A stretch of 64,000 nucleotides of DNA from Chrysomallon squamiferum (Eukaryota; Animalia; Mollusca): the NCBI GenBank assembly GCA_012295275.1, contig CM022665.1, forward strand, positions 45,694,001-45,758,000, written 5' to 3'. Under the pieces are notes generated by a model. That model did not search any database. It saw only the letters and a program-made list of their open reading frames with translations, and was not told the DNA's origin. Shown piece by piece: positions 1 to 64,000 of this stretch. The stretch's first letter is position 1. Each line of letters starts with the position of its first letter. The position numbers and the translations under genes were made by a program.

Positions 1-81
1 ATACATATATATATGTATGTATATATATATATATATAGGCACGCACAAACACAGACACATATATAAACATCATCTGTTTGA

Positions 82-121
<40 letters not shown>

Positions 122-299
122 ACATATACACACAGAAACATACGCTGACCCAAACATATGTACACATACAGCTATACACACACATAATCTCATAAATATT
201 ATCTATCTATACACACATACACACACATAAAAGTATGTCGTAAATATACATATAAACATATACGATATAAACTGCTATACTTTTTGTTTTTTGACTTAC

Positions 300-1236
<937 letters not shown>

Positions 1237-1740
1237 GCTGGACACGTCTACTGGGTAACCCGTTGTATGCTGGTCAGTCTTTATAAGCTATCAAGCCGGA
1301 TACGGGATGAACAAAGTTGTTTATGTATCCGGGATGCAAAAGCAATTAGAGATCACCAGCACAGTCATGTCGTCACTTACCTATCCGAGGAGAAACCTTG
1401 AGTTCAACCCGGACACAGATCAGAGATAAACAGTCGTTTTGAACATTGTTTACGTGTTTGTGTGAAGGTGTGAATAACAACAACGACAACAACGATGACG
1501 ACGACAACAACAACAGCCAGAACAACAACAACAACAACAGCAACAACGAGACCACAACTAACTGCCATTACTAAACTAATACTACTAATACTATTAATAA
1601 TAATCATATTAATAAGTAAATAAATAAATCGTGATAAATGTGTGAATGTATGTTTGAACAAAAATATGTGTGTATATGTATATGACTGGATAGATATCTA
1701 TATATGAATGATTATATGGACGTATCTGTAAACATATAAT

Positions 1741-1828
<88 letters not shown>

Positions 1829-3288
1829 CCATATTATCCATACACCCATCGTTTTATCTCCATTTATTTACTTATTTATTTATTTATTTAATTATTTATT
1901 TACTTGTGTATTCAAGTCAGTATGCACATGACTTAATAAATCATCCTTGTACCAAATCACAGTGAGAACAATTTTACAACACAGTAGATGCTGTCAGTAT
2001 GCATTTAACACTTCAATATTTATAGATACATAATATAGGCAGTCTTTGATCAATAGCTTTTAATACCTGCCACAAACTTTCAGGTGAGACATTTAACAAT
2101 AAATTAAATCGTAAATTGGGTTAACGGTTTATGTTGATTGGTGATAAACATTTTCGTAGAGAATAATCTGGTAAACAAAAAAGATGTTAATGCGCTGGAT
2201 ATTTACAGGAATGTTGTTTTAATGTAAAATTTTAAAATAGGATTTCTTCCAGTGCGAGAGATCAGACGTTGATGAAGAAGCAGCGAAAGTGTGCAACACT
2301 TAAGGTGAGCTAGTGACGGTAGGAAATAAGTATACGATTTCTGCGTTTAGTTATCTCTATCGCTCTCATTACAGAGGATTTGATTTATTTATTTACTTAC
2401 TTACTTAATTACATAATTAACTAGTTAATTAATTAATCAAAGGTAGATAAAGAAACACAATGTATAGAATTTTTAGGACAGTAATTAGCAAATAATAAAA
2501 GTTTCTCCCCCACACTTGTTATCGAGAATTTTATTTATTTATTTGTTTATTTATATATATTTATTTATTTATTATGAAATTAAACATAAAAATAAAATAA
2601 ACATATTCAAATATTTTGTATGATTATTAGATCGGATATCCTCAGAATACATGTGAATAATCGATAATCATCTCAAACGTATCGCAATTACCGTATTTAC
2701 TCTTGTATAAATCACAGCTTTTTTTTATACTTGTGTGTTTGTGTGTTTCTATTCGTGTATGTGTGTGGATGTGTTTGTGGTTATAGATATATAGACAGTC
2801 AGAGAGATAGACAGACAGACAGACAGTATATTATTACTATTTGTATTGTATTTATTATTTGTTTTATCAATTAATTGTATTAAAAATTTAAAAAGGTTCT
2901 TTTTTTTCTTTTTTTAATCATTCTATTTATTACGGTATTTACAGCTCTTCTTGCATTAGTTATGTATCTATGAATGTTTCTATAGTCTGTCTATTAGGGA
3001 ATTATCAATTTGTATACAATATTAAATTCATAGATGTACTTTTTTTTTTTTTTATTCTTTAGGAACTGAAAATGTCAGGGGTAATTTTGTTCAGACCAGT
3101 ACAAAATCATTCATAAAAATCTGAAAGAGCATTTTGATAGCTTAAATAGTTCTAACTAATGTTTCTTAAAATCCAAAGTAAAACAGAGAGATAATAATAA
3201 TAATAATGAAGAAATAAATAAAGAAACAAAGAAAGAAACAAAGAAAACAAGAAACAAAGAATTAATATTAATAATAAAAAAATTATAA

Positions 3289-3327
<39 letters not shown>

Positions 3328-3488
3328 ATCAATAAATAAATAAATTAATTAATTAATAAATAAAAACCGAACAAAAAACACAACATTATATTCATACGCT
3401 AAATTATAAATTTAATTTCTTTTCGACGTTTTTTTTTTCTTCTTCTTGTTTTTTTCTTTTTTGTTTTGTTTTGTTTTGTTTCTCCTCA

Positions 3489-4737
3489 CTAAGGTTCCTC
3501 ACCCAAAACTGGCGAGGTGCATATTCTGCAGCCGGAATATATAAAACAGCATTTCATGTTGCCTGGGCATTGGTAGTCGAAGTAGCAACGTTTTCTACAT
3601 AGGAACTGATCCTCACGGAAGGTAGCTGGACAACTGCCAACCCTAACTATTGCTGTAAGACAAATAATAATAATAATAATAGTAATAATAATAATAATAA
3701 AAGTAATAATTATAATAATAGTAATAATAATAACAATAATAATAATAATAATAATAATAATGATGATGATGATGATGATAATAAAATAGTAATCATAATA
3801 ATAATGATGATGATGATAATAGTAATAGTAATAATAATAAATAATAATAATAATAATAATAATATAATAATGATAATAAAATAAAGTAATAATAATAATA
3901 ATGATAATAATAAAATGACAATAATAATAATAAAATAATAATAATAGTAATAATAATAATAAAAAATTATAATACTAATAATAATAGTAATAATAATAAA
4001 AATAACAATAATAACAATACTAATAATAATAATAACAATAATAATAATACAACAATCATAATACAACAATAACAACAACAACAACAACAACAACAATAAT
4101 AATAACAGTAATAATAATAATAACAAAAATAATAATAATAATAACGCAAACACTTACTACAGATCCATTTATTGTAAATTGAGAAACACAACACAAGAAT
4201 AATATGAATTCTTATATCACTTTTAGTACATATAAACAATACATATACACTGGGGCAAATATTACAATGGTACGGCACCTATCAGCACACAAATGAGTTT
4301 ATCACTGACTGTCCCACTAATATTACACGGGTCTACTTCGCTGGTTCCTAAGCTAACTGTGTAACAATTGAATGTACCAGAAAATGGTGTAGCTAACAAT
4401 AGGACTTGATATTTGAAGTGAAAAATTACAGTATAATCATTAAAAACAATTAGTTTCAAAAATTATTTGAAATTGTATCTCGATCTATTTCTCGTTATGT
4501 GTTTGAAATATTAAAACAATCATTGGAAAAAGTATTATGATTATAAAACTTTATTATTAGCAAAGGTTGATATTATCCAAAGGAACTAACACTATGTTGT
4601 AAGAATTAAATTGCTCACGGACACACGTGGGTTCGGGTAGGCAAGGCGGTATTACACAATATGGCTCTATCATTTTACACATGAAGTGAGTTGGGCATGG
4701 GTGAAACTGGAAAAATAATAACAACAACAGTAATAAC

Positions 4738-4777
<40 letters not shown>

Positions 4778-6044
4778 GTAATAATAATAATAAAAACAAC
4801 GACAACAACAACAACAATAATAATAACAACAATAGTAATAATAATAACAATAATAAAATAATAATAATAGCAATAATAATAATGATAATAAAAGTGATAA
4901 TAGTAGTAACGATAATAATAATAGTAATAATAAAAATTATAATAGTAATAATAAAAGTAACAATAATAGTAGTAATAATGATAGTAATAATAACAGTAAT
5001 AATTATAATAGTAAATATAATAATAATAATAAAAGTAATAATAAAAATAATAGTAATATAATAATAATAGTAATAATAATAATAAAAAAAAATAATAATA
5101 ATAATAATAATAATAATAATTTGTCAACCATTTCAAAATATCTTACAGACACATTCTACCTATATCTATTTGAAACACGCGCCTATGTAGACATCATCTT
5201 TATCTCTGTGTATATGTGTGAATGCCTGTGTTTTCAGTTTATGTACACACATAAACACAAATAAATCTACGTCGTAAACATACATTTAAACAAACACGAT
5301 ATAAACTGAAATATATATTTTTTTATTATTATTTTTTTAAACTTACACCACACAGATACTCTCGTGCACCTAATTTTGCCTGCACTGTCAACATCAGAAG
5401 TGTACAGACAACCTGAAACGAAAATAACATCGCTTTTTAAACTTTCTGTTTGTCAGTAAGAAAAGCATGCAATACAAGTATTATAATTGTAGTTATTGAT
5501 TCTCAATGTTTTCTACACTTTTCAAGATAGAAACATTAATTTAAATGTGAGAAGATGCTTAGTATTGTTTTGAAATGCTTTTTCTTTTTTTTCTTCTATT
5601 TTCTTTTCTATTTTTTTTTTTTTTTTTTTTTTTATTATAATAATGATAAGTTTGTATACTAATTATATGATTATTTATTTAACACACACACACACACACA
5701 AACACATAATCTCTCTCTTTGTCTCTCTGTCTCTTTCTCTCTCTCGCTGTGTACCTAAGGCAAAAAGCCACAAACTAAAGCCATTATCACATTTGACAGT
5801 TTAACAATACCATCCCCAACACTTAATCAGGCTGTTGTGATTAAAATCATTATCAAATTTAAATATAAAATAATTCCATAGAGTACTCACGCACGCACAA
5901 ACATATACAAACACACGCATTCATGGTAAACACACACACAAAAAAGTCGTCATTATATATAACCGTTCAAAACTATATTAACAATTAAATAACAATGGTA
6001 CTTACAAAAATTGCCAGAAAGTCTACGCAACTGATCTTTGCCAT
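3489..6044 (-). CDS. Secreted 6-Cys module + WAP four-disulfide-core protein, copy B (118 aa)
   Basis: Exons 6044-6006, 5412-5347, 4706-4619, 3652-3489; all GT-AG, phases 0/0/1. Protein MAKISCVDFLAIFVVCTLLMLTVQAKLGAREYLCGFHPCPTHFMCKMIEPYCVIPPCLPEPTCVPIVRVGSCPATFREDQFLCRKRCYFDYQCPGNMKCCFIYSGCRICTSPVLGEEP*. The last exon has the 8-Cys WAP pattern (G-x-CP...C-x3-C-xxDxxC-P-xxx-K-CC...C..C). Confidence 0.92.
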
Positions 6045-6115
6045 GTTGGAAACGTCTACTGGGTAACCCGTGTATGCTGTTCAGTTTTTATAAAGTGTGA
6101 TGCCGAATACGTGAA
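6045..6115 (-). promoter_or_regulatory. TATA-box core promoter of the WAP genes (representative copy B; conserved in all 8)
   Basis: TATAAA 43-49 nt upstream of the ATG in every copy (1280, 6087, 10174, 14255, 18808, 23419, 28629, 34244). An Inr-like CCAGT lies about 30 nt downstream of TATA in A-G. A conserved GCCG(G/A)AT(A/G)CG lies just upstream of TATA, including in divergent copy H. Confidence 0.7.
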
Positions 6116-6314
6116 GGACAGTTGTTTTTGTATTCCAGATACAAAAGCAATTACTGACAAGCACAGACATCTCGTCAACAACAGCAACAACAACGACATT
6201 AAATAATGATAAATGTTCGATATGTATGTTTATACAAAAAGTGTGTGTGTTTGTATGTATGAGTGGATAGATATCTATATATGAATGATTATATGGACGT
6301 ATGTGTACGCACAT

Positions 6315-6408
<94 letters not shown>

Positions 6409-7079
6409 TGCCATGCATCCACCGTCATGTCTCTTTATTTATATATGTCAGTATGCACATGACTTAATAAATCATCCTTGTACCAAATCACGGTGAGAAC
6501 AATTTTTGTACACAGTGTTACTGTCAGTATACATCTATTTATTTATTTATAGATATATAATATAGGCAGTCTTTGATTAACAGGTTTTAATACCTGCCAA
6601 AAGCTTTCAGTTGATACCTTAAAACATAAATTAAATCGTAAATTGGGTTAACGGTTTTTGTTCAATAGTGATCAACTTTCGTACAGAATAGTCTGGTAAA
6701 CAGAAAAGATGTTAATGCGCTGGATATTTATAGTCTGTTGTTTCTTATGTAAAATTATAGAATAGGATTTCTTTCAGTGCCTGAGATCAGACGTAGATAA
6801 AGAAACAGGGTATATGTATACAACGAGAATTTTATTTATTTATATACTTACAGTACAGTTAGAGAGTGACAGTCATTAGGAACTAAATATAAGATTTCAG
6901 CGTTTTGTTTATTTATTATAGATTATGAAATTAGATATTTTATTTACAAACTTATTTAAATATTTTGTATGATTATTTAATTATCCTTATTTTTCGAATT
7001 CGATTTCATGTCAGTCGATTATATCCTGAATAATCGATTTATTATGCTGTTTTTTGCTTTCAATCAGAGAGACATAGAC

Positions 7080-7168
<89 letters not shown>

Positions 7169-7318
7169 AATAAATGGGGTGTAACTTTGACACAAGTAAA
7201 CCATCTGCTTTATATGCAAGAGAAAAGATTATAAATAGTTTTATAACATTCTGTGTAATTATTTATAAAGCATATATTATCTCCAGTTAGTTAATTATTT
7301 TGTCTATATATATATATA

Positions 7319-7363
<45 letters not shown>

Positions 7364-7837
7364 TATATTTATTATTATTTTTATTCGTTTTATCTTAAAG
7401 TATTATTGTTTTATCATTCTGTTTATTCACAGCTCTTCTTGCATTAGTTAACTGTCTATGACTTTTTCTGTAGTCTCTGTCAGTCACTGAATCATTAATT
7501 TGTATATAACACTATATTCATAACTGTACTTTTCTCTTTATCAGATCAGTATAAAATCAGTCATAACAAAATCCAAAACAGCATTTTAATAGTTTACATA
7601 GTTCTCACCAATGTTTCTTAAAATCCAAAGTAAAAAAATATATATATTAATAATAATAAAGAAATAAAGAAACAAACAAACAAACAAACAAAGAAATAAT
7701 ATTTATAATAAAAAAATAATAATAATAAATAAATAAATACCGAATAAAAAAAAGACAACATTATATTCATATGCTAAATCTTAAATTTAATTTCTTTTCG
7801 AATTTTTTTTTTTTTGTTGTTCTTTTTTTGTTTCTCC

Positions 7838-8048
7838 TCACCAAGGATCTGGATCCTGAATCGGGTAGGTGCATAATTTGCAGTTGGAATAGAAAAAGCA
7901 GCATTTATAGAAGAATGGGCATTCGTAGTCGAACGTGCAGTTTCCTCCACATCTGTACGTGAGAGGGGGTAAGGATGATGGACAATAGCCAAACTTAACT
8001 CTTCCTATAAGATAAATAATAATAATGATGATGATGATGATGATGATG

Positions 8049-8082
<34 letters not shown>

Positions 8083-8986
8083 AACAATAACAACAACAAC
8101 AACAACAACAATAATAATAATAATAAAGCAAACACTTATTTAAGATCTATTTATTGTAAATTTAGAAATATAGCACAAGAATAATATGAATTATTATAAC
8201 ACTTTTAGTACATATAAAGAATACATATACACTGGGGCGAATATTACAAGGGTACGGCACCTATCAGCACAAAAATGAGTTTATAACAGATCAACCGGTG
8301 ACTGTTCCACTAATATTACACGGGTCTACTTCGCTGGTTCCTAAGCTGTCTCTCAATGTGCCAAAAATCTCCTGTAGCTAACAATAGGACTTGATATTTC
8401 AAGTGAAGAATTACAGTATAATCAAGAAAACAATTCGCTTTAAAAATTATTTGAAATTATATCTCGACCTATTTATCATTATGTGTTTCAAATATTAAAA
8501 CAATCATTGGAAAAAGTATAATGATTATAAAACTTTATTATTAGCAAAGGTTGATACTATCCAAAAGAGCAAACACTATGTTGTAAGAATTAAATCACTC
8601 ACGCACACACGTGGGTACGGGTAGACAAGGCGGTATTACACAATATGGCTCTATCATTTTACACAAGTAGTGAGCTGGGCATGGGTGAAACTGGAAAAAT
8701 AATAATAACAATAATATTAATGGTAATAACAATAATAAAATAAAAATAATAATAGCAATAATAATAATGATAATAACAGTGATAGTAATACTGACAATAA
8801 CAATAACAAGAACAATAATAACAATAACGACAATACTAACAATAACAATAATAACAAGAATAATAATATAACAGTAACATCAATAATAATAACTAATAGT
8901 AACAATAATAATGAAACAATAATAATAATAGTAGTAATAATAATGATAACAACAATGATAAGTAATAGTAATAATAATAATAACAA

Positions 8987-9030
<44 letters not shown>

Positions 9031-9105
9031 GTAGTAATAATGATAATACTAATAACAGTAATAATTATAATAGTAATAATAATAAAAGTAATAATAATAA
9101 TAATA

Positions 9106-9143
<38 letters not shown>

Positions 9144-10131
9144 GTAATAATAGTAATAATAATAATATCAATAATAGTAATAATAATAATAACAATAAAA
9201 TAATAATAATAATAATGATAATTTGTCAAACATTTTAAAAATATTTTACAGACATATTCATCGTATAATTAAACATGCCTATATCTATTTCACACACGCG
9301 CCTATGTAGACATCATCTTTAACTCTATGTATATGTGTGAATGCCTGTGTTTTCTGTTTATGTACACACATAAACGCAAATAAATCTACGTCGTAATCAT
9401 ACATTTAAACAAACACGATATAAACTCAAATATATATTTTTTAAACTTACACGACACAGATGTTTTGATTCATTTGATTTTGCCTGCACTGTCAACATCA
9501 GAAGTGTACAGACAACCTGAAACGAAAATAACATCGCTTTTTAAACTTTCTGTTTGTCAGTATGAAAAGCATGCAATACAAGTATTATAATTGTAGTTAT
9601 TGATTCTCAATGTTTTCTACACTTTTCAAGATAGAAACATTAATTTAAATGTGAGAAGATGTTTAGTATTGTTTCGAAATGATTTTTTTCTTCTATTTTT
9701 TTATTTTTTGCATTATAAAATAATATTATAATAATGATAAGTTTGTATACTAATTATATGATTATTTATTTAACACACACACACACACACACATAATCTC
9801 TCTCTTTGTCTCTCTGTCTCTTTCTCTCTCTCGCTGTGTACCTAAGGCAAAAAGCCACAAACTAAAGCCATTATCACATCTGACAGTTCAACAATACCAT
9901 CCCCAACACTTAATCAGACTGTTGTGATTAAAATCATTATCAAATTTAAATATAAAATAATTCCATAGAGTACTCACGTACGCACAAACATATACAAACA
10001 AACACATGTATGGTAAATCCACACACACAAAAGTCGTCATTATATATAACCGTTCAAACCTATATTAACAATTAAATAACAATGGTACTTACAAAAACCG
10101 CCAGAAACTTTACACAATTGATCTTTGCCAT
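7838..10131 (-). CDS. Secreted 6-Cys module + WAP protein, copy C (119 aa)
   Basis: Exons 10131-10093, 9516-9451, 8690-8603, 8004-7838. MAKINCVKFLAVFVVCTLLMLTVQAKSNESKHLCRFHPCPAHYLCKMIEPYCVIPPCLPVPTCVRRVKFGYCPSSLPPLTYRCGGNCTFDYECPFFYKCCFFYSNCKLCTYPIQDPDPW*. Intact frame, canonical splice sites. Confidence 0.92.
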
Positions 10132-10401
10132 GCTGGAAACGTCTACTGGGTAACCCGTGTATGCTGTTCAGTTTTTATAAAGTGTCAAGCCGAATACGTG
10201 AAGGACAGTTGTTTTTGTATTCCAGATACAAAAGCAATTACTGACAAGCACAGACATCTCGTCAACAACAGCAACAACAACGACATTAAATAATGATAAA
10301 TGTTCGATATGTATGTTTATACAAAAAGTATGTGTGTTTGTATGTATGAGTGGATAGATATCTATATATGAATGATTATATGGACGTATGTGTACGCACA
10401 T

Positions 10402-10509
<108 letters not shown>

Positions 10510-10981
10510 CATAGATTCGTAGCTACATCTCTCATAGATACATATTTTGTTTGTTTTTTGTGTTTGTTTCCCTGCCACAAACGTTCAGGTAAATTAAATC
10601 GTAAATTGGGTTAACGGTTTATGTTCATTGGTGTTCAACTTTCGTACGGAATAATCTGGTAAACAGAAAAGATGTTAACGCGCTGGATATTTACAGGCTG
10701 TTGTTTCTTATGTAAAATTATAGAATAGGATTTCTTTCAGTGCCTGAGATGAGACATAGATAAAGAAACAGGGTATGTATGCAACATCTACAGTGAGAGA
10801 GTGACAGTCAATAGGAACTAAGTATAAGATTTCAGCGTTTGTTTCTTATTATAGAGGATTTTATTTACTTACTTACTTACTTACTTAATTAATTAATTTT
10901 GTTTTCGTGTCAGTCGATTATATCCTGAATAATCGATTTATTATGCTGTTTTGCTTTCAATCAGAGAGACAGAGATAGACT

Positions 10982-11075
<94 letters not shown>

Positions 11076-11739
11076 AATATTAAATTATTTAACTTTGACA
11101 TAAAATAAAATAAACCATCTGCTTTATATGCAAGAGAAAAGATTATAAATAGTTTTATAACATTCTGTGTAATTATTTATAAAGCATATATTATCTCCAG
11201 TTAATTATTTTGTCTATATATATATATCTGTGTGTGTGTATAAATATATATATATATATATATATGTATGTATTATATTTATTATTCGTTTTATCACTTA
11301 AAGTATTACTGTTTTATCATTCTGTTTATTCACAGCTCTTCTTGCATTAGTTAACTATCTATGACTTTTTCTGTAGTCTCTGTCAGTCACTGAATCATTA
11401 ATTTGTATATAACACTATATTCATAACTGTACTTTTCTCTTTATCAGATCAGTATAAAATCAGTCATAACAAAATCCAAAACAGCATTTTAATAGTTTAC
11501 ATAGTTCTCACCAATGTTTCTTAAAATCCAAAGTAAAAAAATATATATATTAATAATAATAAAGAAATAAAGAAACAAACAAACAAACAAAGAAACAAAG
11601 AAATAATATTTATAATAATAAATAAAAAAATAATAAATAAATAAATACCGAATAAAAAAAGACAACATTATATTCATATGCTAAATTTTAAATTTAATTT
11701 CTTTTCGATTTTTTTTTTTTTTTTTTTTTTTTTTTCTCC

Positions 11740-11950
11740 TCACCAAGGATCTGGATCCTGAATCGGGTAGGTGCATAATTTGCAGTTGGAATAGAAAAAG
11801 CAGCATTTATAGAAGAATGGGCATTCGTAGTCGAACGTGCAGTTTCCTCCACATCTGTACGTGAGAGGGGGTAAGGATGATGGACAATAGCCAAACTTAA
11901 CTCTTCCTATAAGATAAATAATAATAATGATGATGATGATGATGATGATG

Positions 11951-11984
<34 letters not shown>

Positions 11985-13141
11985 AACAATAACAACAACA
12001 ACAACAACAACAATAATAATAATAATAAAGCAAACACTTATTTAAGATCTATTTATTGTAAATTTAGAAATATAGCACAAGAATAATATGAATTATTATA
12101 ACACTTTTAGTACATATAAAGAATACATATACACTGGGGCGAATACTACAATGGTACGGCACCTATCAGCACACAAATGAGTTTATCACAGATCAACCGG
12201 TGACTGCTCCACTAATATTACACGGGTTTACTTCGCTGGTTCCTAAGCTGACTGGGTAACAACTGTATGTGCCAAAAACAATGGTGTAGCTGACAAAAGG
12301 ACTTGATATTTCAAGTGAAGAATTACAGTATGTATCAAGAAAACAATTCGTTTTAAAAATTATTTGAAACTGTATCTCGATCTATTTCTCGTTATGTGTT
12401 TGAAATATTAGAACAATCATTGGAAAAAGTATTATGATTATAAAACTTTATTGTTAGCAAAGGTTGATTCTATCCAAAAGAGCAAACACTATGTTGTAAG
12501 AATTAAATCACTCACGCACACACGTGGGTACGGGTAGACAAGGCGGTATTACACAATATGGCTCTATCATTTTACACAAGTAGTGAGCTGGGCATGGGTG
12601 AAACTGGAAAAATAATAATAACAATAATAATAATGGTAACAACAATAATAAAATTAAAATAATAATAGCAATAATAATAATGATAATAACAGTGATAGTA
12701 ATACTGACAATAACAATAATAACAATAACAACAATAATATTAACAAGAACAATAATAACAATAACAGCAATAATAATAACAATAATAAAATAACAGTAAC
12801 ATCAATAATAATAACTAATAGTAACAATAATAATAATAGTAGTAATAATAACAATAACAACAATAATATTAACAAGACCAATAATATCAATAACAACAAT
12901 AATAATAACAATAATAATATAACAGTAACATCAATAATAATAACTAATAGTAACAATAATAATGAAACAATAATAATAATAGTAGTAATAATAATGATAA
13001 CAACAGTGATAGTAATACTAACAATAACAATAATAGTAATAATAAAAATAATAATAGTAGTAATAACAATAATAGTAATAATAATAGTAGTAATAATGAT
13101 AATACTAATAACAGTAATAATTATAATAGTAATAATAATAA

Positions 13142-13178
<37 letters not shown>

Positions 13179-14212
13179 TAATAATAATAGTAATAATAGT
13201 AATAATAATAATATCAATAATAGTAATAATAATAATAACAATAAAATAATAATAATAATAATTGTAATTTGTCAAACATTTTAAAAATATTTTACAGACA
13301 TATTCATCGTATAATTAAACATGCCTATGTCTATTTGACTCACGCGCCTATGTAGACATCATCTCTATCTCTGTGTATATATGTGAATGCCTGTGTTTTC
13401 TGTTTATGTACACACATAAACGCAAATAAATCTACGTCGTAATCATACATTTAAACAAACACGATATAAACTCAAATATATATTTTTTTTTATTATTTTT
13501 TTAAACTTACACCACACAGATACTCTCGTGCACCTAATTTTGCCTGCACTGTCAACATCAGAAGTGTACAGACAACCTGAAACGAAAATAACATCGCTTT
13601 TTAAACTTTCTGTTTGTCAGTAAGAAAAGCATGCAATACAAGTATAATTGTAGTTATTGATTCTCAATGTTTTCTACACTTTTCAAGATAGGAACATTAA
13701 TTTAAATGTGAGAAGATGCTTAGTATTGTTTTGAAATGCTTTTTCTTTTTTTTTCTTCTATTTTCTTTTCTATTTTTTTTTTTTGCAATATAAAATAATA
13801 TTATAATAATGATAAGTTTGTATACTAATTATATGATTATTTATTTAACACACACACACACACACACACACACATAATCTCTCTCTTTGTCTCTCTGTCT
13901 CTTTCTCTCTCTCGCTGTGTACCTAAGGCAAAAAGCCACAAACTAAAGCCATTATCACATTTGACAGTTCAACAATACCATCCCCAACGCTTAATCAGGC
14001 TGTTGTGATTAAAATCATTATCAAAGTTAAATATAAAATAATTCCATAGAGTACTCACGTACGCACAAACATATACAAACAAACACATGTATGGTAAATC
14101 CACACACACAAAAGTCGTCATTATATATAACCGTTCAAACCTATATTAACAATTAAATAACAATGGTACTTACAAAAACCGCCAGAAACTTTACACAATT
14201 GATCTTTGCCAT
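11740..14212 (-). CDS. Secreted 6-Cys module + WAP protein, copy D (119 aa)
   Basis: Exons 14212-14174, 13576-13511, 12603-12516, 11906-11740. Exons 1, 3 and 4 match copy C; exon 2 matches copy B (LGAREYLCG). Intact frame. Confidence 0.9.
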
Positions 14213-14482
14213 GTTGGAAACGTCTACTGGGTAACCCGTGTATGCTGGTCAGTTTTTATAAAGTGTCAAGCCGAATACGTGAAGGACAGTTGTTTTTGTA
14301 TTCCAGATACAAAAGCAATTACTGACAAGCACAGACATCTCGTCAACAACAGTAACAACAACGACATTAAATAATGATAAATGTTCGATATGTATGTTTA
14401 TACAAAAAGTGTGTGTGTTTGTATGTGTGAGTGGATAGATATCTATATATGAATGATTATATGGACGTATGTGTACGCACAT

Positions 14483-14594
<112 letters not shown>

Positions 14595-15204
14595 TGCCAT
14601 GCATCCACCGTCATGTCTCTTTATTTATTTAAGTCAGTATGCACATGACTTAATAAATCATCCTTGTACCAAATCACGGTGAGAACAATTTTTGTACACA
14701 GTGTTACCGTCAGTATACATCTATTTATTTATTTATAGATATATAATATAGGCTGTCTTTGATTAACAGGTTTTAATACCTGCCAAAAGCTTTCAGTTGA
14801 TACCTTAAAACATAAATTAAATCGTAAATTGGGTTAACGGTTTTTGTTCAATAGTGATCAACTTTCGTACAGAATAGTCTGGTAAACAGAAAAGATGTTA
14901 ATGCGCTGGATATTTATAGGCTGTTGTTTCTTATGTAAAATTATAGAATAGGATTTCTTTCAGTGCCTGAGATCAGACGTAGATAAAGAAACAGGGTATA
15001 TGTATACAACACTTACAGTGAGAGAGTGACAGTCATTAGGAACTAAATATAAGATTTCAGCGTTTTGTTTCTTATTATAGAGGATTTTATTTACATACTT
15101 ACTTAATTATTTAATTACTTATTTTTCTCTTCGTGTCAGTCGATTATATCCTGAATAATCGATTTATTATGCTGTTTTGCTTTCAATCAGAGAGACAGAG
15201 ATAG

Positions 15205-15280
<76 letters not shown>

Positions 15281-15762
15281 AGAGAGAGACAATAAAGGGG
15301 TAATTAGCAATTAATTATGAGATTTCCCTTAACTTTTGAATTTTATTTATTTATATATTTATTTATTTATTTAATTATTATGAAATTAGATATAAAATAA
15401 AATAAACCATTTTGTATGATTATTAGATCCGATATCCTCAGAATACAAGTGAAGCATCGAAAATCGATAATCATGCCATATAAATAGTATTTATTCTTGT
15501 ATAAAACATTACATGTGTTTTTGTGTTTCTGTTCGTGTATGTCTGTGTATGTGTTTTGTATATAATAGATAGACAGACGGACGGAGAGAGAGACATAACA
15601 GATAGACAAAATATATATATATATAAATGGGGTGTAACTTTTAATTAAACCATCTGCTTTATATGCAAGAGAAAAGCTTATAAATAGTTTTTATAACATT
15701 CTGTGTAATTATTTATAAATATATATTATAGTTATTAATTATTTTGTCTATATATATATATC

Positions 15763-15815
<53 letters not shown>

Positions 15816-16281
15816 TATATTTATTATTCGTTTTATCACTTAAAGTATTATTGTTTTATCATTCTGTTTATTCACAGCTCTTCTTGCATTAGTTAACTAT
15901 CTATGACTGTTTCTGTAGTCTCTGTCAGTCACTGAATCATTAATTTGTATATAACACTATATTCATAACTGTACTTTTCTCTTTATCAGATCAGTATAAA
16001 ATCAATCATAACAAAATCCAAAACAGCATTTTAATAGTTTACATAGTTCTCACCAATGTTTCTTAAAATCCAAGTAAAAAAATATATATATTAATAATAA
16101 TAAAGAAATAAAAAAAAAAAAAACAAACAAAGAAACAAAGAAATAATATTTATAATAAAAAAAAAAAAATAATAAATAAATAAATACCGAATAAAAAAGA
16201 CAACATTATATTCATATGCTAAATTTTAAATTTAATTTCTTTTCGATTTTTTTTTTTTTTTGTTGTTTTTTTTGTTTCTCC

Positions 16282-16497
16282 TCACCAAGGATCTGGATCC
16301 TGAATCGGGTAGGTGCATAATTTGCAGTTGGAATAGAAAAAGCAGCATTTATAGAAGAATGGGCATTCGTAGTCGAACGTGCAGTTTCCTCCACATCTGT
16401 ACGTGTGAGAGGGGGTAAGGATGATGGACAATAGCCAAACTTAACTCTTCCTATAAGATAAATAATAATAATGATGATGATGATGATGATGATGATG

Positions 16498-16543
<46 letters not shown>

Positions 16544-18390
16544 CAACAACAACAACAAACAACAACAACAATAATAATAATAATAAAGCAAACACTTATT
16601 TAAGATCTATTTATTGTAAATTTAGAAATATAGCACAAGAATAATATGAATTCTTATATCCCTTTTGGTACATATAAACAATACATATACACTGGGGCAA
16701 ATACTACAATGGTACGGCACCTATCAGCACACAAATGAGTTTATCACAGATCAACCGCTGACTGCTCCACTAATATTACACGGGTCTACTTCACTGGTTC
16801 CTAAGCTGACTGGGTAACAACTGTATGTGCCAAAAACAATGGTGTAGCTGACAAAAGGACTTGATATTTCAAGTGAAAAATTACAGTATGTATCAAGAAA
16901 ACAATTCGTTTTAAAAATTATTTGAAACTGTATCTCGATCTATTTCTCGTTATGTGTTTGAAATATTAGAACAATCATTGGAAAAAGTATTATGATTATA
17001 AAACTTTATTGTTAGCAAAGGTTGATACTATCCAAAAGAGCAAACACTATGTTGTAAGAATTAAATCACTCACGAACACACGTGGGTTCGGGGTAGGCAA
17101 GGCGGTATTACACAATATGGCTCTATCATTTTTTACACAAGTAGTGAGCTGGGCATGGGTGAAACTGGAAAAATAATAATAACAATAATAATAATGGTAA
17201 CAACAATAATAAAATTAAAATAATAATAGCAATAATAATAATGATAATAACAGTGATAGTAATACTGACAATAACAATAATAACAATAACAACAATAATA
17301 TTAACAAGAACAATAATAACAATAACAATAACAGCAATAATAATAACAATAATAAAATAACAGTAACATCAATAATAATAACTAATAGTAACAATAATAA
17401 TAATAGTAGTAATAATAACAATAACAAAAATAATATTAACAAGACCAATAATATCAATAACAACAATAATAATAACAATAATAATATAACAGTAACATCA
17501 ATAATAATAACTAATAGTAACAATAATAATAAAACAATAATAATAATAGTAGTAATAATAATGATAACAACAGTGATAGTAATACTAACAATAACAATAA
17601 TAGTAATAATAAAAATAATAATAGTAGTAATAACAATAATAGTAATAATAATAGTAGTAATAATGATAATACTAATAACAGTAATAATTATAATAGTAAT
17701 AATAATAAAAGTAATAATAATAATATAATAATAATAGTAATATAATAATAATAGTAATAATAGTAATAATAATTATAGCAATAATAGTAATAATAATAAT
17801 AACAATAAAATAATAATAATAATAATGATAATTTGTCAAACATTTTAAAAATATTTTACAGACATATTCATCGTATAATTAAACATGCCTATGTCTATTT
17901 GACTCACGCGCCTATGTAGACATCATCTTTAACTCTATGTATATGTGTGAATGCCTGTGTTTTCTGTTTATGTACACACATAAACGCAAATAAATCTACG
18001 TCGTAATCATACATTTAAACAAACACGATATAAACTCAAATATATATTTTTTAAACTTACACGACAAAGATGTTTTGATTCATTTGATTTTGCCTGCACT
18101 GTCAACATCAGAAGTGTACAGACAACCTGAAACGAAAATAACTTTTTAAACTTTCTGTTTGTCAGTAAGAAAAGCATGCAATACAAGTATAATTGTAGTT
18201 ATTGATTCTCAATGTTTTCTACACTTTTCAAGATAGAAACATTAATTTAAATGTGAGAAGATGCTTAGTATTGTTTTGAAATGCTTTTTCTTTTTTTTCT
18301 TCTATTTTCTTTTCTATTTTTTTTTTTTTGCAATATAAAATAATATTATAATAATGATAAGTTTGTATACTAATTATATGATTATTTATT

Positions 18391-18427
<37 letters not shown>

Positions 18428-18765
18428 TAATCTCTCTCTTTGTCTCTCTGTCTCTTTCTCTCTCTCGCTGTGTACCTAAGGCAAAAAGCCACAAACTAAA
18501 GCCATTATCACATCTGACAGTTTAACAATACCATCCCCAACACTTAATCAGGCTGTTGTGATTAAAATCGTTATCAAATTTAAATACAAAATAATTCCAT
18601 ACAGTACTCACGCACGCACAAACATATACAAACAAACACATGTATGGTAAATCCACACACACAAAAGTCGTCATTATATATAACCGTTCAAACCTATATT
18701 AACAATTAAATAACAATGGTACTTACAAAAATTGGCAGAAACTCAACACAACTGATCTTTGCCAT
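16282..18765 (-). pseudogene. WAP array copy E, frameshifted (pseudogene or consensus indel errors)
   Basis: Exons 18765-18727, 18126-18061, 17164-17074 (91 nt vs 88), 16450-16282 (169 nt vs 167). +2 in a T-run (about 17129-17134) gives TGT AAA AAA TGA. There is also +1 in a G-run (about 17090-17093) and +2 (GT) at about 16403-16406 in the WAP exon. Confidence 0.7.
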
Positions 18766-19033
18766 GTTGGAAATGTCTACTGGGTAACCCGTGTATGCTG
18801 GTAAGTTTTTATAAAGTGTCAAGCCGAATACGTGAAGGACAGTTGTTTGTGTATTCCAGATACAAAAGCAATTACTGACAAGCAGACATCTCGTCAACAA
18901 CAGCAACAACAACGACATTAAATAATGATAAATGTTCGATATGTATGTTTATACAAAAAGTGTGTGTGTTTGTATGTGTGAGTGGATAGATATCTATATA
19001 TGAATGATTATATGGACGTATGTGTACGCACAT

Positions 19034-19131
<98 letters not shown>

Positions 19132-19741
19132 TGCCATGCATCCACCGTCATGTCTCTTTATTTATTTAAGTCAGTATGCACATGACTTAATAAATCATTC
19201 TTGTACCAAATCACGGTGAGAACAATTTTTGTACACAGTGTTACTGTCAGTATACATCTATTTATTTATTTATAGATATATAATATAGGCAGTCTTTGAT
19301 TAACAGGTTTTAATACCTGCCAAAAGCTTTCAGTTGATACCTTAAAACATAAATTAAATCGTAAATTGGGTTAACGGTTTTTGTTCAATGGTGATCAACT
19401 TTCGTACAGAATAGTCTGGTAAACAGAAAAGATGTTAATGCGTTGGATATTTATAGGTTGTTGTCTCTTATGTAAAATTATAGAATAGGATTTCTTTCAG
19501 TGCCTGAGATCAGACGTAGATAAAGAAACAGGGTATATGTATACAACACTTACAGTCAGAGAGTGACAGTCATTAGGAACTAAATATAAGATTTCAGCGT
19601 TTTGTTTCTTATTATAGAGGATTTTATTTACATACTTACTTAATTATTTAATTACTTATTTTTCTTTTCGTGTCAGTCGATTATATCCTGAATAATCGAT
19701 TTATTATGCTGTTTTGCTTTCAATCAGAGAGTCAGAGATAG

Positions 19742-19818
<77 letters not shown>

Positions 19819-20387
19819 CAATATGTAGACAATGTTTAGGACAGTAATTAGCAATTAATTATGAGATTTCCCTTAGCATTTAGTTTCTCCATCACTTTTG
19901 TTATCGAGAATTTTATTTATTTATATATTTATTTATTTATTTAATTATTATGAAATTAGATATAAAATAAAATAAACTTATTTAAATATTTTGTATGATT
20001 ATTAGATCCGATATCCTCAGAATACAAGTGAAGCATCGAATAATCGATAATCATGCCATACGTATCGGAATTACCGTATTTATTCTTGTATAAATCACAG
20101 TTTTTCTTATACATGTGTTTTTGTGTTTCTGTTCGTGTATGTCTGTGTATGTGTTTGTGTATATGTATATAGATAGATAGACAGACGGACAGAGAGAGAC
20201 ATAGACAGATAGACAAATATATATATATATAAATGGGGTGTAACTTTGACACAAGTAAACCATCTGCTTTATATGCAAGAGAAAAGCTTATAAATAGTTT
20301 TATAACATTCTGTGTAATTATTTATAAAGCATATATTATCTCCAGTTAATTAATTATTTTGTCTATATATATATATCTGTGTGTGTG

Positions 20388-20430
<43 letters not shown>

Positions 20431-20901
20431 TATATTTATTATTCCTTTTATCACTTAAAGTATTACTGTGTTATCATTCTGTTTATTCACAGCTCTTCTT
20501 GCATTAGTTAACTATCTATGACTGTTTCTGTAGTCTCTGTCAGTCACTGAATCATTAATTTGTATATAACACTATATTCATAACTGTACTTTTCTCTTTA
20601 TCAGATCAGTATAAAATCAATCATAACAAAATCCAAAACAGCATTTTAATAGTTTACATAGTTCTCACCAATGTTTCTTAAAATCCAAAGTAAAAAAATA
20701 TATATATTAATAATAATAAAGAAATAAAGAAAAAAAGAAACAAACAAAGAAACAAAGAAATAATATTTATAATAATAAATAAAAAAATAATAAATAAATA
20801 AATACCGAATAAAAAAAGACAACATTATATTCATATGCTAAATCTTAAATTTAATTTCTTTTCGAATTTTTTTTTTTTTGTTGTTCTTTTTTTGTTTCTC
20901 C

Positions 20902-21115
20902 TCACCAAGGATCTGGATCCTGAATCGGGTAGGTGCATAATTTGCAGTTGGAATAGAAAAAGCAGCATTTATAGAAGAATGGGCATTCGTAGTCGAACGT
21001 GCAGTTTCCTCCACATCTGTACGTGAGAGGGGGTAAGGATGATGGACAATAGCCAAACTTAACTCTTCCTATAAGATAAATAATAATAATGATGATGATG
21101 ATGATGATGATGATG

Positions 21116-21149
<34 letters not shown>

Positions 21150-22320
21150 AACAATAACAACAACAACAACAACAACAATAATAATAATAATAAAGCAAAC
21201 ACTTATTTAAGATCTATTTATTGTAAATTTAGAAATATAGCACAAGAATAATATGAATTCTTATATCCCTTTTGGTACATATAAACAATACATATACACT
21301 GGGGCAAATACTACAATGGTACGGCACCTATCAGCACACAAATGAGTTTATCACAGATCAACCGCTGACTGCTCCACTAATATTACACGGGTCTACTTCA
21401 CTGGTTCCTAAGCTGACTGGGTAACAACTGTATGTGCCAAAAACAATGGTGTAGCTGACAAAAGGACTTGATATTTCAAGTGAAAAATTACAGTATGTAT
21501 CAAGAAAACAATTCGTTTTAAAAATTATTTGAAACTGTATCTCGATCTATTTCTCGTTATGTGTTTGAAATATTAAAACAATCATTGGAAAAAGTATTAT
21601 GATTATAAAACTTTATTGTTAGCAAAGGTTGATACTATCCAAAAGAGCAAACACTATGTTGTAAGAATTAAATCACTCACGAACACACGTGGGTACGGGT
21701 AGGCAAGGCGGTATTACACAATATCGCTCTATCATTTTACACAAGTAGTGAGCTGGGCATGGGTGAAACTGGAAAAATAATAATAACAATAATAATAATG
21801 GTAACAACAATAATAAAATTAAAATAATAATAGCAATAATAATAATGATAATAACAGTGATAGTAATACTGACAATAACAATAATAACAATAACAACAAT
21901 AATATTAACAAGAACAATAATAACAATAACAGCAATAATAATAACAATAATAAAATAACAGTAACATCAATAATAATAACTAATAGTAACAATAATAATA
22001 ATAGTAGTAATAATAACAATAACAAAAATAATATTAACAAGACCAATAATATCAATAACAACAATAATAATAACAATAATAATATAACAGTAACATCAAT
22101 AATAATAACTAATAGTAACAATAATAATAAAACAATAATAATAATAGTAGTAATAATAATGATAACAACAGTGATAGTAATACTAACAATAACAATAATA
22201 GTAATAATAAAAATAATAATAGTAGTAATAACAATAATAGTAATAATAATAGTAGTAATAATGATAATACTAATAACAGTAATAATTATAATAGTAATAA
22301 TAATAAAAGTAATAATAATA

Positions 22321-22358
<38 letters not shown>

Positions 22359-23002
22359 GTAATAATAATTATAGCAATAATAGTAATAATAATAATAACA
22401 ATAAAATAATAATAATAATAATGATAATTTGTCAAACATTTTAAAAATATTTTACAGACATATTCATCGTATAATTAAACATGCCTATGTCTATTTGACT
22501 CACGCGCCTATGTAGACATCATCTTTAACTCTGTGTATATGTGTGAATGCCTGTGTTTTCTGTTTATGTACACACATAAACGCAAATAAATCTACGTCGT
22601 AATCATACATTTAAACAAACACGATATAAACTCAAATATATATTTTTTAAACTTACACGACACAGATGTTTTGATTCATTTGATTTTGCCTGCACTGTCA
22701 ACATCAGAAGTGTACAGACAACCTGAAACGAAAATAACATCACTTTTTAAACTTTCTGTTTGTCAGTAAGAAAAGCATGCAATACAAGTATTATAATTGT
22801 AGTTATTGATTCTCAATGTTTTCTACACTTTTCAAGATAGAAACATTAATTTAAATGTGAGAAGATGCTTAGTATTGTTTTGAAATGCTTTTTCTTTTTT
22901 TTCTTCTATTTTCTTTTCTATTTTTTTTTTTTTTTTGCAGTATAAAATAATATTATAATAATGATAAGTTTGTATACTAATTATATGATTATTTATTTAA
23001 CA

Positions 23003-23040
<38 letters not shown>

Positions 23041-23376
23041 ATATCTCTCTTTGTCTCTCTGTCTCTTTCTCTCTCTCGCTGTGTACCTAAGGCAAAAAGC
23101 CACAAACTAAAGCCATTATCACATTTGACAGTTTAACAATACCATCCCCAACACTTAATCAGGCTGTTGTGATTAAAATCATTATCAAATTTAAATATAA
23201 AATAATTCCATAGAGTACTCACGCACGCACAAACATATACAAACAAACACATCATGGTAAAACACACACAAAAAAAAGTCGTCATTATATATAACCGTTC
23301 AAACCTATATTAACAATTAAATAACAATGGTACTTACAAAAATTGCCAGAAACTCAACACAACTGATCTTTGCCAT
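20902..23376 (-). CDS. Secreted 6-Cys module + WAP protein, copy F (119 aa)
   Basis: Exons 23376-23338 (MAKISCVEFLAIF), 22722-22657 (SNESKHLCR type), 21768-21681 (IERYC variant), 21068-20902 (WAP as in C/D). Intact frame. Confidence 0.9.
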
Positions 23377-23645
23377 GTTGGAAACGTCTACTGGGCAACC
23401 CGTGTATGCTGGTCAGTTTTTATAAAGTGTCAAGCCGAATACGTGAAGGACAGTTGTTTTGTATTCCAGATACAAAAGCAATTACTGACGAGCACAGACA
23501 TCTCGTCAACAACAGCAACAACAACGACATTAAATAATGATAAATGTTCGATATGTATGTTTATACAAAAAGTATGTGTGTTTGTATGTGTGAGTGGATA
23601 GATATCTATATATGAATGATTATATGGACGTTTGTGTACGCACAT

Positions 23646-23750
<105 letters not shown>

Positions 23751-24297
23751 ATTCGTAGCTACATCTCTCATAGATATCGTCATGTCTTTTATTTATTTTG
23801 TGTTTGACTTAATAAATCATCCTTGTACCAAATCACGGTGAGAACAAAACAGTGTTGCCTGTCAGGTAATCTATTTATTTAAATAGATATATAATATAGG
23901 CAGTCTTTGATTAACAGGTTTTTACCTGCCAAAAACTTTCGTAAATTGGGTTAACGGTTTTGTTCAATGGTGATAAACTTTCGTAGAGAATAGTCTGGTA
24001 AACAGAAAAGATGTTAACGCGCTGGATATTTATAGGCTGTTGTTTCTTATGTAAAATTATAGAATAGGATTTCTTTCAGTGCCTGAGATGAGACATAGAT
24101 AAAGAAACAGGGTATGTATGCAACATCTACAGTGAGAGAGTGACAGTCAATAGGAACTAAGTATAAGATTTCAGCGTTTGTTTCTTATTATAGAGGATTT
24201 TATTTACTTACTTACTTACTTACTTAATTAATTAATTTTGTTTTCGTGTCAGTCGATTATATCCTGAATAATCTATTTATTATGCTGTTTTGTTTTC

Positions 24298-24572
<275 letters not shown>

Positions 24573-25006
24573 TCACAGGTAGATAAAGAAACACAATATG
24601 TGTACAATGTTTAGGACAGTAGTTAGCAAATAATTGTGCGATTTCCCTTAACATTTGGTTTCTTGTTATCGAGAATTTTATTTATTCATTTATTTATTAT
24701 GAAATTAGATATAAAATAAAATAAACATATTTAAATATTTCGTATGATTATTAAATCGATATCCTCAGAATGCATGTGAAGCATTGAATAATCGATAATC
24801 ATGCCATGCGTAACGGAATTACCGTATTTATTCTTGTATAAATCACAGGGTTTTTTTTATACTTATGTTTTTGTGTTTCTATTTGTCTATGTCTATGTGT
24901 GTGTTTGTGTATATGTATATAGACAGATAGACAGACGGACAAACACAGAGAGAGAGTTCGACAGACAGTCAGACAGACAGACAGAGAGGTAGACATAGAC
25001 AAACAT

Positions 25007-25101
<95 letters not shown>

Positions 25102-25247
25102 AATAAATGGGGTGCAACTTTGACACAAGTAAACGATCTGCTTTATATGCAAGAGAAAAGATTATAAATAGTTTTATAACATTCTGTGTAATTATTTACA
25201 AAGCATATATTATCTCCAGTTAATTAATTATTTTGTCTTTATATATT

Positions 25248-25284
<37 letters not shown>

Positions 25285-25670
25285 ATTATTTGTTTTATCA
25301 CTTAAAGTATTACTGTGTTATCATTCTGTTTATTCACAGCTCTTCTTGCATTAGTTAACTATCTATGACTTTTTCTGTAGTCTGTGTCAGTTACTGAATC
25401 ATTAATTTGTATACAATACTATATTCATAACTGTACTTTTTTCTTTATCAGATCAGTATAAAATCAATCAAAACAAAATCTAAAACAGCAATGTGATAGT
25501 TTACATAGTTTTCACTAGTGTTTCTTAAAATTCCAAAGTAAAATAAATAAATAAATAAATAAATAAATAAATAGCGAACAACAAAAAACACAACATTATA
25601 TTCATATGCTAAATTTTTTAATTTAATTTCTTTTCACCGGGATTTTTCTGTTCGTTTTTCTTTCTCGTCA

Positions 25671-25866
25671 CTAAAAACCGTAGCCCGACCTCGGCGGCGT
25701 GCATATTCTGCCACAGTAATCTACTACGCAGCATTTCCAGTCACCTGGACATTCGTAGTCGTAGTAGCAACGTTGTCGACATCTGGACTGGACCCTAGGG
25801 AAGTTGAATGGACAACGGCCGGGCTTAACTATCGCTGTAAAACAAATAATAACAATCACAATAATC

Positions 25867-25903
<37 letters not shown>

Positions 25904-26430
25904 TGATAATGATGATAATAATAATTATAATAATAATAACAATAATAATCATAATGATAATAATAATTAGAACAATAATTGCAATATTTTATTTTTTTAA
26001 TTCTGTGTATTGAAGAAATACATTGGTTGGAACAGACTGTTCAAAAAAAGCTAGCACAGGCATATGCAAAATTTAAATATCAATTAATATATAACGTATA
26101 TTTCAAATTTTTCTTTACGTATGTTGGTTTGAGTGTATGCATGTATTTTATGATTTTTAATATTTTCTGTGTTATATACTACGTCTGATTAGTCAATATT
26201 CGGGAACGCACTGGAGTACAAAGTCCAATCACGAATTCACAAACACCGAAAGCAAACAACATTACCAAGACAACACAGTGTATGTATGTATGTATGTATG
26301 TACGTATTTACATATTATATATCTATATTTAATAACATGACATAAAATGAATGTCTATATTTCATTATCCTGTTTTCTGCATAAATCAAACGATCAACTT
26401 TATGCTGTAAGAAAAAAAATATATATATAC

Positions 26431-26471
<41 letters not shown>

Positions 26472-26627
26472 CCTCGGGCATAAATCATAAATTTAAGACA
26501 GCCATTTTGCATAATCGTATTAAATACGGAAGACTAAATAATTACTGATTCATAAAATAAAAAAAATAATTTTTTTTAACAATCCATCATTTAAAGGGCA
26601 CATTTGAACGTTAGAGCAAACTAACTT

Positions 26628-26687
<60 letters not shown>

Positions 26688-27010
26688 TATTATTATTATT
26701 ATTATTGTTGTTGTTGTTGTTGTTGTTGTTGATGATGATGATGTGGCTGTCATCGTTTTTATCGTCGTCACCATCATCGTCTTCATTATCATTATCATCA
26801 TCATCATCATTATTATTATTATTATTATTATTATTGTCATTACTATTATTATAAAACTTTATTATTAGCCAGGTTTGGTGACTAGTAATTAAGAATTAAA
26901 GTACTCACGGACGCACGTGGGGTAGGGTGGGCACGGAGTTGTGAAACAGTTTGGCTGTATCACTTTACATATGTAACCTGGCCTGCATCTGTGAAACTGG
27001 AATAATAATG

Positions 27011-27050
<40 letters not shown>

Positions 27051-27289
27051 TGATGATGATGATGATGATAATAATAATAATGATAATAATAATAATAATA
27101 ATGATGATGATGATGATGATGATGATAATAATAATAATAATGATGATGATAATAATAATAATAATGATGATGATGATGATGATAATAATAATAATAATGA
27201 TAATGATAATAATAATAATGATGATGATGATGATGATGATAATAATAATAATGATAATAATAATAATAATAATGATGATGATGATGATG

Positions 27290-27321
<32 letters not shown>

Positions 27322-27581
27322 AATAATAAGAAGAAGAAGAAGAAGAGGAAGAAGAAAAAGTAGAAGAAGAAAAAGAAGAAGAAGAAAAGTAATTAATTAG
27401 TAAATTTGTTTATTTATTCTCTTTAAGTTTATCAATGTCAGATTAATAATAAATTTTTCACAGTTTATGAAATATTTTACAGATATATTCATCTTATAAT
27501 TAAACATATCTATATTGTACTTATTTCACATGCACGCATATACAAACATCATCTCTCTATCTCTGTACGTATGTGTGTGTC

Positions 27582-27629
<48 letters not shown>

Positions 27630-28224
27630 CACATGCACATATACATGTATGCACACACACACACACAGACAAACACATAAATTCAAACATAAATATACAA
27701 ACACACATTTACAGATATAAATATTCTCTCTGTATGCACACCCATATACGCAAATAAATCTATGTCGTAAACATACATATAAAGAAGCACGATATAAACT
27801 GCTATCTTTTAAATTTATTTTTATTCTTTTTGACTTACACGACACAAATACTCTGGTGCACCTAATTTTGCCTGCACTGTCAACATCAGAACTGTACAGA
27901 CAACCTGAAACGAAAATAACATCACTTTTTAAACTTTCTGTTTGTCAGTAAGAAAAGCATGCAGTGCAAATATTTATTATTGTTATTAATTCTGAATGTC
28001 TTCTATACGATTCAAGATTATAACCATTAATTTAAATGTGTGGAGATGTTTAATATTGTTTTGAAATGCTTTTTCGGTTTTTTCTTCTGTTTTTTTTTTT
28101 TATGTTTTTATTTTTTTTTGCGTTATAAAATAATATTAAAATAATAATAAATTTATATACTAATTCTATGATTAACTATTTAACATTCACACACATACAC
28201 ACACAATCGTTCGATTCATGATGC

Positions 28225-28290
<66 letters not shown>

Positions 28291-28586
28291 TGTGTGTGTC
28301 TGTGTCCCTAAGACAAAAACACGTACAAAAAGCTACAAAGTAAAGCCATTATCACATTTATCAGTTTAACGACACCATCTCCAACAATTAATCAAATTTA
28401 AAAACAAAAGGAACTCTATACAATACACACACAGGCACAAACATATACAAACATAATCAAACATAATGCATTTGTAAACTCTAACAAAATAAAAGTCATC
28501 GCTAAATATCTATCCTGTATTAACAATTAAATAACAGTGATACTTACAAAAATCGCTGCATACTCTACACAACTGATCTTTGCCAT
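25671..28586 (-). CDS. Secreted 6-Cys module + WAP protein, copy G (118 aa, Arg-rich WAP)
   Basis: Exons 28586-28548, 27904-27839, 26996-26909, 25834-25671. MAKISCVEYAAIFVVCTVLMLTVQAKLGAPEYLCRFHRCRPGYICKVIQPNCFTTPCPPYPTCVPIVKPGRCPFNFPRVQSRCRQRCYYDYECPGDWKCCVVDYCGRICTPPRSGYGF*. Canonical WAP start KPGxCP. Confidence 0.93.
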
Positions 28587-29130
28587 GTTGGAAACGTCTA
28601 CTGGGTAACCCTTGCCTGTTGGTCAGGTTTTATAAGAAGTCAAGCCGAATGCGTGACAAATACATTTTTTTTTTTTTTTTTTTATCCGGGATGTCAAAGT
28701 AATTAGCAACCAGTGCAATTTTCCTGAGGAGAAAACCTTGAGTTAAATGAGGTCACAGATTTTAGATAAACAGTCGTTTTATAAACTGTTTGTGTGTTTG
28801 TTTTTACTTGGGACTAACAACAAAAACAACAACAACAACAACAACAATCATAATAATTGCAACAACAATAACAAAAACGAAGATGCTAATGATGATGATA
28901 ACGATAATAAAAATAATTAAAAAAAATAATAATGAAAATAATAATAAGAAGAAGAAGAAGAAGAAGAAAAAGAGTAAATAAATAAATAAATAAATAATTT
29001 TAAAAAATGTATGTGAATGTATGTTTATATATGTGTGTGTGTATGTGTATGTGTGTATGTACGTATGTTTGTATGTATGTTCGTATGTGTGAATGTATAA
29101 CATGATAAATATGGATAGATGGATGTGTAT

Positions 29131-29242
<112 letters not shown>

Positions 29243-29607
29243 CTCTCTCTCTCTCTATCTCTCTATCTCTATCTCTACCTCTCTCTCTCTACCTCTCACT
29301 CTAATAGCTTATATTTCTATATTTATCTATGTACGAAGCTGATCATTTATAATCGTAATTAATCAGAGCGAGACACATTTTTTACTATTCAATGTTCTTG
29401 TCATTATAGCTATCAAAATTTCATTTTTATTGATATATAAATAGTCTTTGATTAATAGCTTTCAATACCTGCCACAAAATTTTAAGTGAAGCATGTATTT
29501 TAAATCGTAAATTGGTTTAATGGCTTTTTTTTTTCCGTGATGATAAAGTTTCGTGCAGAATAATTTCGTTGGATAAAAATACGTTGAGAGAGAGTTGGAG
29601 AGAGAGA

Positions 29608-29673
<66 letters not shown>

Positions 29674-30372
29674 GAGAGAGACAACTTAAACACAAGTAAG
29701 CTAGCTGGATTAAAATAATATCATGAAACAGATTGATAACCCAAAATCATGAAATAATCTACAAGAACATCATTTCCAAATGAACTGCTATGCGCAAAAA
29801 AATAATCAACTCATTAGAAATTATGAGCCTAGCAGAATCTTCAGTCAGAAACAAGGAATCTTTTGTTTTGAAGACCAGTTAAGGAACCTTTTAGCTTTTT
29901 GTGTGATAACCTCCCCAATAACCTTAATTTTTGCAAAAACGACTACAGCAAAAACGACTACAAAATACACATAAAAGAATACTAAAATTTTTTCAAAAAA
30001 AGTTTCAACTCTTTACCAAGACGCCTGCTGTCGTCCACATATCACCTGATTGTCGTGACGGACGATGCACACATTGGAAGCCTATATCACCGCTAAGTGC
30101 TAGGGGTCGTCAACGTTTCTGACGTCGTGTCAGCCCACTCTGTCTTTGTACTCCGGTCGACAATGCCGACCTGTCTATTCATGAAAGGCAAGAGATGTCT
30201 TTTTAGCTTGCTTCTGTGTGAGAGTTTATGTCGCTGAACAGACATTTTGACCAGAGTTTGACTTCTACACGTGTTTTTATTGTCCGTGTTTTACAGCTTG
30301 TCTTAAAAAACATAATGCAGAGACAGTAGATGAAAGAAAAAACAAAATAAACGTTTATTCCTTGCTTTTATG

Positions 30373-30416
<44 letters not shown>

Positions 30417-31187
30417 TGTTTTTGTGTATATGTAGATAAATAAACACCAGTAATAGGACAGTAATTAGGAAATAATTATACGATTTCTCTTAGCATTTAG
30501 TTTGTACAGCACTCTTGTTAACGAGAATTTTATTTATTTATTTATTTACTAATTTTTTTTATTAATAATTTTTTTAGTTATTTATTTTTTTTATTATAAC
30601 TTCTCATAAAATAAAATAAATATATTTAAATATTTTCTTCTTAATATTAATATTATTATTAGATAGGTCATCCTGTATCTTTTCAGTTTATGTATTTTTG
30701 TTGTGAAGCATCGAATAATCGATGATCATCCCAGATTATCGTAATAACCGTATTTACTCATGTATAAGTTACATCTTTTTCGTGTATTCTCTCGGGTGCG
30801 CGTGCGCGTGTGTGTGTATTCATAAATGTACTTTTCTTTTTGTGTGTAAGGAACTGAAGATTTGAGGTGTACTTTTGTTCAGATCAGTATAAAATCATTC
30901 ATAATAAAATCTAAACGAGTATTTTTCATAGTTTACCTAGTTCTCGACTAATGTTTCTTAAAAAGCCAAACAAAAAACCCCAGATAAGTAAATACGTAAA
31001 TAAATAAATAAATAAATAGACAGACAGACAGACAGACAGATAAATAAACATATATATATATATATATACCGAACAAAAAACACATTATATTCATATGCTG
31101 AATTTTAGATTTAATTTCTCTTCACCAGGTTTTTAAATTTTTTTGATTTTTTAAAAACATTTTCTGTTCGACTCTGTTTCTCGTCAC

Positions 31188-31434
31188 TTAGAAAGTGAAA
31201 CCCCAAGTCGGGTTGGTGCACCTTTTGCCCCAGAAACCTGTATAGCAGCATTTCTGGTTGCCTGGACACTGGTAGTCGTGATAGCAGTGTTGACCATATC
31301 CATTGTAATAGATCCAGGGATAGGGGTATGGACATCGCCCTGGTTTATATATTGCTGCAAGACAAATTAAAATAATGATGATGATAATGATGATGATGAT
31401 AATAATAATAATGATAATAATAATGATGATGATG

Positions 31435-31469
<35 letters not shown>

Positions 31470-31578
31470 AATAATGATAATGATGATGATGATGATGATA
31501 ATAATAATAAAAATGATGATGATGATAATAATAATAATGATAATAATAATGATAATAATGATAATAATAATAATAATG

Positions 31579-31611
<33 letters not shown>

Positions 31612-32140
31612 TTAAAATTAATCATTTAAAAACATATTTTAAAATTAGTCAGATCAAATGAATCTAACGGAAACGGTAATAAAATATAAAATCCTCTGGA
31701 ATATTTGTTTTGCCAATTTCACCCCCCAGAATTTTAAAGTTTTGTTTTGTTTGATGTGCTGTTTGTTTCCCGTTCTAACCCAGGGGTGCGCAATCTGCGA
31801 CCGTGGGAAGAATGTCACCTCGTCACGTTTAACGTCTCATTTGAACTATAACGAGGCTAAGCGTCAGTACAAACACTCGTACAACATGAATTAACTGTGA
31901 CAGTCAGATGACGTCACACAACGAGGTGTCTCAGTATTCATTTATAGATCCGACTGTTTTAAAAGATGTTATGTAATAAAAAGTAGTAAATAATATTAAT
32001 AACTGCTTTATTTTGACTTTAATGAGAAGTCAGTTCTCATGGAAACATGTAAACATGCTCATATTTTATTATCTTGTTTCCTGCATGAATCAAACGATCG
32101 GATTTACGCTCTAAGAAAACATGTATATATATATATACGT

Positions 32141-32192
<52 letters not shown>

Positions 32193-33243
32193 CCCTGGGG
32201 CAAAAATCGGATCGGGCAGAACTCTATAATTACAGTAATAAAATGTTGTACTTTGCATTCTATATCACTAAATAATAAACTGACACATAAAAATAAAAAA
32301 TAAAGTTAATGATCTGCATCATTTAAAGTGCATCACTGTTTTACAGAAATACCGCCTGTAGACGTTGTAGATTATTATTTTATATATCCATACAAGATTT
32401 TACTATAGATGTTATAGATTATTATAGTGTCGTCGTCATCGTCGTTATCATCATCATCATCAATATCATCAACATCATCACCATCATCATTATTATTATT
32501 ATTATGACTCATGTTATTGTTATTGTTTGTTGTTGTTGTTGTTATTATTATCATTATTATTAACATTATTATTATTGTAAAACTTTGTTATTAGCAAAAT
32601 TTGGTGGCTTGAAAAATGAAACAACCACAGGATGTAAAATTAAATTACTCACGGACGCACGTGGGGACGGGCGGACAAGGCGGTACAAAACAATATGGCT
32701 GAATCATCTTGCACACGTTGCCAGGCGGGCATGGGTGAAACTGAATAAAAAAAAAAAAAAAAAAAAAAAAGATTTGAAGTTGCTATTAATTAAATTGTTT
32801 ATTCATTATTTTTATTTTATTTGTTTTGCACTGATCATCTGCAGTTTATTTTTACCGTGTTAAGATATCAACTTTATCATGCTATGTTCCTGCTACGGAG
32901 TTAGCAGCTCGGCTAAGCCTCGCTGGAAATGGGCATTGTTACCTTCGCTAAGCAAAACAGATATCTTAAGTAATTAACAAGTTAATCTATCTATCAATCT
33001 ATCTATCTGCATCTATATATATGTAGAAATATATATTGATAGATAGATAGACAGACAGAGATAGACAGATAAATAGAGCGACAGACAGACAGACAGACAG
33101 ACAGAGATAGATAGATAGATAGATACATATACACACACACATACACACACGCACACAAACATACATAAATACACAGATAAATGTATGTCGTAAATATAGC
33201 TAACTATATATGCACATAAACATACCATATGTAAAAAAATATA

Positions 33244-33278
<35 letters not shown>

Positions 33279-33996
33279 TTAACTTACGAGACAGGAAAAT
33301 TCTGCCTGCACTGACACCAACAAAAATGCACCAATGACCTGAAATGAAAATAACATCATTTAATAAAATTTATCTTATCTTTAACAGCGACATAGAAATA
33401 CCTTTATAATTAGAAATTCTGAATGTTTTCTGCAACATTTATTTATTTTACGGTAATTTGTTTATCGTATTAATATGTTTATTTTTGCTCAGATGTTGTT
33501 GTTCTTTTGTTGTTGTTGGTTTCAAAGACCAGTGTAAAATGGATAGTATTAATATTCATTTAAATGTGGGAAGATGATATTTTTTTCAGGATTATTGCAA
33601 AAAATAACCCACAATAACACTAACTACACCTGCATTATTTAACACATACTTAAACTCTCTTTCTTTCTCTCTCTCTCGCTCACTCTCTCATTCTCTCTTT
33701 CTCAAACTCCATCTCTCTCTCTCTCTGACGCTCTCTCTTTCTCTCTCTCTCTCTCTCTCTTCCTCTTTTTTCTTTCTGTTTCTCAGTCTTTCTCAATAAA
33801 CTCTCTTTCTTTCTCTCTCTCAAACTCCATCTCTCTCTGTCTCTCTCTTTTTTCTCTCATTCTCTTCCTCTCATTTTTCTTTCTCGACAGCTGAAACCCG
33901 TGCAACAGTTCAACATTCAAAGACACACACGCGCATGCACACAAACACTCTCTCGCATAATCTAAACACAAAACAGTACCATACAACACACAAACA

Positions 33997-34035
<39 letters not shown>

Positions 34036-34195
34036 TACGAAATCACGCATAAAACAATGACCCCACACACACACACACAGATTAAAGTCACTGATAAAGA
34101 CTACTACTAGATATTTATTCCAAGCTTTAAATAAAACAAAAAAAAATGAAACTTACAAAAATCAGCACAAACTCAGAAGATCTCATCTTTGCCAT
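31188..34195 (-). CDS. Secreted 6-Cys module + variant (6-Cys) WAP protein, copy H (114 aa, Tyr-rich)
   Basis: Exons 34195-34157, 33338-33288, 32740-32653, 31354-31188. MAKMRSSEFVLIFVIGAFLLVSVQAEFSCLFHPCPPGNVCKMIQPYCFVPPCPPVPTCVPIYKPGRCPYPYPWIYYNGYGQHCYHDYQCPGNQKCCYTGFWGKRCTNPTWGFTF*. Contains KPGxCP and CPGNQKCC motifs. Confidence 0.92.
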
Positions 34196-34437
34196 GCTGG
34201 AAACGTTTGGCAAGTGTCTGACTGTGTATGTCGGTGTTCACCTTTTATACTTAACTAGCCCGGATACGCGACTGTTAGTACTTTCATTATTATTATTATT
34301 ATTATTATTAGCCTCTTGGCTAATTAATTTAGTATTCATTTAAAACATGCACAGGAGGAAGGTGTTAAAAAATAATAATAATTTCAAAAAAAAAAAAAAA
34401 AAAAATAAGGGGGAAAAAATAAAAGGAGGACGGAATA

Positions 34438-34488
<51 letters not shown>

Positions 34489-34531
34489 GAATGTGCACTT
34501 TAATGATATTTACTGATATTAGGCATTGATC

Positions 34532-34564
<33 letters not shown>

Positions 34565-34901
34565 TTCCTGTGACTGTTTATACTGCACGAGTTTAATACA
34601 CATGGTTTGTACTAGTAATATATTTTTAAAAATAACAGTAGCAACAATAAAAAAACAACAACAACAACAACATCAACAACCATAATAATAATAATAATAA
34701 GAAGAAGAATAATAATAAGAATAATAATAATAATAGTAATAATAATAATAATAATAATGATGATGATGATAATAAATGTGTGAATTATGTATTTATAATG
34801 TATAATGTATGTATGAATGTATTTATCTATGTATGTAAGTATTTTTGTATATTTCTATATGTGTTTGAACAGAAAGATATGGGTGTGTCAGGTAAGTATA
34901 T

Positions 34902-35007
<106 letters not shown>

Positions 35008-35319
35008 AGTTGTAGCCTTTATCGACTCCTTCTGCTTCAGTATGTTACATATCGTAAAAGTACTTCGCTGGTACTGCCTAGTCTTGTTGATTACATGCAC
35101 TCGCTCATATTTTTCTGTATTTTACAATCTTTATTTGAATGGACATCATCCGCTTCTACTTCTCAGCACTCTCCTTTACACTCACTTTCTTATGATCCAT
35201 GGAAATTTGACCAAATACTGCACAAAACAACAGAGATGCTTCCACGGCGATGTAAGCACGTGAAGTAAACGAGTAAGACGCGGGTTGCTGGGCGGATGTT
35301 GTGTTGTTCGTTGCATATC

Positions 35320-35437
35320 TGAAGCTCGATCGTAACTCGGATTTTGGCTCGCAACTCAAAGCAAAACCTCGACCGGATGGACTCGTAACTCTAAACAACT
35401 CGTAAGTTGGAGCAGTCGCAACTCGAGGTACGACTAT
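35320..35437. mobile_element. Probable single end of a Tigger/pogo-like (Tc1-mariner) non-autonomous element
   Basis: Ends in CTCGAGGTACGACTATA (reverse complement TATAGTCGTACCTCGAG, resembling TA-CAGT.GTACCTCG termini). Subterminal TCG(C/T)AACTC repeats are present. No matching second end was found. Confidence 0.45.
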
Positions 35438-35741
35438 ATTTATATATTTATGGGGTACTATGTTTCTGCGTCGACCTAATTTTGTATCGTTTCTTCTAAA
35501 CGGTTTTTCGTCTGATTATTTCTGGATATCATTAAAAATAATGTTCAGTTTGTTGTGATTAGCTAAAAACAAACCTTTAAAACTTCCGAATCTCTATAAT
35601 CAACAACAACAACAACAACAACCGTAATAACAATAATTCATTCATTCATTCATTCATTCATTAATTTATTAATTTATAATATAAGCCTAATTAAATAGAT
35701 GATGATAATGATAATGATGATGATAATAATAATAATAATAA

Positions 35742-35772
<31 letters not shown>

Positions 35773-37166
35773 AAGAAGAAGAAAACATAAACAAACAACA
35801 TGAAAACAAAGCAGTTAACTTGATTTTTAAAAAAAGTATTTATTAATAGAACTGATGCCGTTGTAAAAACAACATTTTTGTCTTTGGTCATAATTATGTC
35901 AAATACTTACAGTGTTAATATAATACATATACTACATAAACACGCATATATAAAATATGTATAATAATACATAAAATCAAAGTTATGTATCAAAAATCAC
36001 GCGTTCTATGAACAAAGAAACTGTCGCCATTGGTCGGATGTTTATACGCTAAGAATGGAGTTATCGCCCTTGTGCCCTTCTTCCAGCATTCTCACAAATA
36101 TTTTTACTTCTGTCATCAAAAAAAAAAAAAATAAAAAAAAATAAAAATAAAAATAAAAATAAAAAATAGTACTAAGGATTGTTTATATAGAAATCGAAAA
36201 TTATTATTATTATTATTAATACTGTTGTTGTAGTTGTTGCTGTTGCAGCTGCTGCTGCAATTTTTATCGTTATCGTTATTATTTGCTTTTCGATGTTACT
36301 TCGTTCATTTATTTTTTTAATTCTTCGACAGTTATGTACATAATTAAACGACATCAAAACTTCTTTCATTTTTACTTTTTATTATTATTATTATTATTAT
36401 TATTTTTTTTTTTTTTTTTTTAGTTTTTACTTCCTTTCTACGAACATTAAAAGGAAAAAATAAATGGCTGTTTTTTTTTTTTTTTTTTTTCATAGCTACC
36501 CATAAATATCCATACTACATAATGTGTTATTTATAAAGATACAATCATTTTGGCTCAACATTATTTGCATATTTATTCCATTAATGCCAAAAAAACGATA
36601 GAGTTATATAGATTACACTGATACACAGATTTCTGTCGCGGTTAATTACTGAACATTGTAGCGTGGACGAAACGATATAGTAATGGAAATCAGTGAGTAT
36701 CGACAAATCGATAAATTAGCAGACATCTAGCCGTATCGATCAGACGACACATTTGAGTCATTTGGTGCCGTTTTTGTCAGCTTTCATTGTTTGTAATTAT
36801 TGATAGCTTACAGGATTTCTTTATTTTTATTTTTTGTTATTATTATTATTATAACTGAAATCCCCAAACATATATCGTGTTTTCATTAAATATGATTTAT
36901 CGACATTTCGATAAATAAAAGATAACTGTCAGGGTTTTATTGGAATTAGCAACAATCAAAGACCTAACTACCCGATAAAGAGATTTTTTTTTTTTTTTTA
37001 ATTTTTTTTTTTTTAATCAATAAATAACTGAGATAATTAAGGGAAAAAAAAATACATAATAATTTAAAACTTTCAGTTGGCTGTTTGTATAAAATGTGAA
37101 ATATAAAATGAAATATATTTTATATTCATGCTGATATCTTTCATCCATATTTGTTGTTTCTCAATA

Positions 37167-37198
<32 letters not shown>

Positions 37199-37388
37199 TT
37201 TTTTTTTTTTTTTTTTTAAAAACAAAAATATTAGCAACCATAAACCGGGAGGGGGGGATATTTATCAAAAAAAAAAAAAAAAAAAAGACATCAGATCAAT
37301 GCCATTAATTTATGCTGATCTGGAATTCTTAACTAATTCATTTTAGTATAGTCAGTTTTACAGCTCCATAAACATCAAAGGAAAATAA

Positions 37389-37477
<89 letters not shown>

Positions 37478-37934
37478 TCAAAATGTACATAATATTATGA
37501 CGTGCGAATTCGTATGTCTGGAAAACAGACAGAGAAATTTTTTCCAGTGATTTGTTATTGATAATAATAAAATAATTTTTAATAATAATAATAATAATAA
37601 TCACATTATCATCACCACCATCATCATCATCATCAACACTACCATCGTATTCGTCATCAACATCATCATAATCGTAATTGTAATCCATAAAATAAATAGT
37701 ATTTAAAACACCAGCAAGATTTGTGTTTGAAAAACCATTAAAGATGGTGTTTATCTCCATTTTAATCACGAAAATATCTGTAACCAAAATATCCTTAAAA
37801 CATTTGAAATGACTCAGACTCTCAAATAATAATATACATCGGTCATATCAACAGTTGGTCTTGTTTATTGTTTAACATGTCGGGTATAAATGCAGTTGCT
37901 GTTGTCGTAGTTGCTGATGTCGTAGCTGCTGTTG

Positions 37935-38903
37935 TTAAGTATCGTCACTGTCGACATCTGAATCGTTATTGTCGTCACCACTGACGTCACTGTCGCCATG
38001 GCTACTGTTTGAATCTTTAACATCATCATCATCATCACTGTGACTGCTGCTTTTACTACTGCTGTTGTCGCTGTCGTTTTCTGTGCTGGAGCGTCCTGCA
38101 GACCTAGCCTTGTCACTGATACTCCGAGTATCAACGACATCATCATCACTGTCGTCATCATTATCTTCTTCGTCCACGGAAGCAGTTTTGGAAAGTTCAT
38201 CATCCTTATTGGAATCTAAATTGTCATCATCACTACCATCATTATCTGAATGAGATTCCTTATCATCATCAGCAACATCATCTAGGTTTTCTTCAGCATC
38301 AGATTCAATATTGTCATCTTCCTTATCATCATCATCATCATCATCATCATCATTATTTGAATCGGAGTGATCATTTTTAACGTCGCTGTTGTCTGATTCA
38401 GAAATATTGGCCTCCTTTTCGTCAGCACTGTTTTCTACGTCAGAATCTGCACTGTTTTCTTGGTCAACAACAGTATCAGAGTCATCACTGATTTCCTTGT
38501 CACCGTCATCATCGTCTTCGTCATTGTTCTCTGATTCCGTCTCCTCCTTGTCAATATCAGAGTCCAAATCCTCATCGTTGTTTTTTGTATCAGAGTTTCT
38601 AGAATCTTCTGAAACGCCGTCAGAGTTCTCGACTTCTCTTTCGCTCTCATCCGTGTTAGAATCATCACCTCTGTCCTCGTCGGCTTCTTCGTCAGAATTG
38701 TCTTTGTTCTCGGAATCGGAATACTGTTGGTCCTCTCCCCGGACTTCATCGTTATCAGAATCGTCATCGTCGTTAGTACGAGAATCAGAGAAGTCCTCGT
38801 TACTCGCGTCAGAATCAGAAACCTCACTGACCTCAGAACCAGTCGCTGTAACTGGATTCGCCGCCGTCTTCTTCTTCTTCTTCTTCCTCGTCACTGACTT
38901 CAC
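37935..38903 (-). CDS. Asp/Ser/Glu-rich acidic (DSPP-like low-complexity) segment, probable C-terminus of the upstream ORF
   Basis: 322 open codons with varied codon use, so not a pure SSR. It begins with GTG overlapping the upstream TGA and continues the Lys-rich tract (RKKKKKK) of the upstream frame. Confidence 0.75.
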   Translation of the reverse strand: MKSVTRKKKKKKTAANPVTATGSEVSEVSDSDASNEDFSDSRTNDDDDSDNDEVRGEDQQYSDSENKDNSDEEADEDRGDDSNTDESEREVENSDGVSEDSRNSDTKNNDEDLDSDIDKEETESENNDEDDDDGDKEISDDSDTVVDQENSADSDVENSADEKEANISESDNSDVKNDHSDSNNDDDDDDDDDKEDDNIESDAEENLDDVADDDKESHSDNDGSDDDNLDSNKDDELSKTASVDEEDNDDDSDDDVVDTRSISDKARSAGRSSTENDSDNSSSKSSSHSDDDDDVKDSNSSHGDSDVSGDDNNDSDVDSDDT

Positions 38904-40969
38904 CTTTTCATCCTAGACGTCTTTTTAGACGTCTTGTTTCGTTTCGCGTTTTTCTTACCAGTCTTTTTACTGTTTCTTTTTGTTTTGTCTTTCACGTTCT
39001 CGCCTAAATTTACTTCGGTATGTCTACGCACTTTTCTTTTGTTATCTGTACGTTCGTTACTGTCATTTCTGCATTTGTTTGTCGAAGAAACGCGGCTGCC
39101 TGTTGATCTTTGTTTGCTGTCTTTTCTCCTCTGACTTTTACCAGACTGCGACAACGAATCTTCGGACGCGGTTGCCATGGTATCCGATGACGGGCTTCGC
39201 TCTGTTCGAGGAGATTCTTCCGTCCCGTTGCTGCTGAAATCGGTTTCGCCTTCCTCGTCTGACAGCAAACCCAACGAAACCGTGGACTCTTCAGTGAGAG
39301 AGTCGTCACTCTGTTCGTTCTTTTCACTCGAAACTGCTTCTCGCTGGAAACTGCGCTCGCTCGTAGACGCGTCGCCTTCCCTCGAGCTGCTCCGTCTCTC
39401 GAACAGATGACGTATTCCTTCTTCTGCAACCGGTGAAACAGAACTCTGCTGCCTCGGCGGTTCCTTGTGTCGAAACTTTCGTCCAGAAGAAACGTCGCCG
39501 TTTGTTGTTGACGACGTCCTGGAGAAATCAGCGTGTGTGTACTTAAATTTCGCTCTGTTTCGCTTACAGTTTCTCTCTGAGGAATCAGAATGGTCAAAAC
39601 TTTCCTTTTTGTCGAAATGCACCGCGCTGTGTGAAGACACATTTCTCCTGTTCAGGTCAGGCATGCTGTTGTTATTAACATTCACAGTGTAGCCATTTTC
39701 CATGCTATTGTTATTTTCTGAATATACATTCGACGCTGACGTTCTTGAATCGGCAACAGCAGGAGCAGCAGCACCAGCAGCACCACCACCACGGTCGTGA
39801 GGCGAGAAGTTCACGCTGCTCACTAAAGAAACGTCGCACACGCCTTCGGTGTCGTCGTACACCGCTACGAGACTGTCAGATTTAAACCTCTGCTCACCGC
39901 CTGGAACGTCGCACGGCGTGGTTTCTGAGTCGCGACCTTTCTTCTCCGTCCACGCCTCTGTCCTCGCCGCCACGTCGTCACCGTGGACTATTTTGTAGAT
40001 CGGCTGGTTTCTCGCCAGCGCCATGTGCATCACAAACCGCGCGTCTTTCTTCACCATCGGCCTCTGTTTGAGGCTCTTTCTGGCGGACGAGTCCTTTCGG
40101 ACGTTCATCCTCTCCAGATAGTCCCTGGACACGAGGCAGGCTCTGAAGCAGCCTTTGCACTTGTACGGGCAGCCCGCGCTGTGCTTCAGCTCGCTGTCCT
40201 CGCTGTAAAGCAGCGGACGCAGCATCGAGCCTTTGTAGCTCTGAGCGCTGTCCGCGTTCTCCCAGTCTGAGTCACAACACGACGCCAGCATTTTTCTGTG
40301 GTACGCCGACTTCGCCCTCCAGTACAGAGCGGGCCCGCGCCTCGTTACCGACGTTCCCCTGGCGACGTTCGGCGGGGCAGACTTTGCTCGCTTCGCGAAA
40401 ACGTTTCTCCCGTCTTTCGAAACGAGGTTCGAGTGCGGCCGGTTGCCTGCTGTGACGTCACGTTTCGCGCCGTCCTCGCAGGTCGTTTGGTGATTTGACT
40501 TTTTCAGGTCAAACGACCTGATGGTCAGTTCCAGATTCGGCTGTCCGTGATTGTCGCTCTGTCTCTGCAACACCGGACGTCTGAAGCATCTGTCCGAATA
40601 CGAGGTGTGCGGACGTCCGGCTGACGTCAGACGGCTCCCGGTTCTGTGTTTGTTCACGTCGCTCACCACGTTCCTGACGTCGTCTTCTTCTTCCTCTTCG
40701 GTCCCGTTCCCAGGTTTTTTCTTTAAACTGATCCCGTGAATCACCTCGTCCCGCTTTAACCCTTTCGGCGCCGGGTGGTGTCGAATGATCATCACACTCC
40801 CCGAGCTCTTCGGTCTCTGCGGAATCTGTTCTTTGTCCTCCTGGCTCAGTCTCACACCCACGGGACTGAGCCACGAGTTGGCGTTCACGCCGTTGAAGAT
40901 GACGTACGGCTTTCCGTCGGTGCCCGTGACGCGGAACTTGAACAGAACCTCGTTGTTTTCTGAGTTCAT
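38900..40969 (-). CDS. Uncharacterised intronless Ser/Arg-rich protein, N-terminal 689 codons (likely continues via a frameshift into the acidic ORF)
   Basis: 2 kb open frame, GC-rich relative to its surroundings and not microsatellite-derived. In-frame TAA just upstream and AAAACGATG start context. Repeated R-[PA]-x-[ST] motifs, an H-x3-C-x3-C-x2-C-x3-C cluster and a Lys-rich end. No signal peptide. Confidence 0.8.
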   Translation of the reverse strand: MNSENNEVLFKFRVTGTDGKPYVIFNGVNANSWLSPVGVRLSQEDKEQIPQRPKSSGSVMIIRHHPAPKGLKRDEVIHGISLKKKPGNGTEEEEEDDVRNVVSDVNKHRTGSRLTSAGRPHTSYSDRCFRRPVLQRQSDNHGQPNLELTIRSFDLKKSNHQTTCEDGAKRDVTAGNRPHSNLVSKDGRNVFAKRAKSAPPNVARGTSVTRRGPALYWRAKSAYHRKMLASCCDSDWENADSAQSYKGSMLRPLLYSEDSELKHSAGCPYKCKGCFRACLVSRDYLERMNVRKDSSARKSLKQRPMVKKDARFVMHMALARNQPIYKIVHGDDVAARTEAWTEKKGRDSETTPCDVPGGEQRFKSDSLVAVYDDTEGVCDVSLVSSVNFSPHDRGGGAAGAAAPAVADSRTSASNVYSENNNSMENGYTVNVNNNSMPDLNRRNVSSHSAVHFDKKESFDHSDSSERNCKRNRAKFKYTHADFSRTSSTTNGDVSSGRKFRHKEPPRQQSSVSPVAEEGIRHLFERRSSSREGDASTSERSFQREAVSSEKNEQSDDSLTEESTVSLGLLSDEEGETDFSSNGTEESPRTERSPSSDTMATASEDSLSQSGKSQRRKDSKQRSTGSRVSSTNKCRNDSNERTDNKRKVRRHTEVNLGENVKDKTKRNSKKTGKKNAKRNKTSKKTSRMKR

Positions 40970-42008
40970 CGTTTTTTAAGTAGCTTGTAGTAAGTCCAAA
41001 CTGCAAGAGTTTTTTCACGTTTATGTCTGTGTCAAAATTTCTGTTTTTTCTAAACGTTACTTATAAAAAAAATTCTTTGCTTTCAGTAGAAATAATATTT
41101 TTCTTTAAACAATAGAATTGTTTTTTTTTTTTGTTTGTTTTTGTTTTTGTTTTTTATCTCTACAGAGATTTCCGTTTACTCCTGATAATTAAAAATTGTT
41201 CAGTCTCTAACTTAACTGCGTAGTAATCAATTTTGTCTTTGTCTGAATTTTCTCCTGTTCGTTTGACACGGTAATTCACTGTTTATACTGGATTTAGACT
41301 GTTCTCAGTCCGCCAGAACCGCAGAATTAACTTTATCCAGTTAACTTTATTAATAGAAAATTAGATTATACAAAACCTGATTGTCTTCAGAAAATGTCAT
41401 CCAAAATTTGTTATCTTTTCACCGCTAAGAAATCTGTTACATAATTACGTTGTCCATCTCCATGCTTCTGAGTGGGTTCTTTTATAAGAATTTTCTCTGA
41501 CTGTTACCAATTCTTGAATAGGTTTTGTCCACACAAAATAATCCATAACAGAGAACGTCATCTTGTACTGTTTTGCTGGATCCCAAACCATTAAATGTTT
41601 TTTTTTGTTGTTGTTGCCGTTGCTGTTGTATTTTTTTTTTTTTTTGGTCTAAATTCCTAAAAGAAAATATTTGAACAAAATATGAATATTTTCCAAACCA
41701 CTATCTAATCATTCCAAGTCGAAAAAAAAATAATTATATTCTTTGTCACGCGTAAACATGCGATGCACCCAACAACTACAACAGCCACGACGACTTTAAA
41801 TGAAACGTTGTTGTGAGAAACGACGTCATCCACACACAGCGAGCTCCTTGGCAACGCGGCACCCGTCAGTTTGATTTTTCGACTAATAACGCCGTGTATA
41901 GAAAAATATTTATAAATTCTCGTTTGTTGTTTTCGACAGCTTTCCTAACGAGAAATGGTCTGCGTTTTATTAGCCTATTCGATCGAGTTAAAGCTCTGGG
42001 ATTTTTTT

Positions 42009-42066
<58 letters not shown>

Positions 42067-42439
42067 CAGCACCCGATATTCCGAAAAGCAGTTAGTTTAT
42101 TTAGGCCGCGGACTTTGCGGCAAACAAGGATGTGAATAAACAGTTTTCAATAAAGCCGTTACTACCGGTGTTTTTTTTTTTTTGACAATCTCTTCATGCG
42201 TGCTTTAATTATCCGAGCTGCCGTGTGTGGTAAAAAAAAAGAAAAAAAAGAAGAAAAAAAAAGAAAAAAGCACAAAGAGACTGAACCATTATTTTTGATG
42301 GCAAATCGATCGTTCGTTTGCTGATCGCAATTTAATGAGTTTGGTTCCACGTGGAAATTACGACAGCGTTCCAGCTTGACCCCGAGAAAGTTTATTTATT
42401 TATTTACGTATTTATTTATTTATTTATTTACGTATTTAC

Positions 42440-42502
<63 letters not shown>

Positions 42503-43911
42503 TTAACTTATTCATTCATTCATTCATTCATTCATTCAAGCATCCATTCATTTGCGTGGATCAATAAAATGATTTTCTTTATATCCGAAAGTGTACAAAA
42601 ATAAAAAACCTTCAAAGAAGCAAACAAATAAATAAATAAATTAATTAATTAATTAATAAAAAACAACAACAAATAAATGAATATTCATAATCAATAGTCC
42701 GTATTGAAGCGATAGCTGATATTTTCTACAATTTTTTTTATTGAATACTGAGAAAAGAAAAAAATATATATTATACTATATTTTCCGAATGATACGATCG
42801 ACATCTTTTTAAATAAAACCATATTAGATATATTTGGGCATAGTTTTTGTTTATATTTATATTTCACTATTTATTTATTTATTTATTTATTTATTTTATT
42901 TTATTTTATTTTATTTTATTTATTTTATTTTATTTATTTATTTTATTTTATTTTATTTTATTTTATTTAATTTATTTATTTATTTATTTTATTTTATTTA
43001 TTTATTTATTTATTTATTTTTTTTATTTATTTATTTTATTTATTTTATTTATTTTATTTACATATTTATTTCCCATTAACATTATTCGTTTTAGCTTCGC
43101 ACATGCGTAGTACTAACATGCATTCAGGAACTCAAACATTCACAAAACACCCGAGGCAGGCAAAGATGTTTCTCAAAATACAAACAAAAAGAAGTAAGTA
43201 TGATAAGTATAGATGTTTGTGTATGTGAATGAAAGGGCGTGTCGGGCGGAGGGTAGTAGAACGTGCTTGTTCTCGAGGGGTGGGGGTGGATGTTGCACGG
43301 TTGCTATGGGGCCGTTCTTAGCTCTTGGGGTCCGGCCACAAAGTACCAGCTGCACCCCCCCCCCTCTGATTAGGCCCCGTCTACTACTGTATTTACTTAT
43401 TTACTTATCAAACTAATTTTCTTACTTACCGTAGAACTATTTAAATGTTTTCAAAACGTTAAGTTTTTTTTGTTTTTTAAAAACAGTAATTACGTAAAAC
43501 AAATGTGATTTCTGACGTTATTTGAACGTTGTATGAATGGTTTGACATTACTGTACTGAAATGTATTTTTTTTTTTCGGAAAATTCTCTCTCTCGTTACT
43601 TTTATCTGTATTTCTTTACTGATGTTTTGTAAGTCGTACTGATTATTACTGACATTTTTTTCTGTATTATTTTATTTTTCAGTATCACTGTATGATATTT
43701 TAACTTTCCCCTGTTACTGCGTACAATAGTTATTAACAATATTACAGTTTATCAGTGGTGCTATTTTCATTATAGTATTGTTATTTTTCAGCAGCGAAGT
43801 ATAGCACTGTTATTTTTCAGTATTAATCTATTGTTGGTAGATACTTATAAATCTGAATGGATGGAAGAATTGACACCATTAATTAATTTCTTGTGTTATA
43901 AATAATTAGAT

Positions 43912-44193
43912 CAGTGGTGTGCAGAGAGGGGGGGGAGGTAGCCGAAGGGGCGGTGGCCCTTGGGCATCCAGATGGGGGTGGGGTGGGGGAGGCATCCAGT
44001 CAGAGAAAAGAACTTAATAAATTTGGTTGATTTACATTTAAATCGAATAAAGTGTTTTGTTTTATGTTTCATCTGTGTATACGTAATCTTCCTTTCTCAT
44101 AATATTTCTCAGTAATAGAACTTATACTTGAGTCTCTGGGGCGTACAATGAAGGAGTTGGCCCCGGGCATCACCAGACCTCTGCACGCCACTG
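43912..44193. mobile_element. Non-autonomous hAT-like MITE (282 bp)
   Basis: 15-bp TIRs CAGTGGTGTGCAGAG / CTCTGCACGCCACTG (14/15 match). Flanked by a near-perfect 8-bp TSD AATTAGAT (43904-43911) / AATCAGAT (44194-44201). Internal GGCCC(T/C)(T/G)GG(G)CATC motif near both ends. Confidence 0.85.
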
Positions 44194-44524
44194 AATCAGA
44201 TGTAATGTTACTGGTGACTGTCAGTGCTCTGTACGTGTCAATGTTCTGTGATTTGATTCGTTTTGTCAAGTGATAAAAAATCGTTCACACTATTTAAATT
44301 AAAGCAGTAAATAAAAAAAACCACAAATGTCTGTCATATTTATAGTAACTTTGAACGTGCGGCGTCAGTTATACATCTACAATAAATACCATCACTGCTG
44401 CTGCTACTACTACTACTACCACTACTACTACCACAACTTAGTCTACTACTTCTGCTACTACTACTACTAAATCCATTAGTGCTACTGATATTACTATTAC
44501 TACAACTACTACTATTACTACTAC

Positions 44525-44562
<38 letters not shown>

Positions 44563-44969
44563 GCAACAATAACAACTACAACAACCACAATAATAATAAT
44601 AATATCTATGTATGTATGTATGTTCGAGAGACCACGTTTTTTCAGTGAACAAGGGAAGCAATCCATGGTGTCTTAATTCAAACATTTTGTTTTACGTAGG
44701 TTATTTCCCCTTTCCAGTTTCAATTTTAAAAAAAAAAAAAATCTTTGATGGATTGCTAGAATTATGATTTCACTTTATTATCGTGAAAGGTTGGTGCCCT
44801 TTAGAGCAGTTACTGCTAGTATAAAATGTATAGCTTAATATCACGACAAATACACCAACTAATTATAAATACAATTCCTGTAAATGTTGTGGAACATGAA
44901 AGTAATGGTAGTTTAGATGTTTCAAGCACCAGTATCGTATATGCATCGTAACTGTTGTAATATAATGAG

Positions 44970-45039
44970 TGTTAATATATATTTAGACATTAAATTCTGC
45001 ATATGCACACATACATACACCTCTCATATATATATATAT

Positions 45040-45098
<59 letters not shown>

Positions 45099-45170
45099 CA
45101 CACACATATATATGAGAGGTGTACGTGTGTGTATGCGTATATTAATTTAATGTCCAAAAATAATTAAACA
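44970..45170. repeat. Foldback/inverted repeat (about 60-bp arms) enclosing an (AT)n(GATA)n microsatellite
   Basis: Left arm ...GACATTAAATT...TACACCTCTCATATA is the reverse complement of right arm TATATGAGAGGTGTA...AATTTAATGTC. Confidence 0.75.
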
Positions 45171-46365
45171 GACTACCGTCTAAGATAAGCAAATTATAAA
45201 ACATTAAAATAATATAAAAACAATTATAATAAAACAAATTAAAAGTAAAAGTAAATAAATAAATAACTATAATACAAAACCGCTAACTGGTAAGTATGAG
45301 TTCTGAAAGAGTAAAGATTTAAATTTATTTCAGTACAATTTCCCCACTAATACAGGACCTAAGATAAAAACTGTTACATCATTCAAATAACTGTTGCTAT
45401 TGACAGTTAGACAGACAGACAGACAGACAGACAGCCTGACATTTAAAAACAAATAGAGAAGTACATAAAAAGCGTTTTCTTTTCTAATCATATTATATTA
45501 TCATTATTATTATTATTATTATTGTTGTTGTTGTTGTTGTTGTTGATGATGTTATTGTTGCTGCTGTTGTTGTTACTGCTGTTATAATTTCATTTTAAAT
45601 GTCACTGTATTAATTATCATTTATAAAATGTAATAATTGTTAACAGAGATTAAAACATTTTTCGATTTTTGTTTCCTTTTTTGTTTCCTTTTCTATTGTG
45701 TTTTTCTCTCCTTCTTTCTTTCATAGTATCTTCTATTTTCTTTTCTTCTTTAATTTTCTTCTTTCTCTCCATTTCATTCCTATTTTCTTTCGTGTATATT
45801 TACCTTCTTTTCTTCCTTCCTTTGTTTTTTTTCTTTACTTCTCTCTTTCTTTCTTCTTTTTATACTTTTTTAATTTCTTTCTCTTTACTCATACCTCTTC
45901 GCACCCGTAAATACAGATATTTTCCATTAATTGATAAAAAAAAAAAAAAAAAAAAATTAAAACCCCCCCAAAAAACCGTTATTCCAAGCCAAAACAAACT
46001 AAATTTGGCCTGTCAGATTCAACGAAACGAAAAAAAAAAAAAAAAAAAAAAAAAGAAGGAAAATAAGAAAAGAAAAAGAAAAACATCGCCAAAGACCTAA
46101 CGCTGATGGCTTCCTCTTCCAATTTTAAGTTAGCTATTTGGAGAATTCGCTCATAATTTGTTCCCGAGGCAAACACCGCGGTTTCGGTTTCAACGCGTTC
46201 GTGTCGCTTAATGGGAGCGTTGAAAACAAATTAAAAGAGATGTGTCGACAGACTGAAAGAGGGACAGAAAAAACAGTTTATAAAGTGGCAGTCCTCTTAA
46301 AAAAAAAAAAACAACCAGAAACTGTGTTCACGGAATAAGTGATCGATCTCGTAGATGGATGGATG

Positions 46366-46440
<75 letters not shown>

Positions 46441-46709
46441 GGATGGATGGATGGATGGATAGATAGATGGATAGATGGATAGACAGATAGATGTGTGTTG
46501 GTGTTATGAGTTGTCTGGGGTTAAAACAAAAAAAATGGTGACAGACAATGTCATAAGCTAAGATAATTTTTGTTTATATATGACTGCGGTTTTGTTGTTT
46601 TAACAGGGAATCAAAAAACAAAAGGGGGGAAAGAAAGAAACCGGAGAGCGATGTTATTATTTTAAATTCAAATTTGAACATATGTACAATAATAAAAATA
46701 ACGATGATG

Positions 46710-46794
<85 letters not shown>

Positions 46795-47680
46795 CAACAA
46801 CAACAATAATAAATAAATAAATAAATAAATATATAAATAATCCTAAACATTTTCATTAAGTTATTTACTTTTATTGCTATATTTTAATGATAACAAAGAT
46901 CTATCGCCAAAAGTCTACAATTAAAACTATTATTTTGTAATTCTTAAAATACATCATTTATGACGGCTACCACTTCATACTACCAAAGATACACTTTAAA
47001 GCATAAATTGTATTTACTTGAAGTCAAAGCTTATGAATGAATAGATGAATGTTTAACGGACACCACAGAATGAAAAACACATCGGCTACTGGGTATCAAC
47101 TTTATACATACAAATCACAAATTTACAAGTCAATTAAAACACGAGTTTATGAAAAGACAACAGAACATCCTTTAATGGTAAATATTTAACATTAGCTTTT
47201 CGTCTGTATATCGTACAAATAAAATTATTACTACGTAAAGACATGCATATAAATATCCTAATTGACAAACAATACAACACTGTTTTTTGGTGTGTTTTTT
47301 TTTTATAACAGACAAATACAAATACAATTTGTTTACGTTTGTTTTGAAACGTGTGTGTAACGTTCAGCTTATTAGTACATTAATTATAAGATATTTTCAT
47401 CGTTCTTTTTAATTTTACTACGGTATTAGTTTTCATTTTATACATCCTTTATCTGCTTTGTTTTATTATTCTTATTTGTTCTCTTATATATATCTGTCCG
47501 ACTGTTTGTCTGTCTGTATATCTATTTATTTATTTATTTATTTGACTGCTTACTTATTTATTTGTATATATGTTTTGTTTTATTTATTTGTTTACTCTTT
47601 ATTTATTTTATTTATTTTAACTTAACCGGTTAATTCAAATTCTTATCTTTGTATTTTTGACATTTATCAGTTTAAACATT

Positions 47681-47711
<31 letters not shown>

Positions 47712-48574
47712 GTTTATTTCAAGAGACTATTTTTCTTCCTTGTTTTTTTTTGTTTTTGTTTTTAACGTTATTATTTTCTTGATATGCCTGCTGTTTCTGC
47801 ACCCAGCGCAATTTATTTAATCATATTTTATTATCATAATTTTTTATATATATTATTCGTCTTTTATTACTTTATTCCAATAAATATTTGTTCCTCTAAA
47901 ATAAAAAAAATTTCAGACTTTTAAAAAAAAAAAATTCGTTTACAATAATCTTTACATTAAATCCGTTAAAATTTTAATTACTCTTTCGAAATTCATTCAC
48001 TCTTTATCATCTATTTCATTCTACCCATAATGTTCATTCCGTTACACTTTAGACCTTTTAAACGCTTTTTTCAGGACCTTTTTCGATACAATTCTTCGTT
48101 TTGTTTGTTCACCACGTGCTTATTCAATCTGCAACACGCTTCATATTTATCTGTGTACTTTTGCTCTTTTCGCTATCTGCCATGTTTTCGTTTTTTTTTA
48201 TTATTATTCCCTATTTTTTTTTTCTTTTTTTTTTTTTTTTTTCTTCTTTCTCTCTTCTTTCTCTCTCTTTGCCGTTGTCTATCAAGACGGGGAAATCTCT
48301 CTGGAAGCTGGGGCTAACCGTGCACAAAGCGTTGCCCTTGATGGCTATACAAAAAAAAAGGCTGATAGGATCTTTAACGCCGCATTTCCGTTGGGCCTTT
48401 ATCTGATGGTTTCGTTGATGGCCAATAAAACAGTGGAATTGCCTTCCTGCCTGAGAAGTGATGAATGAGGATGTTTGTGTATTGGCAACGACACCCGCTT
48501 CACGCCTCGCCTCTCTGATGAATCCATCACGCATCCACATCACTCACGACTCGACGTCCGCCCGTGCCCCCGCG

Positions 48575-49770
48575 CGCCTACGTCATTCGAAACGTTTGCT
48601 ATTATTAGTAACACCCCCCCCGTCTCGGTGTACGTTAGTTAACGCGGGTTTTTTTATTGCTAACTACCCGTGTACGAAATTCAAACATTATTAGTAGTAA
48701 CCACATTTGTTATACGTTATTTAGCACAGATTTTTACGTCATTTAAAATTAGTAACTCTAACTGTTATACATTGTTTAACGGGTTTTATTGCTTAGTACT
48801 CGTCTACGTCATTCAGACATTATTAGTAGTAACCACCTTGTTATACGTTATTTAGCACAGATTTTTTACGTCATTTGAAATGTTACTATTAGTAACTCTA
48901 TCTGTTATACATTGTTTAACAGGTTTTTTTATTGCTTAGTACCCGTCTACGTCATTCAAACATTATTAGTAATAACCACCTTGTTATATGTTATTTTAAC
49001 ACAGATTTTTTACGTCATTTAAAATGTTACTATTAATAATTATCTCAACGAACGTTATTTTAAAATATATATATTACTAAATGCGCTTGTATGTCATTCA
49101 AATTTTATTATTAGTAACTATTTCGTTATTAATGTTTTATTTTATATTTTATTTAAAACAATACTATTATTAATTAATATACTTGTATATCATTTAAACA
49201 TTATTTTATTGTACATTATTTAACTTAGTAACTACGTTATGTAACGTTATTGTTTCTGACTATATATGTACGTCATTTTAGCGTTTCTATTAGTAACAAG
49301 GTCTGTAAACGTTACGTAACGTTATTGTTTCAAGCAATGTATGTACGTCATTTTAACGTTACTATTAGCAAGAACGTCTTGTTTTTACGTTATTTAACAC
49401 TTCTACTAATATTATGTTAATAATTCTATTAATAACACAATTCTTCGAATATCTCTATAATTATATGTTGTATAACCTTTCTACCAATAGCGATACATCA
49501 CATGCGTTGCTAATGAAATAACTACTTTATAGATTACATATGTACGTTTCTACGTCATTCGAACGTTACGATCGGTAACATCCTAATTTTGCATTATTTA
49601 ACTCTACGCTTGTTTGTTTTATTAACATTTTCACCACAGTAATCTCTTCTATGTACATTATTACCCACATCTACATCATTAAAACGCTTAACTCAGAAAC
49701 AGCTCATCATAATTATTTATTATTTCTGACACTTCTGTAATGAATTATCTTCGTACGTCATTTAAACTGG
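48575..49770. repeat. Degenerate minisatellite, about 65-70 bp monomer / about 135 bp dimer, core TACGTCATT
   Basis: ACGTCATT recurs at about 48580, 48736, 48806, 48868, 48948, 49012, 49269, 49345, 49552, 49755. Near-identical dimers lie at about 48670-49030. Confidence 0.75.
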
Positions 49771-50342
49771 TGCTTTTAAAAAAGCCAACACACATTACAC
49801 AGATTTTCGGATCGTAAAACACAAGCGTACTCATTACGTGCCATAAACGTTTAATTTAGCCTCCACCCAAAATGTCGTTTGTCATCGTACGACTTGTCAC
49901 TGAGTGTCGTAAAAAATATTTTATTTTTAATTTTCCTTCCTTCACGTTATTCAGCTTCTGCTGTTGTAAACACTCGGCAATGCACGACACGTTTGTCTAA
50001 ACCACACAAGGCATTTACTTCATATAGTCACTTTTTCTTTTTATCTGCTAATATATATATATATTGTGTGTGTGTGTGTGTGTGTTTCTGTGTATGTATT
50101 TATATATGTGTGTATGTATGTATGTGTTTATTTATATGAGTGTGTGTGTTCGTGTGTATATATATATATGAATGTGTGTGTGTGTGTGTATAAATATATA
50201 TATATATATACGTGCGTATGTAAATGTGCATGTGCGTATGCATTTGTAACTATATATACATACAGACGACATATAGATATATATAAATACACGCACACGT
50301 GTTTATATTTGAGTGTACGTATATATATATATATATATATAT

Positions 50343-50398
<56 letters not shown>

Positions 50399-50956
50399 AG
50401 ATATAGATATAGATATATAGATAGATATAGATATACATATATATGTGTGTGTGTGTCTGTGTGTATATGTATGTATATGTATATATATATATATATATAC
50501 TTACATACACAGAAGAAACGCTCATATACTCACGTATATATTATATATATATATATGTATATGTTCGTGCGTAAATGTGCGTCTCAGTGATTCAGACAGA
50601 CGTGTATTTCAACACGCACAGTTTCGAACACGACATTTCAAGATCAGTCGCCAGCAGTAAAACACACATACACACTCTATCATTTCTTTCACCGTGTGAT
50701 TGATGTCGATCAACTGACGTATTGAGTGTCCTGTGGGAAAAAGTGCACACCAATAAACACGTTTGCTGTACACTGTCCAGTCAGTTCGAGTATCTGAAAC
50801 TCTCTCCTTTTGAAAGTCGTAACCATACATTCATAGTCAGTACAGTATTAAAGTGTATGGTATAACTATACAGAGATATGAATGAACATTTATATTCTCA
50901 TATATACATACATACATACATACATACATACATACATACATACATACATACATACA

Positions 50957-50990
<34 letters not shown>

Positions 50991-52489
50991 CATACATACA
51001 TACATACATACAAACACACACATATTCGGAGACAATCAGACAGGTACAAGCAAATAGTACAGCATTGTATCAATGCTAGAAGATACAAATATACAAAGAT
51101 ATGTATTCCTATATAATGCTTGTGTATATGTATACATCTGTATGTAAATTAGTTTTTTGGTTCTGTTTGTTTTTTGTTTTTGTTTTTTGTTGTTGTTTTT
51201 GTTGTTTTGTTGTTGTTGTTGGTGGTGGATTTTTTTTTTTGTGTATGTGTAAGTCTTTTTAGAAAATAAAGTTTATATGCATATATTTATTTAGGAATAA
51301 ATAATTTATATGTAAACATGTATCTGTGTATGTGTGTTTGTATGTATGTAACTAATTATCTTTGTGTTATTGTCTGAATGTATAGGCGTTCCTGCATGCA
51401 TGCCTGCTTGTTTGTGCACATGCGCGCGTGTAACAGATAATAACTGAAGGTAACTAAAAGGTATTTGGCACATCGTTAATCATAATGTTTCTGACTTTCA
51501 GAAAATACACCTACTAAAACACAAACACACACACAAAGAGACCACCAGCATGAACAAACAATGAAGACAGAACATTGCCTTCAACAACATCAGCATCGTC
51601 TCTAATGTGAGAACAGCCTCGCAGACCGCATCCTACGACGTCGACAAGATGAAACACCAGTCTGAGCGCGTTGTTAACGAACGACCGCGTTCCCGGTACA
51701 ACGTCGCTCATCTGCAACACCCGCGTCTGAGCGTTTGTCGTCACGACGTTACCGAAGACGTCGATGTAAAGAAGGTGTTTTCGACTCAAGTGATGACGTA
51801 CACGACATCACAGACGGACCACAGCGACGACGTGTTTTTGTCAAGTGCTTAGTTCGAGAGCTTTGTTAAATCGTATCGGTAACAAAAAAGATGTTTTTTT
51901 GTTGTTTTTTGTCAGACTTAATGACAAGTTGCACTTTGAAAACAATCCTGTACAAATACTGCAGATACCTATCTATGTACGTTGTTATCTGTTTTTTTTC
52001 TTTTGTTAACTACAACCTATATTGTATCTCTTTGTCTGTCTTCTTTTTGTTGATTTTGTAAAAATTCTCTCATCGACCTAACGTCTTTAGTTTTCAGTGT
52101 AAAAACACCAAAAAAAAACACACACATACACATCGGTGTTTGTTTCTTTCATATTTGTTTTGCTCATTTGTCTTTTATTATCTTCGGTCTGATATGCAAT
52201 GTTTGTATATCTATGTATTTAGCTATCCATTCATTGTCTATCTATCTATCTATCTATCTATCTGTCTATCCATACATCCATCTATTCATTCATCCGTCTA
52301 TCCATCCTTCTATGCGTATTTCTATATCTGTTTATCCATCTCTCTATCTATCTACATATCTATCTCTGCGTCCCCAATCGATATATTATATGTATCCATC
52401 TATCTATCTATCTATCTATCTCTGAATCTATCTATTCATCCATCCATTCATTCATTCGTCTGTGTGTATTAGTAAGTCTCTCACACATT

Positions 52490-52537
<48 letters not shown>

Positions 52538-52947
52538 TTTTTCCTTTCGTTCCAACCTTCACCTTTAGCTGAGTGTAAAATAATATTTAACCACGATTTT
52601 TTTTTTTTTTTTTTTTTTTTTTTATATTTTATTTTATCAGTTTGCTTGTAAACGCTTGACATGCTATCTTTCAATTATTGCTCCGCTGTCACACCACGAA
52701 ATTTGGCTAACAAAGTGATTCATTAATCTCGATTTTTAACACGAAACTATATACCACGCGTTATTGTGTTTCCTCGTTTTGCACGGACCCAGTTCGTTTT
52801 GACAGACAAACAAAATTAATGACATCAAATGGCTCAGAAATAAATCTTAGCCTCCGTTTTCTTTTTATTTTTATTTTTTTATTTTTTGTAATATAAGTAA
52901 TTTGTTATTCTAAAGTTTACAAGGGTTCAAATGAAACTGCAACATCC

Positions 52948-52980
<33 letters not shown>

Positions 52981-53158
52981 CTTCAAAATTTTAGGCGGCT
53001 GTTAATTTTTCGTGTTTTCTCTATTGAGGAAAATAAAAAAAAAATAAAAAAATAAATCTTATTTCTGAATTTTTTTTTCTTTTTTTTTTCTTTTTTTTCT
53101 TTTTTTTCTTGGTGGTTATTTTTTATATTATCATTATTATTTCTGAAATTTCTTTTTC

Positions 53159-53192
<34 letters not shown>

Positions 53193-53312
53193 CTTTTTTT
53201 CTTTTCTTTTTTAGATATCTGGATTTTCCGTTTATTTATTTATTTATTTATTTTGTATCTGGGTTTTTTTTTCTTTTGTTTATTTGTTTATTTATTTATT
53301 TAAAACAATTCA

Positions 53313-53357
<45 letters not shown>

Positions 53358-53451
53358 GTCATTATTGTTTGCTGTAGTTTTTATTGTTAAGGGTTTTTTT
53401 CATGTTCTTTCTTAAGATTTATTATTATTACTATTATTATTATTATTATTA

Positions 53452-53486
<35 letters not shown>

Positions 53487-54224
53487 ATCATTATCATCAT
53501 CATTATTATTATTAATATCATTATCATCATCATTATTACTATTATTATTATTATTATTGTTATTATTATTATTATTATTTATCTATTTGTGGTTTGACTT
53601 AACTATTTTCTTTTCTTTTTTATATTTGGTCTTGTTTTTTCGATTAATGATAGTGTTTGTTAGCTTACTTTCTTTTTTCTTGTTTTCATTTATTTTCTTT
53701 CTCCCTTTTTTTTTTTTTTTGTTTCACTTACTACTAAACATTTCATACGTCAAGAAATAAACAAAAATTAAATCATTCCTCTGTCTTAATAATCTCTTCT
53801 CTCAGAATAAACGAATTATAAATGTAAAAAACCAGACATTTACAGAACGTCGTAATAACATACTACTGTACCTCGTAAGATATTTCAAAAATCAAACAAC
53901 AGAGCATATACCTAAATTACCACAGCAATAACAACTGAACAGACGTAAAGTCGTAATAAAAATATTACCGAACGTAATTAACGTTTTAAGTTCAATTAAC
54001 AGCAGCCATAGCAAAGAGTTATCGATGTAATAATTTGTGAACGACATTTCCAGACGATAATAAAAATGATATCGCGGAAAGACAGACAGAGAAATGGACA
54101 GTTATGTCGACAAGAGTTTTGTTTTGTGTAAACGAGAGTTTGTGTTGAATTCAGATAAAGATCGATGTAAAAACAGAATTATCACACAGTCTAAAACGGA
54201 ATAAGAATTTAAATATATTTTTTT

Positions 54225-54640
54225 AATTATATTTTAATTACTTGTTTTACTAATGTATTTTAATTATTTGTTTTATTAATATATTTTAATTATTTATTTT
54301 ATTAATATATTTTAATTATTTATTTTATTAATATATTTTAATTATTTATTTTAAGTCTAAAAGAAATGAATATAAATATATTTATTTAATTTATTTTAAT
54401 AGATTTTTTACATTTCAATAAATTATTTTTGTTAATATATTCTAGTTATTTATTTTACTAACATATTTTAATTATTTATTTTACTAATATATATTAAATA
54501 CTTATTTTACTAATATTTAAAAAAAAAAAATTATTATATTTTAGCTATTTATTTCATTAATAATTATGTTTTAATTATTTATTTTAATAATAGATTTTAA
54601 TGCTCTAGCTTACTAATATATTTTAATTATTTTAATTAAC
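54225..54640. repeat. AT-only minisatellite of about 26 bp
   Basis: Tandem copies of TTTTATTAATATATTTTAATTATTTA, degenerating rightwards. Confidence 0.7.
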
Positions 54641-54793
54641 TAATGAATTTTAAATTTTTTTTTTTTAAATTTATTTTAATAAACGGTAACGTATTTCGTA
54701 ATTAAGTTTTATTGTTATTATTATTATTTTTAAATGTATTGTGTTTTTACTTGTCTTTTTTTATTTCTGCTGCTATAATACTACAACTACTAC

Positions 54794-54850
<57 letters not shown>

Positions 54851-55093
54851 ATATACATATATTTATATACCATCTGTTCGCATATTACCTTATACAACTG
54901 ACAATTGTTGTTTATTTCACAAACAAAGTTGTTGTTAATTTTATATTAAATAAAATTTAATACAGCAAATGTTATTAGGTATTTTCTTAGTTTTAAGATA
55001 GCTAGAAATATTCTGAACTATATATATATCAAAATATTTTAACATCTTCAATATTATACTTTTATTAATAATATTATTGTTGTTGCTGTTCTC

Positions 55094-55143
<50 letters not shown>

Positions 55144-55551
55144 TGTACATATGTTTAAATTTGAATTTTTAATGTTTATATCGCTTTCGGTTTCTTTCTT
55201 TCCCCCTTTTTTGACATCAAAAATGTAATTAAAATTTTTAACTTCTAAGAAAGATAAAAAAAATAAAAAAATTTATTAATGAAAATGTCTTTGCTGTAGC
55301 ACTACCTATGGAATATAACAAGAATCTTTTATTAAAGTTATTTAAACTTCAAAAGAACCAAAATAAATCATAATTCAAACAGTTTATTAAATAAATAAAA
55401 TCAGCCATCCAAATTAAAAGAAAAAATTATATTTAACATGTATAAAAAAAAAAAAAAATAATAATAATAGATTAATTGTATAGCAACAGCAACTGGAAAT
55501 CAAAATACACGCTGTGTTTATATCTAACACAGGCTAACACTTAAAATTGTG

Positions 55552-55588
<37 letters not shown>

Positions 55589-55765
55589 CTAAAGGCCTCT
55601 GACGGGAATCGATCTTGGAATCCTTACTGACCATCACAGACCAGGCAATTTTTTTTTTTTTTACAACTGCCCCGCCAGAAGATATATTTGTGTCGAAAAA
55701 AAAAAACCGCCTCGACTAGGAAGGTAAGAAATGATGGTAGATATAAATCAAACAATGGTTTTTCT

Positions 55766-55803
<38 letters not shown>

Positions 55804-56145
55804 CTCAAGGAGAGGAGGGGTGGGAACATACGAACCCTGACGTCAACTCTTCAAAGTTCGCGCCTGCTTTGACCGGGCAATTAGAGACATTAGGTTTAAG
55901 AATTCCGCAAGCAAAACGTTTCCAGTTCTCCTACCCCATTAGTCATTCGCTGCTTTCCAGTGTGTCTATTGGTACGGCTTCCTGGCGCCGAAAAATGCCT
56001 CGGCGTCTGCACCGTATTGATTTATCCACGTCAAGCACGTATGTCGCTGTTCAACGTTGATGGAGTCGTGGCCGTGCATGTCAAGGCGGAGTCAGAAAAT
56101 ATAAAAAAAAATCAATCACATGCATGTGCAATTAAAATTCACACA

Positions 56146-56465
56146 ATAACAGCAAAAAAGAGGGGGAAAAAAAGAAAAAGAGAGAAAGAAAATAGAAGAA
56201 AAAAATAAATACGAATTTCAAATATGGTTTGAGAAAAACTTATTATAGAAAAGGACGGGTTTAAAAAAAAAATTTTTTCTTTAAATGTGACGATTTTTTT
56301 TTTAAAACAGTAAAAGATGGGGGAACTATAACAGCAAAAAGGGGCTAAAATAGAAAAGAGAAAAAAAAATACGAATTTCAAATATGGTTGAGAAAAATAA
56401 TATTATAGAAAAGGACGGCTTTAAAATTCAATTTTTTCTTAAATGAGACAATTTTTTAAAATGGA
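56146..56465. repeat. Local direct duplication (about 160-180 bp, two copies)
   Basis: TAACAGCAAAAA...AAATACGAATTTCAAATATGGTT.GAGAAAAA...TATTATAGAAAAGGACGG occurs twice in tandem. Confidence 0.75.
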
Positions 56466-58052
56466 GAAAATGAACTTAATGAATAATAATTTATGTAAAA
56501 TAAAGAATTTAGATAACAAACTTCTGTACAATGTTGAGTGTAATTCAAAACTTCAAAAAATTTTAAAAGACACGAAATACGAAAAATTTAGAAGTATTCA
56601 GAAAAGTAAAAATAATAAATATAAAATATAAAATAAACTGGGTTGAAATACGAACACAATAAACTACAAGACAGAAGCAAATTAATAACAAAATTCCACG
56701 TTTGCTAAAAATTACAAAATACTCTTTTTCAGAATAGTAATTGGTTTATAAGTGATGAATTTGTACAATATTCTGCATTTATCAGAAAATTAAAAATTAA
56801 ATCAAAACGAAAAATAGCAACCCAAAATCCACAAACTTTCCTCAACTGTATAATATTTTCCTTTCCGCAAGAAGGTATATAAAAAAAAAATTAATTTACT
56901 GCTAACGGCCACGATTAATTATTTTCTTCTCACTTGCCTATTCATTAATGACGTATATTTTTGAATATTCAAAATCTAAATTTCAAAACTGTATCGAAAC
57001 ATTGTTAAAAGAGCCTTCATTTACATATTTTTATAATTTGTCATGAGTCTAACTTAACATCGATGAAATCGTATCGTACTGGGTTTTCTCATATCGTATC
57101 GCATATCGTTACCACGCCATTTACTGTTATCGCATCGAACTGTCAAATTTATTACGCAATATCGCGATTATCTAACGATATCACGATTATTATAAAGCCT
57201 ATGTATATGTTAAATGTGTATATATATTTATATATACACGTTAATATAAATATTATATAACTCAAGCATAAATATTACTTTAATTTCTTCGCTGTATTAC
57301 GTTGCTACAAATGACACGTCATTATTTAAAGGAAATCTAATTCTAAATTTTTGTGAGCAGATTTGCACTTTTTGAATTTTTTTTTTTTTTTTTTTTTTTT
57401 TTACACGTTATTTTACAACGAATCTCTGTGTTTCGACAGACACAGAAAATTAATGACATCAAATGGTTTAGAAATAAATCTTATATTTTTTTTTTTTTTT
57501 TTAATTTCACTTGACATGTTTGTAATTAACTTTTCAAATGATGACAGTTTATTTTTCAACGTTAAATACATGGAAGTAATGATAATAATAATAATAATAA
57601 TATTAATAATAATGGTGATTTTATATCATATATGTGTATATATGAAGTCACTGTTTATTTAGGTTATACTGTAATATTTATACATGTATTTAAATTATTA
57701 TGTAATTATGTTTATGTATATGTAAGTTTATATAGGACTATGTAATTATTCGTGTATATACATATCTACGTTTGTATAGAGGATGAACAGACGTATTTGT
57801 GTGTGTGTTTGCTTAAACTGAAAATACAGGCGGATGGATGGATGAATGTGTAACATATATACATAATGCGTATACATATGAGTATATATATATATATATG
57901 TATATATAACTATATTATTATTATTGTTATTATTATTATTATTATTATTGTCATTATTATTATTATCATTATTATGGCTATTATTATTATTACTGTTATT
58001 ATTATTGTTGTTATTATTATCATTATGATGGCTATTATTATTATTACTGTTA

Positions 58053-58102
<50 letters not shown>

Positions 58103-59234
58103 TAATGATAGTTCAACATGCTTTAATATAACTACTTAATATCTTTGTTTTATATAAAAGATGTGTTTGTGTGTATACGTATGTATGTGTATATGATTCG
58201 TATGTGTACGTATACGTGTGTGTGTGTGTGTGTGTGTAATTAATTCATTTGATCTTACTTACAAAATAAATAGTTTTTGTTATTGTTTTGTTTTATTATT
58301 TTTCTTCCTTTATTTATGTATTTTATTTTATTTAGTTTTATTTAGTTTTATTTTATTTTATTTTATGTTATTCTATTTTATGTTATTTTATTTTATTTCG
58401 TTTGGTTGGATGGTTACTGATAGGTTGGTTGAGTTTTGCAGAAATAAAAAAAAAGAAAGAAAGAAAGAAAGAAAACAATGACCATCTAAAAATAAAAAAA
58501 CAAAAACAACAACAACCAAAAAAATTCTATTCAATTAACTGAAAATAACAGCGAAATAAATAACAAACAGCTCCTCAAAAAACAAAGAAATAAAAAATAA
58601 ATAATTTTAAAATCTTCTTAGAGGAATATAAATAAACTGAAAATTCAAATTTCTAGTCAGTCAAAATTTATTATTTTCGTTTTACTCTCTGACATTTACT
58701 GTAATTTACTATTTTTATTCTCAGTACAAAAAGGAAAAAGGGGAGAGAGAAAAAAAAATATGAAAGAAAGAAAGAAAATCATTATTTTTTTTTTCTCTCA
58801 AAAATATATTTGTAACGCCATCTAAATTTTTTTTTTGCAAAATTTCACCCTAACACATAGTAACGTATTATTTATATTCTAATAACTTTTTTCTACCTTC
58901 TTTATTCTTTTTTATTTATTTTTTATTACTTTTTTTTTTTTAACCCTTAGATTTTTTCTTAATCTTTAATGTTTATGCTGATTTCATTCGCCAATAAATT
59001 TCAGCTTTGAAATCTAAATGTGAAATCTACAACTAATGCTAACCTCATAAAGATAAAAACCGATGACGTATGTACTCGAAAAGAGCGTCTTCGAGCGAAA
59101 AGCGGGACGCGTTCGTTTCGTTCACTCTGCAGTACTCCGAGACAGATCTACAACGTTTATAATCTTAATTTACATAACGCCTCTGTCGTTGCTTATCATT
59201 CACTTGTCGTCAAAGGTTTCTTTTTTCTTCTGCT

Positions 59235-59273
<39 letters not shown>

Positions 59274-59640
59274 CTCGATGAACTTAATTCTTCCGTACAT
59301 TTCACACTCTCTTCAGAAAGACTTGAGAATCAAGGGCTTCGTTGATAAAGTTGTGACGGAGAAAGAGAGAGAGAAAAAAAGAAACACTTCAAGTTTTAAC
59401 TGTTTATCCCATTAGCAACCAGTAAAACGACGAGAACTGTCTTCAAAAAGCAAACACATCATAAAACGTGAATCAAGCGTCTTGTGAGGAGAAACTACTT
59501 GAAAACGAATATCCACCGACGTCTTCATCGTAAACACTAACACGTGACGCCGAACGCGTTAGCGCGAGATTTTATCTCGCTGAACGTTACTAATTATTTA
59601 TTTATTTATTTACCGTAAGTCATCTGATTGGCGTGCGTTG

Positions 59641-59674
<34 letters not shown>

Positions 59675-59838
59675 ATTAGATGTTACTAACGTATAAACTG
59701 TAATTATTTATTTATTTACCGTATATTATCTGATTGGCGTGCGTTTGTTGTTGTTGTTGTTGTCAGCATCATAATAATCACCGTTAACGTTGATGTTCTT
59801 GTAGTTGTTGTTCCTATCATTATTACTATCATGCTGGG

Positions 59839-59888
<50 letters not shown>

Positions 59889-60419
59889 GATTAACATCGT
59901 ATTGTTGTTGTTCTTCTTCTTTTGTGATTCCATTATTTTATTTTTTTTGTTCTTGTTTTTGCTGTCATTGTTGTTGTTGTTGTAGCAGTGACAGTACTAG
60001 AGTACTAATAGTAGTAGTAGAAGTAGTAGTACTGTGTTGTTGTTGGCGTTGTGGTGTCACAGTAAATAAATAAAGAAATAAAGAAGGAAACAAAGAAAGA
60101 AAGAAAAGAAACAAATGATGATGAGGATAATAATAATAATAATAATCATAATCATAATCATAATAATAATGACGATGATGATGATCATCATCATAATAAC
60201 AATAATAATAACAACAACAACAACAACAACAATAATAATAATAATAAAATCACAGGACTCAAAAAAACAGCCATACATTTCGTTAATGCAGTGACTTTAA
60301 TATTGCACTATCGTTACAAAACACGATTACCCGATGCATCGTTTGAACCCTAAACCCATCACTCGGCAGAATTCCCACGGATCATCTGAGTCAAAATATT
60401 AAGAGAAAATAAAATTGCT

Positions 60420-60850
60420 ACTGGTCACATGACGTCACAACGAACACGTGACGCGGCAGGGGGGGGTCGTGTTTGATGTTGGCTACAATTAATTTTCTCA
60501 AAGTGTTACGTTCTCTTCTGCAGTGGTCCCTGGCTGCTGCGTTAATTCGCTGGGCATTTCGTCACAGCCTCCTATTACACGTCACAGCCTCCTATTACAC
60601 GTCACAGCCCTCTATTACACGTTCTCCCGCACCCCCCGTGTTAATTGCGAATGTACCAGAACGAATTGAAACCAATTAACGCAGTCTCGCCATTTCTCGA
60701 TCAAGTATACATCCGGGGCATCTCGTTCTGGCCTGACACGAGTTGCAGTTCTCGAACCCAAGGGAGCGCGTGTCACGGCTTCCTGTCGCGGGACAGCCAA
60801 TCGGAACGCAGCTCTCGTTCTCCCCCGAGATCGCCAGCCAATGGGGGTTG
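60420..60850. promoter_or_regulatory. CpG-richer putative promoter/enhancer with CRE, E-box/M-box and CCAAT motifs
   Basis: GTCACATGAC 60424-60433, TGACGTCA 60430-60437, CACGTGAC 60445-60452, AGCCAAT at about 60795 and 60836. Confidence 0.45.
60561..60620. repeat. Three tandem 20-bp units GTCACAGCCTCCTATTACAC
   Basis: Directly visible. Unit junctions create ACACGTCAC. Confidence 0.85.
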
Positions 60851-62948
60851 CCCGATTCGAAGCGGCATTCTGGGAATGTCTGGTTAATTAATTTACATAC
60901 CTTTCACCTTTATCACCTTTATCAGAGTTTTATGTCTTAAGTTAGACATTTTTTTTTTACTACTTCTGTCCCAATGGGGATTAATTTATTATAGGAATTT
61001 CTTTTTGTAGCTTCATGAAATTATTTTTCTGTCAGTATTATGCCTATCAGTTTATCTGTTAAATTGTGTCTGTCTATTAATGTAACTTATCTTCTTTCTT
61101 TTTGTAACTGTGTTTTGCTTAAATTGTTGTAAACAAACTGTCTCTAGTGGTAGAATCACTACTACAGCTACCACGGCCACTACCATTTTTTTCAACGACA
61201 GCTTCATTTTTATCATTTTGCTGCTTCTATAACTACTACAACTGCTACTGTTGTCATTACTATTTCTACTACTACTATAAAGTTATTACTGTTAGTACTG
61301 ATAATATTTAAACTATTAATTTCTCTTATACATCCTTTTCATTTATATTTACTTCTTGTTGTTATCATTGTTGTTTTGGGGTGGGGGTTTTTGTTGGTTA
61401 TTTGTTTTGTTTTTTTGTTTCTTTATTGTTTGTTTTGTTGTTGTTGTTGTTGTTTTTGTTTTATGTTTGGGTTCTTTTTGGAAGATATTGGCGAGTGTTT
61501 GTATCGCTTTTGCTGTTAGTTGTATTGTTTTGTTTCATTTTTTATTATTATTATTATTTAAAAAAAAAAAAATATTTAAGATCACGTTCCTGTTTTAACT
61601 GATATGCTACTGTTTGTTTTTGTTTTTTGGGGGGATTTTTGTATTTTTTTTTTTTTCATACAGTATTAGATCTTTAGAAAGGGTGGGGGAAAAAATGGAG
61701 TAGATCGTCTGTACATTTCAATCATCTAATTTATTTTAGTACCAGCGAAAAATATTATTACTTTCATCAGTTTAGCATAAGGATTCATTTTATTTTATTT
61801 TATTTTATTTTATTTTATTTATTTTCTTTGAAAGTTAATGTTCAGCTCGAATGAAAAAAGGTAGCATTGTATTCAAACAATATATTTATATATGTATATA
61901 TATCCCTAATAGCTGGAATATGACTTTTCGTTTTCACTCAGGCGTGAGTGTGAACTCGTAACGTAAATGAAATTAAAAAAAATGTGTGTTGTTTAAGCAA
62001 ACAGTGTAAGAGTTTTATATGTTAAAAAGCAGCAACCTCGCCGCGCGATTATATAAAAAAAGGGCACATTCTGCACACAGACACACACACAGACACACAG
62101 ACACAGACACACACAGACACACACACACACACAGACACAGACACACACACAGACACAGACACACACACACACATACACACACACAGAGACAGACACACAG
62201 ACAGACACACACAAACACACACACAGACACACACACACAGACAGACACACAACATGAACAAACAGAGTGATTATTTTCCATTCTCTCTGTAACGACTCCC
62301 GACAGATTTACTGCCTCATAATGGAGGACACAAAAGCGAGGCTAAGAAGAACTGCGTGTCTGAAACTCGCTATAAAAGGGCAGACAATTGCATTCTCAGA
62401 TGGGCCCTGTCGTCCTGTGGGGAAAGCTGGCAAAACCATCTTTGCTCTGATCGTAGACTTCAGTTTCCAACTAGTAGACAAAAAGATGTAATATTAGCAC
62501 GACCTAGCCATTGTACAAGACTTTGCAAAACTCTAGGCACGCCTAACTAGCATTCTTATGTCCCTTTTATATGTATTACAACTCTTCAAAAGCCCGTGTT
62601 TTCACCGAAGAACAGTTATATGACCATAACCCGATCTGCTGCAGTGTTTCGCGTTTCGTCCTTCAATTTTCTCTGTGAAATAAAAGCGCCGTAAAAAGGT
62701 TTTTACTCGTTAGACCTCGGACCTCTGTTATTGCCTCCATATAGTCTAACAGTTCTTTGTTTAATCACCGTAGAGACTTCAGCTTTACTTTGATCTTTCT
62801 GGCAATTAATTTTTTTCTAACTCTGAAATGCAATACATTGTTAAAATTCTAACATGTGTGTGTGGCGTGCACAGTTGCAACTGAGAAGAGTTTAATTAGT
62901 CCAGTTCGAAAAGAGAGGAAAATATTTTTACTTTGATATTCTCGATAC

Positions 62949-63002
<54 letters not shown>

Positions 63003-63857
63003 TTAATTTGTGTAGTGTGACGTCATGTGATTAAGGATCACGCATATAATGAGAGAATAAGCCTGCTTGTGAAATGCGACTGCGATCTGTTTCCTTGGTA
63101 ACCAGTATCAGATATTTTTATAGATAGGAAAGACAACCCTCAACTTTTGATAAACCAGAATCAGATTATTAGCGAGGACGAAAAAGTCCAACGAGCATAA
63201 AATTAAATATCCACTTGTAAATGATTTCCGCCATCAAACCTTAGCAACAAAACAGTTATGACGTAAAGAGGGTACTAGGCTTTGAATAAAATAAAATAAA
63301 AAAATGACGTCATGATATTATTATTCATCAGGAAGACAGAAAATGCCATAACTACCGACAATAAACAATTCTATGACGTAATGACCGCTCGCAAGAAAGA
63401 AACGACGCGGAGTGACGTCACTATCGACATTCCGAGTACTAACCGAGGAATGTTATTAATGACGTTACCGTCACCTTGGTATTATTACCATTGCCATGGT
63501 TAATTTAATTATTGCGCGCTATTCGAAAATTTCAACGTGGTAAATATAATCAGTTCTCGGGAATGCAGAACGCCGCACGCTCTGAGCTCGTTGATTGTTT
63601 TAGTTTTCGACGCGAGCGGCTCCGATGAAGCGGAATTTGTGGAATAACCAGTCCGCGGTCTACGCAAACACACGTCGCAGTTTTGTTTGTTTTTCTAGAC
63701 CGCGACGTGAAATTAACCAGCGCAATAAACACGTCACGAAAGTCAATGTTGAGTGTGTTAAGTACACAAATAATAACGGAGCAGTTTTTTAAAAAAAAAA
63801 CTCATTTTTTTTTCTCGTCTATTCTTTTTTATTGCTTTGTAATATTAATAATAATAA

Positions 63858-63888
<31 letters not shown>

Positions 63889-64000
63889 AAGAAGAAGAAA
63901 GAAGAAGAAGAAGACACATAAAAATAAAACGGTTTAATATTTCGCACATATACTCACACAAACATATACAAATAAATACCAACATATTTATAAATACATA

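Follow-up and report, generated by a model that had tools for sequence, protein, structure and literature searches.

Why should a single exon of a tandemly duplicated gene differ between neighboring copies far more than the DNA on either side of it? The question arises in Chrysomallon squamiferum, where the window that we analyzed (a stretch of 64,000 nt from contig CM022665.1) holds at least eight four-exon genes, copies A to H, in tandem on the minus strand. Their small cysteine-rich products, with a predicted length of ~118 residues, appear to be secreted proteins that join a six-cysteine module to a single WAP domain, the signal peptide call being inferred from composition. Exon 4, which encodes the WAP domain, is 164 nt long in both B and C, and the introns are of the GT..AG type. 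An earlier note on this DNA, which gave the exact limits of exon 4 in B and C (Table 1), had described that exon as hypervariable between the two copies while the adjacent intron 3 and exon 3 were similar, and had ascribed the difference to diversifying selection on the inter-cysteine loops, of the sort that host-microbe or enzyme-inhibitor arms races might produce.

Table 1. Features of the WAP gene array, numbered from the first base of the window
Feature	Position	Strand	Remarks
Copy A, exons 2 and 1	300..1236	-	Remainder beyond the window's left edge
~40-nt block, 3' flank of B	3052..3091 (approximate limits)	.	Also in H; absent from C, F, G
Conserved 3' UTR block, copy B	3384..3404	-	Found in 7/7 copies
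Copy B, exon 4 (WAP, 8 Cys, stop codon)	3489..3652	-	PF00095, 37.6 bits (cut-off 20.8)
(AAT)n microsatellite, copy B intron 3, adjoining exon 4 upstream	3663..4144	.	Copy C counterpart, 112 nt
Copy B, intron 3, unique part	4145..4618	-	8-10% from C-F; 26-28% from G, H
Copy B, exon 3	4619..4706	-	Encodes 5/6 Cys of the unnamed cysteine-rich module; no Pfam family
Copy B, exon 2	5347..5412	-	Predicted signal peptide end and the module's first Cys
Copy B, exon 1, coding part	6006..6044	-	TATAAA 43 nt upstream of ATG
Longest invariant tract, copies C-F	7781..8192	.	248 unmasked columns; permutation p=1e-4
Copy C, exon 4 (WAP, 8 Cys)	7841..8004	-	Faster-changing variant; PF00095, 29.0 bits
Copy C, exons 3 / 2 / 1	8603..10131	-	8603-8690 / 9451-9516 / 10093-10131
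Copy D	11743..14212	-	Exon 4 identical to C; exon 2 identical to B
Copy E	16285..18765	-	Frameshifts in exon 3 (+2, +1) and exon 4 (+2)
Copy F	20905..23376	-	Exon 4 identical to C
Copy G, older paralog	25671..28586	-	WAP exon 25671-25834; PF00095, 43.9 bits
Copy H, older paralog	31187..34195	-	WAP exon 31187-31354; PF00095, 42.7 bits

The WAP exons of B, C, G, and H all scored above the PF00095 cut-off; eight cysteines were present in B, C, and G, while H has six, the second and seventh being missing. G and H thus bear two further WAP variants, as the earlier note had observed, and the seven copies hold only four distinct variants in total, since the C sequence recurs unchanged in D and F and with a 2-nt insertion in E, a copy that is either a pseudogene or an assembly error. 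The upstream exons are distributed differently: there are two exon 2 types, that of B and D differing from that of C, E, and F by 15%, and several exon 1 types across the array.

Between B and C, 57 of 159 exon 4 bases (35.8%) and 31 of 53 residues differ. Divergence was far lower in the unique part of intron 3 (47/474, 9.9%), in exon 3 (6/88 bases, 6.8%, with 25 of 29 residues shared), and in the proximal 3' DNA (9/86 plus 11/91, or 20/177 [11%], over the first ~290 nt). The exon is therefore significantly more diverged than its non-coding flanks (Fisher's exact test, p=9e-13 against intron 3 and p=1e-7 against the 3' DNA), and the reported contrast holds. The earlier count of 22 shared residues, exactly two of them with synonymously different codons, was also correct, although their description as mostly the cysteine framework was overstated, given that 14 of the 22 are not cysteines and 8 are. 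Changes fell in every inter-cysteine loop and affected 9 of the 10 residues between Cys1 and Cys2, a stretch that aligns with the elafin and SLPI loop carrying Ala-Met or Leu-Met; codon 54 is a stop codon in B but encodes Trp in C. With G as the outgroup, 29 bases were unique to C and 13 to B (p=0.014), and exon 4 of C lies 36 to 44% from those of B, G, and H.

The contrast with the intron nevertheless exaggerates the acceleration, because the intron recombines between copies. The spacer units are recombinant mosaics, in which 69 informative sites support 8 different splits and 1,345 of 2,346 site pairs are incompatible (clustering, p<=1e-4), and the intron therefore cannot serve as a clean clock. 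B-C divergence rises from 1 to 4% in intron 1 and the promoter to 10 to 13% near exon 4. The 3' flank of C switches from B-like to G-like near position 7541, a switch marked by absence of the ~40-nt block, and the far 3' flank of G is C-like. Closer to exon 4, most informative sites group B with C (8/10 in exon 3 and 5/6 in the proximal UTR), with support of 100/99 for intron 3 and exon 3 together. The earlier note was also right that a 3' UTR block is highly similar between copies, but its presence in all seven, even in G and H, which are old paralogs, implies constraint rather than recent ancestry.

Codon models were fitted with purpose-written Python code rather than PAML, on the thin data that four WAP variants and 53 codons provide. 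In site models of B, C, G, and H, the M7/M8 comparison proposed in the earlier note favored positive selection (p=0.047 and 0.034), as did M8a/M8 (p=0.032 and 0.024), whereas one of the six site tests, in the M1a/M2a comparison, was not significant (p=0.014 and 0.071). Branch-partitioned models gave omega values of 4.5 to 5.6 for branches B and C but ~1 elsewhere, and omega=1 was rejected (p=0.002 to 0.009). The estimate was 4.9 to 11.9 (p<=0.013) when the cysteine columns, codons 9 to 17, or the tail were omitted, and it stayed at ~5 with double-nucleotide changes modeled. None of 169 null simulations matched the observed ratio of 9.45, and 2 of 169 did so with double-nucleotide changes included. 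Exon 3, analyzed with the branch model as a control, gave an omega of 1.1 (p=0.9).

In contrast, dN did not exceed dS as a whole-exon average: the B-C NG86 values were 0.49 and 0.47 (dN/dS ~1), and the one-ratio maximum likelihood omega was 1.13 to 1.33 (p=0.54 to 0.81). Since NG86 overestimates dS by averaging over the paths of multi-hit codons, we do not regard it as the main estimate; dN exceeded dS in models with an invariant class. The B-C pair alone gave an omega of 3 to 7 (p=0.012 to 0.064), with a dS profile that is nearly flat between ~0.1 and 0.7. Exon 4 informative sites are in conflict, with seven joining B and C and six joining C and H (support just 86/88), and omega could therefore be inflated by homoplasy or by recombination within the exon. 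The three allelic changes in exon 4 of B (two synonymous, one replacement) gave no sign of allelic hypervariability, and a polymorphism-versus-divergence test with only these three yielded p=0.12. Given an omega of ~5 for branches B and C and the lack of any such signal in exon 3, diversifying selection on the WAP inter-cysteine loops of B and C is likely, with support of moderate strength from these thin data. The interpretation of the earlier note is partly supported.

Taken together, these results point to a history that we consider probable, in which B and C are sister duplicates whose WAP loops were selected apart and the C variant was then amplified to four copies. The split would date from when the flanks began to accumulate their ~11% divergence, or up to ~2-fold earlier. 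Across three quarters of the codons, amino acid change would then have outpaced synonymous change ~5-fold, more so on the C branch, while the cysteine scaffold and a core of Asp-Tyr, Lys, and Pro were presumably held. The similarity of the 5' exons, intron 1, and the promoter (1 to 4% divergence) may be maintained by recombination, whose effect would fade toward the array edges, where the WAP exons are divergent. Copies C to F differ mutually by 2 to 7% in a mosaic pattern, and variation among them is lowest in the WAP exon, on which the longest invariant tract is centered. A recent amplification of the faster-changing variant is therefore likely, probably through unequal crossing-over and gene conversion.

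The strongest competing account, which we judge rather unlikely, holds that B and C are much older, that their WAP loops drifted under weak constraint at an omega of ~1, and that gene conversion wiped out the differences in the flanks but was prevented by selection or low similarity from doing so in the exon. The mosaic spacers, the gradient of B-C divergence toward exon 4, the C-like far flank of G, and the equality of dN and dS by NG86 would all fit, as would the third codon positions of exon 4, at which B and C differ in 14 of 53 cases against 6.3 expected from the intron (p=0.003); the same pattern has been described for opsins (PMC3924837). Non-coding yardsticks also run low here, since the synonymous divergence of the old pairs (exon 3 pS of 0.46 for B-G and 0.65 for G-H) is far above their alignable non-coding divergence (0.17 to 0.18). 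However, such drift requires a dS of ~0.6 to 0.9, whereas only 2 of the 22 shared B-C codons differ synonymously, fewer than in B-G (7/26; binomial p=0.041) or G-H (10/25; p=0.002). The omega=1 model was rejected at p=0.002 to 0.013, and conversion would have had to stop at a similar 11% on both flanks.

It is less probable still that recombination introduced exon 4 of B or C from another paralog, either older or unlinked. Recombination in the array is frequent, the six sites joining C with H could be read as traces of such an event, and exon 4 of copy A and other loci fall outside the window; within it, no donor was found, exon 4 of C being remote from those of B, G, and H. Since the proximal UTR and intron 3 both join B with C, an imported tract must also fit the exon closely. 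That few shared codons differ synonymously is consistent with B and C being sisters, and an old paralog segment in B, which the earlier note had raised as a possible objection, is disfavored by flanks ~11% diverged on both sides and by a compatible exon 4 dS (0.12 to 0.25). Local hypermutation, multi-nucleotide changes, or assembly artifacts acting without selection are very improbable: many exon 4 codons differ at two or three bases, a double-hit rate improves the fit of the null model, copy E has three small exonic indels, and the copy number of the C-type exon is taken from this assembly, yet omega persists at ~5 with double hits, frame, length, and all eight cysteines are intact in B and C despite 57 changes, exon 4 of B lies whole on contigs from two of four runs, both of these from one study, with two differences each (it was not found in runs X4 and X6, possibly a filter effect), and simple duplication of one read path does not give the mosaic differences among C to F.

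A more speculative extension of our preferred history, for which we hold out only a possibility, is that the WAP exon is a swappable specificity cassette fenced by microsatellites. The 5' exons would shuffle freely between copies, each WAP variant would be protected against conversion by selection and heterology, and the most recent variant under positive selection would just have swept into four copies. If so, diversification, protection from conversion, and dosage amplification would be captured in one haplotype of an undescribed gastropod family. Flank homogenization would also answer a puzzle in the trappins, whose dS is raised in pig and armadillo, a feature left unexplained by the authors (PMC2831891).

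The array is a new example of an already known pattern, and the data are small, but it is a gastropod case of WAP exon acceleration independent of the mammalian trappins. In pig, cow, and armadillo trappins, divergence of the WAP exon exceeds that of non-coding DNA 3- to 16-fold, with an average dN/dS near 1 to 2 and significant values of 3.3 to 5.2 in some pairs only (PMC2831891). Both systems comprise tandem duplicates encoding a small secreted WAP protein with an accelerated WAP exon, but trappins are eutherian and carry an N-terminal transglutaminase-substrate domain (PMC2831891), whereas the partner here is a six-cysteine module in a separate conserved exon. The second cysteine also lies four residues later here, with no Met at the aligned place. 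Flank recombination is directly visible in this array, while the term "gene conversion" is absent from the main text of the trappin study (PMC2831891). The intact array allows selection to be separated from recombination, and it illustrates how recombination in the flanks makes exon-versus-intron contrasts exaggerate acceleration, although the selection signal survives correction here.

Hessian fly SSSGP genes are likewise tandem genes for secreted proteins, with diverged mature regions and conserved introns and UTRs, a pattern attributed to positive selection plus concerted homogenization; those proteins are unrelated, and their whole mature region diverges (PMC2955719), whereas here a single domain exon does so beside a conserved cysteine-rich exon. 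The red and green opsins share tandem duplication, low intron divergence, and a peak at the selected exon (PMC3924837), but the peak here also has a replacement excess and one variant has been amplified. Among gastropod WAP proteins, compared by description only, the Patella mucus protein P-vulgata_12, with a proposed defensive role (PMC7333891), and the perlwapin-like shell proteins of Lottia and Haliotis, with several WAP domains (PMC3374290), are also secreted, cysteine-rich, and built from WAP plus another disulfide module, albeit at 219 to ~1,000 residues and mostly with antistasin-like domains. The products described here have ~118 residues, one WAP domain per gene, and a module with no Pfam match; exon 3 (29 residues and five of the six cysteines scanned) gave no antistasin-like match. 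Conotoxin introns are conserved. Conotoxins, also from gastropods, similarly combine hypervariable inter-cysteine loops with a fixed scaffold and largely kept Cys codons (PMC3823881), but they have another fold and belong to another gene family, and nothing here suggests venom.

Searches of the literature, with few subscription papers and no supplements, found no named relative of this architecture and no work joining whey acidic protein, gastropod, tandem array, and positive selection. Crustins of types I to III are crustacean proteins with a 12-Cys signature or a Gly- or Pro/Arg-rich region before the WAP domain. The C. squamiferum proteins are not crustins: the host is a mollusk, and a neighboring gene points to a gastropod; the six-cysteine module ahead of the WAP domain contains no CC pair; and Gly- or Pro/Arg-rich tracts are absent. 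Neither are they trappins or elafins: exon 3 encodes a cysteine module without a Pfam family rather than a transglutaminase-substrate domain, the host is not eutherian, the elafin Ala-Met aligns with Gln-Phe in B but with Thr-Tyr in C, and Cys2 lies at a shifted position. Word-based protein searches for longer relatives gave no hits with exon 4 of B and, with the four-exon alignment, 34 candidates, of which two were generic WAP proteins; neither search supplied orthologues for the selection test.

A profile search with exon 3 gave 15 matches (myxobacteria-like metagenome records, an oomycete, a protist, and a cockroach), and none of the 10 scanned had a WAP domain. The six-cysteine module, judged by sequence, is widespread but unnamed. 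One relative had a sub-threshold FOLN match (17.8 bits against 21.1). A model of this relative (mean pLDDT, 69) found no Foldseek match at E<=0.001, with a best VIA-align Z of 2.2; there was no PDB sequence match, and Atlas matches were all below 0.9. By analogy with the WAP family, the products are predicted to be defensive, acting as secreted protease inhibitors or antimicrobials whose loops would set target specificity. The four natural WAP variants, one of which lacks a cysteine pair, offer a panel for loop specificity tests. The predicted model of the C WAP exon had omwaprin, SLPI, and elafin as its top Foldseek matches (best E, 0.008; TM, 0.69).

Eight related genes (copies A to H) lie in tandem on the minus strand (see the table), with copy A truncated by the window edge; no further copy was found elsewhere in the window. 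The complete copies each contain four coding exons with GT..AG introns, carry TATAAA 43 to 49 nt upstream of the ATG, and have a predicted product of ~115 to 119 residues. Exons 1 and 2 encode a hydrophobic stretch ending at an Ala-X-Ala-like site, which by its sequence is a predicted signal peptide; a six-Cys module follows, encoded from the end of exon 2 through exon 3; and exon 4 supplies a WAP domain, which scores above the Pfam threshold in copies B, C, G, and H. The genes are WAP-domain genes, neither trappins nor crustins.

Features of the array and neighboring sequence (window positions)
Feature	Positions	Strand	Remark
Tandem array, A to H	300-34195	minus	
B exon 4	3489-3652	minus	WAP domain
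Exon 3 module	4619-4706	minus	equivalents in other copies
Exon 2	5347-5412, 9451-9516, 13511-13576, 27839-27904	minus	
Longest C-F invariant tract	7781-8192		248 columns
C exon 4	7841-8004	minus	WAP domain
Copy E	16285-17164 (exons 3 and 4)	minus	
H exon 4	31187-31354	minus	
Open reading frame	38903-40975	minus	691 codons; no Pfam match
Short imperfect direct repeat	48579-49176		period about 130-290 nt, 79% identity; unrelated to array

The earlier note had claimed that the WAP exon is hypervariable between B and C while the adjacent intron and 3' UTR are conserved. In exon 4, 57/159 bases and 31/53 residues indeed differed, relative to base differences of 47/474 in intron 3, 6/88 in exon 3, and 20/177 in the first ~290 nt 3' of the stop, a contrast far above chance (P = 9e-13 and 1e-7); exon-versus-intron contrasts are generally inflated in this array, since synonymous divergence in old pairs is 2.5 to 4 times the alignable non-coding divergence. 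Its count of 2 synonymous differences among 22 shared codons was reproduced, with 22, 21, and 14 differences at codon positions 1, 2, and 3. The 3' UTR block that it cited is similar in B and C but is not specific to them, being present in 7/7 copies. The changes hit every loop and were densest from Cys1 to Cys3 (12/13 residues), a stretch that corresponds in alignment to the loop of elafin and SLPI; a passage on trappins states that their variable region is thought to determine specificity (PMC2831891). B exon 4 was found whole on contigs of two of four runs, both from one study, with 2 differences each. The alternative bases in these two runs lie at positions 3596 and 3615; position 3596 has three states (Arg, Arg, and Gly), and the Gly state, which is the copy C codon, could reflect conversion from C or recurrent change.

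We fitted codon models with purpose-written Python code to 53 codons of B, C, G, and H (one H codon was removed, in two alternative placements), omitting D and F because they are identical to C and E because it is frameshifted. The diversifying selection proposed in the earlier note was supported by site and branch models with constrained sites, where omega exceeded 1, but not by whole-exon estimates, which were not above 1 (B-C NG86 dN of 0.49 and dS of 0.47; one-ratio omega of 1.13 to 1.33). The M7/M8 comparison that it had suggested gave P = 0.047 (F3x4, where the M8 fit may sit at a local optimum) and 0.034 (F1x4); M8a/M8 gave 0.032 and 0.024, and M1a/M2a gave 0.014 and 0.071, respectively. 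Codons 13, 32, 46, and 51 had posteriors of >0.9 under both frequency models. When an invariant class (~25% of codons) was combined with separate branch sets, omega was 4.5 to 5.6 on the B and C branches versus ~1 on the others, with a B-C dS of 0.19 to 0.25; omega = 1 on the B and C branches had P = 0.002 to 0.009 with double-nucleotide changes permitted. Removing Cys columns, codons 9 to 17, or the tail left omega at 4.9 to 11.9 (P ≤ 0.013; dS, 0.12 to 0.22), and exon 3 gave 1.1 (P = 0.9; dS, 0.10). Null simulations without within-exon recombination reached the observed ratio in 0/169 and 2/169 cases. The B-C pair alone gave a weaker signal (omega, 3 to 7; P = 0.012 to 0.064), with a flat dS profile. 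After adjustment for composition, positions 1 and 2 (43/106) exceeded 14/14 non-coding yardsticks (P = 1e-32 to 0.022), whereas position 3 (14/53) exceeded only the 4 most homogeneous. These data support an excess of amino acid replacements along the branches leading to B and C, and the exon 4 divergence is real and likely selected. Exon 4 has diverged further in C than in B, with 29 versus 13 unique bases (P = 0.014).

B and C exon 4 are probably sisters. Both immediate flanks are ~11% apart, and B and C group at 8/10 informative sites in exon 3 and 5/6 in the proximal UTR. Synonymous differences in shared codons were 2/22 for B-C, 7/26 for B-G, and 10/25 for G-H (1/14, 5/19, and 10/19 with Cys excluded). 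What argues against it is exon 4 on its own, where 7 sites unite B and C versus 6 that unite C and H; support in the exon 4 tree was 86/88.

The flanks of the WAP exons are no clean clock. The five B-F units between successive WAP exons are mosaics: their 69 informative sites fall into 8 different splits, 1,345/2,346 site pairs are incompatible, and sites of like split are clustered (37 matches between neighboring sites versus a permutation maximum of 23; P ≤ 1e-4). Exon 2 pairs B with D, exon 1 pairs C with D, and B-C divergence is 1 to 4% in intron 1 and the promoter and 8 to 13% in introns 2 and 3. On its 3' side, C is nearer to B for ~290 nt (11/91 differences versus 14/91 to G) and G-like beyond (6/121 to G versus 29/121 to B; P = 0.002), switching at a 40-nt block that is present in B and H and missing from C, F, and G. 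Trees placed B with C-F for intron 3 plus exon 3 (support, 100/99) and G with C-F for the far 3' flank (93/93).

Going beyond the earlier note, we observed that among C-F no part varies less than the WAP exon. Their longest invariant tract is centered on this exon (permutation maximum, 192 columns; P = 1e-4), whereas differences in intron 3 reach 7%. The faster-changing variant thus seems to have been recently amplified or converted over four copies, as read from one assembly in which E is frameshifted. Beside the observed anatomy, divergence profile, and mosaicism, we propose that a B-like gene duplicated, that selection would then have acted on the WAP loops, that recombination would have homogenized the 5' units while weakening toward the divergent exons, and that the C variant was finally amplified.

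The literature searched (main texts) held no description of this gene family. The pattern itself is already known elsewhere, and the array is a further example: it acts like trappin families (PMC2831891), also resembles Hessian-fly SSSGPs (PMC2955719), and retains Cys codons in a manner reminiscent of conotoxins (PMC3823881); the divergence-peak logic in PMC3924837 applies to it as well. Judging from its family, the product would be a predicted secreted inhibitor of proteases or an antimicrobial. WAP proteins of gastropods have been reported from limpet mucus, with a proposed defensive role (PMC7333891), from shell matrix (PMC3374290), and from gut or venom-related tissue (PMC4460706, PMC11359391).

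Copy E is out of frame owing to three short insertions across exons 3 and 4, whereas its unique intron between these exons has no such insertions relative to F; E is a pseudogene or an assembly error. The WAP cysteines missing from H exon 4 are precisely numbers two and seven, the partners of one disulfide in elafin, and this paired loss suggests a folded three-disulfide WAP variant; 15/53 of the residues of H exon 4 are aromatic and 1 is acidic. Exon 2 comes in two types that differ by 15%, although the copies carrying them are otherwise nearly identical (B, D, and G-like versus C, E, F, and A-like); the difference alters the residues directly after the predicted signal cleavage and forms a second, smaller divergence peak. 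Neither Pfam nor structure searches (solved structures included) gave a clear match for the exon 3 module. Its 15 relatives, all unnamed, come from bacteria, protists, and an insect; the six-Cys module occurs as tandem repeats in secreted proteins from myxobacteria-like records, an oomycete, a protist, and a cockroach. The open reading frame outside the array has 13 relatives, and all 5 with an organism name are from gastropods (Lottia, Patella, Nucella, Littorina, and Elysia), which points to a probable gastropod host. These relatives cover its first ~360 residues, the best hit (organism unspecified) being 64% identical.
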